Positions 1 to 64,000 of a DNA stretch of 64,000 bases are shown piece after piece. The stretch lies in the sequence record MT478991.1; one strand, given 5' to 3'. Both the position numbers and the translations under genes were made by a program. The stretch comes from Escherichia phage vB_EcoM_011D4. The first letter of the stretch is position 1; the number at the start of each line of letters is the position of its first letter. The notes beneath the pieces are model-generated. The model had not been told where the DNA came from, made no database searches, and saw only the letters and a list, made by a program, of their open reading frames with translations.

Positions 1-46
1 GCGGTCAACTTTATTAGCCTTTCCCTCTTCGGACGTCTTTAGAAAA

Positions 47-349
47 TCACTGAATTTCATGTTCTCGATTCTCCATATTATGCAACAGAACAAATTGTTG
101 TGCGGCATATCCCCCCATAATAAAACACTGCTTAGAATCCATACATTTACTACGAGCATACATCTTCATAATATGGGCATGAAATTTCTGGCTGGTTTCA
201 ATGGAAGGAGATATTTTGTTTACATATACTATCATTGCACCGTCGAAATAATCAGTAAAGTCACCAGTTGGATCATATTGATCAGCACTGACACTTCCGA
301 CCGCAGTCAAGCATATTGCCGCTGTTAGAGTTTTACGAATAAATGACAT
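47..349 (-). CDS. hypothetical secreted protein (N-terminal signal peptide)
   Basis: ORF 100 aa; hydrophobic N-terminus MSFIRKTLTAAICLTAVGSVSA typical of a Sec signal peptide; no recognisable catalytic motif. Confidence 0.45.
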   Translation of the reverse strand: MSFIRKTLTAAICLTAVGSVSADQYDPTGDFTDYFDGAMIVYVNKISPSIETSQKFHAHIMKMYARSKCMDSKQCFIMGGYAAQQFVLLHNMENREHEIQ

Positions 350-382
350 AAGTCATTCCCCCAGATTGAAAATATTCAGTTA

Positions 383-390
383 TATTTATA
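383..390 (-). promoter_or_regulatory. T4-type late promoter-like box (TATAAATA on minus strand)
   Basis: plus strand reads tatttata, about 34 nt upstream of the minus-strand ORF starting at 349. Confidence 0.3.
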
Positions 391-417
391 ATCTGGGGCT
401 TTATTTATGATTAACTC

Positions 418-1014
418 TTATTTGGTAGTACCGTCAATAAAATGTTTACGGCACACAGAAACATATTTATCCTCTGCACCAACTTCGATTTGAGCACCAT
501 CGCGAATAACATTACCATCTTTATCTACGCGAAGGACCATAGTCGCTTTCTTGCCACAATGACAAATACCCTTCATTTCGACCAGTTTATCAGAAAATGC
601 CATTAATGCCGCAGATCCTTCAAATAGATTGCCCTGAAAGTCAGTGCGAAGGCCATAGCACAGTACAGGGATATTTGCATCATCAACAAGCGCACACAAG
701 CCTAAAACATGCTCTTTAGTCATAAATTGGGCTTCGTCTACAAAAACTGCATCTGGACGCCATCGATCCGGTCTACGCTTACCTAACGATTCACGATAAA
801 CCAAGTCGAAAAGATCATCCGATTTAGTGAAGGTGATCGCTGGAGCACTTAGGCCAATTCGGGAAACAACTTCATTTTCTGAATCTCGATTATCAATCGC
901 TGGCTTAAGAATTAATACTCGCATATCACGTTCGGTATAGTTATAAGCACTTTGTAATAGGGAAGTTGATTTGCCAGCGTTCATAGATGCATAGTAGAAA
1001 TATAATTGCGCCAT
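418..1014 (-). CDS. tk: thymidine kinase
   Basis: 198 aa; P-loop YYASMNAGKST near N-terminus, C-terminal zinc ribbon (CHCGKKAT ... VCRKHF) typical of type II thymidine kinases; size matches T4 Tk. Confidence 0.9.
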   Translation of the reverse strand: MAQLYFYYASMNAGKSTSLLQSAYNYTERDMRVLILKPAIDNRDSENEVVSRIGLSAPAITFTKSDDLFDLVYRESLGKRRPDRWRPDAVFVDEAQFMTKEHVLGLCALVDDANIPVLCYGLRTDFQGNLFEGSAALMAFSDKLVEMKGICHCGKKATMVLRVDKDGNVIRDGAQIEVGAEDKYVSVCRKHFIDGTTK

Positions 1015-1307
1015 TAATTAATCTCCAAAAATCCAGCAAGACCTAAACCGATATAAGTCCAGATACCAATAAAAAAGATGTTAATGCTCATGGCAAGGAT
1101 AAACCCTTTCAGCGTTTTGGGATACCCAACCCAATATTCCCGACCATCTTCTAACCGGATCAGTTTATTTCCTTGAGAGTCCATATCAACTACAACATGT
1201 TTATTTCGAGATTGCAATAGATATTGTTTTACAATCTCAATACCCGCCATAATAACAATAACGAAAATAAAAGTCCACACAACAAGATTAATGATAGTCT
1301 CAAGCAT
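1014..1307 (-). CDS. small membrane protein, hypothetical
   Basis: 97 aa ORF with several hydrophobic segments; start overlaps upstream ORF, stop abuts tk. Confidence 0.45.
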   Translation of the reverse strand: MLETIINLVVWTFIFVIVIMAGIEIVKQYLLQSRNKHVVVDMDSQGNKLIRLEDGREYWVGYPKTLKGFILAMSINIFFIGIWTYIGLGLAGFLEIN

Positions 1308-1542
1308 TTTCTATCACCTCCACCCAATCAGGTGTTTCCTGAAAGACTCCTTCACCTTCATGATGGTCGCAACCTTTATTGCTGCAATACATCCACCAAT
1401 CCCACATTCCCCACGGTAAACGCTGCATATCGTCGTTACAGCAAGTGAAGATGATAGGCCAACCACATCTAACACATCGGCAGTTTTCCTTCATGTGAGC
1501 GGTATTAGGCTTCTTCATAGATGACTCCAATATAATCGACAT
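1300..1542 (-). CDS. Cys-rich small protein, hypothetical (possible metal-binding)
   Basis: 80 aa with CRCVRC and CC/CSNKGC clusters; overlapping ORF chain typical of T4 tk.x region. Confidence 0.4.
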   Translation of the reverse strand: MSIILESSMKKPNTAHMKENCRCVRCGWPIIFTCCNDDMQRLPWGMWDWWMYCSNKGCDHHEGEGVFQETPDWVEVIENA

Positions 1543-1745
1543 TTACATTTAGGGCAATGCGGTTCTTTAATATAATACCCGTCTGTCTTTGGAACACTAA
1601 CAGGAGCGGTTTTTATATTGTATTCAGTGAAACAACGAAAACAAGTTACGTTTTCTACAGACTGACGTTTCACCCAATCACCGGAATAGAGATCATTTTT
1701 ATTTGTCATATTCAACCACCACAATATTGATATCTGGAGTAGCAA
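1515..1745 (-). CDS. zinc-ribbon-like small protein, hypothetical
   Basis: 76 aa with CFRC ... CPKCKC paired cysteine motifs. Confidence 0.4.
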   Translation of the reverse strand: MLLQISILWWLNMTNKNDLYSGDWVKRQSVENVTCFRCFTEYNIKTAPVSVPKTDGYYIKEPHCPKCKCRLYWSHL

Positions 1746-2154
1746 TATTAATGATTTCTTCTACACATTCCCACTCAAGGCCACCGATACCGCAACCGAT
1801 TTTAGGAATATAGAAAGGCTGTATAGCACCCTCAAAAACATCATTAAGAGACTCAAATCCTTTCAGGATAGCACCATATTCAGCATTTGGACCCGGTCGG
1901 AATTGGGTATAGAGATTCACCCCGCACCAGTTATAACCATTAACTTGATGCGTCCAGATACTAAACCCACCCAGCTTTTCTACCTTACCGCGAGAAGTTT
2001 GCTTGTCAATCTCTAACGCTTGCGGGAACTCTTTTGCGATATCCGCAGCAATACCAGCGCCCATAGTATGAAAACAATTACAACCATGAATTAAATGACC
2101 GTTTCCTTGTTTAAACAGGGCGATGAGATCGCCCTTTACAGTATCAATAATCAT
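1699..2154 (-). CDS. macrodomain protein, TARG1/OARD1-like (putative ADP-ribose hydrolase)
   Basis: 151 aa; motifs VKGDL ... HGCNCFHTMGAGIA ... F and PKIGCGIGGLEWE resemble the TARG1/C6orf130 macrodomain signature as recalled from memory. Confidence 0.6.
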   Translation of the reverse strand: MIIDTVKGDLIALFKQGNGHLIHGCNCFHTMGAGIAADIAKEFPQALEIDKQTSRGKVEKLGGFSIWTHQVNGYNWCGVNLYTQFRPGPNAEYGAILKGFESLNDVFEGAIQPFYIPKIGCGIGGLEWECVEEIINIATPDINIVVVEYDK

Positions 2155-2169
2155 AATATAAACCTCTCA

Positions 2170-2529
2170 TTAGTCACGGGAAGACAACCCAGCCATAAAA
2201 CGGCTTAACAGTGTGTCGCGATAAGCAAAGCATAATTGCTTATCAGGGGCAGTATCACACAGGTTGCGTTTTGTTTTAGCAAAGCTGGCAATACTCAGAT
2301 CCCATGCTCGATTTTTTCGTTTTTCGTCTCGACCTTGTTTGTATGCTTCATCAAGTTCGAGCGCGATAAAATCACTACACATGTTATCATCATCACAGAA
2401 AGTTTTAATGATCTTTTTGTTGATCTCAAATCCTTTGTATTCAAACTTTGGATAAGGGCGCTCATTACTAGCAAGCGCACCAGCCGAGAACATCATAGCA
2501 ATCATAGCAATTATTGTCAACTTTTTCAT
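2170..2529 (-). CDS. hypothetical secreted protein
   Basis: 119 aa; signal peptide MKKLTIIAMIAMMFSAGALA; several Cys residues. Confidence 0.45.
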   Translation of the reverse strand: MKKLTIIAMIAMMFSAGALASNERPYPKFEYKGFEINKKIIKTFCDDDNMCSDFIALELDEAYKQGRDEKRKNRAWDLSIASFAKTKRNLCDTAPDKQLCFAYRDTLLSRFMAGLSSRD

Positions 2530-2536
2530 ATATTCC

Positions 2537-3127
2537 TCAATAGCGTTTAGTCTTAAGAATGCCTTTACTCTTTAGATGGTTAGCCTTTTTTAGTACGTCA
2601 TCAGCATAACCTAATCCGGCTTTATAGTTCCATCCAGCATTGTAAGAAGCTAGCGCGAGTCGGATATTACCGTTTCGAACATCCAGCCAGTATGCTAACT
2701 CATCCATCGCGTAGAATGCAGAAACCTCGCGATTCATGATAAAGTTGATAGTCTGGCGATCACTCATTTTAACACCGCGCTTTGCATTTTTCGCTTTCAC
2801 CGTTTTAAGGTAATTTTGAAATAATCCATAAGCATGATGATTTTTCTTTGGTGCTAAGTTTGCACCCGCGCTTGATTCTTGCCATGCGATACCCGCCAGG
2901 ATGTGGCCTAAACCCTTTCCGTTATAGCGAATATTCGGATGGTACTTTTTCAACTTACCGCTTTTCTCAAATTGCTCGCCGTATTGATAGGCGAAATGTA
3001 AATTATCTAGTTGGTGTGCTGTAAAGTTGTCTATCGGCGCTTTTTTGATCGGTGCGCTAGTCGATGCGTGTGTAGCACCAACGGCTAGTGACAGACTCAA
3101 TACTATCGCTTTTAGAACTTTTAACAT
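2537..3127 (-). CDS. secreted lytic transglycosylase (SLT domain)
   Basis: 196 aa; signal peptide; SLT-type motifs AWQESS ... YGLFQ ... YNAG. Confidence 0.65.
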   Translation of the reverse strand: MLKVLKAIVLSLSLAVGATHASTSAPIKKAPIDNFTAHQLDNLHFAYQYGEQFEKSGKLKKYHPNIRYNGKGLGHILAGIAWQESSAGANLAPKKNHHAYGLFQNYLKTVKAKNAKRGVKMSDRQTINFIMNREVSAFYAMDELAYWLDVRNGNIRLALASYNAGWNYKAGLGYADDVLKKANHLKSKGILKTKRY

Positions 3128-3212
3128 TAATTTCTCCTGTTTGGCTTAACTTTCTGATTCCATAATATAGCCCTATCACCAGAAAGTCAAGCATTATTTT
3201 AACCAATTTCCA

Positions 3213-3635
3213 TTATTGGTCTACTTTCAAAACAACCGCCGACATTTTACCCGCCAGTCGTTTTGGATTCTCTATAATCATTCGGCAGCATAGACCGTGA
3301 TACGGCTTACCCTCTTCGATTAGATCTACTGTCATCCCGATCCACATGTTACCGTCAGTAATTTCTAATCGATTAGGTCTGTCTTCCATTTTCAGGAAGT
3401 CGAAGATCTCCGGCAAACGAGTTTCTATCTTATTGAATAGTTCCATTGTCTTATGTTCATCGATATGACGATCGGTTAGACGGTCGATCATATGCGGACT
3501 AAAGCGAATGAAAATATACTCACCATAACCATCATTCAAGCACTTTTCTTTGATCTGTGCATTGGTTTTGCGCATTTCGGTTTCGAAGAATCTACGCAGC
3601 TTACTACGGCGAACATGTACGTTAATTGTTTCCAT
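3213..3635 (-). CDS. hypothetical early protein (regB position by synteny; assignment tentative)
   Basis: ORF track gives 3213..3677; an internal Met (METINVHVRRSKLRR) preceded by AAGGA is the likelier start; size and position relative to tk resemble T4 regB but the sequence could not be verified. Confidence 0.4.
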   Translation of the reverse strand: METINVHVRRSKLRRFFETEMRKTNAQIKEKCLNDGYGEYIFIRFSPHMIDRLTDRHIDEHKTMELFNKIETRLPEIFDFLKMEDRPNRLEITDGNMWIGMTVDLIEEGKPYHGLCCRMIIENPKRLAGKMSAVVLKVDQ

Positions 3636-3639
3636 TTTA

Positions 3640-3975
3640 TTATCCTTTCTTAAACAAATTGCGAAGCCAGTATACAAACGGGATTTCTTTAAACTTGAAT
3701 TTCTCGATAGTTAATTCTTTAGTAGCAAGATGAATACCATAAGCATCATGTGTCACGATATGCCATTTTCTATAGTCCAAATGTGAACAACCGTCTGGAT
3801 CTAGGTTAATAAGAGTTTCTCGCTCACTAGGATTATTTTTCCACAATTTTGTAATAGGATCGCACATAATTCGACCTAGCGTACCATGAATAATCTCACA
3901 ACGGTAAAGTTTTCCAGCAGTGAGATAGGCGCACCCGTCATAGTCGGTATAAACAAACACTTCTTTAACACTCAT
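3640..3975 (-). CDS. hypothetical protein, member of tandem paralog family (DGCSHL motif)
   Basis: 111 aa; shares (D/G)GCSHL and aromatic-rich motifs with the next two ORFs; own early promoter upstream. Confidence 0.5.
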   Translation of the reverse strand: MSVKEVFVYTDYDGCAYLTAGKLYRCEIIHGTLGRIMCDPITKLWKNNPSERETLINLDPDGCSHLDYRKWHIVTHDAYGIHLATKELTIEKFKFKEIPFVYWLRNLFKKG

Positions 3976-4003
3976 TTTAATACTCCTTTGTTGTTTCGAT
4001 GGG

Positions 4004-4037
4004 GGTGTATATTACTACCCCCGTTTTGTTGTGTCAA
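4004..4037 (-). promoter_or_regulatory. early sigma70-type promoter with stem-loop (PeSL-like)
   Basis: minus strand reads TTGACA-17 nt-TAATAT; inverted repeat GGGGGT/ACCCCC spans the -10; followed by leader and AGGAG. Confidence 0.5.
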
Positions 4038-4298
4038 CTACTTTTTCAAGATTTTTTTGAGTGCATTCCAAAGACCTTTATTCTCAGGTTGTTTTGGTTC
4101 TTCGATCAGTGTCCACGGACGGTCGTCTAAGTATGCACAGCTTTTCAGAGAAATAAAAAGTTTATATCCTTGATCATCTTTGATGTAACCGTAGGTAGAC
4201 ATTCTTTCATCTGGCGTAAACTTATACAGTTTATTTGGGGTGATGTAAGATCTACTACTATAAGGTGTCATCACATACATCATGGTACTAACTCCCAT
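4038..4298 (-). CDS. hypothetical protein, tandem paralog family
   Basis: 86 aa; motif TPxKLYKFTP ... GYIxDD ... paralogous to 4280..4474. Confidence 0.45.
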   Translation of the reverse strand: MGVSTMMYVMTPYSSRSYITPNKLYKFTPDERMSTYGYIKDDQGYKLFISLKSCAYLDDRPWTLIEEPKQPENKGLWNALKKILKK

Positions 4299-4474
4299 TT
4301 ATCACCGCGAAGATGAGAACATCCACCATCAAGAAGGATCGTAATACGAAACCCCACATCATCTTCAATATACCCGATAGTCGGTGGATGTTCGTCGTCT
4401 CGTGCCGGGGTAAAATCATACATCTTTCCCGGTGTGATATCATTGCCTTTATTGCTATTGGTATAAACTTGCAT
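4280..4474 (-). CDS. hypothetical protein, tandem paralog family
   Basis: 64 aa; motifs TPGKMYDFTP, GYIEDD, GGCSHL shared with neighbours. Confidence 0.45.
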   Translation of the reverse strand: MQVYTNSNKGNDITPGKMYDFTPARDDEHPPTIGYIEDDVGFRITILLDGGCSHLRGDKWELVP

Positions 4475-4495
4475 TTTCTTAATCTCCTATATTAA

Positions 4496-5194
4496 CTAAC
4501 CACGGGTATAGTGTTCCAGAACAACTGTCAGATGAATATATTCTAATAGATCTTTCCAAAAGTCAACATCTGGTTCTTCCGGCATACCGTTTTTCTTTGC
4601 CTCTTCACGCGCGAGTTTAACACGCTCGTAGAGATCTTTCAATTCTTCCCGCACATTATCAAAGGTTCTTTCTCCTAACTTACACGCTAAAATAGAAGAA
4701 CGTCGCGCGAGCGGGAATTGTAGATCACCAGTTTGATAGATTTCAAGTAGCTGATAACCAACACGCAGAGCATGAGAAAGATCTTTCCAGTTACTGAAAT
4801 ACTTTTCAGATTTTGTTACCTGTTTCTTGAGATAACCAGACAAACCCCACATACCAACATGATAGAATTTATCGCGATGTGTTCGGATGTATTCCCATTC
4901 TCTGGAGGATTCAACCAACATGTTACTAGGCGCGTGCACCATGTCAATAGCGCCGATATCGCCTTTACATGCCAGATTGATAAACCGTTTTAGACTGAAC
5001 ATATTAACATCAATATCGTCTTTGGTGTTCTTGATACCTTGACCGCTAGTGCTTTGGTCATAGTGTTCTTTCATCGATCCTAAGATAATTTCTTTAGCAG
5101 TCGGAACAAAGATACCACGATAATCTTTATCTGAATTTTCAGTATCAAGGCCGTACAAGTGAGATCCGAAGACCATTTTAACCATTGTATGCAT
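4496..5194 (-). CDS. predicted nucleotidyltransferase (minimal pol-beta-like fold)
   Basis: 232 aa; N-terminal GSHLYGLDTENSDKDYRGIF matches the GS ... D.D nucleotidyltransferase motif. Confidence 0.5.
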   Translation of the reverse strand: MHTMVKMVFGSHLYGLDTENSDKDYRGIFVPTAKEIILGSMKEHYDQSTSGQGIKNTKDDIDVNMFSLKRFINLACKGDIGAIDMVHAPSNMLVESSREWEYIRTHRDKFYHVGMWGLSGYLKKQVTKSEKYFSNWKDLSHALRVGYQLLEIYQTGDLQFPLARRSSILACKLGERTFDNVREELKDLYERVKLAREEAKKNGMPEEPDVDFWKDLLEYIHLTVVLEHYTRG

Positions 5195-5207
5195 AATTAA
5201 ACCCTCA

Positions 5208-5738
5208 TTAGTATTTTACGTTACGTCGAACGCCTTTTCGAATCTGACAAATAGCAGACGGTGAAACATTATATTTTCTTGCAAGTTCTACACCCTTCAT
5301 ATGGGGAGAAGATAAAATCTCTTCCACTTGGTCGTCGGTAAGTTTTGCGTTTCCGTGGTTCTCTCCCCAATTGTTGTTTAATCCTTCTTCCTTCGCATGA
5401 ACAAGATTTCGGGTATCTGTCGTCCATTCAAGATTATAAAGGTCATAGTTTTGTTTGTTTCCATCCTTATGATTAACTACACGGTAGTTATTTGGATTCG
5501 GAATAAACGCAACCGCCATAGCTTTATGCATGTTCACGGTTTTTCTAAATCCATCCGGCTTATAACATACTGTAAATTTAGAATAACCAGTTTTACCATA
5601 AACACTAATATAATTTCCGGTCTCTGTATTTCTAACCCTACCATGAGAGCTAATCTCAAATTGAGTGTAGGGCAACAGCGCATCAATCACTTTCCATTCT
5701 TCGACAGGATGGTCATCACAATATCTTTTAATCATCAT
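5208..5738 (-). CDS. HNH homing endonuclease (NUMOD4 + HNH + C-terminal HTH)
   Basis: 176 aa; FEISSHGRVRN (NUMOD4-like), NHKDGNKQNYDLYNLEW (HNH), C-terminal ARKYNVSPSAICQIRKG HTH. Confidence 0.8.
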   Translation of the reverse strand: MMIKRYCDDHPVEEWKVIDALLPYTQFEISSHGRVRNTETGNYISVYGKTGYSKFTVCYKPDGFRKTVNMHKAMAVAFIPNPNNYRVVNHKDGNKQNYDLYNLEWTTDTRNLVHAKEEGLNNNWGENHGNAKLTDDQVEEILSSPHMKGVELARKYNVSPSAICQIRKGVRRNVKY

Positions 5739-5754
5739 ATCACCTCATAAAAAT

Positions 5755-5785
5755 AAAGCCAACCCTTTCGGATTGGCTTAAAAAA
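5755..5785 (-). terminator. hairpin terminator downstream of GrcA-like gene
   Basis: inverted repeat aagccaa / ttggctt followed on the minus strand by a U-run. Confidence 0.45.
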
Positions 5786-6202
5786 TTACATTGCTTCCGT
5801 AAAGGTGCGCGAAATAACGTCACGTTGTTGGTCTGGAGTCAGACTATTGAATCTTACGGCATATCCGCTAACGCGAATGGTTAGTTGCGGATACTTATCA
5901 GGATTAGCAACCGCATCAAGAAGAAGATCGCGACTCATCACATTGATATTCGCGTGCTGACCACCTTCGACAACCGGAGCACCATTATCTACAATGACAG
6001 GACGGAAGCTAGTTGTGTGTAGTGCCAGCGAATCGACGTCTTCTGCGGTGATCACATGGTCTTCTGCGAAAGTTTTACTAACAATTACTTTAGCGCCGAT
6101 CAGTGCTTTCGGTTCGGATACCAGAATCATAGGCGCGAAGTGTCCACCAATAATAGTACCTTTATGCTCACCTTTCATGATTTGAATTGCTTTAAATTCC
6201 AT
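5786..6202 (-). CDS. autonomous glycyl radical cofactor (GrcA/YfiD-like)
   Basis: 138 aa; C-terminus [32 protein letters not shown] carries the glycyl-radical signature RVSGYA and closely resembles E. coli GrcA as recalled. Confidence 0.8.
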
Positions 6203-6337
6203 AATTCACCTCTTATAGATCAGGACGTTCGTCATTAATTTTACCAACCAAAACACCATAGAGTTTATCAGGTTGGACTTTGCGATTCTTTTTAATTGTA
6301 GCACGGAATCGACGTGCTACGCTATCTTTATTTTTCA

Positions 6338-6823
6338 TCAGTTGATACCTAAGCCAATGAAAATAGGTTGGTCTTCTACATTACCCATCCCAACACTAAG
6401 TCGATTTACTTCTAAAAACTGCAATACGCTGTCAGTAAATCCGCGCATGGTAGTATCTAGGATAAAAATTGTTTTGTCAAGACTACGACCTCGCCATGTG
6501 ATCGGATTCAGGAAAGTTCGGATAGACGTACAATCTACATTTGAAATATTTACATTTTCACCGCGACCGCGATCTCGGATCGTTTTGGCATGTTCCCGCG
6601 TCGTTGAAACGATAAAGACACTATAGCCTTTTCGCGTATAATGGTCATATAACTTGATTGTAGCGTCTGTATGCCCTGTCTGACGGCCTAAATTGATTGA
6701 GACGATGGAATCTAGGTCATCAGCAAAATTGCGTCGTTTACGGCGTTCTATGATGCCATTTACGGCAGAAATACACGCAGCATAAATCAAATCTTTACTT
6801 TCTAATTTTACATCAATATTCAT
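6338..6823 (-). CDS. hypothetical protein
   Basis: 161 aa; no confident motif (GRQTGHTD is not a canonical Walker A). Confidence 0.45.
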   Translation of the reverse strand: MNIDVKLESKDLIYAACISAVNGIIERRKRRNFADDLDSIVSINLGRQTGHTDATIKLYDHYTRKGYSVFIVSTTREHAKTIRDRGRGENVNISNVDCTSIRTFLNPITWRGRSLDKTIFILDTTMRGFTDSVLQFLEVNRLSVGMGNVEDQPIFIGLGIN

Positions 6824-6885
6824 GGTAAAGTCTCCAGTGAACGGGGAGAGATCCTTAGATTGTCTCCCCGTTGATGGTTAATATT

Positions 6886-7275
6886 TTATTTTGGATCTTG
6901 GTATTTGCTGTGTGGTAATTGTAGATGAGGACCATCTTTAAAACTAGTCCAATCCCCACCCCATTCAACAGGAACACCCAATTCTCGGCCAGCTTGTTTA
7001 AATGCATCAGCGATCATGCGGTAATATTTCATATTCCATGTATCCTTATCTTTCGGATACGCTACAACGTCAACCGCGAAACCGTGAAGATGACGAGATT
7101 TCATAGTCTTAGATTTACCTTCCGCAACATATTTCTTTTGCGTTGCGAGACTACGCACACCTTCTGTAATACCAAAATCGACCGGAGTCAGTTCTAACGC
7201 ACGATGAACGACTTTTACCAGGTCAGGATGCACACCAACAAGCCGATCTTTGCTTCTTTGAGATAATTTAAACAT
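6886..7275 (-). CDS. endolysin, peptidase M15 (VanY/L-Ala-D-Glu peptidase-like)
   Basis: 129 aa; zinc-ligand motifs SRHLHGFAVD and WGGDW ... DGPHLQL typical of M15 peptidoglycan peptidases; sits at the T4 e position. Confidence 0.75.
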   Translation of the reverse strand: MFKLSQRSKDRLVGVHPDLVKVVHRALELTPVDFGITEGVRSLATQKKYVAEGKSKTMKSRHLHGFAVDVVAYPKDKDTWNMKYYRMIADAFKQAGRELGVPVEWGGDWTSFKDGPHLQLPHSKYQDPK

Positions 7276-7303
7276 TATTCACCCCCTTTGTGAGTGATAA
7301 TAT

Positions 7304-7495
7304 TTAGATTCCGGTGATCCTGCATAGAGTTCTTGTATTAGCACCAATCAGGATCGCATTAACTACAACCATTCCCCAATCAACCCACGGATTATTATAA
7401 ATGCTAAATCCGTTTGAAAGACCAAATACAAGCATTCCGGTACACATACTCAGAGCAATAATCAACATCACGGTAAAACCAAATGCAAATCTCAT
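7304..7495 (-). CDS. small hydrophobic membrane protein
   Basis: 63 aa, predominantly hydrophobic. Confidence 0.4.
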   Translation of the reverse strand: MRFAFGFTVMLIIALSMCTGMLVFGLSNGFSIYNNPWVDWGMVVVNAILIGANTRTLCRITGI

Positions 7496-7496
7496 G

Positions 7497-7763
7497 TTAT
7501 TTTCCTTTTCTCTGTTTACGTTTATAAAAGTAATACATTACCTCATCGCGTCCGGTGATCCAACATGCTAGGGCGGTAAACAGGTTTACAATTCCCAACA
7601 CTCCTACTGACGCGGCGCTGTCAACAGACATAGGAACAGTAAAGGCCATAGCTAACATAGCAACGCCACAAATGACATTAAGCACCATTATAATAAGACC
7701 GAAGAAAACCATTGTCAATCCTCCCAAATAAGAAAACCAACAATCACGCCAGTGATAAGACAT
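7497..7763 (-). CDS. small hydrophobic membrane protein
   Basis: 88 aa, two hydrophobic segments, basic C-terminus. Confidence 0.4.
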   Translation of the reverse strand: MSYHWRDCWFSYLGGLTMVFFGLIIMVLNVICGVAMLAMAFTVPMSVDSAASVGVLGIVNLFTALACWITGRDEVMYYFYKRKQRKGK

Positions 7764-7906
7764 GATGCGCCGCTAATAAGACAACCCGCGCCAAGTGATT
7801 CCCACCAGATCAGGGAAGCGACAATAACACAGAATCCCCAGACTACCGCAATCACAACATAGGCAAGGGTCGCCCAAAACATATATTTGTTCATAATAAA
7901 CCACAT
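7715..7906 (-). CDS. small hydrophobic membrane protein
   Basis: 63 aa; hydrophobic; overlaps neighbours in a tight chain. Confidence 0.35.
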   Translation of the reverse strand: MWFIMNKYMFWATLAYVVIAVVWGFCVIVASLIWWESLGAGCLISGASCLITGVIVGFLIWED

Positions 7907-8079
7907 TCACCAAACAAATAAGAAAAAAGCCATATCAACAGAAACGAGGCAATTGATCCGGCAAGCAAAATGATATTAGAGAATCCACCGTCTATCCAGG
8001 CAACAAAACAGAATACGCTAGTATAGAAGCATAAACCCATTACAAAGCATACTATAAGCAACCATAGATAAAACGCCAT
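7891..8079 (-). CDS. small hydrophobic membrane protein
   Basis: 62 aa; hydrophobic. Confidence 0.35.
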   Translation of the reverse strand: MAFYLWLLIVCFVMGLCFYTSVFCFVAWIDGGFSNIILLAGSIASFLLIWLFSYLFGECGLL

Positions 8080-8140
8080 AGAAAGCCCTCCAGCGAGATA
8101 AATTAGTGCGGGTAGTACATTACCCTACCCGCATTGTTAA

Positions 8141-8299
8141 TCATCGCAGAGCGTGTTCTAGAACGATTCCAAACCATCCACAAACAACGCCCACACAGAC
8201 AGCGACCAGCAGATTCATTCTCTCTTTAGGGATCACAGCAATCATAACAACAACCATACAGAAAGCCATCACCATTGAAGTTAACATTTGTTCAACCAT
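8141..8299 (-). CDS. small hydrophobic membrane protein (52 aa, below ORF-track cutoff)
   Basis: hand translation MVEQMLTSMVMAFCMVVVMIAVIPKERMNLLVAVCVGVVCGWFGIVLEHALR; AAAGGTG upstream of ATG; preferred over opposite-strand ORF 8106..8321. Confidence 0.35.
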   Translation of the reverse strand: MVEQMLTSMVMAFCMVVVMIAVIPKERMNLLVAVCVGVVCGWFGIVLEHALR

Positions 8300-8301
8300 T
8301 A

Positions 8302-8640
8302 TCACACCTTTAAAGTCATAGACGCATAAACATTAATGCCAGGCCAGTTAGGATCGCAATTATACTCAACATCCCACAAATAAAGCGGTTTAGATGTATC
8401 AGCCAAGTTTTTAAAATCTTCTACCCACATTTCAATGCTATATGATGGATAAACTAGGCTGTCATATCCTCCGTAACGTTGGCCTACTGGTCGGTCAGTA
8501 AAAACTACATCAAGATCCGGTAATTCTTTTTCAAGGATAACCGCCAGCGCATAAATCAGACGGTCTTCCTTGTTACGCTGCCGAAGGACCGTTGTCAGTT
8601 GGTTTTTCCGGTTCACTAGCAAGCACCTCCACATTTTCAC
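8302..8640 (-). CDS. hypothetical protein
   Basis: 112 aa ORF; 68-nt overlap with upstream ORF, true start uncertain. Confidence 0.4.
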   Translation of the reverse strand: MKMWRCLLVNRKNQLTTVLRQRNKEDRLIYALAVILEKELPDLDVVFTDRPVGQRYGGYDSLVYPSYSIEMWVEDFKNLADTSKPLYLWDVEYNCDPNWPGINVYASMTLKV

Positions 8641-8893
8641 AGAATGAAATTTTCACAGACACAATTTTACCATAAGTGAAGAATGAATATACGTTATCGA
8701 TATATTCAACGTCACCTACAATCACATCAAACTGCGGATCAGCAACCGCCGCAACATATTCTACCAGTTCATCAAGAGAATGCAACTTAATTTCATCAAT
8801 TCGGCTGTATTTGGTTGCATCTTTGATTTTAAAACCACGTTGTTTCAGCTTATCAATTAGAATTTCACGCGGAGTTTCAAACAGTTTGCTCAT
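8573..8893 (-). CDS. hypothetical protein
   Basis: 106 aa ORF. Confidence 0.4.
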   Translation of the reverse strand: MSKLFETPREILIDKLKQRGFKIKDATKYSRIDEIKLHSLDELVEYVAAVADPQFDVIVGDVEYIDNVYSFFTYGKIVSVKISFCENVEVLASEPEKPTDNGPSAA

Positions 8894-8914
8894 AATATAA
8901 TCCTCACATTAAAT

Positions 8915-9115
8915 CTAAAATTTGTTAACGACGAATTGCATAATTAGACTAATCACAAACATTGCAAACCAAGTATAAATGCAACAGATAAAAGCTACAT
9001 ACAATTCAATCTGGTCAGAGAATACACCGGGTAAAAGCATTAGCAAAATAACAACAGTAAAGAAGCTAGCGATACCCGCAACAAAACCAATATCATTTTT
9101 ACTAATCGTCATCAA
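8915..9115 (-). CDS. small membrane protein
   Basis: 66 aa, two hydrophobic helices. Confidence 0.4.
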   Translation of the reverse strand: MMTISKNDIGFVAGIASFFTVVILLMLLPGVFSDQIELYVAFICCIYTWFAMFVISLIMQFVVNKF

Positions 9116-9309
9116 GTCACCGTTTTGTAAAGAAACACAATAAAATCCAAGACAAGAAAGACAGTGTAAATGATCATCGTCAAGACAGTAAACACTGTCA
9201 AATTTTCATCGTTAGTTAATTCATAGTCACCCATCCATACAATCACAAGATATAGCATTGAAAGAATGGAAGCACCTACGAAGTTAAAAACATATTCTTG
9301 AGCGTCATA

Positions 9310-9492
9310 TTAACAACCATCGCGGCTTAAGTCAACAGCAATTGCATACAGCATAATGAATATGCTAGCAGATCCAAGAATCAATACACCCTCACATTTT
9401 GAAACTCGCTCATCAAAATGTAACATTATCCATCCGAGGATGTTAAAGGCGCAGACCGCGCCTATGTTCGCTAACCAATTAATCTTTTTCAT
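9310..9492 (-). CDS. small membrane protein
   Basis: 60 aa, hydrophobic. Confidence 0.35.
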   Translation of the reverse strand: MKKINWLANIGAVCAFNILGWIMLHFDERVSKCEGVLILGSASIFIMLYAIAVDLSRDGC

Positions 9493-9500
9493 AATATACC

Positions 9501-9827
9501 TTAGAAAGAAACAGTTTTCAAGAAATCCAGATTTTCAGTACCGAAAACAGAAAAGTAGTGTTTTCCTTTTTCGGTTTTAGAGAAAGCGATTGTCTTCTCT
9601 ACATGGTGACGGAAGCCAGACAGACGATCACCCAGGTCAAGGCGGCAAGCGTAAGTAGTGCCGTTTTCGAAAGTAACCTCGATTTGAGTTTTGTCATATT
9701 CGCTTTCATAGGCTTTTTCTGCCGCTTCCAGTGCTTTACGCTCGAAGTCTTCGAAGTGGAATACTTCGTTTGCGTTAGCGAATACAGAAGATTCAGAGAA
9801 GATAACTTTAACAGATACTGGTTTCAT
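9501..9827 (-). CDS. hypothetical early protein
   Basis: 108 aa; AAGGAG 8 nt upstream of ATG and an early promoter immediately upstream. Confidence 0.5.
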   Translation of the reverse strand: MKPVSVKVIFSESSVFANANEVFHFEDFERKALEAAEKAYESEYDKTQIEVTFENGTTYACRLDLGDRLSGFRHHVEKTIAFSKTEKGKHYFSVFGTENLDFLKTVSF

Positions 9828-9864
9828 TTTGATACTCCTTAGTAGTTCGTGTTTCGTTTCGATG

Positions 9865-9898
9865 GGTGTATTATGCTATACACCCTCTCTCGTGTCAA
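9865..9898 (-). promoter_or_regulatory. early sigma70-type promoter with stem-loop (PeSL-like)
   Basis: minus strand TTGACA-17-CATAAT; inverted repeat GGGTGTA/TACACCC around the -10; conserved leader CCATCGAAACGAAACAC. Confidence 0.5.
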
Positions 9899-9906
9899 CA
9901 ACTTTT

Positions 9907-10095
9907 TTAGTCTTTTTTCATAATTTCTAGAGCAGTTTCTACCGCACCTTTCCAACCTTCCCACATAATGGACATAGTGATGAAGGTAAAGCACCCGCAG
10001 GAATCAGCCTTTTTAGAAATAAACCATTCTACAAACTCTTCGCTAATACCATGCTCTTTAGCGGATTCGCGTAATTGTTCAATTTTGTCTTCCAT
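9907..10095 (-). CDS. hypothetical small protein
   Basis: 62 aa ORF in ORFan cassette array. Confidence 0.4.
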   Translation of the reverse strand: MEDKIEQLRESAKEHGISEEFVEWFISKKADSCGCFTFITMSIMWEGWKGAVETALEIMKKD

Positions 10096-10104
10096 AGTAT
10101 CACC

Positions 10105-10305
10105 TCAACACTTAACGTTATTCAAACGATTTTGAAAGTACATATAGCAAGCATAATTTTGCTTTGGCTGTACCGTATCAGATAGACACGCTTTTGCAGC
10201 CTCGCGGTCCGATGGATCTACACCCTCAGCTTTAAGTAATGCTAAAATCTGGTTATAGCGTACTCTTAGCTGTACTAATGGTTTCTCTCCCATAAAACCC
10301 TCCAA
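10105..10305 (-). CDS. hypothetical small protein
   Basis: 66 aa ORF. Confidence 0.4.
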   Translation of the reverse strand: MEGFMGEKPLVQLRVRYNQILALLKAEGVDPSDREAAKACLSDTVQPKQNYACYMYFQNRLNNVKC

Positions 10306-10533
10306 TTAAAGTTGTTCTGCAATGTATGCGGTGCATTTGCGGAGTTTAGCCATAGCACCACCTTTCATGTCGCTTGCGCCTACAATGTTCATGATCTCTA
10401 AGCGATCAGCCGGATTCAGTCTAGTAGCCCAGATCTGGTTAGCCAGTTCCATTTTACCCATCTGCGGTTCCATCTCAAATAGTTCACGCTCAAAGTCGAT
10501 AATTTCTTTTGCTGCGTCTTTAAAGTTAATCAT
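10306..10533 (-). CDS. hypothetical small protein
   Basis: 75 aa; GGAG upstream; own early promoter. Confidence 0.45.
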   Translation of the reverse strand: MINFKDAAKEIIDFERELFEMEPQMGKMELANQIWATRLNPADRLEIMNIVGASDMKGGAMAKLRKCTAYIAEQL

Positions 10534-10557
10534 TTTGATTCTCCCGTTTCGTTGATG

Positions 10558-10591
10558 GTTGTATTGTAGGGGAGTTATCCTCCCCTGTCAA
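10558..10591 (-). promoter_or_regulatory. early sigma70-type promoter with stem-loop (PeSL-like)
   Basis: minus strand TTGACA-GGGGAGgataaCTCCCC-TACAAT; hairpin lies in the spacer. Confidence 0.5.
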
Positions 10592-10599
10592 CACTTTTA

Positions 10600-10785
10600 T
10601 CAGAAATATGCAATATAGTTTGCCAGTCCCACAGAGTCATCATTCGGCATTGCTTTTACTGCCAGTTCAAACCCTGCTTCAACTTTCTGTTTAGCGGATT
10701 CTTCGTTATAACCCCAGATTACCAGAATAGCTACTACGTTTTCTTTGCTTACTGCTTTCAGTGCTTTAGTGATGCGACGTGCCAT
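10600..10785 (-). CDS. hypothetical small protein
   Basis: 61 aa; GGAG upstream; own early promoter. Confidence 0.45.
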   Translation of the reverse strand: MARRITKALKAVSKENVVAILVIWGYNEESAKQKVEAGFELAVKAMPNDDSVGLANYIAYF

Positions 10786-10826
10786 AATTTGATTCTCCGT
10801 TTAAGAAAGTGTGTTTCGTTTCGATG

Positions 10827-10860
10827 GGTGTATTATGCTATAGGCCGGATCTGGTGTCAA
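10827..10860 (-). promoter_or_regulatory. early sigma70-type promoter (PeSL family, degenerate stem)
   Basis: minus strand TTGACA-17-CATAAT and the same conserved leader as the 9865 copy. Confidence 0.5.
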
Positions 10861-10884
10861 CAACTTTTTTAAAAAAATTTTAGG

Positions 10885-10912
10885 CAATAAAAAAGCCACT
10901 CCGAAGAGTGGC
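10885..10912 (-). terminator. rho-independent terminator (UUCG-type loop)
   Basis: minus strand AAGCCACTCTTCGGAGTGGCTT followed by a U-run. Confidence 0.55.
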
Positions 10913-11058
10913 TTATAGGGAAGGTAGCGAATCTTCCTTGTCTCCAACCTGCTAGCGGCCTAGCAAGTGAATGCTTTAGCGTACCGGATAGCCCACATAC
11001 GCTGTAATAAATGCGGCTAGGTGACGTCCAAATCATTCTAACCGCGCTGTCTTTAGTT
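10886..11058 (-). ncRNA. candidate small non-coding RNA (unknown family)
   Basis: about 170 nt between a late-promoter-like box and a strong terminator; several local hairpins; only ORF lacks a ribosome-binding site and would read through the terminator. Confidence 0.25.
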
Positions 11059-11063
11059 CACTA

Positions 11064-11282
11064 TTATTTATATCGCTTTCTCTCGCGACGTTTTTGATCT
11101 TCTTCCTTGATAGAGTTAAATGCATCAAAAAGACACATGACACTGATAATAAACATAACCGTATTTTCTACGATATCCCACGGCTTCGCATCAGTACAGA
11201 TCCCCCAAACGGTAAGAAATGCAAATAATGCAGAAGAGATCACAAGCATGATACTTGCTAAGATATAAAAAGTCATTTTCAT
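11064..11282 (-). CDS. small membrane protein
   Basis: 72 aa, hydrophobic core, basic C-terminus. Confidence 0.4.
   Translation of the reverse strand: MKMTFYILASIMLVISSALFAFLTVWGICTDAKPWDIVENTVMFIISVMCLFDAFNSIKEEDQKRRERKRYK
11065..11072 (-). promoter_or_regulatory. T4-type late promoter-like box (TATAAATA on minus strand)
   Basis: plus strand tatttata directly at the stop of upstream gene; no coding gene downstream before the terminator. Confidence 0.3.
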
Positions 11283-11473
11283 GGTTTTACCTCAATTCTT
11301 CGATATTCATCACACATCCACGCAGTAAGCAAGAATCCCAACACATAAGCAACAAAATACGTTAATGCTTCTTCTGGTTCCGTGCTATGTATCATCAGTA
11401 AACCAGCGAGAACAGTCTTAATAATTACATTTAAAATAATTAGCCACGCAAATAGTTTCATCGTATACCCCAT
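11279..11473 (-). CDS. small membrane protein
   Basis: 64 aa, hydrophobic. Confidence 0.4.
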   Translation of the reverse strand: MGYTMKLFAWLIILNVIIKTVLAGLLMIHSTEPEEALTYFVAYVLGFLLTAWMCDEYRRIEVKP

Positions 11474-11700
11474 TTCGGTCGAGTCTTTTCAAACTTATAC
11501 ATTCCGTAACAATCTCGAATCATCCACGTAACAAGAGCACCAGTCAACACAGACAACACACAGAAGAAGTAAAACGGTCCGGTTGCATTATCAACATGAG
11601 CAAGCCATGTAAAGAATACACATGCTAAGAATGTAAAGAACATCATAAAACACAAGAAAGCAAAATATTTTATGCTACTCATAGCGCCACCATACAACAA
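11458..11700 (-). CDS. small membrane protein
   Basis: 80 aa, hydrophobic. Confidence 0.4.
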   Translation of the reverse strand: MLYGGAMSSIKYFAFLCFMMFFTFLACVFFTWLAHVDNATGPFYFFCVLSVLTGALVTWMIRDCYGMYKFEKTRPKWGIR

Positions 11701-11785
11701 ATCATAAGAAACCCAAACGCAATTAGAATTGCATCAAATTTAGTGAACTCAGGTCCACCTATCAACATCATTCGTTCTATTTCGT

Positions 11786-12028
11786 TCATAGCGTACAAAG
11801 CCATTTAAAAGCACCACATAAAGCGAGCAGAATACTAGGTATAAACGAGACCATAACAAGTTTGCAAAAATCATCTAAGGTAACACCGGAATAGCTACCT
11901 ACTGTAACAACACCGATCATCAGACACAGAAAGAAAACAAATGCAATCATAAACAAAGTATTGCTAAACAGTTTAGTGATCATTAGACACCCCACGACGA
12001 TCAATTTCAAAAACTTTTTTACCATCAA
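11786..12028 (-). CDS. small membrane protein
   Basis: 80 aa, hydrophobic. Confidence 0.4.
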   Translation of the reverse strand: MMVKKFLKLIVVGCLMITKLFSNTLFMIAFVFFLCLMIGVVTVGSYSGVTLDDFCKLVMVSFIPSILLALCGAFKWLCTL

Positions 12029-12176
12029 CGAAGCATGTCACAACTGCCTCGTTGACTTCCGCAAATTGTTGTGTTACCCACTTAAGGTCAGAGCGAAACA
12101 ATGTTCTATTAATAACAAATGTTTTACCGCTCTTATCCTTACCCATAAATTTTGCTTTAACCATATCAAATTCCAT
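11973..12176 (-). CDS. hypothetical small protein
   Basis: 67 aa soluble ORF. Confidence 0.4.
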   Translation of the reverse strand: MEFDMVKAKFMGKDKSGKTFVINRTLFRSDLKWVTQQFAEVNEAVVTCFVDGKKVFEIDRRGVSNDH

Positions 12177-12185
12177 ATTATCACC

Positions 12186-12344
12186 TTATTTGCTAATCGC
12201 TAAACCCAATCCGAAGAGAGCACCCGACGCTACAGTATACCCGAAAGTTTCAAAGGCAGTAAAGATATCCAACCCACCAGCTAACAGAGTTGCAGTAAAC
12301 AGAGTACCAGCTACGAACATAAAAGTTTTACCGATAAATTTCAT
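12186..12344 (-). CDS. small hydrophobic peptide (52 aa, below ORF-track cutoff)
   Basis: hand translation MKFIGKTFMFVAGTLFTATLLAGGLDIFTAFETFGYTVASGALFGLGLAISK; GGAG upstream; early promoter just upstream. Confidence 0.35.
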   Translation of the reverse strand: MKFIGKTFMFVAGTLFTATLLAGGLDIFTAFETFGYTVASGALFGLGLAISK

Positions 12345-12370
12345 CTTGATTCTCCTTTCGTTTGTTTGTG

Positions 12371-12404
12371 GGGGTATCTTACTACCCCCGTTTCATGTTG
12401 TCAA
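12371..12404 (-). promoter_or_regulatory. early sigma70-type promoter with stem-loop (PeSL-like)
   Basis: minus strand TTGACA-17-TAAGAT; inverted repeat GGGGGTA/TACCCCC. Confidence 0.5.
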
Positions 12405-12410
12405 CTATTT

Positions 12411-12785
12411 TTAAGAATATTTTACTTCGTCTACAATGTCTTTCATGACATTGATTTCCATTCCGGTCAGAACACGTTGGAACATGTGCTGCACATACGC
12501 TTTCAGGTATTCATTTGATGGCTTGCTATCGAAAGTCTTTTTAGTGTAGTAGTCATCACCGAAAGCTACTGTAATTACATTTTCGTCGTCGTTCCAAGCG
12601 ATATAAGCAAATTTGCCGTTATCCCAGAAGCGAGCACTAATTGCTACTTTTGTTGAATCGAATCCTACTTCGCTGTGAGATTCAAGAACTACTTGCGTGC
12701 CAGTTTCTTTATGAATGTAGTAGCGGGATACTAAGTCAAAGTTACGGGTGTAGTGACATTCGAATTTATCTTTAAACATCATCAT
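12411..12785 (-). CDS. hypothetical early protein
   Basis: ORF track 12411..12854; start trimmed to the MMMFKD Met at 12785, which has GGAG upstream; the longer form would overlap its own promoter. Confidence 0.45.
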   Translation of the reverse strand: MMMFKDKFECHYTRNFDLVSRYYIHKETGTQVVLESHSEVGFDSTKVAISARFWDNGKFAYIAWNDDENVITVAFGDDYYTKKTFDSKPSNEYLKAYVQHMFQRVLTGMEINVMKDIVDEVKYS

Positions 12786-12817
12786 TTTGATTCTCCTAAG
12801 TGTGTTTCGTTTCGATA

Positions 12818-12851
12818 TGTGCATTATGCTATAGTCGTTTATGGTTGTCAA
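12818..12851 (-). promoter_or_regulatory. early sigma70-type promoter (PeSL family)
   Basis: minus strand TTGACA-17-CATAAT plus conserved leader. Confidence 0.5.
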
Positions 12852-12859
12852 CACATAAA

Positions 12860-12887
12860 AACAAAAAACCCCGAAAAATTTTCGGGG
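12860..12887 (-). terminator. rho-independent terminator
   Basis: hairpin ccccgaaaaattttcgggg followed on the minus strand by a U-run. Confidence 0.5.
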
Positions 12888-12894
12888 TATAAAA

Positions 12895-13365
12895 TTACAG
12901 TTTGGTCGTCCACTCCAGGTCTAGATCTTCGACATACTCATGAGATCGGACAATCTCTAAATCGAACTCTAGGTCAGTGCCAAATTTACGCGCACCAACA
13001 TCATAAGAAAGCGTGATATGCGGTACATATTCAGGATAATCCCACGTCGCACCTAAAGCAGTGCCGATATCGTGTCTGAATTGCATGTAGTCGCTTTCAA
13101 ATGCCAACACAAGCGCATTAGTACCGGATTGAGTTTCAAACACTTTCAGATGGCATAGAGAGCCTAAGAACTTCTCCCCTTCTTCTGGGATAAACGGAAC
13201 ATAGACACGAGAATATAAGATAGTGCTATGCAGTTTATCACGAGGAACAGCATTAGGCAGATCGTAGAACTCCTGCAATTTTTCAATGCGGTCTAGTGTA
13301 TCCTCAGTGAATTTAACCGCCGCATATGTACCTTTAACGGATTCTCGAAACGGGGTCATAATCAA
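12895..13365 (-). CDS. 2H phosphoesterase family protein (LigT-like; T4 57B position)
   Basis: 156 aa; two H-x-T/S-x motifs (HSTI and HITL) with spacing typical of 2H phosphoesterases. Confidence 0.5.
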   Translation of the reverse strand: MIMTPFRESVKGTYAAVKFTEDTLDRIEKLQEFYDLPNAVPRDKLHSTILYSRVYVPFIPEEGEKFLGSLCHLKVFETQSGTNALVLAFESDYMQFRHDIGTALGATWDYPEYVPHITLSYDVGARKFGTDLEFDLEIVRSHEYVEDLDLEWTTKL

Positions 13366-13628
13366 GCCTCCGTGATCAGTTCTACTTCCTCTTTAGCGTC
13401 TTCCGCTGCTTCGTCTTTAGGGAGAAGTGCTTTCACTTCTTCGACAATAGCATCAAGGGAAACAGTGCCGTTTTCGTCTGGCTGAATACCCAGAATGCGT
13501 ACCAGTTCCATCAATACACGCTCACGATCTTTCAGTTGGCCTTCTAAGAATGCGGCCTTTTCTTGAGTGTCAAACAGACGTACTTTCAGGACATTAATCA
13601 TTTGTTCATGCTGATTGGACATATTCAC
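13362..13628 (-). CDS. small acidic coiled-coil protein (T4 57A position, possible tail-fibre chaperone)
   Basis: 88 aa; assignment by size and position upstream of gene 1 only. Confidence 0.4.
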   Translation of the reverse strand: MNMSNQHEQMINVLKVRLFDTQEKAAFLEGQLKDRERVLMELVRILGIQPDENGTVSLDAIVEEVKALLPKDEAAEDAKEEVELITEA

Positions 13629-13654
13629 ATCTCCTACTTGTTGATAACTTTTTA

Positions 13655-14311
13655 TTAAATGTTCGCGAGAATCGCGCTTTCAAATTCTTCTAATGTACCA
13701 TTATTTATGATAATGGTTTCACCGTCAATAGGCAAAATTCCTTTTTCGGTGGAGTGAGTCGATACAATACCAGTATCACGCTGAATATGCAACACCTTAG
13801 CACCCATAGCACGCATGAGAGCAATTTCAATAGGCTGACGCACATCAACCACTACAAAATACCCTTCTTCATTTTTGCGCTTCATAAACTCATTCACGAA
13901 GAGATTACACCAATAAAGCGGATTGATCAAGTTAACCATTATATCAGTACCGAGAGTGGTTAACATGAGACGAATAGACCAGACGTTATTATGTTTTTCG
14001 CCAATCTCATTAACGACCTTGTAAATCTCAGCCAGACGATCACAAGTAAAGGAACTACCGCCATACTTCGAATCTAGCATAAGCAGACACTGAATAAACC
14101 ACTTATGCGCGGTATAGGTATCAATACCTAGATCGGATTCTCTGTCACGCCCTAACCCGTCAAAGTCAAGATAAGTCAGACCTAAGTCTGGTTGACATTC
14201 GCACAATATTTCTTTGATCGGTGCTGCCAGTTGATAACTATGTCCATCAATGATTAACGCGGCAGTGTCTTTTCCTACTCGCTTTTTACCACAAAGTGCA
14301 ATCAATTTCAT
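13655..14311 (-). CDS. 1: deoxynucleoside monophosphate kinase
   Basis: 218 aa; P-loop LCGKKRVGKDT and a C-terminal half closely resembling T4 gp1 as recalled. Confidence 0.85.
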   Translation of the reverse strand: MKLIALCGKKRVGKDTAALIIDGHSYQLAAPIKEILCECQPDLGLTYLDFDGLGRDRESDLGIDTYTAHKWFIQCLLMLDSKYGGSSFTCDRLAEIYKVVNEIGEKHNNVWSIRLMLTTLGTDIMVNLINPLYWCNLFVNEFMKRKNEEGYFVVVDVRQPIEIALMRAMGAKVLHIQRDTGIVSTHSTEKGILPIDGETIIINNGTLEEFESAILANI

Positions 14312-14326
14312 TATATAATCCTCTTA

Positions 14327-14917
14327 TTACTTTCTAAAAGCAGGGTGCATAGCTTTAATACCTTCCACCCTCTGACGATCCGCCGCCTGAATTGCAGGGC
14401 GAGGAACGATCAGCTGACCATCACGTTCAATGCTCATCGTTTTAAATGGAAGAATTGCAGTACATACCAGAGATTCATGCATATCATCGGTGTATGTTAA
14501 CTCAAGTTCCCCCAATTGTGAACACCAACAACCATAAAAGTTAAAAGTGCACACAATGTTACGGCGTTCGTTGTCCATCATGTGAACTTGAACGGCTTCC
14601 GGCATTGAATCCTTCCACGCTGTGGAGTTACCGTTATTGTAGTCTACTATAGAAAGCATCCATGTGTAAAGGTTTAGATAGCTTTCCAAATGCTCATCGA
14701 CAATAAACCGGACTACCAACGGGTCAAACTCCACATGACTAGACGGATAATCAGCGACCGCCAAACCATATTGACCAGCAACTTGCTTAGTCGGTGGAAT
14801 GGTTATAGCCGGAAGTGTAACACCTTGAGCATTTAAAGTAAAGCCTTTTGTTAGTTGACCATCTGGAATATTGATCTGCCAGTTGCTAGGGTTAGCATAG
14901 TTAAAGAGATTAGACAT
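14327..14917 (-). CDS. 3: tail completion / tail tube terminator protein (gp3-like, by synteny)
   Basis: 196 aa; sits between gene 1 and gene 2 as in T4; no independent motif. Confidence 0.5.
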   Translation of the reverse strand: MSNLFNYANPSNWQINIPDGQLTKGFTLNAQGVTLPAITIPPTKQVAGQYGLAVADYPSSHVEFDPLVVRFIVDEHLESYLNLYTWMLSIVDYNNGNSTAWKDSMPEAVQVHMMDNERRNIVCTFNFYGCWCSQLGELELTYTDDMHESLVCTAILPFKTMSIERDGQLIVPRPAIQAADRQRVEGIKAMHPAFRK

Positions 14918-15003
14918 TACTGATTCCTCAAATGAAAATATTTATTAACAATTGTCGCTTTGCGACGTGCCGGAGGCACTGACTATTTTTTAACCGAAAC
15001 AAA

Positions 15004-15050
15004 TTTTCTATATTCTAAAGATCTTTCTTCGTTTTGGTTATATTTTAACC
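15004..15050. repeat. 45-nt conserved intergenic repeat, copy A
   Basis: ttctaaagatctttcttcgttttggt core identical to copy B near 49.8 kb; contains a 10-nt palindrome aaagatcttt. Confidence 0.6.
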
Positions 15051-15106
15051 AATAACTATATTTTTATACAGTAATAAATAAAACGGGTACTATACGAGGA
15101 CTTCTT

Positions 15107-15361
15107 ATGACAGAAGACATTTTGTTAAAACTCTATGATCGTTTGGACAACGAATTGGCAACATTGCGGGGTGAAGTTCTCTATTTGTCTAAATGCAATA
15201 CAGATCTGCTTAAGCAGATTGCAGAAAGGGATGACCAAATAAAATCCCTTTCAGGTGCATTACGTGATCGCGACAAGGCATTAGAGATTTTACAGCGTGT
15301 AACCAATAAAGAAGAATTAAAAGACTTCTTACATGGTTATGCTCATGCCATCGATCTATAA
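15107..15361 (+). CDS. hypothetical coiled-coil protein
   Basis: 84 aa; GAGGA upstream; only plus-strand ORF between minus-strand genes 3 and 2. Confidence 0.4.
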   Translation: MTEDILLKLYDRLDNELATLRGEVLYLSKCNTDLLKQIAERDDQIKSLSGALRDRDKALEILQRVTNKEELKDFLHGYAHAIDL

Positions 15362-15363
15362 TA

Positions 15364-15390
15364 AAAAAGCCCGTCATTGACGGGCTTAAT
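15364..15390. terminator. hairpin terminator between convergent genes
   Basis: aagcccgtcattgacgggctt hairpin, A-run on one side; lies between the stops of 15107..15361 (+) and gene 2 (-). Confidence 0.5.
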
Positions 15391-15391
15391 G

Positions 15392-16213
15392 TTATGCATC
15401 CTTCCAAACTTTCCTTGCGTCGTATTTCTTGCCTTTTGACATAAACTGATATGTCGGCATATAGATAATATTGCTCCAGTCTTTCGGGCTAATTTCAACA
15501 AGTTTTGTTTTAATGTGTCCCGGTAGATATGCTTTGATCATGTGATCACTTCCACGCATACCTTTTACATCGCTCCATTTGATTTTTAAGCGTGTTTTAT
15601 TACTCAAGGTAGGAGTAGATGCATATTGCTTTAAAAGTGCCTCTAAAAACTGCTGACGGGCTTTAGGCGTTACATAGTGTAAGTTAAGACCCAGCATTAC
15701 AGTATTACCCGCCTTTGTCTTAGAATCACCCAGACAAATGATCAGCGGGAAAACATCCCAATATGGCAAAGTGTCTTTATACTTCGCATCATACATAAAG
15801 GTATAGATTCGCCCTACTTGCGGTTTTACAATCTGGTGTCCCTTTATTCCCGCTTTTATTGTTTTAGTAAACCACTCCTGTGATTTTTCTTTAGGACGAC
15901 TCTTTGATACAGCACGCATAGACGCACGAAAATCATTAATCATCATCATTGCGCGTTGCTGCTTATTGAGACCCTTTGCGCCTTTCCCTTTTAGTTTTTC
16001 AACTTCTATTGCTGTTTTAATTTCGCTGGCATAACGAGACATACTTTTAGTGAAAGTCGCATAGGCTATTCCCTTAGAATCTGCAAATGCTTTAGCTGTC
16101 ATGCCTTTGGCTTTTGCTTTCGCAAATTCTACACCCAATTCGACCCACTGTTTAGACTTTCGTTTTTGGGGAGACGGCTTTTCGTCTTCTGTGATTATTT
16201 CAAATACGCTCAT
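15392..16213 (-). CDS. 2: DNA end protector protein (gp2-like)
   Basis: 273 aa, Lys-rich; size and position match T4 gp2. Confidence 0.6.
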   Translation of the reverse strand: MSVFEIITEDEKPSPQKRKSKQWVELGVEFAKAKAKGMTAKAFADSKGIAYATFTKSMSRYASEIKTAIEVEKLKGKGAKGLNKQQRAMMMINDFRASMRAVSKSRPKEKSQEWFTKTIKAGIKGHQIVKPQVGRIYTFMYDAKYKDTLPYWDVFPLIICLGDSKTKAGNTVMLGLNLHYVTPKARQQFLEALLKQYASTPTLSNKTRLKIKWSDVKGMRGSDHMIKAYLPGHIKTKLVEISPKDWSNIIYMPTYQFMSKGKKYDARKVWKDA

Positions 16214-16224
16214 AATATTATCCT

Positions 16225-16698
16225 CTATTTGTTAAGCCCTTTAAAGCCAAACACTTTCTTTAATGCATGTTCGGTGATGATCTTAAACTCCATGTTATGC
16301 TTTTGGCATAATTTCACGGCAGCTAACCATTTTTCAGTATTTTTTGTGTATGTCCATACTTCATGCATATATCGTTGCTTTGTCTTCGCGGTCATTCTTT
16401 TTGGCTTTTCCGGTGGCCTTGTCTCTTTAGCTGGTTTAACTTCCCATAAATGCTCCTTGCCATCATCAAACTTAACGTAAAAATCCATAAAGTATCTGTG
16501 TCTTTTCCCGTCTGTCGATGACTCATAAGGAATTACTACGGTCTCAGATCCCCATTTTGCAACTCTAGGATTGCGGTCTAGCCACTGCATGATCCATCTT
16601 TCCCAGCTTGAACGGTATGTGATCTTACGTATATCCCCTTTATACTTTTCCTTATTCTCAGGAACATACTTGCCCTTATAAGTGTTAGATCCTCCCAT
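16225..16698 (-). CDS. 4: head completion protein (gp4-like)
   Basis: 157 aa; divergent from gene 53 as in T4. Confidence 0.6.
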   Translation of the reverse strand: MGGSNTYKGKYVPENKEKYKGDIRKITYRSSWERWIMQWLDRNPRVAKWGSETVVIPYESSTDGKRHRYFMDFYVKFDDGKEHLWEVKPAKETRPPEKPKRMTAKTKQRYMHEVWTYTKNTEKWLAAVKLCQKHNMEFKIITEHALKKVFGFKGLNK

Positions 16699-16713
16699 TT
16701 TAGCACCCTTTAT

Positions 16714-16721
16714 TATAAATA
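16714..16721 (+). promoter_or_regulatory. T4-type late promoter TATAAATA
   Basis: exact TATAAATA about 33 nt upstream of gene 53 start; flanked by inverted repeat tagcaccct/agggtgcta. Confidence 0.55.
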
Positions 16722-16753
16722 CATAATACTATTTATCAATTGAGGGTGCTAAA

Positions 16754-17308
16754 ATGCTCTTTTCTTTCTTCCCTGCCATTGAATACAATGGCAAGATGAT
16801 TACTGACATTGTGCGCAATTACCGCGCATATTTCAATGCAATAATTTCTGATTATAACATACAAACATATTACATTCAAGGTAGTCCACGACCGGAACAG
16901 GTTGCATATGAAGTATACGGAAACCAGCAACTTTATTGGATCTTGCTGATGCTTAATGACGTATACGATCCGTTTCATGACTGGATCACCGATCAAGAGA
17001 CAGCATATGAATCAGCCGAACAACGATATGCAAATGTAGGAGGAAATCAAGTATTATACCACGTTGATATTGACGGAAACAAGTATTGGAATCTTACCGA
17101 ATATCCGAAAGGATCAAGCAACTGGTATGATAAAGGGGATATTCATCACCGTTATTTGCAGTTTCATGGTGCACTGTCGGCAGTAGACACACTGGAAGAT
17201 GCGATCCTCCGTAATGAGGAACGACGCAAGATCAAGATCATAGATCCTACACAAATTAAACAATTTATTAACGCATTCATTCGAGAAATGGAAAAGGCTG
17301 ATGTGTAA
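16754..17308 (+). CDS. 53: baseplate wedge protein gp53
   Basis: 184 aa; N-terminal MLFSFF and YYIQGSPRPEQ ... LYW ... DPFHDWIT resemble T4 gp53. Confidence 0.8.
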   Translation: MLFSFFPAIEYNGKMITDIVRNYRAYFNAIISDYNIQTYYIQGSPRPEQVAYEVYGNQQLYWILLMLNDVYDPFHDWITDQETAYESAEQRYANVGGNQVLYHVDIDGNKYWNLTEYPKGSSNWYDKGDIHHRYLQFHGALSAVDTLEDAILRNEERRKIKIIDPTQIKQFINAFIREMEKADV

Positions 17309-17319
17309 GGTGATTAATT

Positions 17320-19119
17320 ATGCTAATGTTTAATAACTCCGTTAAATGGTTTACCGGAATTGTAGAAAACAGGGAAGACCCATTAATGCTGGGGCGTGTT
17401 CAGGTTAGGATTCATGGTATACATCCCTCGCTATCCGCACACGGTGACATTCAAGGTCTTCCAACCGAAGATCTATTATGGATTACGCCAGTACAAGATA
17501 TTACAAGCGCGGCGATCTCCGGTATAGGTCAAAGCCCTACTGGTATTGTTGAAGGTTCAATGGTATTTGGTTTGGCTTTAGATGAACGTTATTTAAACTG
17601 CGTTATTCTTGGTACTATTGCCGGACAATATACAGAGAAACCACTCACTACAGAAGGTTTTTGCGACCCTTCTGGTGCATATCCTCGTTATATTGGTAAT
17701 GATGTTAATATTCTTGCTCGTGGCGGTATTAACCCAGAAACCGGACAAACAACAAAACCTGATAGTGTCTATATTCGAGATGAAAACACTGGAGTTGCAG
17801 TAAATCCAGACGACGAGCCATTAGACCAAATTCCGGTTGATGATAATCCTGATTTTACAATAGAAAAAATGCTGCGGGGCGATGAGGGATATCGCGAGAA
17901 ATGGTATCTTGATTCAGAAGGATATCCGACAATAGGCATCGGGCATTTGATCATTTATAAGAAAACCAGTGATCTTGGTATTATCAATAATGAACTTTCT
18001 AAGCTGGTTGGGCGTGAAGTTACAAACGGAAGACTTACCGCCGAAGAAGTTAGTAAAGTATTTGCCGACGATATAGAAAAGACTCGTCGTGATATGCGCA
18101 AACATCCACGAATTGCACCTGTCTATAATAAATGTAATGCCTCACGTCGTATGGCATTAGAAAATATGGCGTTTCAAATGGGTGTTGGTGGATTGGGTAA
18201 ATTTAAGAATAGTCTTGCTGCGATGTTAGCGGAAGAATGGAAACAAGCCTATGATGGATTACGTCAATCGGTATGGGCTAACCAAACTCCAGGACGCTCC
18301 AGCCGTGTTTCTAAAATTATTTTAACTGGTAACTTAGAATCATATGGCGTAATTGCTCCAAAGAAAGAGGAATCAATTTCTGATGATCCGCGAGCACGTT
18401 TGAGAAATGCCCGTATTGCTGCCTATAAGACGCAGAGAGCAGAAGAAGACCCAGAAGCACCGTTTACCCCACAAGACACACGAATCATGTTTAAAGAGCC
18501 TAAGAGTTCGTATTCTGCTAGGTATCCTTATAACCATGTGTACGAGTCAGAGAGCGGTCATATTATCGAGATTGATGATACTCCTTCTCATGAGCGATAT
18601 CATCGTAAACATCCTTCGGGTACATTTGAAGAAACCAGACCGGACGGAACGAGGGTAGAAAAGATTGAAGGTGATGATTATCTGATCGTTAAACAAGGCC
18701 GGAAAGTAAACGTTAAGGGTAATTTGCAAGTTGTTGTTGAAGGTGACGCGCAAGTTTATTATATGGGTAATGTGATGCAAACCGTTGATGGTAACGTCAC
18801 TGAATTTATTCGTGGTAATGTTAATCAGACCGTTGAAGGTACTGCTAACATGCATGTTGTAGGTGATGTTACCGCTCAGCTTGACGCTAATTTGACGGCT
18901 AACGTCAAGGGTAATGCTGAATTAATGATCGAGGGTAACACGACCGAAACAATTAAAGGTAACTATGATTTAACCGTTGAGGGTAATTTTAATATGACCG
19001 TCAATGGCACTAAATCAGATCAGGTTAATGGTGACTGGTCCCGTAATTGTGGTGCAAGCGTTAAAGATATTGCATCTGGTACAGTTAAAATTGATGGTAG
19101 CCGTATTGATCTTGGGTGA
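17320..19119 (+). CDS. 5: baseplate hub / cell-puncturing protein gp5 with lysozyme domain
   Basis: 599 aa; central T4-lysozyme-like motif GYPTIGIGHL; C-terminal VxGxxxxxx repeats (beta-helix needle). Confidence 0.9.
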   Translation: MLMFNNSVKWFTGIVENREDPLMLGRVQVRIHGIHPSLSAHGDIQGLPTEDLLWITPVQDITSAAISGIGQSPTGIVEGSMVFGLALDERYLNCVILGTIAGQYTEKPLTTEGFCDPSGAYPRYIGNDVNILARGGINPETGQTTKPDSVYIRDENTGVAVNPDDEPLDQIPVDDNPDFTIEKMLRGDEGYREKWYLDSEGYPTIGIGHLIIYKKTSDLGIINNELSKLVGREVTNGRLTAEEVSKVFADDIEKTRRDMRKHPRIAPVYNKCNASRRMALENMAFQMGVGGLGKFKNSLAAMLAEEWKQAYDGLRQSVWANQTPGRSSRVSKIILTGNLESYGVIAPKKEESISDDPRARLRNARIAAYKTQRAEEDPEAPFTPQDTRIMFKEPKSSYSARYPYNHVYESESGHIIEIDDTPSHERYHRKHPSGTFEETRPDGTRVEKIEGDDYLIVKQGRKVNVKGNLQVVVEGDAQVYYMGNVMQTVDGNVTEFIRGNVNQTVEGTANMHVVGDVTAQLDANLTANVKGNAELMIEGNTTETIKGNYDLTVEGNFNMTVNGTKSDQVNGDWSRNCGASVKDIASGTVKIDGSRIDLG

Positions 19120-19127
19120 GGTAACTA

Positions 19128-19694
19128 ATGGTTGAAATTCTTCCGATGAGTTCAAAATTGGAGGATATCAGCGAGCGAGAAATCTTTGAGGTGGTGTTCT
19201 CTTATAAAGCAACGCCACCGGATGCAAATACCACATACACGATTAAAGAGTTTAAGATCAGCGAGTATCGCCCTAATAAGGGCGTTACCGTTGAAGAAAC
19301 TAAAATATCTGGTGAGTATCGGGATAGTTTTTCGCTTGGCGCGGATTCTCTTAAATATATAACGAAAGATAGAATTAAAAAATCTGCCGGAAGTTTTGAT
19401 GATTTACCAGATCCAACTACCGCAGATCTATATTATTTTAACGCTCCTACACGTCTACAGGAGGTTTATACTTATAAAGTAACCCTAACCTATATCCAAT
19501 CTGTTTCAGAGTCTTCTGGTGGTTCTGGTGAAGGAAATAGTGGTGGTTCCAATAGCCGAGAGGGTGCTGGTGAAACTAATCCTCCTCCGGTAGTAACCGA
19601 GCACACAATAGAGAAAGTTTATACTCAAACCGTTTTTGGAAATTGGGATGTGTGGGCGCAGCAACTAAGAGATTATGTACATAGGGGTGTTTAA
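19128..19694 (+). CDS. hypothetical protein (gp5.1 position)
   Basis: 188 aa ORF between gene 5 and the PAAR gene; Gly/Ser-rich segment. Confidence 0.45.
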
Positions 19695-19987
19695 TGGCTG
19701 GATTATCCTACGATAAAGCTAAAACTACAGGGCACGGAAACTACCCACCTACGGTAATTAATGCAACTCAATCTAAGGTATTTGTTGAGGGTATCCCTGT
19801 ATTAGTCGAAGGAGACCCAATTACACCACACACAAAAACAACAAAGCCTTATGATACACACGGGGGAACTACGGTCGCCAGTACCCCGAAAGTATTTGTT
19901 ACCGGAAAGAAAGCAATTCAAATGGCAGATCGTATTAGCTGTGGCGATACCGTCGCTATGGCATCACCGAAGGTATTCATAAAATGA
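19694..19987 (+). CDS. 5.4: PAAR-repeat spike tip protein (gp5.4-like)
   Basis: 97 aa; three PAAR-like segments (VFVEG, PKVFVTG, SPKVFI); same size as T4 gp5.4. Confidence 0.7.
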
Positions 19988-21888
19988 CAAAGCAAAAGAT
20001 TACACAAATTCCTGATATTTTTAATGCTGCTACATTCGATGAAATTAAAAGCGCATTAACAGACTGGATGAGAAACCAGGAAGAATTTAAAGATTTTGAT
20101 TTTAATGGTGCTGGTATTAACGTATTGATGGACTTGCTCGCATATAACACTCTGTATATTCAGCAATTCGCTAACGCCGCGCTATATGAATCTTTTATCA
20201 GAACGGCAATTAAGCGTAGTTCAGTTGTTCAAGCCGCGCAAGATTTAGGATATTTGCCAGCGAGTAAAACTAGTGCATCAACTACTATTATGTTGCACGT
20301 ATCACATCCACGAAATCCGGCAAGTATTCGAATCCCACGAGGAACTAAATTTATTGCAAGTGTGGATCGCCAGACTTCTTACCCGTTTGTTACTACCGAG
20401 GATGTTGTAAGCGTTTTGGGTTCAAATGGTTTATATACGCCTATGCTTAAAGTCGCACAAGGTCGTATCGTTCGTACAGAGATGTTATTTAATCCGAAGA
20501 AACAAATTCTGATCCGCGATCCTGATATTGACCGCGCTCAGGTTAAGTTGTGGGTGGACGGTGCTGAATGGAAAGACTGGACGCGAGAAAGTATTGTTAA
20601 TGCAACTGGTGCAAGCAATATTTTCTATATGCGTGAAACCGTAGACGGACATACTGAAATTTTCTTTGGTGAGGGTGAATCAACTTTATCTGCTGCTGGC
20701 GGTGCACTGGAAGCAAATTATATCGGTGGACTTAAGCCGTCAACTGGTGCTAATATTGTTATCGAATATATCAGCACTAAGGGCGCGGAAGCAAACGGTT
20801 CAGTTAATTTCACATACGCGGATACCCTTGCATCTATCTCTATTGTTAAAATTATTGAGAATCCGACAAATGATCGTGATTATGTCGGTGCAGATGGTGG
20901 TGGTGATCCTGAATCAATCGAACGTATCCGTGAACTTGCTCCGGTAATGCGTGAATCTCAGCGTCGTTGTGTAACTGCTTCCGACTATGAGGCTTTTGTA
21001 TCTAGCCGTTTTGGTAGTATTGTTCAGGCGGTACAATGTTTCACCGACCGAGAAAAGCCAGGTTATGCTTTTGTTGCTGTTAAGCCGAAATCTGGCTTGC
21101 GCTTGACAACTGTTCAAAAAGAAGATATGCGGGATTATCTGGCAAAATATAATCTTGCCCCTATCACACCGAGCATCATTGACCCTAACTATCTGTATAT
21201 TAAACAGAATATTAAAGTTTCATATTCAATCAATGACTTGTCTGAATCAGAACAGTGGCTGCGCGGTGCGGTTATTGATCAGATTGATGCATATTATAAC
21301 GACGAAGTGGAAATTTTTAACCAGACCTTTAGTAAGTCTAAAATGCTTGCGCGTATTGACAAAGCTGATGTATCTGTGATAGGTTCTAGTGCAGAAATCG
21401 AGATGGTGCGAGAGATCGACAACTTCTATAAAGCACCGATGGCTGGAATCAAGTTTTTAAACCAGTATAAGAGCGGAATCAAGTCTAGTTCATTCAACTT
21501 CGAAAAGGACGACAAGCAATATCCGATCCATTATGTAAGTACAGAAATGAACAAAGAATCCGGTTTAGCTAAATTGCTGGTTGGACCTTTCCCTGTTGAT
21601 TCTACAATCGCTTTACCGCACTATTCCGGCACTGATTTTGATAAAGAGGTTATCGACGGTGCGGACCTATACTTTGAGGTTGGAGAGGTTAAGCATTATG
21701 ACGACCTTATTTCATGGGATCTGGGTAAACTGAATATCAATAGCGATCGCTTTACTGGTTCATATATTGAGTTGACAGCTAAACCGATTGCTGATAACAT
21801 CTTTACTAAAGACGGTTCTTTGATCGTGTTTGAAAACGATCTCCGTCCTCAGTACACAACTATTAGTCTGGAGGCAATTGCTCAATGA
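19984..21888 (+). CDS. 6: baseplate wedge protein gp6
   Basis: 634 aa; position and size match T4 gp6; overlapping start/stop with neighbours. Confidence 0.8.
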
Positions 21889-24800
21889 TTAAAGCGCCTA
21901 GTGTAACTAGCTTGACAATAGAAAAATTGTCTGCTAATCAGGCGTATATCACATGGGATGACGTAGGCGAAAACTTCTTTTATTTTGTGGAGTTAGCCGA
22001 AACCAGAACACGAGACGGGGAGATCATCCCCGTCGATGAGTTAAGCTGGGTAAACCTGGGATATACTGCCGAACAAAACTGGTTTGAGGATAAAAACCTT
22101 TTTCCAGAATATTATTACAAGTTTCGTGTAGCAGTAGCCGCAGAAGGATTTGAACAAAGTAAATGGGTTGAAACAGAAGAGTTTCAGACATTTAAAACAA
22201 ACGCATATAATTTTTCTATGATGCGAGAGTTCAACCTTGCAAATGAGTTTATAAAGGAAAAATTTACATACGATAATCGAGAGTATGTCAAGTTTAATAC
22301 TGACCTGATTCAAGCATCATTGATGAAGGAAGATTTTGTCTTTAGTCCTGAATATGCAAACATGACAAATATCTCAAACTACATTGTAGTTGATGAGAAC
22401 TTTCATGAAATACAGGATCACATAGAAAAAGTTTGTATTGATATAAACCGCACTATGTTAGCGGAAATGAACGGTGTTTTGTACCTTTTCGAACGGTTCC
22501 AGCCGATCGTGAAAGTGTCAAATGATAAAGGTCAATCATGGAAAGCATACAAGGCTTTTAATGACCGTGTAGGCAATCCGGTTTCCCGTACATGCGTTTA
22601 TCAGTCTAAAACAACTACTTACGTTTTAGGTTATGACCGAATCTTTTACGGACGACAAGCGAGCGATACTCGATGGAGCGCGGACGATGTTCGATTTAGT
22701 GATGATACGATCACTTTTGCAAAGGTTGGTGACGAGAACGATTTAGGGTTTGACGTTGAGGTATTTGGCGTATTTTCCCGATTAACAGGCGACACCACAA
22801 AATACGCCGAAGCGATGGCGTGTAGTGACGATTATTTGTGGGTTGGTGCTAAGGATGTTATTCGCAGGATTCGCCTTAAGAATACTCCGGTCGATACCGT
22901 ACAGGGTTCGCCTACGTTTGGAGAAAAAATATTCGATCCTGATGTTATCCGAGTAACAGGAAATGATAAAGCTGTCATTCAGAAAATGGATGTGATCGAC
23001 GGTAAATTGCTTGTATTTGTTACGGGTGAAGTTAAACAGCGTTATCAAGATCCAACTAAACCAGAAAACGTTGTTCCGTCAGATGATGCGGGTGTATACT
23101 TAATAGGGAGTGATGGTCTGTCTTTTCAGAGAGTATTTGGCAACACTCCGCAGGAAAGGGAATATATTCAGCATGGGTTCAGTAATATGTCAACCAATGG
23201 TGATGAGGTGTTCATAAGCCATTATAATCATCACTTCGAAAGCATTTTACCTGATCCAGAAACTGCCGCGAAATATGAATTAGGCGAAGCTGTGAAATAT
23301 TCTCAGGAGCCAACTTATCTAACTGATAAGAAAATACATCAAACTACTTTCAGAGCAAGTTATGATGATTTGCGTATTTGGGAGTTGGGACCGCAAGCGT
23401 ATTATAATGAGGCTGATTATACATGGATGCGTCGAAACGGTGTCCGTGTGTGGATCACAAATGATAATCGCCCGTTGGTTGTTTATCCAGAGGTTATCTA
23501 TACTCAAGAAGTTGATACGTCCGGCATTCTTGATCAAAATAGGGTCAACCGAGAAGTTTATGATAAAGGGACCGTGACCTGTTATCTTAACAATGTTAAA
23601 TTTGAAGGATTCAAACAATATGCATCCGGTGTAATGTTCCATAAAAACACGGGAGAGATCATAGGATTCTATCAATTTAACTATCGCGTTCGTGATCAGG
23701 TTGGTGTATATTGGAAACCTACAAATGTAGCATTTGTTGCTGAATTGCAAAATCAGGTTCGAGAGGTTCCCTGGGTTCCGGTTCACTACGATCGAGAGCA
23801 AGATCCAGATTTGCGACCTTTACTGAATAAGATGACACCTGATAGCTTTTTACTTGAGAACGAAAATTTCAGAAAATTCTCTGAATATTATCTGCAATTC
23901 TTAAGTGATGGTTCAGGAACATATTATAATAAACTAAAAAATCTGATTAAAAACAAATATCCACGCGAGCAAGATGCATATGAGTATCTTTGGTCAGAGA
24001 TGAACAAACGAAACATCTATGCAGATAAAAACAAGCGAGATGCGGTAGTAAGATTCTTTGAATCCCGCAAATCAGATTTTTATTCCACTAAGGGCGTGGA
24101 GGCTTCTTATAAGTTCTTGTTTAAGTTACTTTATAATGAAGATGTGGAAATTGAGGTTGAATCACAAGCCGGACTAGAGTATGATATTGTTGTTAGTTCA
24201 ACGAACATTGACGAGGATATCGTAGGTCGCACGATTTATACTCCAACCGGACGGGCTAACGTGACGTATCTTGAAAGGGAATATGAAGGTGGTCGCCTAC
24301 GCTGGCGAGTAACCATTCATAACCTGATCGGGCGGTTCGAAGAAGGTCAAGTGATCAAATCAGAGAAAACAGCGTTTGAAGGGATGATCCTTGTTGGTGT
24401 ACGTGGTAAAGAGTTGTTGAGTAGTTCAATCGACTATATCAACCGCTCACGAAGCCAATACACCATGAAGATTAAAAGTGCATTGCCAGTTTCTCGCTAT
24501 GCAAATGATGTAATGCGATTCGTTCATCCTGTCGGCTTTGGGTTTATCGGTGTTACCCTGCTTACGATGTTCATTAACAGCGGGTTAAGCATGAAACACA
24601 CAGAGACGATAATTCAATCTCTAAAAAATTATAAGTTTGACAGCGGATTGCCTAGCGTGTATCCTGATCGGGTGGCAGACCTTGACGTTGACGGAAACAT
24701 TAAGAAAGACCCGCTTACCGGAAAAGCATTATACTTAACGTCACCGACAATGGGCGAAGAGTTCCCCGTTCCTCCTGAATATGATCAGGAGAACAGCGAA

Positions 24801-24971
24801 TTGTTCCACGGACTTAAAGCAAGCGAACGAAGATTTGCAATGAGTCCACTGTTTGACCAGTCGGCGGTAACATTCTCTATGTTCCGTGAACTTGTAGATA
24901 AACGGTTGAAGGATAATATAGGGAATCCACGCGATCCGAAGAATCCGACACAGAGGAAAATTAATGGCTAA
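21885..24971 (+). CDS. 7: baseplate wedge protein gp7
   Basis: 1028 aa, matching T4 gp7 size and order. Confidence 0.8.
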   Translation: MIKAPSVTSLTIEKLSANQAYITWDDVGENFFYFVELAETRTRDGEIIPVDELSWVNLGYTAEQNWFEDKNLFPEYYYKFRVAVAAEGFEQSKWVETEEFQTFKTNAYNFSMMREFNLANEFIKEKFTYDNREYVKFNTDLIQASLMKEDFVFSPEYANMTNISNYIVVDENFHEIQDHIEKVCIDINRTMLAEMNGVLYLFERFQPIVKVSNDKGQSWKAYKAFNDRVGNPVSRTCVYQSKTTTYVLGYDRIFYGRQASDTRWSADDVRFSDDTITFAKVGDENDLGFDVEVFGVFSRLTGDTTKYAEAMACSDDYLWVGAKDVIRRIRLKNTPVDTVQGSPTFGEKIFDPDVIRVTGNDKAVIQKMDVIDGKLLVFVTGEVKQRYQDPTKPENVVPSDDAGVYLIGSDGLSFQRVFGNTPQEREYIQHGFSNMSTNGDEVFISHYNHHFESILPDPETAAKYELGEAVKYSQEPTYLTDKKIHQTTFRASYDDLRIWELGPQAYYNEADYTWMRRNGVRVWITNDNRPLVVYPEVIYTQEVDTSGILDQNRVNREVYDKGTVTCYLNNVKFEGFKQYASGVMFHKNTGEIIGFYQFNYRVRDQVGVYWKPTNVAFVAELQNQVREVPWVPVHYDREQDPDLRPLLNKMTPDSFLLENENFRKFSEYYLQFLSDGSGTYYNKLKNLIKNKYPREQDAYEYLWSEMNKRNIYADKNKRDAVVRFFESRKSDFYSTKGVEASYKFLFKLLYNEDVEIEVESQAGLEYDIVVSSTNIDEDIVGRTIYTPTGRANVTYLEREYEGGRLRWRVTIHNLIGRFEEGQVIKSEKTAFEGMILVGVRGKELLSSSIDYINRSRSQYTMKIKSALPVSRYANDVMRFVHPVGFGFIGVTLLTMFINSGLSMKHTETIIQSLKNYKFDSGLPSVYPDRVADLDVDGNIKKDPLTGKALYLTSPTMGEEFPVPPEYDQENSELFHGLKASERRFAMSPLFDQSAVTFSMFRELVDKRLKDNIGNPRDPKNPTQRKING

Positions 24972-25959
24972 TGAAAATAGTGTGATCTATCGCTCAATAA
25001 TTACTAGTAAATTTAGAACGGAAAAACTTCTGAATTTCTATAATTCTGTAGGCGATGAGGCAAATCAAATTACAATTTATGGAACGTTTGGACGTTCGGA
25101 GCCGTGGTCAGAAAACGAAAAAGAGGTGGGCTTTGCCCCACCTTATCCGACCGATTCAACGGCTGGTGTTGTTGACATGTGGACCCATATGATGGGGGCG
25201 GTTAAGATTAACAAATCACTTCTTGATGCGGTTATCCCTCGTAAAGATTGGGGTGATACCGGACAGGATAACCCGCGCACATTCTTTATCAATGACATTG
25301 TTGTTGTAAACTCAGCACCATATAACCGTACAGATGTTGGTAGCGGCTGGATGGTGTATCGCGTAACCGATGTTCCTGATCGCGGTTACTGCTCGATTTC
25401 AAGCATTGATGCTAAAGTAGAGTGTTTGAAGTTGGGCGGAAAGTGGACCCCCACTCATGAATCAATTGCGCCACCTGTAGGAAAGGGCGATTCTATTGAT
25501 ATGGGTGATGGGTATCGTTGGGAATATCTGTACACAATTCCACCTGATGCGGCGATCAACCGTTGCACCAATGAACATATTGTTGTACCGTTCCCCGATG
25601 AACTGCGACAAGATCCGGCGCGTTGGGGCTATGACAATGTGATCACCTGGTATAATGACTATAATCTGCTTTATCGGCTGAAAGTAGTAACTTTGCGTTT
25701 TCAGGCTTATATGGACTCTGCGCAATTCCCAACTACCGCGTTAGTGGGTAATACTGGTTTCCGTCAGTTAAGCATTATCCTTAACCCATTGGAAAAGAAA
25801 GCACGCCCTAGCGATCCAGACGTTAAAGCGGTTAACGATAAGTACCGACCGCAAGACTTAGAGCCACACTCAGGAGAAATGATCTACATGGAAAACCGAC
25901 AACCTATCGTTCGGTCATTAGATCAAACAGAACTTGTTTCTGTATTGTTTGAGTTCTAA
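24964..25959 (+). CDS. 8: baseplate wedge protein gp8
   Basis: 331 aa; position and size match T4 gp8. Confidence 0.8.
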   Translation: MANENSVIYRSIITSKFRTEKLLNFYNSVGDEANQITIYGTFGRSEPWSENEKEVGFAPPYPTDSTAGVVDMWTHMMGAVKINKSLLDAVIPRKDWGDTGQDNPRTFFINDIVVVNSAPYNRTDVGSGWMVYRVTDVPDRGYCSISSIDAKVECLKLGGKWTPTHESIAPPVGKGDSIDMGDGYRWEYLYTIPPDAAINRCTNEHIVVPFPDELRQDPARWGYDNVITWYNDYNLLYRLKVVTLRFQAYMDSAQFPTTALVGNTGFRQLSIILNPLEKKARPSDPDVKAVNDKYRPQDLEPHSGEMIYMENRQPIVRSLDQTELVSVLFEF

Positions 25960-25971
25960 GTGTATGATTTA

Positions 25972-26000
25972 AAAGCCAATTCGAGAGAGTTGGCTTTTTC
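25972..26000 (+). terminator. rho-independent terminator after gene 8
   Basis: hairpin aaagccaa-10 nt loop-ttggcttt followed by a T-run. Confidence 0.55.
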
Positions 26001-26011
26001 TATTTTGGGTG

Positions 26012-26040
26012 TTGACAGTCTTGTCTGGTAAAGGTATAAT
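26012..26040 (+). promoter_or_regulatory. consensus sigma70 promoter (TTGACA-17-TATAAT)
   Basis: exact TTGACA at 26012-26017, 17-nt spacer, exact TATAAT at 26035-26040; about 30 nt upstream of the ORF at 26070. Confidence 0.7.
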
Positions 26041-26069
26041 GCTCACATCTAAACAACGGAGGATAAATT

Positions 26070-26327
26070 ATGGCACGTCGTAAATTTACAGATAATTGTG
26101 AAGCAATTCAGGTATCCCCTTGCGGTTGGGATGTGATCGCGAACGGTGAAAAGATCGGCGAGATCATCGATCATACTCATTCATCACTAGCCGATTACAC
26201 CGATGAACTATGGGAGGGTATCAACTTCATGAATGACACTAAACGATTCAAGACTATCGACGAAGCTATCTATTTTGTGTATAATCCAACTTTCGGTATG
26301 TGGGGAACTAGAAAATGGCACGCGTAA
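26070..26327 (+). CDS. hypothetical protein (first gene of inserted cassette)
   Basis: 85 aa; GGAGG upstream; no recognisable motif. Confidence 0.5.
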   Translation: MARRKFTDNCEAIQVSPCGWDVIANGEKIGEIIDHTHSSLADYTDELWEGINFMNDTKRFKTIDEAIYFVYNPTFGMWGTRKWHA

Positions 26328-26647
26328 ATATTAAATTGCATTACACAATGAATAAAGCTAAGTTCCCAATGCAAAAGCATTACTATGGTCTACGTGCACA
26401 AGATCCTAAACTCTATGGTACTCATTGGTTTTGTAAACATGATAACCAATGGCACACATACGAAGAAATGCACGAGATGATGAAACAGGGTATTGAATTT
26501 AGTTATTCTAATTATGACCATCGTATAACTTGCATTCGAAAATTGAAACGATGGATTCGTAAGAATCCGCAATTTAAAAACTTTGTGTTCTTTATGTCTC
26601 ATGTTTATTTGGGGCATAGCGTTACCGTCACAGCAAAGGTTAAATAA
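26315..26647 (+). CDS. hypothetical protein (second gene of cassette)
   Basis: 110 aa, His/Tyr/Trp-rich; overlaps upstream gene by 13 nt and downstream gene by 1 nt. Confidence 0.5.
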   Translation: MARVNIKLHYTMNKAKFPMQKHYYGLRAQDPKLYGTHWFCKHDNQWHTYEEMHEMMKQGIEFSYSNYDHRITCIRKLKRWIRKNPQFKNFVFFMSHVYLGHSVTVTAKVK

Positions 26648-27486
26648 TGGCACGACTTTCTAAACAAGAACAAAAATTACACGACCGAGCAATGGAGTTG
26701 ATTAATTCAGATCGCCCATTGACATATGAAGAAAAAGAATTTTGCTATAATAACTATCATGGCGATGGGCTAGGTGGTTCCGGTGCATTCTTTACCCCAG
26801 AAGGGCTTGCATGGGATTTTACCATCGATGCACATTGCACAGGAAAAGTATTGGATCTTTGTGCTGGGATCGGTCGCTTATCTTTTTGTATGTTACATCG
26901 TTGTAAGCCAGAAAAGATCGTATGCGTCGAACTCAATCCAGAATTTGCGCGGATTGGCAAGCGACTATTACCGGAAGCAGAATGGATCACCAGCGATGTA
27001 TTCGAATTTGAGTCAAACGAAAAATTCGATGTTGTAATTAGCAATCCACCTTTCGGGAAAATCAATACAACCGACACAAAGGATGTATTTGAGTACACTG
27101 GCGGCGAATTTGAATTTAAGGTTATGACGCTAGGGCAAAAGTTTGCCGATGTTGGCTATTTTATTGTTCCTGTGGGTTCCGCTGGTTTTGCTTATTCCGG
27201 CAGACCTTATTATGACGGGACCATGAAGTCTAATAAATATCTAAAATGGAGCAAACAAACTGGTTTGGTGACTTATGCCGGATGTGGGATCGATACATCA
27301 ATCTATCGCGATGAATGGCACAGTACCAACGTTTTAACAGAAGTGGTTGAGGTTCGGTATTACGAGAAAGAAGCCGTAGAAGCGCCTAAATCGCGTCCTA
27401 ACGAACAAATAGAAGAAAGTAAGGAGATTACCTTACCGAAACAGGAAAGCGAGTCTGGGACGCTCTCAGATTTGTTTGACATTTAA
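26647..27486 (+). CDS. putative N6-adenine DNA methyltransferase (gamma-class amino-MTase motifs)
   Basis: 279 aa; motif X GAFFTPEGL, motif I VLDLCAGIGRL, motif IV VISNPPFGK in N-to-C order. Confidence 0.6.
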   Translation: MARLSKQEQKLHDRAMELINSDRPLTYEEKEFCYNNYHGDGLGGSGAFFTPEGLAWDFTIDAHCTGKVLDLCAGIGRLSFCMLHRCKPEKIVCVELNPEFARIGKRLLPEAEWITSDVFEFESNEKFDVVISNPPFGKINTTDTKDVFEYTGGEFEFKVMTLGQKFADVGYFIVPVGSAGFAYSGRPYYDGTMKSNKYLKWSKQTGLVTYAGCGIDTSIYRDEWHSTNVLTEVVEVRYYEKEAVEAPKSRPNEQIEESKEITLPKQESESGTLSDLFDI

Positions 27487-27489
27487 TTA

Positions 27490-27518
27490 TAAGCCGTCCT
27501 TGTGGGCGGCTTTTTTGT
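27490..27518 (+). terminator. rho-independent terminator after methyltransferase cassette
   Basis: hairpin aagccgtccttgtgggcggctt followed by tttttt. Confidence 0.6.
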
Positions 27519-27526
27519 ATGTATTT

Positions 27527-27534
27527 TATAAATA
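27527..27534 (+). promoter_or_regulatory. T4-type late promoter TATAAATA
   Basis: exact TATAAATA about 28 nt upstream of gene 9 start. Confidence 0.55.
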
Positions 27535-27561
27535 ATACATCATAACATGAGGAATTAAACA

Positions 27562-28416
27562 ATGGCACAAGTTCCAAAGAAAAGAATAGACACAGGTACT
27601 GTCGGCAATCCATCGACTGGCGATATCTTATATGATGGCGGCAATAAAATTAACGATAACTTTGATTCAATATATGACGCATTTGCTGATCAGCGGTTTA
27701 AAGACGTAGACCACGGTGTGGGAAGAATGGTTATTCATGCAACCGGATACTATCAGAAGCATCCACGTCAAAGCTACGCGGGTTCCGCTGTTGAGATTGG
27801 GAGTCTACACGATATCGATACAACTCAAGGCGCACTTATTGCTATTCTACCTAAAGCAAAGGTCGGCGAGGGTGTTGTATTCATAAATAGTAACGGTAGC
27901 CTTTCAACGACGACACCGCTCAATATTCGAACTCAAGCAGGTGATTCTATTAGCGGTTATTCCGGTGATGCTACAATAACACAACCATTTTCAAAAGTCA
28001 CTGTTTGGTGTACTGCCGTTGAAGGTAGTCGCGTAACGTGGCGATTGGGTATCGAAAGTATGTTTACCGATACAACAACGCCATTAGATAAAACAGTTAA
28101 CGTAACTGGAGTAGCAACAAACGTTGCTATTGCCGCAAAAACAGAATACGTTTCCATCAAATTATTAACTACCGCTAGCAATACATCCGGTTCAAAAATG
28201 CGTTCAAGTGAAACGCTACTGATGATTGATTCTAAAGCCGGAAAAGTTTATGCGACGGAATATGCAGTTTTACAGAAGACAGAAGATGAACTATACACGG
28301 TTCGTTATTTCATCGGTTCCGGCGATAAAGTATATGCAGAGTATAAGGCTACTGGCGAAAATATTCGTTTAGCAGTTAAAGCCGTAGACACTATTAAAAT
28401 CGGGGTTGCTACATGA
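27562..28416 (+). CDS. 9: baseplate wedge tail-fibre connector gp9
   Basis: 284 aa; position and size match T4 gp9. Confidence 0.8.
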   Translation: MAQVPKKRIDTGTVGNPSTGDILYDGGNKINDNFDSIYDAFADQRFKDVDHGVGRMVIHATGYYQKHPRQSYAGSAVEIGSLHDIDTTQGALIAILPKAKVGEGVVFINSNGSLSTTTPLNIRTQAGDSISGYSGDATITQPFSKVTVWCTAVEGSRVTWRLGIESMFTDTTTPLDKTVNVTGVATNVAIAAKTEYVSIKLLTTASNTSGSKMRSSETLLMIDSKAGKVYATEYAVLQKTEDELYTVRYFIGSGDKVYAEYKATGENIRLAVKAVDTIKIGVAT

Positions 28417-30215
28417 AACAATTAATTAATATCGGTAACGTTGTTGATGACGGTACAGGTGATTATCTAAGAAAAGGCGGTCAAAAGATTAATGACAACT
28501 TTTCTGAACTTTATACTAAGCTGGGGGATGGTGATATCCCTCATGCATCCGGCGCGTGGAAAACTCACACACAACCAGTATTAAAACCAAATTTTGGTGA
28601 TGCATGGGCGATTAATACAACGAACAACGCTGTTTCTGTTGAATTGCCTAAAGGAAGCGTGAGCGATTATAATAAAACAATTAAACTTCGTGATGTTTGG
28701 CGCTCATGGGCTGCACATAACGTAACGTTGAAGCCAGCACAAGGTGATACCATTAAGGGATCTCCAATCGACCGTGAGTTGTATAAAGATTTCATGGATG
28801 TTGAATTGGTTTATTGTGCGCCTGGACGTTGGGAATATGTCGAAAATAAACGAGTAGATACTATCACCACTTCCGATTTAAGCACAGTTGCCAAAGAAGT
28901 TTATATTGCAACCGAAGGACAAACAGACTTCCCTAATGTGTTTGGTTCCAATACTTACAATATTCGAAATGTTGAAGTGTATTATCGCGGTAACTTGCTT
29001 TATTATGGCAAGGATTTAACCGATGATTCTAACTATGGATCAATCGGTGAAAACGGTGATATTGTTCCGCTGGACGGTAAAAGCATTAAATTACGCTTCC
29101 CTTGTTCGGCTGGTGATACCATTCAAATCATCACTTATATGGACGGTATCGCATCTTTCCGGTCAAGCTATATTACTCATACAATCCGCGTTTATGAAAC
29201 AGGAATGACCACTTTGGAATCCATCCCTGGTGAAGTTTGGGTCGGTGAACTAGCTAATAAGAAAGAATTTACTAATGCTGAATTAGGCGTAAGTAAGCGA
29301 GATCTTATTAATCCAAATTCATTTGAATTGCTGATCAACGGCACACAAATGATTAAAGCGGGTGATGCGGATTTACCTTCCTTTATTTGTGAAGGCGCTG
29401 ACGGTGAAACGGAAGAAACCTGCGTACTTGCTGGCGGTCAATGGGTGGAATCTGGGGAAGATTATTCATTGATGTTCGACGAAAACAGCGTGGTGACTGG
29501 TATTAAATTATCTAAAGCACTAGATAACCGAGATACTATCACAATTCGCTGGTTTAATAATGATATCGGAACATTAATGGAATGGGACGGTGTAGGCGGT
29601 ATTAAAGAAAAAGCAGATAAAATCTATCTTAATAACGAAGATGAAGTTACTCTGACAAATCGAATTGAATATACCGATTTCCAGAATCCAAGCCAAGCAA
29701 CTAAACGCCCAATGGAAGATTATACAGGTCGTGTGATGGATATCTATTCCATATTCGATATTTTCTATCCTATAGGCACAATTTATGAAAATGCGCATAA
29801 CCCAGCTAACCCAGCGACATATATGGGATTTGGTACATGGGTACGTTATGCAGAAAAAGAATTTTTAGTTGGTTGGTCTTCTGACGCAAGCGATCAAAAC
29901 TTCGCACTAAACAACAACGATCTTGATACACATGGTCAACCTACACACACCGCAGGGGGTAACGGTGGTGATGTTGCATACCAGATCAAGAAAAATATGA
30001 TTCCTGAATTACAGAGCGACGATCGAGTTCTTGTAAAAGATGATAACGGAAATATTATTATCGGTGGTTGTCAGGTAGATCCTGATGCAGTAGGTCCAGC
30101 GTTTACCAAATATCGCGAAGATAATGTTAAAGTTAATCAGGGAAATACCGACCCGTCAATGATTGGTATTCTTCCTCCATACAGAACTGTCTATCGTTGG
30201 CTAAGGGTAGGTTAA
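28413..30215 (+). CDS. 10: baseplate wedge protein gp10
   Basis: 600 aa; N-terminus shares motif with gp9 N-terminus (G..TGD....GG.KINDNF) as expected for gp9/gp10. Confidence 0.8.
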   Translation: MKQLINIGNVVDDGTGDYLRKGGQKINDNFSELYTKLGDGDIPHASGAWKTHTQPVLKPNFGDAWAINTTNNAVSVELPKGSVSDYNKTIKLRDVWRSWAAHNVTLKPAQGDTIKGSPIDRELYKDFMDVELVYCAPGRWEYVENKRVDTITTSDLSTVAKEVYIATEGQTDFPNVFGSNTYNIRNVEVYYRGNLLYYGKDLTDDSNYGSIGENGDIVPLDGKSIKLRFPCSAGDTIQIITYMDGIASFRSSYITHTIRVYETGMTTLESIPGEVWVGELANKKEFTNAELGVSKRDLINPNSFELLINGTQMIKAGDADLPSFICEGADGETEETCVLAGGQWVESGEDYSLMFDENSVVTGIKLSKALDNRDTITIRWFNNDIGTLMEWDGVGGIKEKADKIYLNNEDEVTLTNRIEYTDFQNPSQATKRPMEDYTGRVMDIYSIFDIFYPIGTIYENAHNPANPATYMGFGTWVRYAEKEFLVGWSSDASDQNFALNNNDLDTHGQPTHTAGGNGGDVAYQIKKNMIPELQSDDRVLVKDDNGNIIIGGCQVDPDAVGPAFTKYREDNVKVNQGNTDPSMIGILPPYRTVYRWLRVG

Positions 30216-30216
30216 T

Positions 30217-30861
30217 ATGATTTCGAAAACACGTTCAAAAGCTAGTGTATTTTCCAGCGATGCGGCGTTTATTTCATACGATCCAGGATCGAAAGATCCT
30301 GTTATCGGTGGTTCTCGTCCTATCGGTGGTGTTAATGTCGATCAATCAAGAAAAGGTTCCTATGTAAGCAACGTTCAATCTGCAATTGATGACCTTTATT
30401 CATTGTCAATGATCCGAATTGGTGATGTGTTGGTTACAACCAACTCAACTCCACCACAAGCCGCAGGACAGATTGAAACTCTGTCATTTTCTGGTTCTGT
30501 TAACAATCAGCATAATCCAGACGCAAACAAAGTATTAATTGATGTTTTGGGTTATCCATTTATTGTTGATGTTGGGTCTTCCGGCGTTTCTCTATGTGAG
30601 AAAGTAACGGAAAAATTTACCGAACTAATGAATAAAAACATTATGTTCAAAGAAGTAAAAAGAAAAGGAAGTAGCAACGACCAATTAGAAATTCATTATA
30701 TCGATTCTCTTGAACATCCACCAACCGATATTAACAAGTACGGAATTACAATCACAGGAAATGTTGATTCTCCTGCTCGTGTTGGTTATGGTTCATGGTC
30801 TCGAATGGGTACAGAAGAGAAATTTGGAACTACCCTATATTATTTCAAACGTATTGCATAA
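30217..30861 (+). CDS. 11: baseplate wedge protein gp11
   Basis: 214 aa; position and size match T4 gp11. Confidence 0.75.
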   Translation: MISKTRSKASVFSSDAAFISYDPGSKDPVIGGSRPIGGVNVDQSRKGSYVSNVQSAIDDLYSLSMIRIGDVLVTTNSTPPQAAGQIETLSFSGSVNNQHNPDANKVLIDVLGYPFIVDVGSSGVSLCEKVTEKFTELMNKNIMFKEVKRKGSSNDQLEIHYIDSLEHPPTDINKYGITITGNVDSPARVGYGSWSRMGTEEKFGTTLYYFKRIA

Positions 30862-30872
30862 GGTGATGTATA

Positions 30873-32273
30873 ATGGCAAACAATACTATTAACCATGTAA
30901 AAGACGATGCTCAATACGTCAAGTTTAACCCTGTAAATGATTGGCCTCAAAGCATTACCAACGTACAAGCGGCTTTAGCCGCTATTAATGGCTTTGCCGT
31001 AAATGGATTACCGGACGCTACGGAAGATACAGCCGGGATCGCTGCAATCGCAACTCAGGAAGAAGTAAACGACGGGACAGTAGACAATAAGATCGTGACT
31101 CCAAAAACACTGGCTGTTAAAATGTCACGTCCAGATGCCACAAAAGAAGTAAAAGGCATTACCCGATTTGCCACGATGGAAGAATCGCTGCAAGAGAGCA
31201 ACGAGAACATAGCAATCGGTCCAGACACACTAAACCATTACTTCACCACTAAAAAGGCGTCAGAGAGCGTTCAGGGGACTATTAAGATATGTTCTCTTGA
31301 GGCGGCAAAGATTGGCAGTGATGACACAATGGCAGTAACACCGAAAAAGATGCACACTGCCATTGCACAGATTGTACCTGGATTAATTCCAGATCAAAAC
31401 ACAGCAACCGAAAGCGCACAGGGTTTAGTTCAGTTAGCAACCAGTGCGCAAGTTTTACAAGGCCAGATTCGAGAAGGTTTTGCAATTAGTCCTTATGCAT
31501 TTGCAAATGCTCGCGCCAATGAGAATCAGGCGGGTACTGTTAAGATCGCCAGTCAGTCACAGATGAATGCTGGTTCAGATGATACTGTAGTTGTTTCTGC
31601 TAAGAAGTTTGCAAGCACTAAGGCAACAACGTCTCAATACGGTATTGTTAAACTACGAGACACCGTAGGAAGTGAGGCTAACGCTGCATTATCAGCAAAT
31701 GCTAAGGTTCTTCCTAGCACTGGCGGTACGGTAAGCGGAAACGTCTATAAAGGTTCAAACTCAGACGGCAACCAGTTTGTTACTAAAAATGAATTAGCGA
31801 ATCACGCAATGCCAATTGGTGGTATTATCCTTTCTGGATTCAATGCCGATCGAGGTGACTTTCTGATCTGTAATGGTCGTTCGCTGAATAAAAATCAATA
31901 TCCGCAATTATTTTCTGCGATTGGTTATACCTTTGGTGGTTCAGGTGACAATTTTAACATTCCTGATATGCGCGGTTTAGTTGCTCGTGGTTGCGATCAT
32001 GGAAGAAACCTTGATCCAGGTCGTCGATTTGGTTCTTATCAAGAAGACGCAATGCAGAGAATTACTGGTAAATTCCCTGTAGCTGACCGCTGGCGCGGTT
32101 GGTATGGTGGAGCATTTACTGCACAGCGCGGTCAATGGAGCACGAACTATAAAAACGGTGGTGGTGATGATTGGGGTACTACTGTTAACTTTGACTCAGG
32201 AAGATCCGTAAGAACGGCTAACGAGACTCGCGTCAAGAGTCTGGCATTAAACTATATCATAAGGGTGCGCTAA
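30873..32273 (+). CDS. 12: short tail fibre protein gp12
   Basis: 466 aa; repetitive segments (IAIGPDTLNHY, FAISPYAFANA) and position after gene 11. Confidence 0.75.
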   Translation: MANNTINHVKDDAQYVKFNPVNDWPQSITNVQAALAAINGFAVNGLPDATEDTAGIAAIATQEEVNDGTVDNKIVTPKTLAVKMSRPDATKEVKGITRFATMEESLQESNENIAIGPDTLNHYFTTKKASESVQGTIKICSLEAAKIGSDDTMAVTPKKMHTAIAQIVPGLIPDQNTATESAQGLVQLATSAQVLQGQIREGFAISPYAFANARANENQAGTVKIASQSQMNAGSDDTVVVSAKKFASTKATTSQYGIVKLRDTVGSEANAALSANAKVLPSTGGTVSGNVYKGSNSDGNQFVTKNELANHAMPIGGIILSGFNADRGDFLICNGRSLNKNQYPQLFSAIGYTFGGSGDNFNIPDMRGLVARGCDHGRNLDPGRRFGSYQEDAMQRITGKFPVADRWRGWYGGAFTAQRGQWSTNYKNGGGDDWGTTVNFDSGRSVRTANETRVKSLALNYIIRVR

Positions 32274-34042
32274 TGATTGAACAATTAAACATCCACGAGA
32301 TCCCACATGTTGACGGTGTACCAAGCGAAGGACAGCACCGTATTAACTGGATCAAGAATGGCGAATGTTTAAGCGCAGCAACGACACAGACTGGCAATGA
32401 CGGGACGCTTAACCGCGCCCCTGTTGCAATTCAAGAAAACGTTGCACGCGTAAACGAAAACGCAAAATCAACCGTCGCTAAAGTTAACGAGGTTGTAACG
32501 GCGGTTAACGATATTAAAACAACTTTAGGGGTAATTTCTGACGGAAGTATCATTGATGTGGTTAACCAGACTGTCGCAAAAGTTGAATCCGTCGAAGAGA
32601 ACTTAGGAGAAACAGCAAGAACTCTGCAAACAACGGTAGACGCTGTATCAGAACTTAACATCAAGATTGGTGATCGCCCCGCTGCCGATCCTAGCACAAG
32701 AACAATCTATGATGACATTTCTTTCATCAAACAAGAAATGGGTTCTTATCCTAACTTTAATATCAATGGTTCCCCTGATGCTGGCAGTTCCGGTTCTGGC
32801 ATCAAATACCGAGTTATTCAGAATACCGCAGCATTAAATGACCACGGTCGCCGAATCGTTCAGCTTGAAAACGACTGGCAAGATTCTGACGTAGGCGAGT
32901 TAACAAGACAAGTTAACAAAATGCGCAGTGAGATCGGCGACACGTCTCTTGCAACACAAGAAAATGTGTATGTTCGTCTCCGCACCAACGCAAGAAACAT
33001 TGCTAACTTATCAAACGAAGTTCTAGAAGTCAAGAAAGCAATTTTGTTTGATTCAATCCCTGATATCGGGACTAAAGTCACTACGCTGGGAACTAATTAT
33101 GAACGTCTAAACAATGATGTTAATGGTGTAGATTCCGGTATTCGTCCTCGTCTTCTGGCTGTCGAGAATAAGATCGGAACGCCTCAATCGGCTGGAAGCA
33201 TTGATTATCGATTAACCAACACAGAGCGAGAATTTTTAGATCTTAAACAGGTTGTTGGTGTAAGCGGTGCTGACGGTTTGCGCGGTGAAGTTGTTCGACT
33301 TTCCAATGAGATTGGCACTGACAGCGATCGACATACTCTAGCCGGACGTATTAAAGTTGTAGAAAACACTCAGGGTCGGTTAGAAGCAAGCGTACAGGAC
33401 ATGGAACAGCTTGTAGGTGATCGCGAATCAGGTTTGACCGCTGGCGTTATTAAACTATCAAGTGATATCTATGGCGATGATGGTTCAGAAGATCCATTTA
33501 CTCAGAAAGGCGTGATTAAAATCGTCAAAGAGCTACAAACATCTAACGGAAACAAAGTAGATGATGTACCTGATGACGGTTTTCATTATCTGCGTAAGCA
33601 CGGCGAATGGGTGCAAGTTGCATATGCTGCTGGAGCATTTAAAAATACCGCAGATATTACGGTTGAACTTGACGAACAGGATGTTTATAAACCGATTCCG
33701 CTAAACGATATGACCGAAGAAGTTCCTGCGCGTGGAATGGTTAAGAGCGAATCTCTTGTTACGGTTAACGACAAAGGCTTATTCCGTTGTGATTTCCGTT
33801 GTTCTGTAAATGCGGCACATAACGCTACTTTCGTAGTCGGTATTGCTAAAAATGGTCTGATTGTACATGAGGTACGAAATGGTCATTATGGAGCTGATGA
33901 TTTAATTAGCTATTCTACCAGTGCTTTCCTAAATATTGAAAAGGGCGACCGGATCGATATTCGCATTAAGGGCGTATCCGAAGAAGCATTAGCGCAACAG
34001 CTACAAATTAAAGAGTTCCTCTTTGGAATTTCTCCGGTATAA
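32273..34042 (+). CDS. wac: fibritin (neck whiskers)
   Basis: 589 aa, long coiled-coil-like repeats; position between gene 12 and gene 13. Confidence 0.7.
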   Translation: MIEQLNIHEIPHVDGVPSEGQHRINWIKNGECLSAATTQTGNDGTLNRAPVAIQENVARVNENAKSTVAKVNEVVTAVNDIKTTLGVISDGSIIDVVNQTVAKVESVEENLGETARTLQTTVDAVSELNIKIGDRPAADPSTRTIYDDISFIKQEMGSYPNFNINGSPDAGSSGSGIKYRVIQNTAALNDHGRRIVQLENDWQDSDVGELTRQVNKMRSEIGDTSLATQENVYVRLRTNARNIANLSNEVLEVKKAILFDSIPDIGTKVTTLGTNYERLNNDVNGVDSGIRPRLLAVENKIGTPQSAGSIDYRLTNTEREFLDLKQVVGVSGADGLRGEVVRLSNEIGTDSDRHTLAGRIKVVENTQGRLEASVQDMEQLVGDRESGLTAGVIKLSSDIYGDDGSEDPFTQKGVIKIVKELQTSNGNKVDDVPDDGFHYLRKHGEWVQVAYAAGAFKNTADITVELDEQDVYKPIPLNDMTEEVPARGMVKSESLVTVNDKGLFRCDFRCSVNAAHNATFVVGIAKNGLIVHEVRNGHYGADDLISYSTSAFLNIEKGDRIDIRIKGVSEEALAQQLQIKEFLFGISPV

Positions 34043-34044
34043 GA

Positions 34045-34075
34045 AATTAAAGGGGCGTTAAGCCCCTTTTTCGTT
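34045..34075 (+). terminator. rho-independent terminator after wac
   Basis: hairpin aggggcgttaagcccct followed by ttttt. Confidence 0.55.
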
Positions 34076-34088
34076 TATAGGTGATATT

Positions 34089-35021
34089 ATGTCAGGATAT
34101 GTAACAAATAACCCAAGAGAATTAAAAGACGCTATTCTGCGTCGTTTAGGCGCACCAGTAATTAACGTAGAAGTAACAGAAGACCAGATTTACGATTGTA
34201 TTCAGAGAGCATTAGAACTCTATGGGGAATATCATTTCGATGGTGTGAATAAAGGATATAAAGTATTTCGTGTTAGTGCAGAGCAAGCGCAACACGGGGT
34301 ATTTGATTTAAGCGATTCTGGGGTATTCGCAGTAACTAAAATAATTAGAACAAACGTAGGTAGCGCGGCTACGATGGATGGCACTGCCGTTTATCCGTGG
34401 TTTACTGACTTTCTGTTGGGTTTAGCTGGTGTAAATGGCGGTTTAGGATCTGGATGTAGTAAATTTTATGGTCCAAATGCAATGGGCGGTGATCTAGGAT
34501 ATTTCGAACAGCTTATGAGCTATCGAGCCACTATGCAAAATATGCTTAATCCACTGCCAGACTATTGGTATAATAGCGCAAACGGACAACTTAAGATTAC
34601 AGGAAACTTCCGAGAAGGTGATCTCATTGTTGTTGAATTATATGTTAAAAGCTATGTAGACGTTCCTGATATGATCGGCGCGGTTGCTGGTTATGCTCAT
34701 GCTGGAGGATGTTCTACCGCTGGCGGGATTAGCGCCGTTTATGATAATCCAACTGCTGGTTTAAGCGGGATTGTTGCTGGCATGGGACCGATCAGTGAGA
34801 ACAAGCAGGGCGCATATAATAACCGTTGGGTTAAAGACATGGCAACCGCTTTCACTAAGGAGGTGTGGGGGTCCATCATGGCTAAACATCAAGGTCTGCA
34901 ATTACCCGGCGGTGTCACTGTTGATGGTATCCGAATCATTGAAGAAGCACGCGCCGACATTGAGAAATTGCGACAAGAACTAGAATTATTAGATCCTCCG
35001 TTCGGCATCCTCATGATTTGA
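34089..35021 (+). CDS. 13: neck protein gp13
   Basis: 310 aa; position and size match T4 gp13. Confidence 0.8.
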
Positions 35022-35023
35022 TT

Positions 35024-35050
35024 TATTGGGGGAGTATTCCCCCATTTGGA
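35024..35050 (+). terminator. hairpin (weak terminator or attenuator) after gene 13
   Basis: gggggagtattccccc hairpin with a short T-run. Confidence 0.3.
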
Positions 35051-35057
35051 GTAACAT

Positions 35058-35798
35058 ATGTTTAACAACACTCTTTTTGCTCGCCTTGAATCGCAAAAGG
35101 ATTATGAGAATACACGACAAACAGAGATTCTTAATCCTTATGTGAACTTTCACAAATATACAAATACTCAGACGTTAGCCGACGTTATGGTCGCCGAAGC
35201 TATTCAGATGCGAGGTGTAGAATTATATTACATCCCTCGTGAATTTGTCAAACCAGATATGATCTTTGGTGAGGATGTTCAAAGCAAATTTACTAAAGCA
35301 TGGAAATTTGCGGCTTATATTAACTCATTTGATGGGTATGAAGGAGCGGGTAATTTCTTCTCTAGTTTCGGGTATCAAGCTAATGATGAACTAACTTTTA
35401 CGGTTAACCCCAACCTATTCAAGCATCAAGTAGATGATCAAGAGCCAAAATCAGGTGACTTAATTTATATTCCAATGAGTAATGATCTCTTTGAAATTAA
35501 TTACGTCGAGCCATATCAGCCGTTTTTTCAGGCTGGCAAAAATGCCATGCGTAAAATTATTGCAGAGAAATTCGTGTATAGCGGTGAGGAATTGCGACCA
35601 GAATTACAACGCAATGAGGGAATTAATGTTGATGAGTTTGCGGATCTGGATCTTGCACCGATCACTAATCTGGACGGGTTAACAGATATCAACTTAGATC
35701 AGTACAAAGAAGATAAGCAATTCAGAAGCGAAGGACAAGATTTTATTGATCCGTTTGATCCTATTAATGGCACTGGTTCACCTTTTGCTAATTTTTGA
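35058..35798 (+). CDS. 14: neck protein gp14
   Basis: 246 aa; position and size match T4 gp14. Confidence 0.8.
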
Positions 35799-36658
35799 TA
35801 AATACTCATAAACAAGGGGGTCAAATGTTTGGATGGCACTACAATTCGTCACTACGAAGATATATTGTATTGCTGGGTAATTTATTCTCCGGCGTACAAA
35901 TTAAAAGGGTGCGTAGTGACGGTGAGCGGTTTATTAAAGTTCCTATCACCTACGCAAAGAAAGAAAAATTCATGATGAGTCTGGACAAATATAACAATAT
36001 CTCAAGTGAGGAAGACGTAGCAAAGGTAGAAACTATTTTACCTCGTATGTGTCTTTCTTTGATTGATATGACATACGCCCAGAACTTTAAAACCAATATT
36101 GCAAATAAGACAGTACCAAAATATACAGCGGATGGAATCAGGAGCGTAACACAATATAATCCTGTACCATATAAGTTTACTTTCGAGTTAGGGATTTATA
36201 CGCGTAACGAAGATGATATGTTTCAGATAATTGAACAGATTCTTCCTTACTTCCAGCCTCATTTTAACTGTAAGATTAAAGAACTACACGGTAATGATGT
36301 ATGGATTGATCGAGATATTCAGGTCACAATTAGTTCTATTACTCCAGATGAACAGGTAGGCGAAGATAAGTTTTCTCGTCGTCGTCTTGAGTGGACCATT
36401 ATGTTTGAGTTCATCGGGTTTATCTATCCTCCAGCTACCGACGTTAAGGGGGAAATTAGAACGATTTATCTTGATTTTCATGCCAATTCTCGTGAATTGA
36501 ATCCTAGCGGTAATTTTGAATCTGTGGATCACGAGGTCGTTAAACGTGACGTCGAGCAAGAAGAATGGGACGGAACTATCAAAGAATCATATTCTAGTGA
36601 TATTCCAATACCAGTTGCACCGACTCCACCAGGTCCACGTATTGTAAGAGAATTTTAA
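35795..36658 (+). CDS. 15: tail sheath stabiliser / tail completion protein gp15
   Basis: 287 aa; position and size match T4 gp15. Confidence 0.8.
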
Positions 36659-36671
36659 GAGGTAATTTATT

Positions 36672-38992
<2,321 letters not shown>

Positions 38993-39023
38993 CGATAATG
39001 CATAAAAAGATGAGGAAATTCTA

Positions 39024-41024
39024 ATGACTCTATTATCACCGGGTTTCGAAACGAAAGAAACTACTCTCTCCACTACCATTGTGCAATCTGCGACTGGTCG
39101 CGCGGCACTGGTGGGTAAATTCCAATGGGGTCCAGCTTTCCAGATTATTCAAGTAACTAATGAAGTTGAATTAGTTAATAAATTTGGTCAGCCGGATAAT
39201 AACACCGCAGACTATTTCATGAGCGGGGCTAACTTCCTCCAGTACGGTAATGACCTGCGTGTTGTTCGTGTATTGAATAAAGAAAAAGCAAAAAACGCAA
39301 CTGCCCTAGCTGGTAACGTTGAGTTTGAAATCACAAACGAAGGTTCAAACTATGAAGTAGGCGATACCATCAAGATTAAACATAACCGTCAAGATATTGA
39401 AACGGCTGGTAAAGTAACTAAAGTTGATGGTGATGGTAAAGTTAAGGGCGTATTTATCCCAACTGGTAAAATTATCGCTCACGCTAAAGCAATCGGTGTA
39501 TATCCAGAACTTGATGGCGGTTGGACGGCAGAGTTCAATTCTTCGTCAGGTAACGGTAGTGCGGCGCTGTCAGTAACTAAAATTGTTACTGATTCCGGTC
39601 TTCTGTTAACGGATCTGGAAACTTCCCGCGCCAATATCACAAATCAAACTTTCTTGACTAAACTCCAGAAGTATGATATGCCAGCGGTAAGCGCGATCTA
39701 TGCTGGTGAGATTGGCAACTCGCTGGAAGTTGAAATTCTGGCACGTAGTGCGTTTAAGAACACTGCACCGGATCTGACCATGTATCCTTATGGTGGCGAG
39801 CGCACCGCAGCACGCAACCTGATTCCATATGCACCGCAGAATGATAATCAATATGCATTTATTGTTCGTCGCGATGGTGTTGTGGTAGAATCCTATGTAC
39901 TGTCTACTCTGAAAGGGGATAAAGACGTATACGGCAATTCTATCTACATGGACGACTTCTTTGCTCGTGGTTCTAGCCAGTACATCTATGCAACCGCTCA
40001 AGGGTGGGTAGATGGTTTCAGTGGTATTATCTCTCTTGCTGGTGGTGTTTCTGCTAACGAAGCAACGACTGCTGGTGTTGGTGCTGATCCGTTCATCGGT
40101 GCGATGATGCAAGGTTGGGATCTGTTTGCTGAACGAGAATCTATTCACGTAAACCTGTTGATCGCTGGTGCATGTGCTGGCGAAGGCGATGCGTTCTCTA
40201 CCGTACAGAAACATGCTGTTTCCATCGGTGATGAGCGTCAGGATTGCTTAGTAATGGTTTCTCCGCCGCGTAGCACTGTTGTTAATATTCCGGTGACTAC
40301 CGCAATTGATAACCTGATTGCATGGCGCGAAGGTTCAGGAAACTATAATGAAAACAACATGAACATTAATACCACTTACGCTGTTATTGATGGTAACTAC
40401 AAATATCAGTATGACAAATACAACGACGTAAACCGTTGGGTTCCGTTGGCTGCTGATATTGCTGGTTTGTGCGCTCGTACTGATGCTGTATCCCAGCCGT
40501 GGATGAGTCCGGCAGGTTATAACCGTGGTCAGATCATGAACGTGGTTAAACTGGCAATTGAGCCTCGCAAGGCGCACCGCGATCGTCTGTATCAGGCCGC
40601 AATTAACCCGGTAATCGGTGCTGGTGGTGAAGGGTTTATCCTGATGGGTGATAAAACCGCTACGACTGTTCCTAGCCCGTTTGACCGCATTAACGTTCGT
40701 CGTCTGTTTAACATGCTGAAAAAGAATATCGGCGATTCAAGCAAATACAAACTGTTTGAAAACAACGATAACTTTACTCGCGCTTCCTTCCGTATGGAGG
40801 TTTCGCAATATCTCAGCACGATTCGCTCTCTGGGTGGAATTTATGACTTCCGAGTACAATGCGACACCACGAATAACACGCCGGATGTAATTGATCGTAA
40901 CGAATTTGTTGCTAGTATGTTCATCAAACCAGCAAAATCGATCAACTATATCATGCTCAATTTCACTGCTGTTGCAACTGGTTCTGATTTTGACGAAATT
41001 ATCGGTCCAGCTAACCAGGCATAA
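39024..41024 (+). CDS. 18: tail sheath protein gp18
   Basis: 666 aa; position and size match T4 gp18. Confidence 0.9.
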   Translation: MTLLSPGFETKETTLSTTIVQSATGRAALVGKFQWGPAFQIIQVTNEVELVNKFGQPDNNTADYFMSGANFLQYGNDLRVVRVLNKEKAKNATALAGNVEFEITNEGSNYEVGDTIKIKHNRQDIETAGKVTKVDGDGKVKGVFIPTGKIIAHAKAIGVYPELDGGWTAEFNSSSGNGSAALSVTKIVTDSGLLLTDLETSRANITNQTFLTKLQKYDMPAVSAIYAGEIGNSLEVEILARSAFKNTAPDLTMYPYGGERTAARNLIPYAPQNDNQYAFIVRRDGVVVESYVLSTLKGDKDVYGNSIYMDDFFARGSSQYIYATAQGWVDGFSGIISLAGGVSANEATTAGVGADPFIGAMMQGWDLFAERESIHVNLLIAGACAGEGDAFSTVQKHAVSIGDERQDCLVMVSPPRSTVVNIPVTTAIDNLIAWREGSGNYNENNMNINTTYAVIDGNYKYQYDKYNDVNRWVPLAADIAGLCARTDAVSQPWMSPAGYNRGQIMNVVKLAIEPRKAHRDRLYQAAINPVIGAGGEGFILMGDKTATTVPSPFDRINVRRLFNMLKKNIGDSSKYKLFENNDNFTRASFRMEVSQYLSTIRSLGGIYDFRVQCDTTNNTPDVIDRNEFVASMFIKPAKSINYIMLNFTAVATGSDFDEIIGPANQA

Positions 41025-41049
41025 TCAGTAAATTAGCATAGATTAAAAG

Positions 41050-41080
41050 TTAAATCAAGCGGGGAGAAAATCCCCGCTCT
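41050..41080 (+). terminator. hairpin terminator after gene 18
   Basis: agcggggag-aaaa-tccccgct hairpin. Confidence 0.4.
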
Positions 41081-41097
41081 ATTAAGGAATATCAATT

Positions 41098-41592
41098 ATG
41101 GCACTCGATTTGAATGATATTACACGCGGTTTCGAGTCTGGCGATTTTGCTCGTCCTAACCTGTTTGAAGTTGAGATCCCGTATCTGGGGCAAAACTTTA
41201 AGCTGATGTGTAAGGCTGCGACTGTCCCGGCTGCTACCGTAGAAAAAATTGCTATAGGCTATCAAAACCGTAAAATTAACATCGCTGGCGACCGTGTATA
41301 CGACGACTGGACCATCACTGTATTCAACGATGACGCACACAAGATCCGTGATGCTATCGTTGCATGGAGCGATCAGACACACGGCACTGGTTCGGCGATC
41401 ACTGGTGCAACTCCTGCACAATATAAGAAACAAGCTATTGTTCGTCAACTTAACCGTAACACCGAATCAACTAGCGAAAAAACATTGTACGGTATTTTCC
41501 CTACCAACGTTGGTGAAGTAACCCTCGATTGGGAACAAAACAACGAAGTTGAAACGTTTGAAGTTACTTTTGCTATCGATTGGGTAGAATAA
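41098..41592 (+). CDS. 19: tail tube protein gp19
   Basis: 164 aa; FESGDFARPNLFEVEI and QTFEVT motifs closely match T4 gp19 as recalled. Confidence 0.9.
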   Translation: MALDLNDITRGFESGDFARPNLFEVEIPYLGQNFKLMCKAATVPAATVEKIAIGYQNRKINIAGDRVYDDWTITVFNDDAHKIRDAIVAWSDQTHGTGSAITGATPAQYKKQAIVRQLNRNTESTSEKTLYGIFPTNVGEVTLDWEQNNEVETFEVTFAIDWVE

Positions 41593-41599
41593 ATATATT

Positions 41600-41625
41600 A
41601 TCATGCGGGGAGAAGTTCCCCGCCT
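41600..41625 (+). terminator. hairpin terminator after gene 19
   Basis: gcggggagaagttccccgc hairpin followed by a T-rich stretch. Confidence 0.4.
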
Positions 41626-41650
41626 AATTTCTCCCAATTCGAGGTGAATA

Positions 41651-43216
41651 ATGTTTAGTAGATTAAAAATGCTTGCGCGTTGGGCTGATTTTGACAACGA
41701 CAAATACGAAGAACAAATTAAAGATAAAGCAGAGTCTATCGCCGCACCTAAAAACAATGATGGTGCTACGGAAGTAGAAATTAACGATAATTTACCTGCT
41801 AGCGCGTGGAACTCTCTTACCCAGCAATTTTACAGCACCGACCAGAAAATCAGCACAACTAAGCAATTAGTTAACACATATCGCGGTTTGATGAATAACC
41901 ATGAAGTCGAAAACGCTGTACAAAATATCGTTAACGATGCGATTGTATTTGAAGAAGGTCATGAAGTTGTTTCATTAAATCTTGAGGCGACTGGCTTTAG
42001 TGAATCTGTAAAAGAGCGCATTCATGAAGAATTTAAAGATCTTTTAAACACTATCCAGTTTGATAGGCGCGGTCAGGATATGTTCCGTCGCTGGTATGTC
42101 GATTCGCGTATTTTCTTCCATAAAATCATCGGCAAAAATCCAAAAGATGGTATCGTAGAATTACGCCAGCTTGACCCACGAAATCTTGAATATGTTCGCG
42201 AGATCATTACAGAAGACACACCGGAAGGTAAAATTTATAAAGCAACGAAAGAATATTTCATTTACACTGTAGGCAATAGCTCTTATTGCGCAGGTGGTCA
42301 AGTATTCTCTCCTAACAGTCGCGTTAAAATCCCGCGTAGTGCTATTACATACGCTCACAGCGGCTTGATGGATTGCGATGATAAATATATCATTGGTTAT
42401 TTGCATCGGGCGGTTAAGCCAGCAAACCAGCTTAAATTGTTGGAAGACGCAATGGTCGTTTATCGTATCACGCGTGCACCGGAACGCCGAGTGTTCTTTA
42501 TTGATACCGGAAACATGAACAACCGCAAGGCTGCACAGCACATGAACTCAGTGGCACAGTCTTTTAAAAACCGCGTTGTTTATGATGCATCGACTGGTAA
42601 ACTTAAAAACCAGCAAGCAAATCTATCAATGACAGAGGACTACTGGTTACAGCGTCGAGATGGTAAAGCAATCACCGACGTTACTACTTTACCCGGTGCA
42701 TCCGGTATGAGTGATATCGATGATATTCGCTACTTTAACCGTAAATTGTATGAAGCGTTGCGTGTGCCATTGTCACGCAGCAATCTCTCCGATGCTAATA
42801 TGGTGATCGGTGGTGACGGTTCAGAAATTACTCGCGATGAGTTGGAATTTTCGAAATTCATTAGAACTCTGCAATCACAGTTTTCGGAAGTATTGCGCGA
42901 TCCTCTGAAATATAATCTGATTCTCAAAAATGTAATTACGGAAGACGATTGGGATCGTGAAATAAATAATATCAAGGTGGTTTTCCATCGGGACTCTTAC
43001 TATACAGAAGTTAAAGACGCGGAAATTTTAGAACGTCGAATCGGTCTAATCGAACGTATTACACCTTACATTGGTAAATATTTCTCTAACCAGACAGTGA
43101 TGCGTGACATTCTGAAATATACCGATGACCAGATGGACACCGAGAAGAAACAGATCGAAGAAGAAGCGAACGATCCGCGCTTTAAACAAACTCCCGATGA
43201 AATAGAGGATTTTTAA
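41651..43216 (+). CDS. 20: portal vertex protein gp20
   Basis: 521 aa; position and size match T4 gp20. Confidence 0.9.
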   Translation: MFSRLKMLARWADFDNDKYEEQIKDKAESIAAPKNNDGATEVEINDNLPASAWNSLTQQFYSTDQKISTTKQLVNTYRGLMNNHEVENAVQNIVNDAIVFEEGHEVVSLNLEATGFSESVKERIHEEFKDLLNTIQFDRRGQDMFRRWYVDSRIFFHKIIGKNPKDGIVELRQLDPRNLEYVREIITEDTPEGKIYKATKEYFIYTVGNSSYCAGGQVFSPNSRVKIPRSAITYAHSGLMDCDDKYIIGYLHRAVKPANQLKLLEDAMVVYRITRAPERRVFFIDTGNMNNRKAAQHMNSVAQSFKNRVVYDASTGKLKNQQANLSMTEDYWLQRRDGKAITDVTTLPGASGMSDIDDIRYFNRKLYEALRVPLSRSNLSDANMVIGGDGSEITRDELEFSKFIRTLQSQFSEVLRDPLKYNLILKNVITEDDWDREINNIKVVFHRDSYYTEVKDAEILERRIGLIERITPYIGKYFSNQTVMRDILKYTDDQMDTEKKQIEEEANDPRFKQTPDEIEDF

Positions 43217-43459
43217 ATGAAACAATTTATCGAAGCAATTAAAACTCGCGATCTAACGCTGATCGAAAAAGAATTTGATAAGATCATGGAGGCTAAAAAA
43301 GCCCAGATCATCGAATCCCAGCGTGTCGAAATCGCATCCAGTATCATGATCGAAGGTGAAGAAGAAAAAGACCGCGATGATGAAGAAGATATGGAAGATG
43401 AGGACGACGAAGACGAAGATCGCAAAGACGATAAAAAAGACAAAGAAGACGACGAATAA
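43217..43459 (+). CDS. 67: prohead core protein gp67
   Basis: 80 aa with highly acidic C-terminus, same size and position as T4 gp67. Confidence 0.7.
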   Translation: MKQFIEAIKTRDLTLIEKEFDKIMEAKKAQIIESQRVEIASSIMIEGEEEKDRDDEEDMEDEDDEDEDRKDDKKDKEDDE

Positions 43460-43471
43460 TAGGAAGCCAAC

Positions 43472-43879
43472 ATGATTAAAGATTTTACTCCTAAAGCTGA
43501 CTTAGAAACTTTTCTGCCGGAAGCACAGGAAAAATTGGACATGTTGGCTATGTTTGAGTCAGAAGAACTATTGAAAATCGTTGAAGGTATCTCCGAGGAT
43601 GAGCCGGAACTGGCGGTAGCAATGCTGTCTATCATCGACGGAATTACTGTAAATGAAGCAATGGTTAAACATGTAAACGCACGCGGGGAAGTTGCACGTA
43701 AGAAAGATCGCAAAACCCGTGAGCGTAATGCTTACATGACTACTGGCCTAAGCAAAGCTAAACGCCGTCAAATTGCCCGTCGTGCTGCAAAAACCAAACG
43801 TGCAAATCCATCTATCGAACGTCATGCGGAACGTAAGCGCAAAAAAGCAATGCGTAAACGTAAGGCGTTAGGATTATAA
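43472..43879 (+). CDS. 68: prohead core protein gp68
   Basis: 135 aa, basic C-terminus; position between 67 and 21. Confidence 0.7.
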   Translation: MIKDFTPKADLETFLPEAQEKLDMLAMFESEELLKIVEGISEDEPELAVAMLSIIDGITVNEAMVKHVNARGEVARKKDRKTRERNAYMTTGLSKAKRRQIARRAAKTKRANPSIERHAERKRKKAMRKRKALGL

Positions 43880-43890
43880 CAGGAAACAAC

Positions 43891-44586
43891 ATGGAAAAGA
43901 ACGAATTACTGATCGAACAATGGGGCGTTCCTTGTGCTCGCGGTAGTTCGTCATTGCTTGAATCATTTGATGATAAGGCTACAGGAAATCTCTATATTCA
44001 AGGGATTTTCCTGCAAGCCGAAACAGTAAACCGCAATAAACGCTGGTATCCTCGCAGTGTTCTAGAAAATGCGGTTACTAAATACATACATGAACAAGTT
44101 GAGACACATCAAGCTCTAGGCGAACTTAATCACCCAACAAGAGCAATGCCAGATCCATCTAATGCTTGCATCATAATTGAAAAATTATGGTGGGAAGGTA
44201 ATAACGTGATGGGTAAAGCCCGTGTTATTGAAGGGGATAAAGGCGCAGGTGATAAACTTGCTGCACTGATTCGCGCTGGCTGGATTCCTGGCGTTTCCTC
44301 CCGTGGGTTGGGTCGGTTGAAAGACTCTGGTCGCGGATACAATATTGTACAGGAAGGTTTTGTGTTGACGGTTGGTGTTGATGTTGTTTGGGGTCCGAGC
44401 GCACCAGATGCGTGGGTAACTCCTGTGGTTGAGTCAACGGATAGCGATTCTAGCGCGTCAGACGCACCAGAAAGCGATAAAACCGAAAAAGTGACTAACC
44501 CTACAGCCCCACAACAAAACATCGTAGAATCGAATAATAGCGCGTTTATGGCGCTCGCAGAAGCGTTATCTAAACGCTATAAATAA
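43891..44586 (+). CDS. 21: prohead core protease gp21
   Basis: 231 aa; LLIEQWG, GELNHP, ARVIEGD, IRAGWIPGVSSRGLG, VWGPSAPDAWVTP resemble T4 gp21 as recalled. Confidence 0.85.
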   Translation: MEKNELLIEQWGVPCARGSSSLLESFDDKATGNLYIQGIFLQAETVNRNKRWYPRSVLENAVTKYIHEQVETHQALGELNHPTRAMPDPSNACIIIEKLWWEGNNVMGKARVIEGDKGAGDKLAALIRAGWIPGVSSRGLGRLKDSGRGYNIVQEGFVLTVGVDVVWGPSAPDAWVTPVVESTDSDSSASDAPESDKTEKVTNPTAPQQNIVESNNSAFMALAEALSKRYK

Positions 44587-44617
44587 TAACGTCGTTATCA
44601 ACAAGAAGGTTATAACC

Positions 44618-45412
44618 ATGCTTAAAGAAATGCTGCTCGAAGAAGCAAAACAGATCACCGTAGACGTTGCTCTCGATGACCTGTTTGAATCCGTCGAACT
44701 GTCGCCGGAAGTAAAAGAAAATTTTGGTGCTATCTACGCTCAGGCGGTAAAAGCTAATGCTGTTGCTCTGGCAGAAAGCCACATTGAAAAAATCGCCGCT
44801 AAAGCCGATGAACTGGTAGAATCAAAGGTCGAAGAAGCACGCACCGAGATTGAAACCAAACTGTACGAAGATGCAGATAAATTCCTGAATCACTTAGGCG
44901 CTAAATGGCTGGCAGAAAATAAAGAAGCCGTCACCCGTAATATTAAAGCGGATCTGTGTGAATCCCTGATTGGTTCTCTGAAAGATGTTTTCGTTACTCA
45001 CAATGTTGTAGTACCGGAAGAATCTGTAGACGTTGTTGCTGAACTTGACGAAGCACTCAAAGAAGAAAAAGAAAAAACCTCTGAACTCTTTGATGCCAAA
45101 CTGCAACTTGAAAGCGAAATTCGTGGCATGAAGCGCGAACAAGCGATCAATGAAAGCACTCGTGATCTTTCCGATACTCAGAAAGAAAAAGTAACCGCGC
45201 TGATTGAAGGTCTGGAATATAGCGAAACTTTCGATAAGAAATTAACTGCAATTGTCGAAATGGTTGCTAAGAAAGAAGACAAACAAGCGAAGATTGAAGA
45301 ATCACTAAATACTGATGCCGACAAGCTGAATGTTATTGCAGAAAATGTCGAAAAATCAGATAAAAAGGCAACTGTAGATTCCGGCGTATCCCGCTACCTG
45401 AATTTCATCTAA
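44618..45412 (+). CDS. 22: prohead scaffolding core protein gp22
   Basis: 264 aa, acidic alpha-helical; position between 21 and 23. Confidence 0.8.
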   Translation: MLKEMLLEEAKQITVDVALDDLFESVELSPEVKENFGAIYAQAVKANAVALAESHIEKIAAKADELVESKVEEARTEIETKLYEDADKFLNHLGAKWLAENKEAVTRNIKADLCESLIGSLKDVFVTHNVVVPEESVDVVAELDEALKEEKEKTSELFDAKLQLESEIRGMKREQAINESTRDLSDTQKEKVTALIEGLEYSETFDKKLTAIVEMVAKKEDKQAKIEESLNTDADKLNVIAENVEKSDKKATVDSGVSRYLNFI

Positions 45413-45430
45413 TGTAATTCAAATCTACTT

Positions 45431-45438
45431 TATAAATA
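45431..45438 (+). promoter_or_regulatory. T4-type late promoter TATAAATA
   Basis: exact TATAAATA about 34 nt upstream of gene 23. Confidence 0.6.
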
Positions 45439-45471
45439 CTTTAGGTTAACAACAAACAAGGTTTAAAGAAC

Positions 45472-47055
45472 ATGAAAACTACCAAAGAACTGATGGAAAA
45501 ATGGTCCCCGCTGCTGGAGAACGAAAAACTGCCGGAAATCGCAACTGCGTCTAAGCAGAAACTGGTTGCTAAAATTCTGGAATCTCAGGAAGCGGATTTT
45601 GCTGTAGACCCGATCTATAAGGATGAAAAAGTTGTTGAAGCATTCGGTGGCTTTATCGCAGAAGCCGAAGTTGCTGGCGACCACGGTTATGACGCATCTA
45701 ATATCGCGGCTGGTCAGACTACCGGTGCAATCACCAACGTAGGTCCGGCTGTTATCGGTATGGTTCGCCGTGCTATCCCTAACCTGATCGCATTTGATAT
45801 TTGTGGTGTTCAGCCGATGAGCACTCCGACTAGCCAGATCTTTGCAATCCGTTCTGTATACGGTGGCGACCCGCTGGCAAGTAATGCTCGTGAAGCATTC
45901 CATCCGATGTATGCGCCTGATGCTTTCCATAGCTCTCTTGCTGCTAAAGGTGCAACCACAAGCTCTCCGGCTGGTACTCCGTTTAGCAAACTGACTGCTA
46001 GCCAGGCTATCAATACGGGTGATATCGTATATCACGTATTCGAACAGACTGGTATTGCATATCTGCAAAACGTAACATCTGGCACTGTAACTCCTACTCA
46101 GGATGGCGATACCCTCGATGAATGCGTAATGAAACTGATCGAAAAAGGTGATCTGGCAGAAATCGCAGAAGGTATGGCTACTTCCATCGCTGAATTGCAG
46201 CAAGGGTTTAATGGTTCTCAGAATAACCCGTGGAACGAAATGTCAATGCGTATTGACAAACAGGTTGTTGAAGCGAAATCTCGCCAATTGAAAGCCCGTT
46301 ACTCTATCGAAGTTGCGCAGGATCTGCGTGCTGTACACGGTATGGACGCTGACGCTGAACTGAATGCGATCCTGGCTAACGAAGTTCTGCTTGAAATCAA
46401 CCGTGAAATCGTTGATGTAATCAACTTTACCGCTCAGGTTGGTAAAACTGGTATGACTCAGACCGTTGGTTCTAAAGCTGGTGTATTTGACCTGCAAGAC
46501 CCGATCGATACTCGCGGTGCTCGTTGGGCTGGTGAATCCTTCAAATCTCTGATCTACCAGATCGACAAAGAAGCTGCGGAAATCGCTCGTCAGACTGGTC
46601 GCGGTGCTGGTAACTTTATTATCGCTTCCCGTAACGTTGTAAACATTCTGGCTTCTGCTGATCAGGGTATCAGTCTTGCTATGCAGGGTGCTGCACAGGG
46701 TCTGAATACCGACACCACTAAAGCTGTTTTCGCTGGTGTTCTGGCTGGTAAGTACAAAGTATTCATCGACCAGTATGCTCGTCAGGACTACTTCACCGTA
46801 GGTTACAAAGGCGACAACGAAATGGATGCTGGTATCTACTATGCTCCGTATGTTGCTCTGACTCCGCTGCGTGCAACTGATCCGCAGTCTTTCCACCCGG
46901 TTCTGGGCTTCAAGACTCGCTACGGCATCGGTATTAACCCGTTTGCAGACAGCAAATCCCAGGCACCGTCCGCTCGCATCACCTCCGGTATGTTGAGCAA
47001 AGACAGCGTAGGTAAAAACGCATACTTCCGTCGTGTATGGGTTAAAGGTTGCTAA
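45472..47055 (+). CDS. 23: major capsid protein gp23
   Basis: 527 aa; near-identical blocks to T4 gp23 as recalled (PLLE ... LPEIA, GGDHGY ... NIAAGQT, RRAIPNLIAFDICGVQPM, DAGIYYAPYVALTPLR). Confidence 0.95.
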   Translation: MKTTKELMEKWSPLLENEKLPEIATASKQKLVAKILESQEADFAVDPIYKDEKVVEAFGGFIAEAEVAGDHGYDASNIAAGQTTGAITNVGPAVIGMVRRAIPNLIAFDICGVQPMSTPTSQIFAIRSVYGGDPLASNAREAFHPMYAPDAFHSSLAAKGATTSSPAGTPFSKLTASQAINTGDIVYHVFEQTGIAYLQNVTSGTVTPTQDGDTLDECVMKLIEKGDLAEIAEGMATSIAELQQGFNGSQNNPWNEMSMRIDKQVVEAKSRQLKARYSIEVAQDLRAVHGMDADAELNAILANEVLLEINREIVDVINFTAQVGKTGMTQTVGSKAGVFDLQDPIDTRGARWAGESFKSLIYQIDKEAAEIARQTGRGAGNFIIASRNVVNILASADQGISLAMQGAAQGLNTDTTKAVFAGVLAGKYKVFIDQYARQDYFTVGYKGDNEMDAGIYYAPYVALTPLRATDPQSFHPVLGFKTRYGIGINPFADSKSQAPSARITSGMLSKDSVGKNAYFRRVWVKGC

Positions 47056-47139
47056 TATAAGCCATTCCTGAAAACTCCTGTCGGGTGCAATGCCCGACTT
47101 ATCATAAACCTTATGACAGTGTAAAGTGTTAATTCCAAA

Positions 47140-47168
47140 GGGAAGACTCGAAAGGGTCTTCCCTTTTT
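47140..47168 (+). terminator. rho-independent terminator after gene 23
   Basis: hairpin gggaagac-tcgaaag-gtcttccc followed by ttttt. Confidence 0.6.
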
Positions 47169-47445
47169 GCGTATTATATCAAGTTATAAATAGGGTTGCA
47201 AGCCTATATTCTATTGGGAGCGAAAATAGATACACACAACAAACATTTCCACCAATTTTCGTAGTAACTGCATGACAAAGGGACCAATGAATGAAATGAG
47301 CGTTCATGTTGATATTGGGTCGGATAGATTTGGTAGATATACAGATCTGCCTTGTTATGACATTCCAGCGTGACGCTAGCGGTAATTTTTGGTTTTGGTA
47401 CGCTGTTCCCTGAATTAACCCAAAATTCTCCATAAGGAGGAATGC

Positions 47446-47598
47446 ATGAGTAAGAAAGAAAACAGCTATGTTATGACTCGTAAGGAATACAACGAATTGA
47501 TGTTAGCATTAGCTTATGCAATTATTCGTTCTGATCATGCAATTAATCTGGTAAACAAAGTTAACCGTAGCGTTGATAATGTTTCTAGGAAGAAGTAA
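47446..47598 (+). CDS. hypothetical small protein (50 aa, below ORF-track cutoff)
   Basis: AAGGAGG 6 nt upstream of ATG; followed by a hairpin terminator; occupies the T4 segD position. Confidence 0.35.
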   Translation: MSKKENSYVMTRKEYNELMLALAYAIIRSDHAINLVNKVNRSVDNVSRKK

Positions 47599-47603
47599 GT
47601 TTA

Positions 47604-47632
47604 TTTTTGGAATCCTTCGGATTCCTTTTTCT
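47604..47632 (+). terminator. hairpin terminator (UUCG loop)
   Basis: ggaatcc-ttcg-ggattcc followed by a T-run. Confidence 0.5.
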
Positions 47633-47637
47633 TTTTG

Positions 47638-47645
47638 TATAAATA
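47638..47645 (+). promoter_or_regulatory. T4-type late promoter TATAAATA
   Basis: exact TATAAATA about 38 nt upstream of the likely gene 24 start. Confidence 0.55.
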
Positions 47646-47682
47646 TGATATATCCATTAAGGCAAATACAGGATTCATAAAC

Positions 47683-48924
47683 ATGACTCATATTTTTACT
47701 GAACTGTTGCGGGAATCTACTTCCTCAGTAGCTAACCAGACAGCGCGACCGCAACTATTATCATTAACTCGCGCGGTAAACAACCTGATTTTCTCTGATC
47801 TGGTAGCAATCCAGCCAACGGATCAACCAGTATCTGCATTGTACGGCCTACGTTATCTTAATCGTGATGGTCAGATGACTTTCCGAACTGCTACAACCTA
47901 CGGTGGCGCGGCTGGTGATCGCACAGAGATTGAAGAGTTTTCAAAAGAAAAATCTTATGACGAAGGCGCACTGTTCAAATCAGACAATGTTGTATACGAA
48001 GTTGTGACCGCTGGTACAGTCGGTGCAGATGCCGAAACTCCAGAAGCTGCAATCTTTAAAGGCGTAATGACAAACAAAATTCGTTTCTATAGCGATTGTG
48101 CATCGGTAGAATACTTTGAAGATAAAAACACCGAAATTTCGTCTACCTCTATGCAGTTTGATAAATGGCAGGTTAATGTAGGTTCTCGTAAACTGAAAAC
48201 CTCATTCACGACCGAATTAATGCAGGATCTTGAGGCAAGCCAAATCAACTCTGAAAACTCTGTAATTGATCTTCTGGCTACTGTTGCTTCCGAAGAGATC
48301 AACAAAGATATTATTCAGAAGTTGATCACTGTATCATCTCGCTATAAAATTAAAGGGATCACCCCTGATGGCGTACTTTCTCTCGTTAGCGTTCAGGATG
48401 CACCAACACAAGCGCGTGAACTTTACCGCTATGCTTGCGAAATGAGCAATCAAATGTTGCGGACTTCCTCCTTTGCTGGTACATACGTTTTGGCGTCTTC
48501 TCGCGTGGTTGGCCTCCTGCAATCTACCGGTTGGATGGAAGAAACCGACAATGCTCTAAGTGAAGGTCGTCTGCGTTGCGGTCTGGAAGTGTACGCAGAC
48601 ACGACGACACCTTTCGATTATATGCTCGTTGGTTGTAAGCACATGATCGGTGATATGGAGAGTGTAGGTTCTCTGTTCTACTCCCCATATACAGAAGCCG
48701 ACGGCGCTGGCGCGTATAAGAGCGTAATTGACCCTAATAGCTTCCAGCATCATGTAGCTATTATGAATCGTTATTCACTCTCTGTCAACCCATACACATC
48801 AAAAGTTGATCAGGAAGAACACCAGGTCATCAAGGGTGACGATTGGGGTAAAATGGCTGGACGTTCAGAAATGTCCTACATTTTAGGAATCGAACTGCCA
48901 CCGCTTGAGATTGACAACGCTTAA
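47683..48924 (+). CDS. 24: capsid vertex protein gp24
   Basis: ORF track starts at 47635; the Met of MTHIFTELLRESTSS at 47683 is the likelier start because T4 gp24 begins similarly (ELLRES) and the late promoter lies inside the longer form. Confidence 0.85.
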   Translation: MTHIFTELLRESTSSVANQTARPQLLSLTRAVNNLIFSDLVAIQPTDQPVSALYGLRYLNRDGQMTFRTATTYGGAAGDRTEIEEFSKEKSYDEGALFKSDNVVYEVVTAGTVGADAETPEAAIFKGVMTNKIRFYSDCASVEYFEDKNTEISSTSMQFDKWQVNVGSRKLKTSFTTELMQDLEASQINSENSVIDLLATVASEEINKDIIQKLITVSSRYKIKGITPDGVLSLVSVQDAPTQARELYRYACEMSNQMLRTSSFAGTYVLASSRVVGLLQSTGWMEETDNALSEGRLRCGLEVYADTTTPFDYMLVGCKHMIGDMESVGSLFYSPYTEADGAGAYKSVIDPNSFQHHVAIMNRYSLSVNPYTSKVDQEEHQVIKGDDWGKMAGRSEMSYILGIELPPLEIDNA

Positions 48925-49512
48925 CTAAATATCTAACCAAGACAAGTCAGATCCGCCCAAGATTTTTTCGACGGCGGATCTATTTTCTTGATGATATAAG
49001 TTAAAACATGGTATCCCATGTCTACGGGCAACATAAACAGCAATTCGAGTTCCTCCAGAAACAATCCCATTAACTTCTTTCGCCCAAAATAACACACAAT
49101 CTACAGGATCATCAAGTGTCTCACCTAAGACTTGAGCAACATTTCTAGAAAACAGATTTTGCATGTATAACGGTATAGAACGAGGATTATCATAAACGTG
49201 TTCTAATTCATCCATCGCCAGATTTTTTTGTTCTAAGGTTTGCCATGCAATCACATCATGACCGTTATGCTTGTGGTCATAAAACTTCCAATTTGGAATG
49301 AAAATTTTTCTATAATCTGGATCGTAATACTTCATGAAAGCATTGTCCATACCGTAAGCCCCTCCAGAATGCGCTACAACGCGATTTTCTGACAATACCC
49401 TCCCAATGGTACTAGCCATTATCAAAATGTCGCTAGGCGCTTTTCTAGAGCCGATTAAAGCACATCTACGAAGTGGTTTTACTCCAAATAGATCTTGTAA
49501 CTGGTCAAACAT
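48925..49512 (-). CDS. DprA/SLOG-like Rossmann-fold protein (putative)
   Basis: 195 aa; IGSRKAPSD ... VVAHSGGAYGMDNAF resembles the DprA/Smf GSR ... SG.A.G.D motif; GGAGG upstream. Confidence 0.45.
   Translation of the reverse strand: MFDQLQDLFGVKPLRRCALIGSRKAPSDILIMASTIGRVLSENRVVAHSGGAYGMDNAFMKYYDPDYRKIFIPNWKFYDHKHNGHDVIAWQTLEQKNLAMDELEHVYDNPRSIPLYMQNLFSRNVAQVLGETLDDPVDCVLFWAKEVNGIVSGGTRIAVYVARRHGIPCFNLYHQENRSAVEKILGGSDLSWLDI
48949..48986 (+). terminator. hairpin terminator after gene 24 (overlaps the 3' end of the convergent minus-strand gene)
   Basis: agatccgcc-15 nt loop-ggcggatct followed by a T-rich stretch. Confidence 0.4.
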
Positions 49513-49648
49513 AATATTTCCTCCATAGAAAGCAATATCATACTACAAGTTAATAACAAATACAAGTATCCGCGTAGCGGAAGCGAGCACAGCGAGCAAT
49601 AAAAACACTTCCAGTAATTGATTAATAAATGTTCGAAACAAATTTTTA

Positions 49649-49690
49649 TTATTCTATAAGATAAGTCTTCGTTTTGATCATAATTTAATC
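49649..49690. repeat. conserved intergenic repeat, copy C (degenerate)
   Basis: ttctataagataagtcttcgttttgatcataatttaatc aligns to copies A and B. Confidence 0.5.
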
Positions 49691-49792
49691 ATACATGTAA
49701 AAACTACACAAAAGGATATCGCTTCGCGAACTCCTACGGAGTATAACATTTGTGTTACAATATGTAGTGATTAATAATTAACCAAAGATACA

Positions 49793-49839
49793 TTTTCTAT
49801 GTTCTAAAGATCTTTCTTCGTTTTGGTCATAATTTAATC
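49793..49839. repeat. conserved intergenic repeat, copy B
   Basis: ttttctatgttctaaagatctttcttcgttttggtcataatttaatc; about 41 of 45 positions identical to copy A. Confidence 0.6.
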
Positions 49840-49890
49840 AAACAGTATTAATATTGTGCACATGTAAACTAAAATTATGTTAATAACAGA

Positions 49891-49920
49891 TACAAAAAAG
49901 CCGCCCAGAAGGACGGCTAA
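49891..49920 (-). terminator. rho-independent terminator
   Basis: hairpin agccg-cccagaagga-cggct with a minus-strand U-run. Confidence 0.5.
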
Positions 49921-49926
49921 TGTTAA

Positions 49927-50364
49927 TTATTTGTTGATAACGATCTGATTTCGGCGAATGGTAACATTACTCTTAGAGATGATCAGATCATCCGGCACTA
50001 CGTTAGTTTTGTATGGCTGGAAGCGAACAAGCATCTGATTGCGTTTAGACCCTTCCTTAATCTTGATTTCCATCTGGATATTGTTGCCTACGTGAGCAAC
50101 CGCAATTTCACCTTTATTCTCATAGACCCACTTGCTGGTAACGTCTCCAGCAAAAGCCTTAATAACTTGCAATGCTTCGTCATATGCGGTAGAGCTGTGA
50201 ACTTTCAGAAGACCAGCCGTAGCAAGACGGGAGCAGGTGATCGCCGGAGATTGCCAAACATCAACATTAATTTGCTCAATCAGAGTAACACCGCCCTGAT
50301 CAACTGCTTTGAATGCTTCGAACATTGCCTTTTTCATTGCTACGTGGTTTTTACGGAATTTCAT
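49927..50364 (-). CDS. hypothetical protein
   Basis: 145 aa ORF, no recognisable motif. Confidence 0.45.
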   Translation of the reverse strand: MKFRKNHVAMKKAMFEAFKAVDQGGVTLIEQINVDVWQSPAITCSRLATAGLLKVHSSTAYDEALQVIKAFAGDVTSKWVYENKGEIAVAHVGNNIQMEIKIKEGSKRNQMLVRFQPYKTNVVPDDLIISKSNVTIRRNQIVINK

Positions 50365-50410
50365 AATTATTCACCTCTATTGATTAGTTATTCAGAATAT
50401 TAATTACAAA

Positions 50411-50686
50411 TCAGGACATTGCCCGTTTGAATGCGTCCATTATAACAGTGTTATTTGGCTTGTCAACACGTTTTTGAACTTTATTTTTAAATTTTTTGTT
50501 GATGTGGTGTTTACGATAAACAACCTTTTCACGGCTGGCGTAAGCCTCGCGTGCATCTTTTACCATCAACCATGCCTTAGCCGCATCTTGTCCGCTGATC
50601 CCGCCAATCTTCTTAGCAATATCAACAAAATTAAGACCGTGGTCTTCGCGTAGCATGTAAACCATTAACGCTGTTTTCTTGTCCAT
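50411..50686 (-). CDS. hypothetical small basic protein (possible DNA-binding)
   Basis: ORF track 50411..50794; trimmed to the internal Met (MDKKTAL) whose ATG overlaps the stop of the upstream ORF by 1 nt; weak HTH-like segment and Lys-rich C-terminus. Confidence 0.35.
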   Translation of the reverse strand: MDKKTALMVYMLREDHGLNFVDIAKKIGGISGQDAAKAWLMVKDAREAYASREKVVYRKHHINKKFKNKVQKRVDKPNNTVIMDAFKRAMS

Positions 50687-50883
50687 CACTTCGCCCCATT
50701 GACGATTAACAGGATAGTGATCAGTACCGGAAACTGGATCATGACAGTACCAATAAACCGGATAAACGCATTTTCTGACTTCCACACATGACATGCGACT
50801 AGCTGATAGACCATTGTTGCAACCAAAGCCAGAAAATACATCTCGATAGGTGCTTCTTTGATCAATCGTACAATCTCATTCAT
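50686..50883 (-). CDS. small membrane protein
   Basis: 65 aa, two hydrophobic helices; GAGGTGA upstream. Confidence 0.4.
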   Translation of the reverse strand: MNEIVRLIKEAPIEMYFLALVATMVYQLVACHVWKSENAFIRFIGTVMIQFPVLITILLIVNGAK

Positions 50884-51010
50884 ACTTCACCTCATACATT
50901 CATAAACACAACAACGAATAGGACAGTAACAGTTATTAAAGCCATTTTCAACCCCATATTCATAATATTTTCTTCGCCTCACTATGACAGTAGCATGTCG
51001 ATGCGTGCCA

Positions 51011-51037
51011 TTATAGGCATCTAAATCGCTCTGTCAA
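51011..51037 (-). promoter_or_regulatory. sigma70-type early promoter (TTGACA-15-TATAAT)
   Basis: minus strand exact TTGACA and TATAAT with a short 15-nt spacer, upstream of the 50883 gene block. Confidence 0.4.
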
Positions 51038-51041
51038 GCAC

Positions 51042-51073
51042 TAAAAACAAAAAAGCCACCCCGAAGGATGGCT
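51042..51073 (-). terminator. rho-independent terminator after hoc
   Basis: hairpin agccaccccgaaggatggct with a minus-strand U-run. Confidence 0.5.
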
Positions 51074-51084
51074 GATAGATTTCA

Positions 51085-52299
51085 TTAAGCAGGATGCGTT
51101 TCACGAATGCGTAGAACTCGCTCTAACGTATCTCGGTCCAGTTTATGTAACTCTTTGGAATGATACATGAAACCATTGCGAGATTCCATGCAAGTGCAAT
51201 CACTATATTTTTCTTCCGCTGCCGCGATCGTCTCCAGATCTTTGGCGTACTTGCTGGTAGAATAAACTTCTCGGTCACGCCACTCTAACCCAGCCTCATT
51301 GAATTTAACAATCTCGTCAAATACCCACCATCCAATGTAGATAAATGAAGTTTTGCGCCACGGGATCGGGTGTACGTAACGAAACATTTTAACAACTTCA
51401 ATGGAACATTTTCTGCTTGTACTTGCTGCAACTTCTACTGTTTCATCTTCGATCTGTTGATATAGTTTAGCAACACACCAGAATTTGGCTGTGTCATCGT
51501 AAGTAGCACTCTCTTTGAACAGATGACCGTCTGGCATGATAGAAAATCCTTCCAGTGCTTCGCCGTCCTCACTACCGATTAGAGTCGGTGACGGTTGCCC
51601 TTCGCGCTGCAAATACCAGTTATGTTTGATCGTCAATTCAGGCATACCGCTAGAATCGCCTACAATGTCCTCTGATACAACATAATTAAGTAAGATCTCA
51701 TTACCTAGTGCCACGGTCTTTGATTCCACCACATCCTGATCTACGTTCATTGTTGCCAGCATGATTTTAGTCGATGCGCTATTGGCTGAATTTTCCGACT
51801 CACCCCACACTTTTACAGTATACACGCCGTTTTTATCTGCTGTAAATTCTTGGATTGTAATATCCTGTTTTGTGTCTATAACTTCTTCGCCCTTACTCCA
51901 ACTATAATGTAGTTCATAGTTGTCTGCTGGAGTCTTCCCACCCGAAAATTTTACTGTTGCATGTAATTCTACGTCTTTTTGTGATGATACGTAGAAATGC
52001 GGCGGTTCGGTGATGTTTACGATTAATTCCGCTTCTTCCATGAGGAAAACTTCAGATTCTACTGATGCCATCGTATCGGTATCTTGTACCGTGACTTTAT
52101 AGCTACCAGCATTTTCACTTGTTGCGTCTGCTACAGTTAGCGTAGCTGTGTTATTTTCATGCTGTTGGTCGTCTTTTGTCCATGTATATGTCAAATTGCT
52201 GGGTAATGGTTCGTCACCCGTTACAGTCGCCGTTAAGGTGAAACCATCGCCAGCAAGAAAACATCTTTTGTCAGATTTAATTGATACTGTGAAAGCCAT
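51085..52299 (-). CDS. hoc: highly immunogenic outer capsid protein Hoc
   Basis: 404 aa; N-terminal MAFTVSI, Ig-like repeats, C-terminal YVHPIPWR ... GWWVFDEI ... ESRNGFMYH matching the T4 Hoc capsid-binding region as recalled. Confidence 0.85.
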   Translation of the reverse strand: MAFTVSIKSDKRCFLAGDGFTLTATVTGDEPLPSNLTYTWTKDDQQHENNTATLTVADATSENAGSYKVTVQDTDTMASVESEVFLMEEAELIVNITEPPHFYVSSQKDVELHATVKFSGGKTPADNYELHYSWSKGEEVIDTKQDITIQEFTADKNGVYTVKVWGESENSANSASTKIMLATMNVDQDVVESKTVALGNEILLNYVVSEDIVGDSSGMPELTIKHNWYLQREGQPSPTLIGSEDGEALEGFSIMPDGHLFKESATYDDTAKFWCVAKLYQQIEDETVEVAASTSRKCSIEVVKMFRYVHPIPWRKTSFIYIGWWVFDEIVKFNEAGLEWRDREVYSTSKYAKDLETIAAAEEKYSDCTCMESRNGFMYHSKELHKLDRDTLERVLRIRETHPA

Positions 52300-52468
52300 A
52301 TAAAGCCACTCCCATAGAAAATCCGAATTTAATTAATTGAAATAGTTGATTGTCATCAACCAGATAACCATTGCGAGATTCCAATATATGAGTATTAGAA
52401 TAGTGATGCAACGAGGCCGAAATAGTATCGATCTCGTCTGGGTATTTGTTCTGTTTGATGTAATACAT
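52277..52468 (-). CDS. small protein resembling the Hoc C-terminal segment
   Basis: 63 aa; KYPDEIDTISASLHHYSNTHILESRNGYLV aligns with Hoc KYAKDLETIAAAEEKYSDCTCMESRNGFMYH; overlaps the hoc start by 23 nt. Confidence 0.4.
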   Translation of the reverse strand: MYYIKQNKYPDEIDTISASLHHYSNTHILESRNGYLVDDNQLFQLIKFGFSMGVALYGFHSIN

Positions 52469-52564
52469 TGATTTTGTTAGACATGTAGTATCCTCTTTTT
52501 AATTGCATAACGGAACTACAATTAAAATTATAACAAATATTTCACAACTTTTATCACCCAAAAA

Positions 52565-53290
52565 TTACTTGAGTGTGTGGAATTGGCTATGTTTAGTCTC
52601 TCGCACCTTGACAGACCCATCGCGTTTGATATAATAGATCAGTGACTTGAGGGTGTCGTGTACATACGCGTGCGGGAAACGCTCTGGATACTTCTTCCAA
52701 TCTGGAGTATTAACGATCCAGTCGAAAATCCACCACGGGCAGGAGTAGTAACCACGACCGCCACCGATCAAGCAAATGGTCGGACGGAAGCCAGTAAGAT
52801 CGCAAAATGAATCAGTGTCATGTGCTGGGGAACGATGCTCTGCTTCGTTAGAGAAAATGTTGGCTACCGGAGATTCCACTTTAACTTCCGGTGCTTCTTC
52901 AACATCTGACTTAACTTCTTCGACCACTGGTTCAACTGCTGGAGATTCTTCTTTTGTTTCTTCAATGACGATCTCAGGTTCTTTCATTGCTTCAACCAGA
53001 GACGGATCAACTTCGTCGAATACCACTTTATCATCTGCGGTGTCTGCTGCCAGAATAAGATCGTTAATACTGGTTCCTTCTGCCGGAGTTTCTTCTTCCA
53101 TTTCGGAAGCCAGTTTAGTTAATTCGGTTTCTACGAACTCGATCATGTTCTCTAGGGATAAAGTCTTTTTGACCTTAATATCAAATTGTTTTGCGTAGTC
53201 AGCTAATTCTGTTTTAGCTGTTTTCTGTGCTTCTTTGTCGTCGGACGCCGCAATAGCGCGGAGTTCTTCGAAATATTCTTTATCAAACAT
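52565..53290 (-). CDS. Inh-like capsid-associated protein (putative; T4 inh position)
   Basis: 241 aa; acidic middle; C-terminus carries WWIFDWIV and PHAYVHD motifs resembling Hoc. Confidence 0.4.
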   Translation of the reverse strand: MFDKEYFEELRAIAASDDKEAQKTAKTELADYAKQFDIKVKKTLSLENMIEFVETELTKLASEMEEETPAEGTSINDLILAADTADDKVVFDEVDPSLVEAMKEPEIVIEETKEESPAVEPVVEEVKSDVEEAPEVKVESPVANIFSNEAEHRSPAHDTDSFCDLTGFRPTICLIGGGRGYYSCPWWIFDWIVNTPDWKKYPERFPHAYVHDTLKSLIYYIKRDGSVKVRETKHSQFHTLK

Positions 53291-53317
53291 GTTATTCTCC
53301 TGATTGGGGGGTGTTTG

Positions 53318-53325
53318 TATAAATA
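53318..53325 (+). promoter_or_regulatory. T4-type late promoter TATAAATA
   Basis: exact TATAAATA about 22 nt upstream of uvsW. Confidence 0.5.
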
Positions 53326-53346
53326 TTTGTATACTGTATTTATTGA

Positions 53347-54864
53347 GTGAGGCTATTCGCTATGCAAGATATTAAAATTCACTTTCTGAACTACTCCCAT
53401 GTTCAAATTGAATGTAGCGATTCAATTTTATTAGAAATGCGAGATTATTTTAGTTTTGAAGTCGAGGGAGCGCGGTTTCAAAAAAGATTTAAGTATGGTG
53501 GATGGGATGGGCGTATTCGTCTTTTAGATTACAACGGAAAGCTGCCAATCGGCCTAACTAAAACCGTGGGAATCTTCGCTAAAAATATGGGCTATAGCGT
53601 ATGGGTAGATCCTCGCTTATTCGAAAAAGAACAAGTTACAGAAGAAGAAATTACAAAATGGTGTAATGACTTAGAATTATATTCCGGTGCTAACAGGATC
53701 ACCCCGCATTGGTATCAATCAAAGGCCGTCTTTGAAGGTATTCATCATAAACGCCGTATGTTAGTTTTGCCTACGTCCGCTGGTAAATCTGCGATTGCTT
53801 GTATGTTGTCTCGCTGGTACTTAGAGAACTACGAAGGGAAAGTGCTGATCATCGTTCCTACCACGTCGCTAGTGCTGCAAATGCGTGATGACTTTGTTGA
53901 TTATCGCCAGTTTCCTTATGAAGCAATTCATACTATCATGAGCGGTACTAGTAAACACGTAGGTGATCGCCTGATCGTTGTTAGTACGTGGCAATCAGCA
54001 TGTAAACAGCCTCGTGAGTGGTTCCAACAATTCGGGATGGTTATTGTTGACGAATGTCACAAAGCCACTGCTAAAAACCTGCTAAACATCGTTACTGATA
54101 TGGATCATTGCCAATTTAAGATCGGCATGACTGGTTCACCTCGTGACGGGAAAGCTAACATGATGCAGTATGTCGGGCTTTTCGGTGATATTTCTAAGAT
54201 CGTGAGTATTGACCGCCTGATGGAAGAAGGGCAGGTGACAAAACTGAAAATTAACTGTCTTTTCCTTCGTTATACCGATGAGGAATGTAGCGCGGTTAAG
54301 GGTAGAGAATATGCGGAAGAGATCAAGTATATTACGTCTAACCCACGACGAAATAAGTTTGCTTGTAATTTGGCGCTAAAACTCGCTAAGAAGGGCGAAA
54401 ACGTATTCCTTATGTTCCGCAATACTAAGCACGGAAAACTTATGTATGACGCGTTACAGAAGGTACACGACAAGGTTTATTATATTGACGGTGGAGTTAA
54501 GACAGAAGAACGTGATGAATTTAAGAAAATGGCGGAGGGTGACACCGGGATCATTTGTGTTGCGTCTTATGGTGTATTCTCTACTGGTGTTTCAATTAAG
54601 AATTTGCATCATGTTATTTTCGGTCATCCAGTGAAGGAATCAACTATCGTTCGTCAGAGTATCGGTCGTGCATTGCGTAAACATGGTTCGAAAGACATTG
54701 CAACGGTCTGGGATCTTATAGATCATCTGGCGGTGAAGACAAAGAGCAAGAATGCTAAGAAACAGTTTAGCCACCTTAATTATGCTCTTAAACACGCGCT
54801 TGAAAGAATAAAAATTTACAACACCGATCGATTCGAATATGTCACGAAAACAATCGAGATCTAA
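53347..54864 (+). CDS. uvsW: UvsW DNA/RNA helicase (SF2)
   Basis: 505 aa; N-terminus IKIHFLNYSHVQIECS ... FSFEVEGARF ... WDGRIRLLDYNGKLP resembles T4 UvsW; Walker A PTSAGKS, DEAH-like VIVDECH. Confidence 0.85.
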   Translation: MRLFAMQDIKIHFLNYSHVQIECSDSILLEMRDYFSFEVEGARFQKRFKYGGWDGRIRLLDYNGKLPIGLTKTVGIFAKNMGYSVWVDPRLFEKEQVTEEEITKWCNDLELYSGANRITPHWYQSKAVFEGIHHKRRMLVLPTSAGKSAIACMLSRWYLENYEGKVLIIVPTTSLVLQMRDDFVDYRQFPYEAIHTIMSGTSKHVGDRLIVVSTWQSACKQPREWFQQFGMVIVDECHKATAKNLLNIVTDMDHCQFKIGMTGSPRDGKANMMQYVGLFGDISKIVSIDRLMEEGQVTKLKINCLFLRYTDEECSAVKGREYAEEIKYITSNPRRNKFACNLALKLAKKGENVFLMFRNTKHGKLMYDALQKVHDKVYYIDGGVKTEERDEFKKMAEGDTGIICVASYGVFSTGVSIKNLHHVIFGHPVKESTIVRQSIGRALRKHGSKDIATVWDLIDHLAVKTKSKNAKKQFSHLNYALKHALERIKIYNTDRFEYVTKTIEI

Positions 54865-54869
54865 TAAAT

Positions 54870-54893
54870 AGGGGCTTTAATGCCCCTTTATTC
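54870..54893 (+). terminator. rho-independent terminator after uvsW
   Basis: hairpin aggggc-tttaat-gcccct followed by a T-rich stretch. Confidence 0.5.
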
Positions 54894-54907
54894 TACGGAG
54901 ATTAAAA

Positions 54908-55144
54908 ATGATTAGCTTTAAACGTTTTTTGGTTGAGGCCGCTATTGACGGTTTCATGCGTAAGATTTATTCTTGTAATACTATCGAGGGATTAAATGAA
55001 CTTGAGGCATATTATGAGAAGCGCAAGAAAGAAACAGAATTGAAACCTGCTGATGATATTTCGATCCGTGATGCCATCGCTGGACGCCGTAAGCAATTGG
55101 AAGCGGACAACGAGCCAGAAGAGGAGCCGGAAGAGGATTTTTAA
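54908..55144 (+). CDS. UvsW.1-like small protein
   Basis: 78 aa acidic ORF immediately after uvsW as in T4. Confidence 0.5.
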   Translation: MISFKRFLVEAAIDGFMRKIYSCNTIEGLNELEAYYEKRKKETELKPADDISIRDAIAGRRKQLEADNEPEEEPEEDF

Positions 55145-55150
55145 GATATA

Positions 55151-55176
55151 AAAAAGCCCCATCATTGATGGGGCAA
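55151..55176 (-). terminator. hairpin terminator (minus-strand U-run)
   Basis: gccccatcattgatggggc hairpin with A-run on the plus side. Confidence 0.45.
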
Positions 55177-55207
55177 AATAAACCAATTAAAATCGGTTAT
55201 CAACAAA

Positions 55208-55384
55208 TTACATTAACAGCATTGTTTGCTCTACGAGTTGTTCTTGTTCTTCGCCGTTCGCATCTTCACTAATCGAACGTTCTGTTACTAGCTGTAAGCA
55301 GTAGCCAGTGTGAACAACGCCGTTTTCTGTCTGGACGGCTAACGCATCCTCGACAGGTTGTTTACAACAAATACAGATTTTCAT
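55208..55384 (-). CDS. small Cys-containing protein (58 aa, below ORF-track cutoff)
   Basis: hand translation MKICICCKQPVEDALAVQTENGVVHTGYCLQL...; AGGAGG 8 nt upstream; T4 uvsY.-1/-2 position. Confidence 0.35.
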   Translation of the reverse strand: MKICICCKQPVEDALAVQTENGVVHTGYCLQLVTERSISEDANGEEQEQLVEQTMLLM

Positions 55385-55405
55385 AAAAATTCCTCCTGCA
55401 TGTAT

Positions 55406-55813
55406 TTAGCGACCAGATTCCAGCATACGCAATTCTATAGCATTCTTGATCGCAAAGCCACGAGATTTAACGATATCAAGTGCGCGACCAGCGAAATCCA
55501 TTACCATCTGGTAATATGCAATTTTCGTATCAAGTGGCAAGATCTCGTCGTCTGCTGCCATGACAACTTTCAATTCTGATTTCTCGTACTCTGCGCGACA
55601 CCAGTCATCACTACGGTTAGTATAAAAATCAAGACGATTTTTCATAGCCTTTTTCTTTTTAGCCTCAAGTGCAATCGTCTCTCGCTTCGCCTCGCTGTAA
55701 ATCCTTAACCACTTTGAGTATACTACCGGATTATTCAGCGCCTCCCATTGCAACTTAGTCGCATCGATCTTCATGTCAGCTTCTAATTGTTCTTTCAAAT
55801 CGTTTAGGTCCAT
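55406..55813 (-). CDS. uvsY: UvsY recombination mediator
   Basis: 135 aa; KLQWEALNNP ... YSKWL ... YEKSELK ... KSRGFAIKN resembles T4 UvsY as recalled. Confidence 0.85.
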   Translation of the reverse strand: MDLNDLKEQLEADMKIDATKLQWEALNNPVVYSKWLRIYSEAKRETIALEAKKKKAMKNRLDFYTNRSDDWCRAEYEKSELKVVMAADDEILPLDTKIAYYQMVMDFAGRALDIVKSRGFAIKNAIELRMLESGR

Positions 55814-55860
55814 AATATCCCCTTATTCACACTAAGACCTATATCATATCACACACAAAA

Positions 55861-56259
55861 TCACTTTGCAAGTCTTATGCGTAGTTGTTCAAGATCATCT
55901 GGGTTATCTATTACTGAAAAGTAGATTGATACTATGATTGAGTTATCGTCGTACTGCGGAGTTACTTCTACTGTCAGGTTTCGGACCCGTGGTTCATAGT
56001 TTCGGATCGCCTCATTAATGTTTTTTGATAAGGTATCCACTGTCAGTGGGTTCATGTTCTCAAACAGTGATTTATTGAGATCGCATCCAAACAGTGGATC
56101 AAATGGACGAGATCCCTTGCGAGTAGTAACGATCAGTAGAATCGAATCCTTAACCGCTTTAATTCCTATGTTCTTTTTAACGTCGTTATTCCATGATCTG
56201 GATATATTGAGATCCAAATCAGTATACATCTGATTAATAGTTGCCATGTTATACCTCAA
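55861..56259 (-). CDS. 25: baseplate wedge protein gp25 (gpW/lysozyme-like)
   Basis: 132 aa; identical size and position to T4 gp25. Confidence 0.8.
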   Translation of the reverse strand: MRYNMATINQMYTDLDLNISRSWNNDVKKNIGIKAVKDSILLIVTTRKGSRPFDPLFGCDLNKSLFENMNPLTVDTLSKNINEAIRNYEPRVRNLTVEVTPQYDDNSIIVSIYFSVIDNPDDLEQLRIRLAK

Positions 56260-56885
56260 AGAATTTTAAGGAAACTGGATAGACCTGATAATGAATATAC
56301 ACCAGATTCCCCGCATTCGCATTTGATCGGTACTGCCAGCGTGATTTGATTTCTTGTTAGCTCGTCGATCACTTCTTCCACTTTATCCGTGGTAAGCATA
56401 TCCAGCACGCGGTCAAAGTCCTGTGCGTTCAGGTCGTCTATATTGAATTGCTGATCGCCGATCACGATATATTCGATACATGCAATTACCATCTGCATAA
56501 TATCAACATCTTCTGTAAACTTAGGTTGACGAAACTTGATTTTTACTTGTCCTAAGTCCAGAATATACGGTTCAACTTCTGGTATCTGTGTGCGTGAAAC
56601 ATCAAGAGAATATACTTTCTCTTTATTGCATACACCGCATACCCAAGTAGCATCAATTTTCATCTTATTGAGGCTGTGACACCATAAGAGAAGAAAAATA
56701 TATTCTGCTTCGCATTTCTCTAGCTCTAATGCATTGATCCCCGTACATTCATGTATGATCTCTATAACAACCTCTGACAGCTTGCCAGTCTCTTTTGCTG
56801 CTACCAGTTTTTGAAATTCGCCGAAGGTGAAAGCACGGGCGTGTATCAACTTTTCGCCTAATTGGATCTTGAAAAAGTATTGCAT
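56256..56885 (-). CDS. 26: baseplate hub protein gp26
   Basis: 209 aa; position and size match T4 gp26; start overlaps gp25 stop. Confidence 0.7.
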   Translation of the reverse strand: MQYFFKIQLGEKLIHARAFTFGEFQKLVAAKETGKLSEVVIEIIHECTGINALELEKCEAEYIFLLLWCHSLNKMKIDATWVCGVCNKEKVYSLDVSRTQIPEVEPYILDLGQVKIKFRQPKFTEDVDIMQMVIACIEYIVIGDQQFNIDDLNAQDFDRVLDMLTTDKVEEVIDELTRNQITLAVPIKCECGESGVYSLSGLSSFLKIL

Positions 56886-56927
56886 AATAAAACACCCTTT
56901 ATAAACACATAGAATTATTTAGTATTT

Positions 56928-56935
56928 TATAAATA
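56928..56935 (+). promoter_or_regulatory. T4-type late promoter TATAAATA
   Basis: exact TATAAATA about 21 nt upstream of gene 51 in the divergent 26/51 intergenic region. Confidence 0.5.
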
Positions 56936-56955
56936 CCCGAAAGGGGGATTATACC

Positions 56956-57726
56956 ATGAATATTATCCGAATAAAACTACCGGAAGGTGTGCAGAGATTT
57001 AAACCATTCACGGTAAAAGATTATAGAGATTTCCTTCTGGTGTCAACTGAAATTAAGATGAATCCAGAAGAAGAACAAACGATTCTTGATGAGCTATTAG
57101 AAGAAATATATCCAGAAGTAGATCCTGCATTTCGTGAATATATTTTCCTGAATGTCTTTACTAGTTCAATTGGTAAAACTAAGATACCGCTTTGTTTTAC
57201 TTGCCCGACTTGCAACAAAGAAAGAAAAATGTTGCTTAACTTACAGATTGAAGCACTAAAACCAATCGTTCTGGAGGCCGCAGGGCTTAAAATAACTTTC
57301 CGGTATGTGAAACCATCAACCGACTATGCAAAAACGTTTCTAGATGCGATAGAGCGTGTATCTGATGGTATTAATGATTATCTATGGACTGAATTACCGG
57401 AAGAAGTTAGAGAACAGGTTATCGATTCAATCTCATTTGCTGAATTTGAAGAAGTTGTTAAGCAGATGCACACGATCAAGATCGAACAAAAGATATCTTG
57501 TTGTGAAAGTCATGATCTAAAATACATAGGTCTTCTTCCATTATTCAAATTGTTGTTGAATCCAGATGAGTTATTCATCTTTTATCGAATAAACCATCTA
57601 TTGGCAAAATCAAATTATTCTATCAGTGATCTTATGGATATGTTACCGATTGAGAGAAACATTGCATTGACACTGGTCGAGAAAGACGTAAAAGAGGCAA
57701 ACAATGCAAAGAACGGGGTTTCCTAA
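56956..57726 (+). CDS. 51: baseplate hub assembly catalyst gp51
   Basis: 256 aa; position and size match T4 gp51. Confidence 0.7.
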   Translation: MNIIRIKLPEGVQRFKPFTVKDYRDFLLVSTEIKMNPEEEQTILDELLEEIYPEVDPAFREYIFLNVFTSSIGKTKIPLCFTCPTCNKERKMLLNLQIEALKPIVLEAAGLKITFRYVKPSTDYAKTFLDAIERVSDGINDYLWTELPEEVREQVIDSISFAEFEEVVKQMHTIKIEQKISCCESHDLKYIGLLPLFKLLLNPDELFIFYRINHLLAKSNYSISDLMDMLPIERNIALTLVEKDVKEANNAKNGVS

Positions 57727-58813
57727 TGTCTCAATAAAACTTTATCAGGATTATGAGGCGTTTCTAAATCATCGCTTTATAGAGTTGGGTGCTACCTTTG
57801 TTACAATGACTCTGCGTGATTCGATCCGTGGGGTCAATGAAGGATTGTTGCAATTCTATGATAATAAAGCGATGCATACAAAATTAAACGGACGAGAGAT
57901 TATTCAGATTTCGCTATCCACTGCCAACACAGATGAAGTGTTCAACCGAATCTATGGGATCTCTCATAGTAATGTAACTATTGACCAAAAATCTGACAAC
58001 ATTTTAACATTCCAGTTAAAGAGCTATCACGAAACACTAAACCTTAAATTTTCTCGCGCATTGACAAATAACGCTGTTAATAACGTAACCAGTATGATTG
58101 ATGCCATCTATAAGGAAGTTCCTTTATGGAAACCTACTATAAAGGGCGATAACGTTGTTATTCCTCGTTGCCCGTGGGTTAGTACCATAAATGACTATAT
58201 GGATTTTGTTAGGGCATACGGGCAAAGCGTAGAAACCGAGTCTTTCGTGTATTGCTGGGAAGATTTTGATGGTATAACGATCGCTGGACACGATACAATA
58301 TTAAAAAATGAGCCAATACCAGCTATAATCTGTGAGCCTAGACTCATGGGGCAATTTATTGATATGTCGCCTAATCTGATGGTTTTTAATTTCGAGTGGC
58401 AGACTAAGAGCAATGCTAAAGTTAAAAATTCATTTAGCAATGTGACATACACAACTATTGATTTTGTTACTAAGCAGTATAATAAAATTGTTGTTGGTAA
58501 TGGGGATAATATTGCACACTTTGCTCATGGTGGCGCTTATGGTAATTTAACTTATAAGAATGCGTTTTTGGAAGGTTCTAAACTTGCCACAATAGAACAA
58601 TATGATTCATATGCTACCGCCGTGTGTCACGGTAATTTTTCGTTGCGCCCCGGTATGGTTATTCGATTCTTTGATGAGAAACAACAAGCACGCAATGATT
58701 TTATTGTTGACGAAGTTGTGCATGAAATTAGCCGAGAGCAATCATTAACTCACCTGTATATGATCGGTAACAGCGAAGAATTACAGGAAGTCAAATTTGA
58801 AGGTAAGATATAA
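57704..58813 (+). CDS. 27: baseplate hub protein gp27
   Basis: 369 aa; position and size match T4 gp27. Confidence 0.8.
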   Translation: MQRTGFPNVSIKLYQDYEAFLNHRFIELGATFVTMTLRDSIRGVNEGLLQFYDNKAMHTKLNGREIIQISLSTANTDEVFNRIYGISHSNVTIDQKSDNILTFQLKSYHETLNLKFSRALTNNAVNNVTSMIDAIYKEVPLWKPTIKGDNVVIPRCPWVSTINDYMDFVRAYGQSVETESFVYCWEDFDGITIAGHDTILKNEPIPAIICEPRLMGQFIDMSPNLMVFNFEWQTKSNAKVKNSFSNVTYTTIDFVTKQYNKIVVGNGDNIAHFAHGGAYGNLTYKNAFLEGSKLATIEQYDSYATAVCHGNFSLRPGMVIRFFDEKQQARNDFIVDEVVHEISREQSLTHLYMIGNSEELQEVKFEGKI

Positions 58814-59331
58814 TGACAGAAACTAAACCTATGTTAAAATTTGTTGTTCCTGTAAAAAAATTAGAGATAAACGGGAAACATATTAAGATCCCAAAAATGG
58901 GGATTAAGCAACATCGATTATTAAAAGATGTTCGTAGCTGTGATGAAACATTAAAGATTCTTCTTGATTCAATCTGTCCTGGGTTAAACGCTGCCGAGTC
59001 TGAATTGGTTATGCTTAACCTTTGTGCGTTTAATGGTAAGTGTCTGGAAGAAAAAGATGGTCTTAAGCTGTCTGATGTGTATATTTGTACAGAGACCGAA
59101 TTTACTTTAAATGGTAAAGTCTTTAAATTTAAAAATCCAATGTATACTTCTGACCCCATTATCGATGACGCTGATTTCTTGAGTCATCATTATCACGATC
59201 CTAGCGTAGACTTCCATGATTTCCCAGCTTTTATTATGGATTGGGCTACAGGATTAAGAAAAACTATTGCACTGGATACACCGGAAGGTACTATCTATGG
59301 TGGAATTAACATATTGGATCGCCTATCATGA
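58813..59331 (+). CDS. 28: baseplate hub distal subunit gp28
   Basis: 172 aa; position and size match T4 gp28. Confidence 0.7.
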   Translation: MTETKPMLKFVVPVKKLEINGKHIKIPKMGIKQHRLLKDVRSCDETLKILLDSICPGLNAAESELVMLNLCAFNGKCLEEKDGLKLSDVYICTETEFTLNGKVFKFKNPMYTSDPIIDDADFLSHHYHDPSVDFHDFPAFIMDWATGLRKTIALDTPEGTIYGGINILDRLS

Positions 59332-61061
59332 ATGACGCATTAACATCATTTCGCGGGATGCGCAAGGAAGCGGAAGAAAACCCGATTGATAAACTTAACA
59401 AGTTAGATAAACTTGATTCTATTGATAATTTGCAAGCCGCTACCGAATTGGTGGCAGAGACAGTAGAACAAAAATCTAATGAAGTTGTTGGTGCGGTAGA
59501 GGATAACACCGCAGCCAATGAATTGACGGCAGAGAATACCCAATCTACCGCTGGCAATACCCAAAAAACTTATGAAGAATTGCAAAAACTCAATAATTTC
59601 TCTTCTCAGATGAATGAGAAATTACGTGGTTTTGGTGTTATGATGGAACGTAGATTTGGTGTTGTCAGTAAAATGGCTAGCGGTATTGGTGCGATTGAAG
59701 AAGCACTGAAAAAACCGGAACAACCGCAAACAATGCCATCACCTCAGCCAGTTTTGCCTACTGTACCGGAACAGCCTAATAATGACAACTATCAAGGTCT
59801 TCCAAAGAAAAAACCAGATGTTGAGGAACGGAAGAAAAAGAACGCCGCAGATAAGCGTAATGCGGATTCTATGGAAAATCTTCTTAAAGTTGTTCGTGGA
59901 GGATTTAAAGAAACCATAGGCATCTCTAATAAGGTCTTAGGGATGTTATTTAAGATCACCTTGACCGCTATGGCAGAAGCCGCAAAATGGGGCGCTATTT
60001 TGATGGGTATTGTTTTTGCCATCGATACCCTTATGATTCATTTCAGATATTGGAGTGATTTATTCGAAACACAATTCGATGAATTTATGGATAAGGCCGG
60101 AGAATGGGCTGGACCAATTAGTGATATTCTAACAACTATTCGTCAAGTTCGAGATTATTGGTCTAAAGGTGAATATGGAGAATTAATTAAATCGCTGGTT
60201 ATGGGTATTGGTGATGCATTCTATAAAACCTTTATCCAACTTGATCGAATTATCACTACTGGTATTGCTAAAATTCTTCGCATGATCCCTGGTATGGGTG
60301 ATTATGCCGATAAGTTAGAATATGGTGCTTTAAAATCTGCTGTCGCTCAAGGCTATACGCCAAATGAAAGAGAACTCGAATTAATGGATAAGGTCGAGTC
60401 TGAACACGAAGAGGACAAATACGGGGAGCGCACAGGGTGGACCGGAAAAGCCCGTGATATTGGCGAAGCTATTGGGGATTCTATTAAGGATAAAGTTAAC
60501 GAAGGTCTTGTTAGTCTGGGTTGGAGAGATCAAAAGGATGTTGACGCAGAGAAACGACAAGAAGAGTTAAAGCGCGGGGAATACAAGTCTGTTTCTGCTG
60601 AACAACGATCTGCTAGTCGTAAACTTAAAATTAAAAGCGAGGGAGCGATCAATAATATTAATGAAGTTATGGAGAATTTGAGCGGTGACTATGACAAAGA
60701 AAGAATGGGAGAGTTGAAAAAGGATATTGATGTTTACCGTGAGAAAGTTCAAGATCCTACATTAGTTGAAAGTGATCGTTCTCAGTTAGAGCGTCTTATT
60801 GAAAAATTTGATGAGATGTATGCTGATAAAACTAAGGGTGTTGTGCAAACACAGCCAGTTCCGGCAACTGAAACGGAAACAGCAAAACAAGCGGAGCGTA
60901 CTGAACAAATGCAGAAACAAGCTGCAATCCAGCAACAAACGACAAATCAGACCTCAAACGTAAATAATACACAAATTGTAACAAACAATAGAACTATTAA
61001 ACAGGGTGCACCAACAACTAGAATTGATGCCCCCGGTACAATTAATATGGGGAACTTTTAA
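59328..61061 (+). CDS. 29: baseplate hub / tail length determinator gp29
   Basis: 577 aa, long alpha-helical with hydrophobic segment; position and size match T4 gp29. Confidence 0.75.
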   Translation: MNDALTSFRGMRKEAEENPIDKLNKLDKLDSIDNLQAATELVAETVEQKSNEVVGAVEDNTAANELTAENTQSTAGNTQKTYEELQKLNNFSSQMNEKLRGFGVMMERRFGVVSKMASGIGAIEEALKKPEQPQTMPSPQPVLPTVPEQPNNDNYQGLPKKKPDVEERKKKNAADKRNADSMENLLKVVRGGFKETIGISNKVLGMLFKITLTAMAEAAKWGAILMGIVFAIDTLMIHFRYWSDLFETQFDEFMDKAGEWAGPISDILTTIRQVRDYWSKGEYGELIKSLVMGIGDAFYKTFIQLDRIITTGIAKILRMIPGMGDYADKLEYGALKSAVAQGYTPNERELELMDKVESEHEEDKYGERTGWTGKARDIGEAIGDSIKDKVNEGLVSLGWRDQKDVDAEKRQEELKRGEYKSVSAEQRSASRKLKIKSEGAINNINEVMENLSGDYDKERMGELKKDIDVYREKVQDPTLVESDRSQLERLIEKFDEMYADKTKGVVQTQPVPATETETAKQAERTEQMQKQAAIQQQTTNQTSNVNNTQIVTNNRTIKQGAPTTRIDAPGTINMGNF

Positions 61062-62119
61062 TGAAAATTAGTGTTATCAATGATGCCGTTGATAGCTTTA
61101 AAGCGGGGGTTAAAACCTCCGCTGGTTTTACCTCAAAAAATAAAGGGAAAACATTAACCGCTCAATTCCCCGCTGAACGTGCTAGCGGTAATGATGCTAG
61201 CGGTTATTATATCAACGACTTATATAATAATGGTCTGTTATTCACTGCATACGATTATACATCTCGTACTACTGGATCGTTGCGTGATTTCAGGAAAAAG
61301 AAAAATGTTGCTAGCGGTTTTGGCGGTAGCGTTAATATCGCTGGTTTTGATTTAAATTTGGGTGGGAGAAATGCTGCATTTGACCGAGAGGCAATTGCTA
61401 ATATTCTTCTTCCTCGTAGTCAATCTGACGTTGACGCTGCTAGCCATAAGTTTAATGATGTTGGTGAATCTGTCATTTCTCGCGGCGGTGGTACTTTAGG
61501 CGGTGCTCTTTCTAATATGGCATCTACTGCCGTTTTTGGTGGTATCGAAAGTATTACTGGTGGATACCTTGCCGATCACGGTGAACAGATTTATAATACT
61601 GCGCGAAGCATGTATGCGGGTGCTGACGCACGAACTAAAAACTACGTATGGCATCTAACCCCACGTAGTATTGAAGACCTTCGCAATATTCTGATCATAT
61701 ACGAAACGTTTTTAGAATTGTCTTATGGTTCTAGTGGTATTTCCAGCACCGCAAAAGAATTAAAAGCGGAAGTTGATGCGTGGTATAAAAAAACACTATT
61801 GAGAAAATCCACCCCAGAGGAAGCGAAGAGAAATGATACTCTGTTTGAAGGGATCACCGATTTTCTATCAAACGCAATTACTGTATCTAACCCGACAATA
61901 TGGATGATCTCTAACTTCGGTAAGCGTACATCGTTTGAAGGGCGTAGCGATGCATTTGGTCCCGCTCAGATCTCAAGTGTACGTCTGGACAAGTCGCCTG
62001 ATGGTAAGTTTAATGGCCTTGCTATTTCTCCTAACTTGCCGAGTACCTTTGTTCTGGAAGTATCATTTAGAGAGATCTTGACACTTTCCCGTGGTACTAT
62101 ATTTGGGAGTGCGGCATAA
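61061..62119 (+). CDS. 48: baseplate-tail tube junction protein gp48
   Basis: 352 aa; position and size match T4 gp48. Confidence 0.75.
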   Translation: MKISVINDAVDSFKAGVKTSAGFTSKNKGKTLTAQFPAERASGNDASGYYINDLYNNGLLFTAYDYTSRTTGSLRDFRKKKNVASGFGGSVNIAGFDLNLGGRNAAFDREAIANILLPRSQSDVDAASHKFNDVGESVISRGGGTLGGALSNMASTAVFGGIESITGGYLADHGEQIYNTARSMYAGADARTKNYVWHLTPRSIEDLRNILIIYETFLELSYGSSGISSTAKELKAEVDAWYKKTLLRKSTPEEAKRNDTLFEGITDFLSNAITVSNPTIWMISNFGKRTSFEGRSDAFGPAQISSVRLDKSPDGKFNGLAISPNLPSTFVLEVSFREILTLSRGTIFGSAA

Positions 62120-63051
62120 TGTTTGATTTAAATGACTTTAACGAACAAGCCGCTAACCTTGACTTTCAGCGATCTAACTTATTCAGCGTGGCATTTGCCA
62201 CCACTCCAAGTAATAAGACACAAGCGATCCTAGAAAGTATGGGCGGTGCGGTATATGATATTATACCAAATGCATTAAATGACTATTTCGGGATTACTCG
62301 TGGTGATTATACTGACGCATTAACAAATCTTGCTGTACAGGGTGTTAGGCGTGCTGTTGATTCATCCGGTGTCAAAAAGTATCTTTTAGGTGCAATGTCA
62401 TCCCGCGTAGTTCAATCTCTTCTGGGGCAATTTGATGTTGGTACGTATGCGCTTGACTGGTTCAATATGGCATATAAGACAAGCGGTCTTCTGGTGTATG
62501 CTGTTAAGGTTCCAGAAAACAGATTGAATTATGAAATGGACCGTAACCACAATGCGCCAAACATTCGAATTACCGGACGTGATTTTGATCCGCTTGTATT
62601 GAGCTTTAGAATGGACTCTAGCGCATCAAACTATAGAGCAATGCAGGATTGGGTTAACTCAGTAGAAGACCCCGTTACAGGGCTTCGTGCGCTTCCTGTT
62701 GACGTTGAAGCAGATATTCAGGTCAACTTACATAACCGAATGGGAGTTCCTCACACGATCATGATGTTTAATGGTTGTGTTCCTGTTGGTGTGAGTGCAC
62801 CGGAATTAAACTATGAAAACAACAACGAAATCACAACATTCGATGTTACTTTCGCATATCGTTCTATGCAAACTGGTGCTGTAGGAGAGCAAGCCGCGCG
62901 AGAATGGATTGAGGATAAGGCAATAAACGCAATAACAAACACGTTCGGCAATAATTTACTTGATAGTGGGTTATCTGCTGCTGGTAATGCTTTATCGCGT
63001 CTAAATGGCGTTGGTGGGCGTGTGGTGAATACTGTCACTAACTGGTTCTGA
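62119..63051 (+). CDS. 54: baseplate-tail tube initiator gp54
   Basis: 310 aa; position and size match T4 gp54. Confidence 0.75.
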   Translation: MFDLNDFNEQAANLDFQRSNLFSVAFATTPSNKTQAILESMGGAVYDIIPNALNDYFGITRGDYTDALTNLAVQGVRRAVDSSGVKKYLLGAMSSRVVQSLLGQFDVGTYALDWFNMAYKTSGLLVYAVKVPENRLNYEMDRNHNAPNIRITGRDFDPLVLSFRMDSSASNYRAMQDWVNSVEDPVTGLRALPVDVEADIQVNLHNRMGVPHTIMMFNGCVPVGVSAPELNYENNNEITTFDVTFAYRSMQTGAVGEQAAREWIEDKAINAITNTFGNNLLDSGLSAAGNALSRLNGVGGRVVNTVTNWF

Positions 63052-63057
63052 TAAGCG

Positions 63058-63084
63058 AAAGGCGGGGATAATCCCCGCCTTTTT
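63058..63084. terminator. bidirectional rho-independent terminator
   Basis: hairpin ggcgggg-ataa-tccccgcc with T-run on plus; lies between convergent gene 54 (+) and lipoprotein gene (-). Confidence 0.6.
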
Positions 63085-63598
63085 ATTTGATTAAATCATC
63101 ACATTGTTTGCGTAGTTTATAGCGATACTGTTTTGATTGTAGCAATTGAAGTTTTTCATAATCCCCTTCCTCATATGCAGCCGAAAGATCATCTTGATAT
63201 GCTGCTTCCGTCCCGATTACACATACTCCAAATTTTCTACGACGGTCGGCATCTTCCATTGCTTTGCGATTCATTTCTTCAATTGAATTTTCATGACCAT
63301 AATAATATTCGTAAATGCGTTTCTTCTCTGCTTCTTTATCTGCCTTAATCTTTGCGATCTGTTCTGCTGATTCCGGTTGACGACCTAAACGCTGTAATGA
63401 GGCGTCTTTCTTTTCAAGGTAGTCAATAACGCAATCTTCAACGCTATTAAATGGAAAACGTGACTCTTTCTGCCATCGTTCACATGACCGTACAAACTCG
63501 TGTGTATTCTTAGATGCAAGTGCCAGATCATGCACAGCGCACCCATTAAGCATAGCCACTAAAGCCGCAGCAAGACCAATCAGTTTAATCATTTTCAT
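63083..63598 (-). CDS. putative lipoprotein
   Basis: 171 aa; signal peptide with lipobox-like LNGC; Lys/Glu-rich helical body; start ATG overlaps the stop of the upstream ART gene. Confidence 0.5.
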   Translation of the reverse strand: MKMIKLIGLAAALVAMLNGCAVHDLALASKNTHEFVRSCERWQKESRFPFNSVEDCVIDYLEKKDASLQRLGRQPESAEQIAKIKADKEAEKKRIYEYYYGHENSIEEMNRKAMEDADRRRKFGVCVIGTEAAYQDDLSAAYEEGDYEKLQLLQSKQYRYKLRKQCDDLIK

Positions 63599-64000
63599 TT
63601 AGTCACCTCACCGAAAATTGTAAATTGTCTACGATTCTCATCACCGAAAGATTCTACTACGTCGTTTACCTTGACGCAAGTCCCGCGCGGTAAAATTACT
63701 TCACATTCGCAAGGATTCCATGCAATTGACCCAACAACAAAACCTTTATGATCTTTTACGTCAATTACCCACGATACATTACAAGAATGTTGCATCTTTC
63801 CGGTCATGGATTCATATCGATTCTCACAATAAAGGCTAGTGCTGTTTGATAGCCAGCCTCCAAAGATGATCGGTGTCATGCTGGTTGACACAAAGTTTTT
63901 AAAGGTAAATTCCTTATCTTCAATAATACGCTCTATTGTCTGAATGTCAAGATGTTGACCGCGATAAAGAGTACCGTTTAACTTTTCGGTTTTATCCATG
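63595..64000 (-). CDS. ADP-ribosyltransferase domain protein (R-S-E fold; possibly 5'-partial at window edge; T4 alt position)
   Basis: at least 134 aa; LYRG (Arg), STS and CECEV (E-x-E) in the order and spacing of the ART R-S-ExE catalytic triad; ATG at 63997-63999 but the ORF may continue beyond the window. Confidence 0.55.
   Translation of the reverse strand, partial: MDKTEKLNGTLYRGQHLDIQTIERIIEDKEFTFKNFVSTSMTPIIFGGWLSNSTSLYCENRYESMTGKMQHSCNVSWVIDVKDHKGFVVGSIAWNPCECEVILPRGTCVKVNDVVESFGDENRRQFTIFGEVTK

Follow-up and report, generated by a model that had tools for sequence, protein, structure and literature searches.

A Krischvirus ortholog of T4 tk.4 (adfM): a stand-alone macrodomain with a predicted glutamine-type active site and a probable anti-DarT2 role

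Among known systems, the closest is tk.4 of phage T4, which came out as the single significant gene in a transposon screen of T4 on a DarTG2 host (November 2025 preprint 10.1101/2025.11.20.689424). A clean tk.4 knockout was sensitised to DarTG2, and the gene was renamed adfM, for anti-DarT factor Macrodomain (bioRxiv 10.1101/2025.11.20.689424); its product was proposed to be an enzyme that takes ADP-ribose off DNA (10.1101/2025.11.20.689424). T4 also encodes AdfN (gene 30.3), a NADAR enzyme that removes the guanine-linked ADP-ribose made by DarT1 and gives no protection from DarTG2 (PMC11825919). The name AdfM has also been used for gp104 of phage PhiKZ, which removes ADP-ribose from a DarT2-modified TNTC oligonucleotide in vitro (2026 Cell Reports, PMC13309987). 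For the related cellular macrodomains, catalysis by TARG1 depends on Lys84 and Asp125, and DarG has an equivalent lysine (Lys80 in T. aquaticus DarG) (PMC9411070). SCO6735 of Streptomyces coelicolor carries Gln85 at the position of this lysine, and the substitutions Q85A and N27S abolish its activity; the enzyme strips DarT-made dT-ADPr from ssDNA with high processivity, protects cells from DarT, and is proposed to work through a substrate-positioning Gln and a catalytic water held by the backbone (PMC9411070). In the literature, we found no DarTG2 data for RB49 or for Krischvirus.

The tk.4 locus and its relatives

The window analyzed here is a 64,000-nucleotide stretch of Escherichia phage vB_EcoM_011D4 (MT478991.1). 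Its first part (1-6 kb) is 96-97% identical to the Krischvirus phages Whisky, JSE, Phi1 and RB49, and on this sequence identity the phage is a Krischvirus of the RB49/JSE-like kind. The 97%-identical phage JSE was used as the annotation reference for the window. The features of the locus are as follows:

1699..2154, minus strand: tk.4/adfM coding sequence, an ATG-initiated open reading frame of 151 aa encoding a single-domain macrodomain
2163..2168, minus strand: Shine-Dalgarno sequence GAGAGG, upstream of tk.4 and separated from its ATG by 8 nt (read from the sequence)
2170..2529, minus strand: vs (valyl-tRNA synthetase modifier), a synteny anchor (open reading frame, JSE and T4 annotation)
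1515..1709, minus strand: small open reading frame with a Phage_zn_bind_2 domain (PF23903, 82.6 bits; Pfam, JSE annotation, sequence)
1300-1542, minus strand: small open reading frame with a phage zinc binding domain (PF23895, 116 bits; Pfam)
418..1014, minus strand: tk (thymidine kinase), the downstream synteny anchor (open reading frame, JSE and T4 annotation)
3162..3190, minus strand: candidate sigma-70-like promoter TTGACT-17-TATTAT, 10/12 matches (consensus scan)
2492..2520, minus strand: top-scoring promoter-like site TTGACA-17-TATGAT with extended TG, 11/12 matches (pattern match only)

The immediate upstream neighbour of tk.4 is vs, which is transcribed in the same direction and whose stop codon (2170-2172) precedes the tk.4 ATG by 15 nt. 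On the other side, the ATG (at 1709) of the small gene that occupies the place of T4 tk.3 overlaps the 3' end of tk.4, indicating a tightly packed operon. JSE has rI, tk, three small open reading frames, tk.4, vs, vs.1 and regB in succession, and the order rI-tk-(small ORFs)-tk.4-vs-vs.1-regB is common to the window, JSE and T4, with the position of tk.4 between tk and vs kept across all three of these Straboviridae. The gene is thus part of the prereplicative tk-regB cluster by JSE and T4 annotation, which bears out the early-region location that a first-pass annotation, made from the letters of the sequence, had assigned to it. Within this conserved frame, T4 tk.1-tk.3 are replaced in the window phage by the two small zinc-binding open reading frames (1300-1542 and 1515-1709).

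The candidate promoter at 3162..3190 sits in the regB/vs.1 intergenic region and could perhaps drive vs.1-vs-tk.4-tk, and the site at 2492..2520 lies within the 5' part of vs, where it might serve as an internal promoter ahead of tk.4. Individual promoter sites are uncertain, since the consensus scan found 27 such sites where 16.7 +/- 4.2 were expected, a number barely above background; terminator-like sites numbered 6 (3.6 +/- 2.3 expected). Further along the window, the open reading frame at 5208-5738 (minus strand, 176 aa) is annotated in JSE as a homing endonuclease, and most other Krischvirus records match just 91% of window positions 1-6000, as two pieces. This pattern fits a mobile endonuclease gene that would have been inserted between nrdC.11 and vs.6 in some strains.

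The window protein aligns with T4 Tk.4 over its full length (residues 1-150 against 1-152) with 44% identity, 65% positives and an E value of 7e-45, and it matches PHROG 335 with an E value of 3.9e-62. Given this full-length identity and the identical gene order, the window gene is the syntenic Krischvirus ortholog of T4 tk.4 (adfM). The JSE annotation of the gene reads 'tk.4; phosphatase; contains A1pp phosphatase motif', and the T4 copy is likewise annotated tk.4. Using tblastn, relatives were found in 2,734 of 50,697 phage records, from Straboviridae, Vequintavirus and Felixounavirus to Kuttervirus-size Salmonella and Klebsiella phages and phages of Pseudomonas and Vibrio; five phage records carry a copy at least 99% identical to the window Tk.4. 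When a profile was run against 1.84 billion cluster representatives, 1,276 of them (clusters at 50% identity) matched at E<=1e-30, and the number rose to 8,714 at E<=1e-10. In other words, tk.4 is a very common phage gene whose near-identical copies are already annotated in GenBank, and the gene itself, its macrodomain nature and the anti-DarTG2 role of the T4 copy are all known.

Several observations on the spread of the family stand beside this result. Copies from rV5-like phages of Vequintavirus, Murica and Bas59 among them, share 68-69% identity with the Krischvirus Tk.4, and those of Tequatrovirus and Mosigvirus just 44-50%, which suggests from sequence comparison that tk.4 has been exchanged laterally between unrelated E. 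coli myoviruses. In the bacterium Pelagimonas phthalicica, a 43% identical homolog (L004, 8001-8459) stands alone among housekeeping genes, a situation that resembles that of SCO6735; no DarT-like gene or prophage was seen near this homolog, in what is one bacterial context and a single case. A Marseillevirus LCMAC103 protein in BFVD (A0A481YV05, 302 aa) has a Tk.4-like macrodomain (TM 0.91, 38% identity) and is annotated 'SNF2 subfamily protein', an annotation that by itself recalls the SNF2-plus-macrodomain pairing of ALC1. Extra domains or two macrodomain stretches are present in some close family members, namely P0163 (451 aa), P0179 (472 aa), P0227 (570 aa), P0170 and P0229 (302 aa).

Fold, class and active site

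The first-pass annotation had recognised a TARG1/OARD1-like macrodomain from three short blocks, KGDL, HGCNCFHTMGAGIA and IGCGIGGLEWE, and all of these are present in the 151-aa open reading frame. The fold that it proposed is borne out by profile and structure searches. The Pfam Macro profile (PF01661) is matched over its whole length (positions 1-118 of 118) at 29 bits, above the gathering score of 22, and the predicted model (pLDDT 96.9) has the three-layer alpha/beta/alpha arrangement of the macro fold. The ADP-ribose-binding loops are MGAGIA (residues 31-36) and IGCGIGG (residues 119-125), in which G34, G120 and G122 are invariant or nearly so across 260 members of the Tk.4 family. A single-sequence search matched the solved macrodomains of M. 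tuberculosis (Mtb) DarG (5M3I), Bacteroides BT1257, human TARG1/OARD1 and SCO6735, and with a 55-sequence profile the scores were 58.3 bits for BT1257, 57.5 for TARG1, 56.5 for SCO6735 and 52.8 for Mtb DarG; these scores do not tell which cellular subgroup is the nearest relative, a distinction made only by the catalytic column of the alignment. The best Foldseek match of the model was human TARG1/OARD1 (4J5R/4J5S; E 4.8e-11, TM 0.76-0.82, 28% identity). Taken over both structure and sequence, the nearest neighbours are TARG1, DarG, SCO6735, BT1257 and Poa1p rather than the MacroD, PARG or viral classes, and the window protein belongs to the ALC1-like/TARG1-like (TARG1/DarG) class of macrodomains.

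While the class thus stands, the TARG1 active site does not. In every usable alignment, the lysine of the TARG1 'ITK' and DarG 'PTK' segments falls opposite Gln84 ('YTQ') in the window protein. This mapping was obtained using phmmer against 5M3I, the family profile against 4J5R, a C-terminal sub-query against 4J5Q, and a 125-sequence MAFFT alignment; the HMMER alignments agree with the 125- and 260-sequence alignments, and a six-sequence MAFFT alignment that misaligned the FPTK segment of DarG and PhiKZ was left out of residue mapping. The column of TARG1 Asp125 holds Gly124 in the window protein. Among the 260 family members, Gln occupies the Lys84 column in 257, and the Asp125 column holds Gly or Ala in 257 and Asp in none, with one member having Asp at the adjacent Gly125 column. 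The Lys84/Asp125 dyad is therefore absent from the window protein in these alignments and in the 260-member family, and the conserved catalytic residues, whose absence the first-pass annotation had itself named as refuting its reading, are replaced by Gln84 and Gly124. For the same reason, identity as TARG1/OARD1 proper was ruled out. The catalytic lysine of DarG is absent as well, the K of the Mtb DarG FPTK segment aligning with Gln84 in LYTQ.

Asn26 is invariant (260/260), T4 Tk.4 carries the same NLYTQF block as the window protein, and BT1257 has Gln and Asn in the Gln84 and Asn26 columns. The predicted active-site residues are accordingly Asn26 and Gln84. Gln84 would correspond to SCO6735 Gln85, an equivalence drawn transitively through the alignments to TARG1, DarG and BT1257 and the structural alignment in PMC9411070. 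The site as a whole fits the Gln type of SCO6735 and BT1257, and by analogy the protein would hydrolyse dT-ADPr. Asp50, whose codon lies near 2005-2007, is shared by 259 of the 260 members, whereas TARG1 has Leu at this column and both DarG and BT1257 have Tyr; the mechanism published for SCO6735 involves no corresponding residue. As judged from these alignments, Asp50 is a near-invariant residue specific to the Tk.4 family.

Proposed function and its alternatives

We consider it probable, at roughly 70%, that Krischvirus tk.4 encodes an AdfM-type eraser of DarT2 marks on phage DNA. The window protein, a stand-alone macrodomain, would be produced ahead of replication and serve as an orphan enzyme of antitoxin-like function. 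In the mechanism that we propose, a DarT2-type toxin of the host would ADP-ribosylate thymidines in single-stranded phage DNA and so block replication. Tk.4, presumably made early, would bind the DNA-attached ADP-ribose in its Gly-rich cleft, formed by the MGAGIA and IGCGIGG loops, and hydrolyse the N-glycosidic bond between ribose and thymine, releasing free ADP-ribose and restored DNA so that replication could proceed. Catalysis would most likely be lysine-less and of the SCO6735 type, with Asn26 holding Gln84 and Gln84 positioning the distal ribose; a water oriented by the backbone would then start hydrolysis, whereas TARG1 and DarG rely on a lysine. What the analysis shows directly is the fold, the macrodomain class, the orthologous and syntenic relationship to T4 tk.4, and which active-site residues are present and how well they are conserved; T4 genetics and SCO6735 biochemistry together argue for the same substrate and role in the window protein. 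This part of the first-pass annotation, namely that the protein could counter ADP-ribosylating toxins of the host, agrees with the DarTG2-sensitive knockout of the T4 ortholog (10.1101/2025.11.20.689424). Orphan enzymes that erase DarT-made ADP-ribose also have precedents in phages, namely AdfN (PMC11825919) and PhiKZ AdfM (PMC13309987). The specificity of the window protein could nevertheless differ from that of T4 Tk.4, as the two are only 44% identical, and DarT2 need not be the sole or original target, given the very large and diverse family and its DarT-less stand-alone bacterial copies.

Protection could also come mainly from binding and blocking of DarT2, with the protein acting as a stoichiometric inhibitor or antitoxin mimic. 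The catalytically dead Q85A form of SCO6735 still inhibits DarT by interaction, more so than DarG and TARG1 mutants (PMC9411070), and the phage anti-DarT factors AdfA and AdfB work by direct binding. We nonetheless consider this reading unlikely: the window protein lacks the C-terminal domain by which DarG binds DarT, and the loops, Asn26 and Gln84 are almost perfectly conserved in 260 diverse members. Such conservation argues for catalysis, since a surface that binds the toxin should change as the toxin does.

The literal sense of the 'phosphatase' annotation would make the protein a small-molecule enzyme, either an ADP-ribose-1''-phosphate phosphatase or an O-acetyl-ADP-ribose deacetylase, and Poa1p is structurally close to the window protein. 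These enzyme names, however, are transferred from a generic domain name; the annotated neighbours include no Tpt1/KptA gene that would generate ADPr-1''-phosphate, and the phenotype of the T4 knockout is specific to a toxin that ADP-ribosylates DNA (10.1101/2025.11.20.689424), which leaves this reading very unlikely. We regard it as more improbable still that Tk.4 erases other nucleic-acid marks, such as CmdT-like RNA ADP-ribosylation or guanine or cytidine marks, instead of or besides DarT2 products. The family is very broad and occurs also in bacteria without a neighbouring DarT, and defences that ADP-ribosylate RNA or other bases and act on T-even phages do exist (PMC11618068, PMC12945103). 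Guanine-ADPr, however, is handled by NADAR enzymes, T4 using AdfN for this purpose (PMC11825919), and in simulations of SCO6735 dG-ADPr was not productively accommodated (PMC9411070).

A last alternative involves the far end of the window, where the first-pass annotation had noted an ADP-ribosyltransferase:

63595..64000, minus strand: Alt-like ADP-ribosyltransferase, C-terminal 134 aa, cut by the end of the window (open reading frame, Pfam)

This gene is real and encodes a short Alt paralog, with the R (LYRG), STS and ExE (ECE) motifs and a Pfam ADPrib_exo_Tox match of 37.3 bits. In relatives, the gene is annotated Alt; in PHB13 it encodes 274 aa and is followed by a 683-aa Alt. Tandem Alt-like genes occur in Krischvirus (L003, 8592-9416 and 9495-11546), placing the canonical 683-aa Alt just beyond the window. 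Alt-type enzymes ADP-ribosylate arginine, and the linkages known for TARG1-class macrodomains are Asp/Glu-ester and thymidine; we know of no TARG1-class macrodomain that cleaves arginine-ADP-ribose. The Alt-like phage records are annotated NAD(+)--arginine ADP-ribosyltransferase.

The first-pass annotation had combined these two genes into a writer and an eraser, with the eraser perhaps tuning the phage's own modification of host proteins. On this reading, the macrodomain would reverse or tune the ADP-ribosylation that phage enzymes of the Alt/ModA/ModB type place on host proteins, for instance RNA polymerase. An Alt-like enzyme is indeed encoded within the window, a second, full-length Alt comes next in relatives, and both TARG1 and SCO6735 have some activity on ADP-ribosylated proteins (PMC9411070). 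The arginine target of Alt-type enzymes nevertheless speaks against such tuning when set beside the Asp/Glu-ester and thymidine linkages known for the TARG1 class. Moreover, Alt-like matches were obtained in 1,182 phage records and Tk.4 homologs in 2,734; the latter include 184 Pseudomonas and 134 Vibrio phage records, neither group being in the top-10 host list for Alt. In T4, finally, tk.4 mattered only when DarTG2 was present (10.1101/2025.11.20.689424). On these grounds a functional writer-eraser relationship is quite unlikely, and the pairing in this genome is probably coincidental.

Comparison with known macrodomains and AdfM lineages

Compared with T4 Tk.4, the window protein has a similar single-domain size (151 aa against 155 aa) and shares the HGCNCFHTMG.G.A and NLYTQF.PGPN blocks, including the Gln at the column of the catalytic Lys. 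The two differ at 56% of residues and in the second glycine loop, which reads IGAGIGKGNW in T4 and IGCGIGGLEW in the window, and the window copy is nearer to the Vequintavirus copies than to T4. The anti-DarTG2 role is known from genetics in T4.

Of the cellular macrodomains, human TARG1 resembles the window protein in its KGDL start, MGAGIA loop and P.IGCG...W.E block, and differs in having Lys84 and Asp125 where the window protein has Gln84 and Gly124, as well as Ser where the Tk.4 family has Asn26. DarG (5M3I, 5M3E, 7OMU) has its catalytic Lys in FPTK where the window protein has Gln. The DarG model (NCBIfam NF048014; PADLOC DarG) reached 49 bits against a cutoff of 250, over model positions 2-141 of 338, and by this match the C-terminal DarT-binding domain of DarG is absent from the 151-aa window protein. 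No darT adjoins tk.4, whose neighbours are vs, vs.1, regB, the two small zinc-binding open reading frames and tk. Identity as a DarG antitoxin was therefore rejected, as the catalytic Lys, the DarT-binding domain, an equivalog-level score and a neighbouring darT are all lacking. SCO6735 (5E3B) and BT1257 (2FG1/2AFC) are cellular members of the ALC1/TARG1-like group with a Gln-type site, at about 23-25% identity to the window protein, and SCO6735 differs by a longer, Lys-rich mobile loop. The Tk.4 family invariants Asp50, Asn80 and Tyr82 are absent from, or only partly shared by, BT1257, DarG and TARG1.

Like the window protein, PhiKZ gp104 is a stand-alone phage macrodomain with a conserved active-site Asn, and it counters DarTG2 (PMC13309987). 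Translation of its printed construct showed the FPTK lysine to be present. It scored 88.6 bits (37% identity) against the Mtb DarG macrodomain, but only 32 bits (26% identity) against the window protein and 21 bits against T4 Tk.4; for this reason PhiKZ gp104, of the DarG/Lys type, and Tk.4, of the Gln type, are separate macrodomain lineages that share the name AdfM. The two also differ in setting, in that gp104 is imported into the phage nucleus, a structure that Straboviridae, to our knowledge, do not have. ICP1 AdfB was set aside as a related 'antitoxin mimic', since no macrodomain is described for it and its action lies in binding to DarT.

It is conceivable, although we hold it to be rather doubtful, that the Tk.4-type AdfM is a lysine-less, SCO6735-like lineage that was recruited independently of the chimallivirus DarG/Lys-type, maybe from stand-alone cellular macrodomains and not from DarG, and that its members are possibly broad-spectrum erasers rather than dedicated anti-DarT2 enzymes. 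With a dual DNA and protein activity like that of SCO6735, and with use of Asp50, such proteins could act on dT-ADPr DNA, on Asp/Glu-linked protein ADPr and perhaps on RNA ADPr. If the AdfM-type reading holds, RB49-group phages would carry the anti-DarTG2 countermeasure of T4, which would help in predicting host range on DarTG2 E. coli. Caution is called for in applying to T4-like phages what is known of the biochemistry of PhiKZ AdfM and DarG, and this extends to inhibitors directed against the catalytic lysine. Set against the described systems, the additions made here are modest: the SCO6735-type Gln site of the Tk.4 lineage, and its distinctness from the PhiKZ-type AdfM.

Follow-up and report, generated by a model that had tools for sequence, protein, structure and literature searches.

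Three small genes lying in tandem between nrdC.11 and regB of an RB49-like phage are, as judged by pairwise and profile comparison, genuinely, if distantly, related. All three fall within a single large family of small phage proteins, for which an SH3-like beta-barrel of five strands is predicted, and most of their diversity appears to stem from the swapping of barrel cores as cassettes. We think that they are probably dispensable proteins that bind host or defence components. The genes come from Escherichia phage vB_EcoM_011D4 (MT478991.1), and the whole 64,000-nucleotide stretch analysed is referred to below as ‘the window’. The genome is of the Krischvirus (RB49-like, T4-type coliphage) kind, and the genes, termed here A, B and C, correspond by annotation to RB49p095, RB49p096 and RB49p097 of RB49. 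The open reading frames reported in the first-pass annotation (3640-3975, 4038-4298 and 4280-4474) are confirmed, and all of them lie on the minus strand. The direction of transcription makes A, at 3640-3975, the last gene of the array and not the ‘first copy’ that it had been called. The features of the locus, in the order in which they are transcribed, are as follows:

4496..5194, minus strand: nrdC.11 (RlaP-type nucleotidyltransferase), the upstream flank; Pfam RlaP, 2e-14, and annotation
4484..4487, minus strand: GGAG Shine-Dalgarno sequence of C (GGAGAUUAAGA), invariant in 19/19 genomes
4280..4474, minus strand: gene C, 64 aa, pI 4.6; opens the array, 21 nt 3' of nrdC.11
4038..4283 (longest ORF to 4298), minus strand: gene B, 81 aa from the ATG at 4283; allele class B1
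4009..4037, minus strand: sigma-70-type promoter between B and A, TTGACA-17 nt-TAATAT; consensus scan, 10/12 matches
4001..4022, minus strand: G5/C5 hairpin with the -10 hexamer in its loop; RNA fold -14.1 kcal/mol, z=-2.5
3976..3986, minus strand: GGAG Shine-Dalgarno sequence of A (GGAGUAUUAAA); putative RegB site, 9/11 consensus matches
3748..3975, minus strand: gene A, barrel part (residues 1-76), with an insertion of 10-17 aa relative to the family (CDPITKLWKNNPSERET)
3640..3747, minus strand: gene A, residues 77-111 (C-terminal extension) with the stop codon; ends FVYWLRNLFKK
3635..3645, minus strand: GGAUAAUAAAA, Shine-Dalgarno sequence of regB and RegB autoregulatory site; overlaps the last codon and stop codon of A (GGA UAA)
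3213..3635, minus strand: regB endoribonuclease, flanking A downstream and co-oriented with it; Pfam REGB_T4, 1.7e-48, and annotation

The order nrdC.11-C-B-[promoter/hairpin]-A-regB is constant in every RB49-like phage examined. The array is present in 58/58 Krischvirus records; it is fixed in the genus, and the earlier description of the region as ‘hyperplastic’ does not apply there. One relative has two copies only. The arrangement RlaP-[barrels]-regB is retained in three diverged lineages. B most likely begins at the ATG at 4283 rather than at 4298: this start is annotated in the fetched records of 16/17 annotated relatives (as a 246-nt CDS), homologues begin MYVMTPY, and the ATG overlaps the stop codon of C as ATGA.

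Tandem paralogy of the three genes, across a domain of ~60 aa, is borne out both by pairwise BLASTP (B versus C, 41% identity, E=1e-13; A versus B, E=4e-5; A versus C, E=2e-4) and by an HMM designed to avoid circularity, built from 94 family members, none of which reaches 45% identity to A, B or C. From the 971 six-frame ORFs of the window, this HMM retrieved only B (3e-24), C (1.4e-18) and A (3.6e-15); the best-scoring other ORF reached 0.88. Six-frame HMM scans with 3-sequence and 109-sequence profiles revealed no fourth copy in the 64 kb window. Homology is thus significant by an independent profile, but the motifs first quoted in its favor are each common to two of the proteins, not to all three. 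B and C share TP.K.Y.FTP and GYI.DD, and A and C share GCSHL, for which the window's B has SCAYL.

In profile searches A (1.1e-37), C (5.2e-29) and B (2.9e-5) match phrog_6261, and B also matches phrog_15978 (4.9e-43). Among 109 diverse family members, 101 match phrog_6261 and 94 match phrog_15978. On these overlapping matches PHROG 6261 and PHROG 15978, clusters to which A, B and C belong and which both lack a name, a fold and a function, are really one family. It comprises 905 cluster representatives (50% identity, E<=1e-3), most of them stand-alone proteins of 58-70 aa; elsewhere in the family the domain is present two to four times in one protein. A search of the phage database with the family consensus gave 156 matching records, far fewer than the 905 representatives. 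In the data searched here the family occurs only in phage genomes and phage-like contigs. Its distribution is patchy (Drexlerviridae, Vibrio and Pseudomonas phages), and the only Straboviridae among the records matching the consensus are the 58 Krischvirus records; IMG/VR yielded just one close contig. In the loci inspected, the neighbors of family members are always small hypothetical genes. One family member is fused to DUF3850. Another, P0080, has a weak Tad2-like C-terminal domain (E=7.8e-4, below the Pfam cutoff), and one family locus lies ~4 kb from an Acb2/Tad1-like gene. The family has neither a Pfam model nor a solved structure, and a sequence-profile search of the PDB gave nothing relevant. 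PADLOC returned no match, and Rfam, on both strands, returned nothing relevant. In the literature on RB49, Krischvirus and the PHROG identifiers we found no mention of these ORFs, nor any report of a binding partner, phenotype or expression for any family member.

The family consensus reads YLT.GK.Y ... I.DD.G ... CAHL.G..W. Across some 100 very divergent members the Tyr and Trp are invariant, and the Thr, Lys, Ile, Asp, Cys and His are more than 90% conserved. Of the motif set T.GK.Y / I.DD.G / C.HL / W, the residues T, K, Y, C, L and W are kept in A, B and C alike; the DD.G hairpin motif is missing from A, whose insertion falls at that place, and in the window's B the His is replaced by Tyr. 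The SH3-like fold is a prediction from modeling. The AF2 model of C (pLDDT 92.8) is a five-strand barrel with strands at residues 2-4, 18-22, 33-37, 43-47 and 61-63, and a 3-10 helix at 53-55 before the last strand; that of A has a barrel of pLDDT about 90. C is the minimal form, acidic and without a tail. B consists of a barrel core and a basic amphipathic C-terminal tail, LWNALKKILKK, and A ends in a basic amphipathic helix (residues 99-109, pLDDT 41-52).

Foldseek of the model against the PDB found no SH3-like match, and A, B and C have no match in Pfam at E<=1, including the SH3, Tudor, KOW and Sm families; a single stray, sub-threshold match to Tudor_5 (9.5e-4) occurs in 1/109 members. 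The ALYDY/WW/PxxY signature of canonical SH3 domains is missing from the family, which has T.GK.Y / DD.G / CxHL / W instead. Anti-defence Pfam models (Tad1/Tad2, Acb2 and others) are not matched by A, B or C. Gp54 of phage Bas11 (PDB 9AXB), a small beta-barrel, sets off the CapRelSJ46 defence (PMC11578894). It is not homologous to the present family: hhalign of the family profile against its Bas10 orthologue gave a probability of 2%, it has six strands versus the five predicted here, and it was not recovered by the family profile search of the PDB (E<=10). Bas10 carries the Gp54 orthologue and a family member as separate genes, bas10_0057 and bas10_0081. Two other candidates were set aside. 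DUF6501 is matched weakly by 5/109 members (best E=1.7e-3) and by none of A, B and C at E<=1, and being itself uncharacterized it adds no function. The resemblance to VOC/FosA/glyoxalase proteins is that of a local hairpin (‘LDPDG’): NCBIfam FosA scores are 13-19 bits against cutoffs of 180-305, over 21 residues, and the Foldseek alignment spans 29 columns at E about 1.

Within the genus the array varies unevenly. Across 19 genomes mean dN is 0.078 for B and 0.048 for C, about 10-fold that of the neighbors (nrdC.11, regB and A, 0.003-0.008). To this extent the paralogs are ‘diversifying’, as first described; positive selection is unsupported, however, gene-wide dN/dS being 0.12-0.28 (about 0.25-0.28 for C), and A is nearly invariant. 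With gene-wide dN/dS below 0.3, an arms race is not demonstrated, and the near-invariance of A is as compatible with a conserved, housekeeping-like partner as with a target in such a race. B occurs in two allele classes that differ in core codons 9-58 at dN 0.25 and dS 1.8 (saturated), versus dS 0.2-0.3 in the flanks, and C varies mostly in two loops. In a sister lineage (L033) the barrel of A has been replaced: its nucleotide identity is 43%, versus 85-95% in the flanks, and the last 57 nt of A are still 95% identical. By these comparisons the variable modules are the barrel parts of the proteins, and the flanks and C-terminal tails are conserved. The ‘local triplication’ originally proposed for these genes finds no support. 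When 105 family members are ranked by similarity to A, B comes 52nd and C 60th, so that A is no closer to either than to the median member, and recent local triplication is rejected on this ranking. C, likewise, has closer relatives elsewhere than its array neighbors.

The region contains neither a late promoter (TATAAATA) nor a MotA-type promoter, and the array is predicted, from its sequence signals, to consist of T4-type early genes. The hexamers of the sigma-70-type promoter are invariant in the 19/19 relatives compared, though the spacer varies, and the record of phage GEC-3S lists it as a promoter. The stems of the overlapping hairpin are conserved in 19/19 genomes, in the sister lineage and in the two-copy relative (L031). 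No U-tract follows the hairpin on the coding strand; the G37-3 record carries an ARNOLD terminator call. The first-pass annotation assigned the ORF at 3640-3975 ‘its own early promoter’. A conserved sigma-70 promoter does lie just upstream of it, but this is better read as the A-regB promoter, because in the two-copy relative it is regB that comes directly after this promoter-hairpin module. A, for its part, directly abuts regB. The consensus of RegB sites is GGAGRAYARAA (PMC1702504), and the Shine-Dalgarno sequence of C, like that of A, is a putative RegB site, in partial match to this RegB/S1 consensus. The GGAU site of RB49 regB has been described (PMC3014915, PMC1702504).

The locus is, at present, a typical accessory gene cluster of a T4-type phage, with no function assigned. 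Its accessory character is indicated by the patchy distribution of the family, the small hypothetical neighbors, the two-copy relative, and a 14-nt frameshifting deletion in C of phage FL04. We infer a host-takeover or anti-defence role, as had been suggested initially. The proteins would be made early in infection as non-enzymatic binding modules, each barrel binding a host or anti-phage defence protein stoichiometrically; in A and B the basic amphipathic tail would serve as an anchor, either to the membrane or to a constant partner. Diversity would arise from the swapping of barrel cassettes with a large, phage-carried pool and not from recent local triplication, and expression would probably end once RegB cut the GGAG ribosome-binding sites of C and A. 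Taken as a whole, this explanation (early, non-enzymatic host or defence binders with exchanged barrel cassettes, shut off by RegB) is a tentative one to which we give somewhat less than an even chance. A more specific version, in which the barrel of this SH3-like cassette family is an exchangeable module of specificity, recombined between conserved flanks, and the proteins are anti-defence factors or defence-sensed triggers, limited by RegB within the Krischvirus regB early operon, we consider unlikely.

Could the proteins instead be RNA-linked accessory factors, barrels of the Sm, KOW or Tudor type that modulate early mRNA processing, on the RNA itself or with RegB, S1 or NrdC.11? The synteny of RlaP, barrels and regB in three diverged lineages speaks for this, as do the position of A just 5' of regB, the predicted promoter that they share, the RegB site of regB on the stop codon of A, and the DUF3850 fusion. 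Full-length A (pI 8.3) and B (pI 9.3) are also basic, but their barrel cores are near neutral and the positive charge resides in the tails. C has a pI of 4.6, and acidic members prevail in the family (median pI 4.9, median net charge -4), which counts against nucleic-acid binding. Family genes of Bas10, Vibrio phage helene and Pseudomonas phage KIL3 have no annotated regB or RlaP nearby, and Pfam, NCBIfam and PDB sequences yield no above-threshold match to an RNA-binding domain. We regard an RNA-linked function as improbable.

The tails raise another alternative: they may tether A and B to the inner membrane, where these proteins would function in superinfection exclusion or regulate lysis, cell division or the envelope. 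The hydrophobic moment is 0.65 for FVYWLRNLFKK of A and 0.75 for LWNALKKILKK of B; the same calculation gives 0.78 for a peptide that we take to be the membrane-targeting helix of E. coli FtsA. The family member P0032 has an amphipathic tail (muH 0.71), the second array gene of the two-copy lineage has a basic tail, amphipathic by eye, and replacement of the barrel has left the tail of A at 95% nucleotide identity. This last conservation may, however, belong to the regulatory RNA or DNA of regB, its translation-initiation and RegB sites, rather than to protein function. Most family members, C included, have no tail, the tail helix of A is of low confidence, and signal peptides and transmembrane segments are absent. 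A membrane-directed role, too, has a low probability in our estimation.

Rather than simply determining the turns of the fold, the near-invariant Cys, His, Lys, Thr, Tyr and Trp might make up a conserved ligand pocket. In this third alternative, a pocket of Thr/Lys/Tyr and Cys-x-His/Trp would sequester a metal or an immune signaling nucleotide, in a sponge-like form of anti-defence. Conservation above 90% at six positions over members so divergent would be unusual for a pure scaffold; the Tad2-like domain of P0080, the locus near the Acb2/Tad1-like gene, and the tandem and fused multi-copy forms point the same way. But Ser naturally takes the place of Cys in 9/109 members, and an aromatic residue (Tyr, Phe or Trp) that of His in 8/109, the window's B among them, which disfavors a catalytic or metal-binding Cys-x-His site. 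The conserved residues, moreover, fall at predicted turns (T.GK, DD.G and the 3-10 helix), as fold determinants would, no similarity to known sponge families is found in Pfam or PADLOC, and the VOC/FosA-like match is a sub-threshold one. We judge small-ligand binding to be improbable. The suspicion that the resemblance is due to chance, or that the ORFs are non-coding shadows, draws on their shortness and on motifs each present in just two of the proteins, and has next to no probability: it is refuted by the independent-profile E-values and by purifying selection on these frames across 19 genomes, and opposed also by the conserved Shine-Dalgarno sequences, the start/stop coupling and the confident AF2 fold.

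If the inferred host-takeover or anti-defence role is true, the family represents a sizeable, untapped set of small binders of host or defence targets (~900 clusters at 50% identity), and if the cassette-binder reading holds, a new and widespread class of counter-defence or trigger proteins. Merging PHROG 6261 and 15978 as one SH3-like family would improve the annotation of many coliphages and Klebsiella, Vibrio and Pseudomonas phages. The Krischvirus array itself would be a convenient natural experiment: it offers three diverged copies within a single operon, together with two old B alleles, a natural knockout of C and, in the sister lineage, an A gene whose barrel has been replaced. A natural C/B chimera, P0009, also occurs.

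Along the direction of transcription, the genes of this region are vs.6, an HNH homing endonuclease, nrdC.11, C, B, A, regB and vs.1. The window belongs to a Krischvirus, an RB49-like T4-type coliphage, and the array formed by the small genes A, B and C is fixed across the genus. The 2.3-kb stretch around it is matched in 58 phage records at 94-98% identity, and carries every one of its genes on the minus strand. The first-pass annotation had located the three-gene feature correctly. The principal genes are:

5208-5738, minus strand: HNH homing endonuclease, between vs.6 and nrdC.11
4496-5194, minus strand: nrdC.11, RlaP-type nucleotidyltransferase
4280-4474, minus strand: C, 64 aa
4038-4283 or 4298, minus strand: B, 81 or 86 aa
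3640-3975, minus strand: A, 111 aa
3213-3635, minus strand: regB, annotated and conserved start at ATG 3635

B probably starts at ATG 4283, within an ATGA overlap with the stop codon of C, since 16/17 annotated relatives' records agree on this start and homologues begin MYVMTPY. In a mechanical ORF list, regB runs upstream to TTG 3677, into gene A (3213-3677, minus strand). The RB49 counterparts of A, B and C are RB49p095, RB49p096 and RB49p097; nearly every record labels these genes 'hypothetical protein', and a few mislabel A as an endoribonuclease.

The similarity claimed for the three genes is real. BLASTP aligns B with C at 41% identity (E=1e-13), A with B at E=4e-5 and A with C at E=2e-4. 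A non-circular HMM, for which we took 94 family members with <45% identity to A, B or C, finds these three as its sole matches among 971 six-frame ORFs of the window (3e-24 for B, 1.4e-18 for C and 3.6e-15 for A). The best ORF after these scores 0.88, and a search for a fourth copy across the 64 kb found none. The motifs said to be shared are distributed unevenly: TP.K.Y.FTP and GYI.DD occur in B and C, and GCSHL in A and C, where B of the window has SCAYL; none is common to all three.

A, B and C are new members of a family that is already catalogued, and uncharacterized. Pfam and NCBIfam return nothing for them; in PHROGs, A and C fall in phrog_6261 and B in phrog_15978, both catalogued without function. 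The two entries represent one family, since most of the 109 members that we aligned match both (101 match phrog_6261 and 94 match phrog_15978). No Pfam entry covers the family, and DUF6501 is matched weakly by 5/109. The consensus is M.V.T....YLT.GK.Y...(variable)...I.DD.G....I....CAHL.G..W..V., in which Tyr and Trp are invariant, and Thr, Lys, Ile, Asp, Cys and His exceed 90%. A word-indexed search recovered few relatives; an exhaustive profile search at E<=1e-3 recovered representatives of 905 clusters, of which almost all are stand-alone proteins of 58-70 aa. A tblastn search of GenBank phages with the consensus places the family in 156 records, comprising 58 Krischvirus, Drexlerviridae (e.g. 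Bas10, bas10_0081, and Klebsiella K50 phages), ~136 kb Vibrio phages, Pseudomonas Flaumdravirus and a few others; no Straboviridae beyond Krischvirus are among them. Small hypothetical genes surround the family gene at every locus whose context was examined, and in two of these nucleotide-metabolism or replication genes adjoin it as well. All source-given names are 'hypothetical', and a search of the literature turned up no experiments on any member.

Some members are composite. P0024, P0040, P0028, P0030 and P0094 contain two to four barrels, and others are fused to DUF3850, to a sub-threshold Tad2-like domain or to two other, unnamed phage modules. Recurrent fused phage modules without a Pfam model occur in P0122, P0123, P0130, P0073, P0076 and P0144, and also in P0047 and P0156; one bears the motif PKTWGEMTDAEKGALLLAHHEG...YRIKPEP, and another a C-terminal ...AMAALTGLL...YADAMLEARK motif. 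In Bas10, bas10_0082 (L004 2686-3159), bas10_0050 (L006 7665-8030) and bas10_0043 (L006 3846-4016) match the N-terminal and central parts of the profile (T.GK.Y through I.DD.G) weakly, at E 1e-3 to 8e-3, and may be remoter Drexlerviridae relatives besides the clear member, bas10_0081.

Local triplication, proposed at first pass, does not describe this array. When 105 family members are ranked by similarity to A, B comes 52nd and C 60th, so that A has no special kinship with either; B and C stand between 8th and 12th in each other's rankings. We reject recent local triplication. In a more distant metagenomic lineage (L033/L034), the order RlaP-C-B-A-regB is kept, with 85-90% identity in nrdC.11 and regB; the A barrel is 43% identical in nucleotides, and the last 57 nt of A 95%. 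Copy number differs between lineages, for L031, more distant still, has two copies only, with the promoter-hairpin module discussed below directly 5' of regB. In L031/L032 (metagenomic T4-like contigs), the two barrel genes are flanked by regB and by a longer RlaP (327 aa), and the second has a basic tail, amphipathic by eye. The lineage comparisons and the similarity ranking point to an old array, built or refreshed from a wide pool.

Variation within the array is concentrated in the barrels. Across the window and 18 related genomes, Nei-Gojobori dN/dS and mean dN are 0.03 and 0.003 in nrdC.11, 0.05 and 0.005 in regB, 0.12 and 0.008 in A, 0.19-0.28 and 0.078 in B, and 0.25-0.28 and 0.048 in C, so that protein-level change in B and C is about ten times faster. 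The genes had been called diversifying; this holds for the rate in B and C, and does not extend to gene-wide positive selection, dN/dS being <=0.28. B falls into two allele classes: B1 is carried by this window, E26, Brandy, GoldenSnicker and JK32, and B2 by RB49, Phi1, JSE and others. Between the classes, dN is 0.25 and dS a saturated 1.8 in the barrel core (codons 9-58), and dS is 0.2-0.3 at both ends. The split is an old cassette-like replacement. P0009 (ENA metagenome, 83 aa) joins the N-terminal half of C to the C-terminal half of B, including the B tail, which points to recombination between paralogs. P0021 (111 aa), the first 28 residues of A followed by an MraZ-like protein (PF02381), is probably an assembly chimera. 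In FL04 (L021, PP358550.1, ~1501-1681), C has a 14-nt frameshifting deletion, the sole disrupted copy in the 19 genomes; it reflects a natural knockout or else an error in sequencing.

The AlphaFold2 model of C (pLDDT 92.8) has five strands, with a 3-10 helix preceding the last, and its predicted fold is of SH3 topology. Among C orthologues, 4/9 positions vary in the n-Src-equivalent loop, 4/4 in the loop before the 3-10 helix, and 1/13 in the almost invariant RT-loop equivalent. In the model of A, the barrel is confident, the insertion at residues 41-50 poorly modelled, and the C-terminal extension, with its terminal helix at 99-109, of low confidence. The family is typically acidic (median pI 4.9, median net charge -4), as is C (pI 4.6). 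The barrels of A and B are near-neutral, and their C-terminal tails are basic and strongly amphipathic (FVYWLRNLFKK, muH 0.65, in A; LWNALKKILKK, muH 0.75, in B). By the same calculation, a peptide that we take to be the membrane-targeting helix of E. coli FtsA gives 0.78. Gp54(Bas11), 66 aa long and dispensable, triggers CapRelSJ46 defence (PMC11578894). We reject it as a homologue: its Bas10 orthologue, bas10_0057, matches the family profile with 2% probability, and it is thus a fold-level analogue rather than a relative.

C starts 21 nt after nrdC.11, with a GGAG Shine-Dalgarno, and the ATGA overlap couples B to C. The 62-nt B-A spacer contains the predicted promoter that had been noted ahead of A, TTGACA-17-TAATAT (4037-4009, minus strand), and a G5/C5 hairpin (4001-4022, minus strand; -14.1 kcal/mol, z=-2.5) whose loop holds the -10 hexamer. 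In 19/19 genomes the two hexamers and the two stems are unchanged, and the spacer between them varies. Neither a late promoter (TATAAATA) nor a MotA-box promoter is present in 3100-5800. Depositors label the site a promoter in GEC-3S and a terminator in G37-3; in the plus-strand orientation a T-run comes after the hairpin, which then scores as a terminator. The arrangement recurs at 4001-4037 (minus strand) in the window, 4444-4480 in L031 and 4436-4472 in L033, surviving in three lineages despite diverged or replaced flanking genes. The hairpin could stabilize the 3' end of the C-B transcript, serve as a processing site or modulate the promoter. Gene A ends (last codon and stop, GGA UAA) inside GGAUAAUAAAA (3635-3645, minus strand), which for RB49 regB is known both as the Shine-Dalgarno and as an unusual RegB site, GGAU (PMC3014915, PMC1702504). 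Cutting at this autoregulatory site would strip the stop codon from A's mRNA. The site reads GGAG in JK32, Brandy and GoldenSnicker, whose A proteins have one extra residue. Upstream of A (GGAGUAUUAAA) and C (GGAGAUUAAGA), the Shine-Dalgarno regions are similar to the RegB/S1 consensus, GGAGRAYARAA, and are candidate RegB sites.

We tentatively favour, at somewhat short of an even chance, a reading in which A, B and C act early in infection as dispensable, non-enzymatic binding proteins. Their barrels would recognize proteins of the host or of defence systems; A and B would be tethered by their tails to the membrane or a constant partner, and RegB would contribute to turning expression off. 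A role as membrane-directed exclusion or lysis modulators overlaps this reading, and is by itself unlikely. A function linked to RNA or RegB is suggested by synteny and by the position of A, directly ahead of regB under a shared predicted promoter; it is improbable, however, for a family that is acidic and has no annotated regB nearby in the examined Bas10, Vibrio and Pseudomonas phage regions. The binding of a small ligand or metal through a conserved pocket is likewise unlikely. The conserved Cys is Ser in 9/109 members, and the His is Tyr, Phe or Trp in 8/109, the window's B included; these natural substitutions, and the location of the residues at predicted turns, make a structural role likelier than catalysis or metal binding. 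Chance similarity, or ORFs that are non-coding, is refuted. Judged against T4-type accessory regions the array is ordinary, and its interest lies in family breadth and cassette-like variation, above the triplication itself.

Upstream of the array, the HNH/NUMOD4 homing-endonuclease gene (5208-5738, minus strand) is present in JSE, Whisky and phiS (100% query coverage), and missing from RB49, Phi1 and GEC-3S among others (96% query coverage). A different, 594-nt HNH gene occupies the nrdC.11/vs.6 site in JK32, G37-3 and FL04, and the junction looks like a polymorphic homing site.

What the first reader, a model, noticed from the sequence alone, without database searches (positions are those of the whole stretch)
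4004..12851. Family of at least six near-identical early promoters with stem-loops and a shared leader
Six minus-strand sites (about 4004, 9865, 10558, 10827, 12371, 12818) share TTGACA, a 17-nt spacer, a -10 hexamer (TAATAT, CATAAT, TACAAT or TAAGAT) and in several cases an inverted repeat spanning the spacer or -10 (GGGGGT/ACCCCC, GGGGAG/CTCCCC, GGGTGTA/TACACCC), followed by a CCATCGAAACGAAACAC-type leader and a GGAG ribosome-binding site. Each precedes a small ORFan. This matches the promoter-early-stem-loop cassette architecture I recall being described for T4-type hyperplastic regions, and marks the 3.6-12.9 kb zone as a shuffling hotspot.
Basis: partly seen in the sequence, partly recalled or inferred. 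Interest (0 to 1): 0.45.

Follow-up and report, generated by a model that had tools for sequence, protein, structure and literature searches.

The report
Known early promoter cassettes (PeSLs)
The six sites are real but already described: they are the "promoter-early stem-loop" (PeSL) cassettes that drive small early genes in RB49-type relatives of phage T4.

Summary
The window comes from an RB49-like coliphage (genus Krischvirus). The region is 96-97% identical to Whisky, JSE, E26, Phi1 and RB49.

**Observation:** all six minus-strand sites exist, and each has TTGACA, a 17-nt spacer and a -10 hexamer. Four carry a significant G/C stem-loop in the spacer or over the -10. The other two sit just downstream of ordinary intrinsic terminators. 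All six share an A/C-rich leader that starts at the predicted +1, and a GGAGWATYAAR Shine-Dalgarno block.

**Identity:** they are orthologues of six early promoters already predicted in RB49 (Nolan 2006) and annotated as promoters in GEC-3S. They belong, by sequence, to the PeSL family of Arbiol et al. 2010. A profile built from the six finds 41 sites in an RB49-type genome, including two assayed PeSLs.

**Corrections:**
- "Near-identical" is overstated: pairwise identity is 51-77%.
- In 11 relatives, none of the four indel sites in this zone lies at a PeSL. The five downstream genes searched are in all 58 Krischvirus records.

**Small additions:**
- The Shine-Dalgarno block fits the RegB/S1 cleavage consensus, and regB lies in the window.
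- The PeSL modules are mosaic.
- One cassette gene, with its -10 and leader, recurs in T1-like phages.

**Verdict:** already known, low interest.

The parts
12783..12894 (-). PeSL P125, between the stop codon of 57B/acb1 and the ATG of ORF125. Terminator hairpin 12868-12888; -35 at 12846-12851; -10 at 12823-12828; predicted +1 at 12816 (ATCGAAACGAAAC); GGAGAATCAAA at 12786-12796; ATG at 12783-12785.
   Evidence: orthologue of RB49 Pe:60694
12411..12785 (-). ORF125 (124 aa, unknown function), the only gene between P125 and P124.
   Evidence: present in 58 of 58 Krischvirus records and in no other phage record
12342..12410 (-). PeSL P124. -35 at 12399-12404; -10 TAAGAT at 12376-12381; stem-loop GGGGGTA/TACCCCC at 12370-12389, overlapping the -10; predicted +1 at 12369; GGAGAATCAAG at 12345-12355; ATG at 12342-12344.
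   Evidence: RB49 Pe:60244; the same hairpin is annotated as a putative terminator in G2248
10888..12344 (-). Transcription unit predicted from P124: ORF124 (52 aa), dmd (11973-12176), five small two-transmembrane ORFs, a structured 3' untranslated stretch (10915-11063) and the terminator at 10893-10914.
10783..10887 (-). PeSL P117. AT-rich block; -35 at 10855-10860; -10 CATAAT at 10832-10837; predicted +1 at 10825; GGAGAATCAAA at 10788-10798; ATG at 10783-10785. There is no stem in the core; the terminator lies 33 nt upstream.
   Evidence: RB49 Pe:58699, the highest-scoring RB49 early promoter in this zone; its leader shares 34 exact nt with PeSL211/210
10600..10785 (-). ORF117 (61 aa, Pfam DUF7421), a single gene flanked by P117 and P116.
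   Evidence: homologues at 72-80% amino-acid identity in T1-like Drexlerviridae
10531..10599 (-). PeSL P116. -35 at 10586-10591; stem-loop GGGGAG-GATAA-CTCCCC at 10569-10585, filling the spacer; -10 TACAAT at 10563-10568; predicted +1 at 10556; GGAGAATCAAA at 10534-10544; ATG at 10531-10533.
   Evidence: RB49 Pe:58430; 47 exact nt shared with the RB49 PeSL at 117094-117190
9825..9906 (-). PeSL P113. -35 at 9893-9898; -10 CATAAT at 9870-9875; stem-loop GGGTGTAT/ATACACCC at 9864-9885 over the -10; predicted +1 at 9863; GGAGTATCAAA at 9828-9838; ATG at 9825-9827.
   Evidence: RB49 Pe:57746; 90% identical to P117 over 61 nt
9501..9827 (-). ORF113 (108 aa, Pfam LPD25). It is the first gene of a long run of small ORFs that continues through the endolysin, vs.8 and vs.6 to the terminator at 5756-5779.
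3973..4037 (-). PeSL P095. The stop codon of ORF096 (4038-4040) abuts the -35 (4032-4037). -10 TAATAT at 4009-4014; stem-loop GGGGGT..ACCCCC at 4001-4022; GGAGTATTAAA at 3976-3986; ATG at 3973-3975.
   Evidence: RB49 Pe:52389
3213..3975 (-). ORF095 (111 aa) followed by regB (3213-3635), whose own Shine-Dalgarno block is GGATAATAAAA (3635-3645). This is the transcription unit predicted from P095.
   Evidence: (PF10715, E 1e-48)
25974..26072 (+). Seventh family member, on the plus strand: terminator hairpin; -35 at 26012-26017; -10 TATAAT at 26035-26040; leader CACATCTAAACAACGGAGG; ATG at 26070. It precedes an island of unknown ORFs between baseplate genes 8 and 9.
   Evidence: (E 8e-5); RB49 Pe:73830

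Best explanation
The six elements are PeSLs (promoter-early stem-loops), the composite regulatory cassettes of RB49-type T4-like phages. Each one occupies the whole gap between the stop codon of one gene and the start codon of the next. It reads as four modules.

1. **Upstream block.** An A/T-rich, UP-element-like stretch. In two cases it contains an ordinary intrinsic terminator.
2. **Promoter.** A near-consensus sigma-70 promoter: GTTGACA, a 17-nt spacer, then TAnnAT or CATAAT. Unmodified host RNA polymerase should use it immediately after infection. The start is predicted at the A that follows a C-rich tract.
3. **Stem-loop.** In four cases a G(n)-loop-C(n) hairpin lies in the spacer or across the -10. 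It ends at or before +1, so it is absent from the cassette's own transcript. It can form only in RNA that reads through from upstream, where it is proposed to attenuate or terminate that transcription and so insulate each unit.
4. **Leader and ribosome-binding site.** A 23-40 nt, 70-93% A+C, weakly structured 5' leader, followed by GGAG(A/T)AT(C/T)AA(A/G) and ATG. I infer this last block has two roles. It is a strong Shine-Dalgarno site. It is also a target for the phage's own RegB endoribonuclease with ribosomal protein S1, so the first cistron would be expressed in an early burst and then switched off by cleavage inside GGAG.

Because about 40 copies share blocks of 20-47 identical bases, the cassettes also offer short homologies for recombination. 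That explains their mosaic make-up and is the published basis for gene shuffling.

**Shown here:** the anatomy, the statistics, orthology to predicted RB49 early promoters, homology to assayed PeSLs, and conservation in relatives.

**Inferred:** activity of these six sites in particular, the RegB step, and the insulating role of the hairpins.
For: **Identity of the phage.** The region is 96-97% identical to Whisky, JSE, E26, Phi1 and RB49.

**Anatomy and statistics.**
- Sequence and layout.
- TTGACA-N17-TANNAT: 7 hits against 0.28 expected.
- GGAGWATYAAR: 6 hits against 0.39 expected, all at the six sites.
- Four core hairpins with z -3.2 to -4.8.
- Two upstream terminators.
- The 30 nt upstream of each -35 is 73-83% A+T, against 59% for the window.

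**Already catalogued.**
- Six promoter features in GEC-3S.
- RB49 Pe:52389, 57746, 58430, 58699, 60244 and 60694 in Nolan 2006 Additional File 3.
- That paper states that the RB49 early consensus (G at -33, T or C at -12, C at -3 to -1) agrees with 5'-end mapping of early transcripts, and that RB49 has no MotA or middle promoters.

**Family membership.**
- The PeSL definition, the five stem positions and the lacZ assays are in PMC2839356.
- The G(n)-loop-C(n) stems and TTGACA-N17-TATAAT for RB49/phi1 are in PMC4122927.
- The profile of the six finds 41 sites in a composite RB49-type genome, 40 of them on the early-transcribed strand.
- These include PeSL211/210 and PeSL206/205.
- Exact shared blocks of 47, 34 and 32 nt link the six to PeSLs elsewhere.
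- 25 of the 41 cores fold at -8 kcal/mol or lower, against 7% of shuffles.

**Conservation.** All six PeSLs are present in 11 of 11 relatives. Hexamers are unchanged and stems differ at most by a single base. Most variation is confined to the non-stem part of the spacer.

**RegB step.**
- The RegB/S1 site consensus is GGAGRAYARAA (PMC1702504). The six blocks match 9-10 of its 11 positions.
- regB is present (PF10715, E 1e-48).
- Its own GGAU Shine-Dalgarno site is the RB49 peculiarity described in PMC3014915 and sits at 3635-3645.
- 28 of the 35 genome-wide GGAG[AT]AT[CT]AA occurrences lie inside PeSL hits.
Against: - No transcript data exist for this phage or for these six sites. I found no Krischvirus start-site map in the paper library.
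- The four in-promoter hairpins are followed on the minus strand by A/C-rich sequence, not a U-tract, so they fail the test for a classical intrinsic terminator. Terminator activity has been shown for only one PeSL stem, that of 211/210.
- The RegB/S1 fit has a C at position 8, where the consensus prefers A. Predicted single-strandedness of the site is only 0.35-0.67.
- Conservation of the GGAG block could simply reflect common descent of the cassette rather than selection for cleavage.
- The recombination role is not visible locally. None of the four indel sites in this zone lies at a PeSL, and the five downstream genes searched are fixed in all 58 genomes.
Confidence: 0.9

Rival explanations
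1. These are ordinary, independently maintained early promoters. They look alike only because sigma-70 binding, an UP element, an unstructured leader and a strong Shine-Dalgarno site all impose similar sequence. They are not related cassettes and play no part in gene shuffling.
For: The cassettes are only 51-77% identical overall. All six are fixed, orthologous and unchanged in position in 11 relatives, and no indel breakpoint lies at any of them. A similar leader occurs in T1-like phages that have a different -35 block, which could reflect convergence on an optimal leader.
Against: Exact shared blocks of 32-47 nt include spacer and loop positions that carry no known promoter constraint. Promoter and leader modules occur in different combinations at different loci. 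One spacer allele of P095 in SSG23, phiS and Makalu002 (GCATGAAAC) is nearly the spacer of P124 (ACATGAAAC), which suggests copying between sites. Arbiol et al. sequenced recombinant mini-circle junctions inside PeSLs.
Confidence: 0.08
2. The G/C hairpins are not attenuators of upstream transcription. They regulate the promoter they sit in. This could work in two ways. A palindromic operator could bind a phage or host protein that shuts early promoters off. Alternatively, the G/C-rich spacer and discriminator could tune open-complex stability.
For: The stems lie exactly between -35 and +1. They lack a U-tract on the transcribed strand. All six sites have a C two bases after the -10 and a C-rich -6 to -1 tract. 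From my own knowledge of rRNA promoters (Haugen et al. 2006), that feature gives short-lived open complexes; I did not test it here. RB49-type phages lack MotA and middle promoters, so some other means of early shut-off is plausible.
Against: The stem sequence and position differ among members: GGGGGT, GGGGAG, GGGTGTAT or GGGGATC, in the spacer, over the -10 or upstream. That argues against one sequence-specific binding protein. Two of the six have no core stem at all. The one stem assayed reduced downstream lacZ as strongly as rrnB T1.
Confidence: 0.15
3. The inverted repeats act mainly on DNA. They would extrude as small hairpins or cruciforms in replicating or supercoiled DNA, be cut by a structure-specific nuclease such as endonuclease VII, and so create recombination hotspots. 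Transcription would be a secondary function.
For: The published model gives PeSLs a recombination role, and one mapped crossover lies in the loop of a stem-loop. Gene 49 (endonuclease VII) is present in RB49. Module mosaicism is observed.
Against: The stems are only 6-8 bp with 5-8 nt loops, which is short for cruciform extrusion (inference). No local indels lie at PeSLs. Promoter features are far better conserved than a pure recombination signal would need.
Confidence: 0.05
4. The conserved GGAGWATYAAR block is only a strong ribosome-binding site with optimal spacing, inherited along with the cassette. RegB does not act on it.
For: Position 8 is C rather than the preferred A. Two sites have U at position 5, and one ends in G. 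Predicted accessibility is moderate. The PeSL papers never mention RegB.
Against: The block matches 9-10 of 11 consensus positions. No site has a C at positions 5, 6 or 9, where Durand et al. report C as extremely rare or absent. regB is encoded directly downstream of one of these cassettes. [quoted passage not shown]
Confidence: 0.35

Closest known systems
PeSLs (promoter-early stem-loops) of coliphages RB49, phi1 and JSE (Arbiol, Comeau, Kutateladze, Adamia and Krisch 2010, Genome Biol Evol 2:140; PMC2839356)
   Same: Everything that defines the family: the phage genus; a TTGACA-N17-TAnnAT promoter; an AT-rich upstream block; a G(n)-loop-C(n) stem in one of the described positions; a Shine-Dalgarno site and start codon at the 3' end; intergenic placement ahead of small unknown genes in a hyperplastic region. 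There is also direct sequence homology to PeSL211/210 and to the profile-detected PeSL206/205.
   Different: Nothing structural. These six particular cassettes were not among those assayed. In this zone they are not associated with gene gain or loss among the 11 relatives. The fit of the Shine-Dalgarno block to the RegB/S1 site is not discussed in the PeSL papers.
Predicted RB49 early promoters (Nolan, Petrov, Bertrand, Krisch and Karam 2006, Virol J 3:30; PMC1524935) and the promoter features in the GEC-3S GenBank record HE978309
   Same: The six sites are positional orthologues of Pe:52389, 57746, 58430, 58699, 60244 and 60694, and of six annotated -35/-10 pairs in GEC-3S.
   Different: Those catalogues record only the promoter, not the stem-loop, leader or Shine-Dalgarno modules.
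PeSLs of other T4-like phages (PST/T4 and nt-1/KVP40; Comeau, Arbiol and Krisch 2014; PMC4122927)
   Same: A composite terminator-promoter motif ahead of variable genes.
   Different: Those have other -35 hexamers (TTTACW, TTGYVH), other stem consensus sequences, and stems mostly upstream of the promoter.
T4 RegB/S1 target sites in early-gene Shine-Dalgarno regions (Durand et al. 2006; PMC1702504)
   Same: GGAG followed by a 7-nt A-rich tract. The consensus is GGAGRAYARAA; here it is GGAG(A/T)AU(C/U)AA(A/G), located at the ribosome-binding site of early genes, with regB present.
   Different: C or U at position 8. Cleavage at these sites has not been tested.
Integron attC-flanked gene cassettes (the analogy drawn by Arbiol et al.)
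   Same: Short repeated elements flank small genes of unknown function, and circular intermediates are reported.
   Different: There is no dedicated integrase. Each cassette brings its own promoter. Exchange is thought to use general homologous recombination.

Membership tests
PeSL (RB49/phi1 type) | Near-consensus sigma-70 promoter, TTGACA-N17-TATAAT-like | tested here: met
   Six of six have TTGACA and a 17-nt spacer, matching 10-11 of the 12 hexamer positions.
PeSL (RB49/phi1 type) | [quoted passage not shown] | tested here: met
   73-83% A+T in the 30 nt upstream of the -35, with A- and T-tracts; the window average is 59%.
PeSL (RB49/phi1 type) | Stable G(n)-loop-C(n) stem-loop in one of five positions (spacer, over the -35, over the -10, upstream AT-rich region, or downstream of the -10) | tested here: met
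   One lies in the spacer (P116) and three lie over the -10 (P124, P113, P095), with z -3.2 to -4.8. P125 and P117 have hairpins in the upstream region.
PeSL (RB49/phi1 type) | [quoted passage not shown] | tested here: met
   The stop codon lies 0-10 nt before the -35 in P095, P124, P116 and P113. All six end in GGAG plus a 7-9 nt spacer and ATG.
PeSL (RB49/phi1 type) | Lies in a hyperplastic region, immediately upstream of a small gene of unknown function | tested here: met
   The downstream genes are 52-124 aa and of unknown function. The zone matches only Krischvirus records, whereas the adjacent structural block matches other genera as well.
PeSL (RB49/phi1 type) | Sequence homology to published members | tested here: met
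   nhmmer with the profile of the six hits PeSL211/210 (E 6e-12) and PeSL206/205 (E 2e-9). Exact shared blocks reach 34 and 47 nt.
PeSL (RB49/phi1 type) | Strong promoter activity early in infection | not testable with these tools
   Literature only: lacZ fusions for PeSL206/205 and 193/192; the RB49 early consensus agrees with 5'-end mapping.
PeSL (RB49/phi1 type) | The stem-loop terminates or attenuates upstream transcription | not testable with these tools
   Shown only for the stem of PeSL211/210. G2248 annotators marked the P095 and P124 hairpins as putative terminators.
PeSL (RB49/phi1 type) | Mediates insertion, deletion or replacement of the flanked genes (indels bounded by PeSLs; mini-circles) | tested here: inconclusive
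   None of the four indel sites in window 1-15000 against 11 relatives lies at a PeSL. The five downstream genes searched are present in all 58 records. However, the modules are mosaic and one P095 spacer allele resembles P124.
RegB/S1 cleavage site | GGA(G/U) followed by a 7-nt A-rich tract (GGAGRAYARAA), with no C at positions 5, 6 or 9 | tested here: met
   9-10 of 11 positions match at all six sites. The deviations are C or U at position 8, U at position 5 (two sites) and G at position 11 (one site).
RegB/S1 cleavage site | Single-stranded context | tested here: inconclusive
   Mean predicted unpaired probability of the 11-mer is 0.35-0.67. The predicted mRNA 5' ends fold weakly, at -2.3 to -6.2 kcal/mol.
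RegB/S1 cleavage site | The phage encodes RegB | tested here: met
   Window 3213-3635 (-) matches PF10715 with E 1e-48.
RegB/S1 cleavage site | RegB-dependent cleavage inside GGAG in vivo | not testable with these tools
   No data exist for these sites.
Rho-independent terminator | G/C-rich hairpin immediately followed by a U-tract on the transcribed strand | tested here: not met
   Not met for the four in-promoter hairpins, which are followed by ACAAAC or ATCGAAAC. Met for the two upstream hairpins at 12868-12888 and 10893-10914.

The most novel reading that the evidence does not exclude
PeSL-type expression cassettes may not be confined to T4-like phages, and they may be exchanged between unrelated coliphage families.

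- ORF117, a single gene bracketed by P117 and P116, has homologues at 72-80% amino-acid identity in about 117 T1-like siphoviruses (Drexlerviridae).
- In phage vojen the similarity continues upstream of the gene through the leader and the -10. It matches window P117 at 20 of 23 positions and the RB49 PeSL at 119093-119182 at about 35 of 41.
- vojen itself carries at least 14 copies of a cassette with the same layout: a repeated upstream block, a spacer that often holds an inverted repeat, a CATAAT-like -10, a CATCGAAACGA-type leader and a Shine-Dalgarno site.

Taken together with the RegB/S1 fit of the Krischvirus Shine-Dalgarno block, each PeSL would be a portable unit that insulates, fires and then self-silences.
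Probability: 0.3. Interest if true: 0.45.

Novelty: already known. Interest (0 to 1): 0.15.

Why it matters
For this finding it matters mainly as a correct call. Nothing new needs to be claimed.

PeSLs themselves are of interest for three reasons:
- They show how T4-like phages give each newly acquired small gene its own insulated early promoter.
- They provide homology for gene shuffling.
- They mark the small early genes next to known counter-defence genes (Dmd and Acb1 are in this same zone), which makes those genes candidates for functional screens.

The side observations are cheap to test and would modestly extend the PeSL concept. They are the RegB/S1-type Shine-Dalgarno block, the shared cassette with T1-like phages, and a conserved structured 3' RNA.

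Tried and rejected
- **Known RNA families and tRNAs.** Rfam at gathering thresholds on the whole window and ARAGORN both found nothing. A permissive Rfam scan of 10700-11200 gave only sub-threshold sRNA hits, the best at 23.9 bits against a gathering score of 100.
- **Covariation in the stems.** Not possible, because the stems are almost unchanged in the 11 relatives.
- **PeSL-bounded indels.** Looked for and not found. The four polymorphic sites are:
  - a homing-endonuclease gene at 5208-5732;
  - an AP2/HNH ORF insertion site at 6902-6924;
  - a 395 bp versus 197 bp difference among paralogous membrane ORFs at 8910-9304;
  - a JK32-specific duplication of 7964-8227.
- **Apparent megablast breakpoint at 10871.** In phiS and SSG23 the best match ended next to P117. 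With blastn the alignment runs straight through, so this was only local divergence.
- **Loose RegB pattern.** GGAGRAYARAA with one mismatch is not enriched in the window as a whole: 14 hits against 9.2 expected. Only the cassette-specific form is enriched.
- **Literature.** I found no Krischvirus transcription-start data. The T1-like repeat strings matched only unrelated papers. Desplats et al. 2002 (PMC135041) is not held, so its 5'-end mapping is cited second-hand through Nolan 2006.
- **Short blastn of the P117 cassette.** Matches to other T4-like genera had E-values near 1 and were not used as evidence.

Full report
**What the window is.** The region 3500-13200 is 96-97% identical over about 95% of its length to Escherichia phages Whisky, JSE, E26, Phi1, GEC-3S and RB49. 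All 58 matching records are Krischvirus, the RB49-like T4-type myoviruses. In RB49 gene numbering the zone runs from regB and ORF095c to ORF125c and gene 57B, all on the minus strand.

**Checking the observation.**

The minus-strand sequence and a regular-expression scan show the six sites. TTGACA starts at 12851, 12404, 10860, 10591, 9898 and 4037. Each has a 17-nt spacer. The -10 hexamers are CATAAT, TAAGAT, CATAAT, TACAAT, CATAAT and TAATAT. I name the sites P125, P124, P117, P116, P113 and P095 after the RB49 gene each one precedes.

The pattern is well above chance:
- TTGACA-N17-TANNAT occurs 7 times in the window against 0.28 expected.
- The simple promoter scan ranks the six among its 10-11 of 12 matches.
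- An unbiased repeat search returns these elements as its top four direct-repeat families.

Four cores contain hairpins of -12.8 to -14.0 kcal/mol, with z -3.2 to -4.8 against shuffles:
- GGGGGTA/TACCCCC (P124) over the -10;
- GGGGGT/ACCCCC (P095) over the -10;
- GGGTGTAT/ATACACCC (P113) over the -10;
- GGGGAG/CTCCCC (P116) filling the spacer.

P125 and P117 have no core stem. Each lies 15-35 nt downstream of a textbook terminator, at 12868-12888 and 10893-10914.

The "leader" is real. ATCGAAACGAAAC is exact at three sites, and it begins at the position predicted to be +1. The ribosome-binding block GGAGWATYAAR occurs six times in 64 kb, exactly at these sites, against 0.39 expected.

The cassettes are 51-77% identical pairwise, not near-identical. 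Only four of the six carry the in-promoter inverted repeat.

**What they are.**

The six positions carry promoter, -35 and -10 features in the GEC-3S GenBank record. They map one-to-one onto Pe:52389, 57746, 58430, 58699, 60244 and 60694 in the list of 51 predicted RB49 early promoters of Nolan et al. 2006.

That paper reports an RB49 early consensus with G at -33, T or C at -12 and C at -3 to -1. All three features are visible here. [quoted passage not shown]

Arbiol et al. 2010 defined PeSLs in RB49 and phi1 as follows: a sigma-70 consensus promoter, an AT-rich upstream region, a stem-loop rich in G and C runs in one of five positions, and a Shine-Dalgarno site and start codon. There are about 51-52 per genome, mostly in hyperplastic regions ahead of ORFans. 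They tested promoter activity for PeSL206/205 and 193/192, and terminator activity for the stem of PeSL211/210. Comeau et al. 2014 give the RB49-type stem as G(n)-loop-C(n) and the promoter as TTGACA-N17-TATAAT.

Every structural criterion is met here (see the membership table). Membership is also shown by homology:
- An nhmmer profile built from the six finds a seventh site in the window, on the plus strand at 26001-26067.
- It finds 34 further sites in the rest of RB49, all on the minus strand and clustered in the known variable regions. They include PeSL211/210 and PeSL206/205.
- In a composite RB49-type genome there are 41 hits, 40 of them on the early-transcribed strand. Of the 41, 25 have a core hairpin of -8 kcal/mol or lower, against 7% of shuffles.

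**How it most likely works.**

The promoter should be read by unmodified host polymerase at the onset of infection. This follows from the consensus match and from the literature on the class.

In P124 and P113 the hairpin ends immediately before the predicted +1. In P116 it lies entirely within the spacer. In P095 it overlaps the predicted +1 by about two bases, because this window has a 2-nt insertion there. So the cassette's own mRNA lacks the complete hairpin. The structure can form only in RNA arriving from upstream. That fits the published attenuator/insulator idea.

These four stems are not followed by a U-tract, so they are not classical intrinsic terminators. How they act therefore remains open.

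The predicted 5' leaders are 23-40 nt long, 70-93% A+C and weakly folded.

The conserved GGAG(A/T)AT(C/T)AA(A/G) block matches 9-10 of the 11 positions of the RegB/S1 target consensus GGAGRAYARAA of Durand et al. 2006. Supporting context:
- regB is in the window (PF10715, E 1e-48), directly downstream of the P095 cassette.
- Its own Shine-Dalgarno site is the GGAU variant reported for RB49.
- 28 of the 35 genome-wide copies of GGAG[AT]AT[CT]AA lie inside PeSL hits.

I therefore infer that the first cistron of each unit is silenced by RegB cleavage after an early burst. Neither PeSL paper mentions RegB. The inference is untested, and the block's conservation could be inherited rather than selected.

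**The shuffling claim.**

I compared window 1-15000 with 11 relatives and found four polymorphic sites:
- 5208-5732: an HNH/NUMOD homing-endonuclease gene that is present, absent, or replaced by another HNH gene (Pfam match);
- 6902-6924: 23 bp here against a 644-bp insertion carrying an AP2/HNH ORF in five relatives;
- 8910-9304: 395 bp against 197 bp, within an array of paralogous membrane ORFs;
- 7964-8227: a duplication specific to JK32.

None of these is at a PeSL.

All six PeSLs are present in all 11 relatives. Their hexamers are unchanged and their stems differ at most by a single base. Most variation lies in the non-stem part of the spacer.

ORF113, ORF125 and ORF095 occur once in each of the 58 Krischvirus records and nowhere else in the phage collection. 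Within the genus, the neighbouring structural block is interrupted about as often as this zone. So these cassettes are not currently being gained or lost within the genus.

Exchange between cassettes is nevertheless visible:
- P116 shares 47 exact bases, spacer included, with the RB49 PeSL at 117094-117190, but has a different leader.
- P117 combines the promoter-proximal 32 bases of P113 with the 34-base distal leader of PeSL211/210.
- P095 has three spacer alleles among the relatives. One of them is nearly the P124 spacer.
- ORF116 has a divergent allele of about 74% amino-acid identity. Its divergent segment starts 30-70 nt inside the gene, just past P116.

At the between-genus scale the zone is variable: it matches only Krischvirus, while the structural block matches 124 records from several genera.

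**Side observations.**

- ORF117 (DUF7421) has homologues at 72-80% identity in about 117 T1-like siphoviruses.
  - In phage vojen the similarity extends upstream through the leader and the -10.
  - vojen carries at least 14 copies of its own promoter-like cassette with the same layout.
- The 179 nt between ORF118 and the terminator upstream of P117 (10888-11066, minus strand) fold to -60.3 kcal/mol (z -3.84).
  - They are 97-99% conserved in the relatives, with changes confined to one apical loop.
  - They match no Rfam family.
  - This is a candidate 3'-UTR-derived small RNA.

**Verdict.** The interpretation as PeSLs is correct. The feature is already known and catalogued in this phage group. 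Interest is low. The only mildly new points are the RegB/S1 fit, the module mosaicism documented here, the T1-like link and the conserved structured RNA.

Noticed in passing
window 10888-11066 (-): A 179-nt non-coding stretch lies between ORF118 and the terminator upstream of P117. It folds into three hairpins plus the terminator (-60.3 kcal/mol, z -3.84). It is 97-99% identical in 11 relatives, with changes confined to one apical loop, and matches no Rfam family at threshold. It is a candidate small RNA derived from the 3' end of the P124 operon.
   Followed up: partly
window 10600-10860 (-); L017 (phage vojen MN850569) 2478-2739 and at least 13 other sites: ORF117 (DUF7421) has homologues at 72-80% amino-acid identity in about 117 T1-like Drexlerviridae. 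In vojen the upstream -10 and leader (GCATAATAGCCTCATCGAAACGAGATTGAGGAAA) also resemble Krischvirus PeSLs. vojen has at least 14 copies of a cassette made of AATAGCACTTTTTGTTAAAAC, an inverted repeat, a CATAAT-like -10, an ACGAAAC-type leader and a Shine-Dalgarno site (16 motif hits against 2.7 expected). The cause could be cassette exchange between phage families or convergence on the same leader.
   Followed up: partly
window 5208-5738 (-): An HNH/NUMOD4 homing-endonuclease gene sits between nrdC.11 and vs.6. It is present in this phage, Whisky, JSE and phiS. A different HNH gene replaces it in JK32 and MIZ4. It is absent (16 bp instead of 525 bp) in RB49, Phi1, GEC-3S, SSG23, Makalu002 and G2248.
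   Followed up: yes
window 6840-6924 (-): Five relatives carry a 644-bp insertion (an AP2/HNH ORF) where this phage has 23 bp. Immediately downstream lies a promoter-less hairpin, GGGGAGA..TCTCCCC, preceded by ACCATCAACG, which resembles the P116 leader. It may be a PeSL remnant.
   Followed up: no
window 7304-9492 and 11064-11970 (-): Two arrays of very small ORFs (about 40-80 aa). Nolan et al. predict two transmembrane helices for most of their RB49 counterparts. One site (8910-9304) exists as a two-gene or a one-gene allele among relatives, which suggests unequal exchange between paralogues.
   Followed up: partly
window 12895-13359 (-) and 11973-12176 (-): Gene 57B matches the anti-CBASS nuclease Acb1 (PF23474, E 1.5e-51), and dmd (the antitoxin against RnlA/LsoA) is also present. 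The PeSL-driven unknown genes therefore sit among known counter-defence genes.
   Followed up: partly
window 10265-10504 (-): ORF116 exists in two allelic forms within the genus: 90% or higher, and about 74% amino-acid identity. The divergent DNA segment begins 30-70 nt inside the gene, just downstream of P116, while the flanks stay at 95-97% identity.
   Followed up: partly
window 3998-4025 and 12368-12391 (+): Read on the plus strand, the P095 and P124 hairpins are followed by T-rich tails and score as terminator-like. They might also stop antisense transcription.
   Followed up: no
window 4001-4022 and 12345-12355 (-): Changes specific to this phage: a 2-nt insertion in the P095 stem-loop region and an A-to-G change at the last position of the P124 GGAG block. 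Neither is seen in any of the 11 relatives.
   Followed up: yes
window 50424-50482, about 51037 (-) and 3162-3190 (-): Further sigma-70-like promoters with weaker similarity to the family. Two lie near hoc; RB49 Pe:98401 corresponds to one of them. A third, TTGACT-N17-TATTAT, lies ahead of vs.1, is annotated as a promoter in GEC-3S, and lacks the shared leader.
   Followed up: partly
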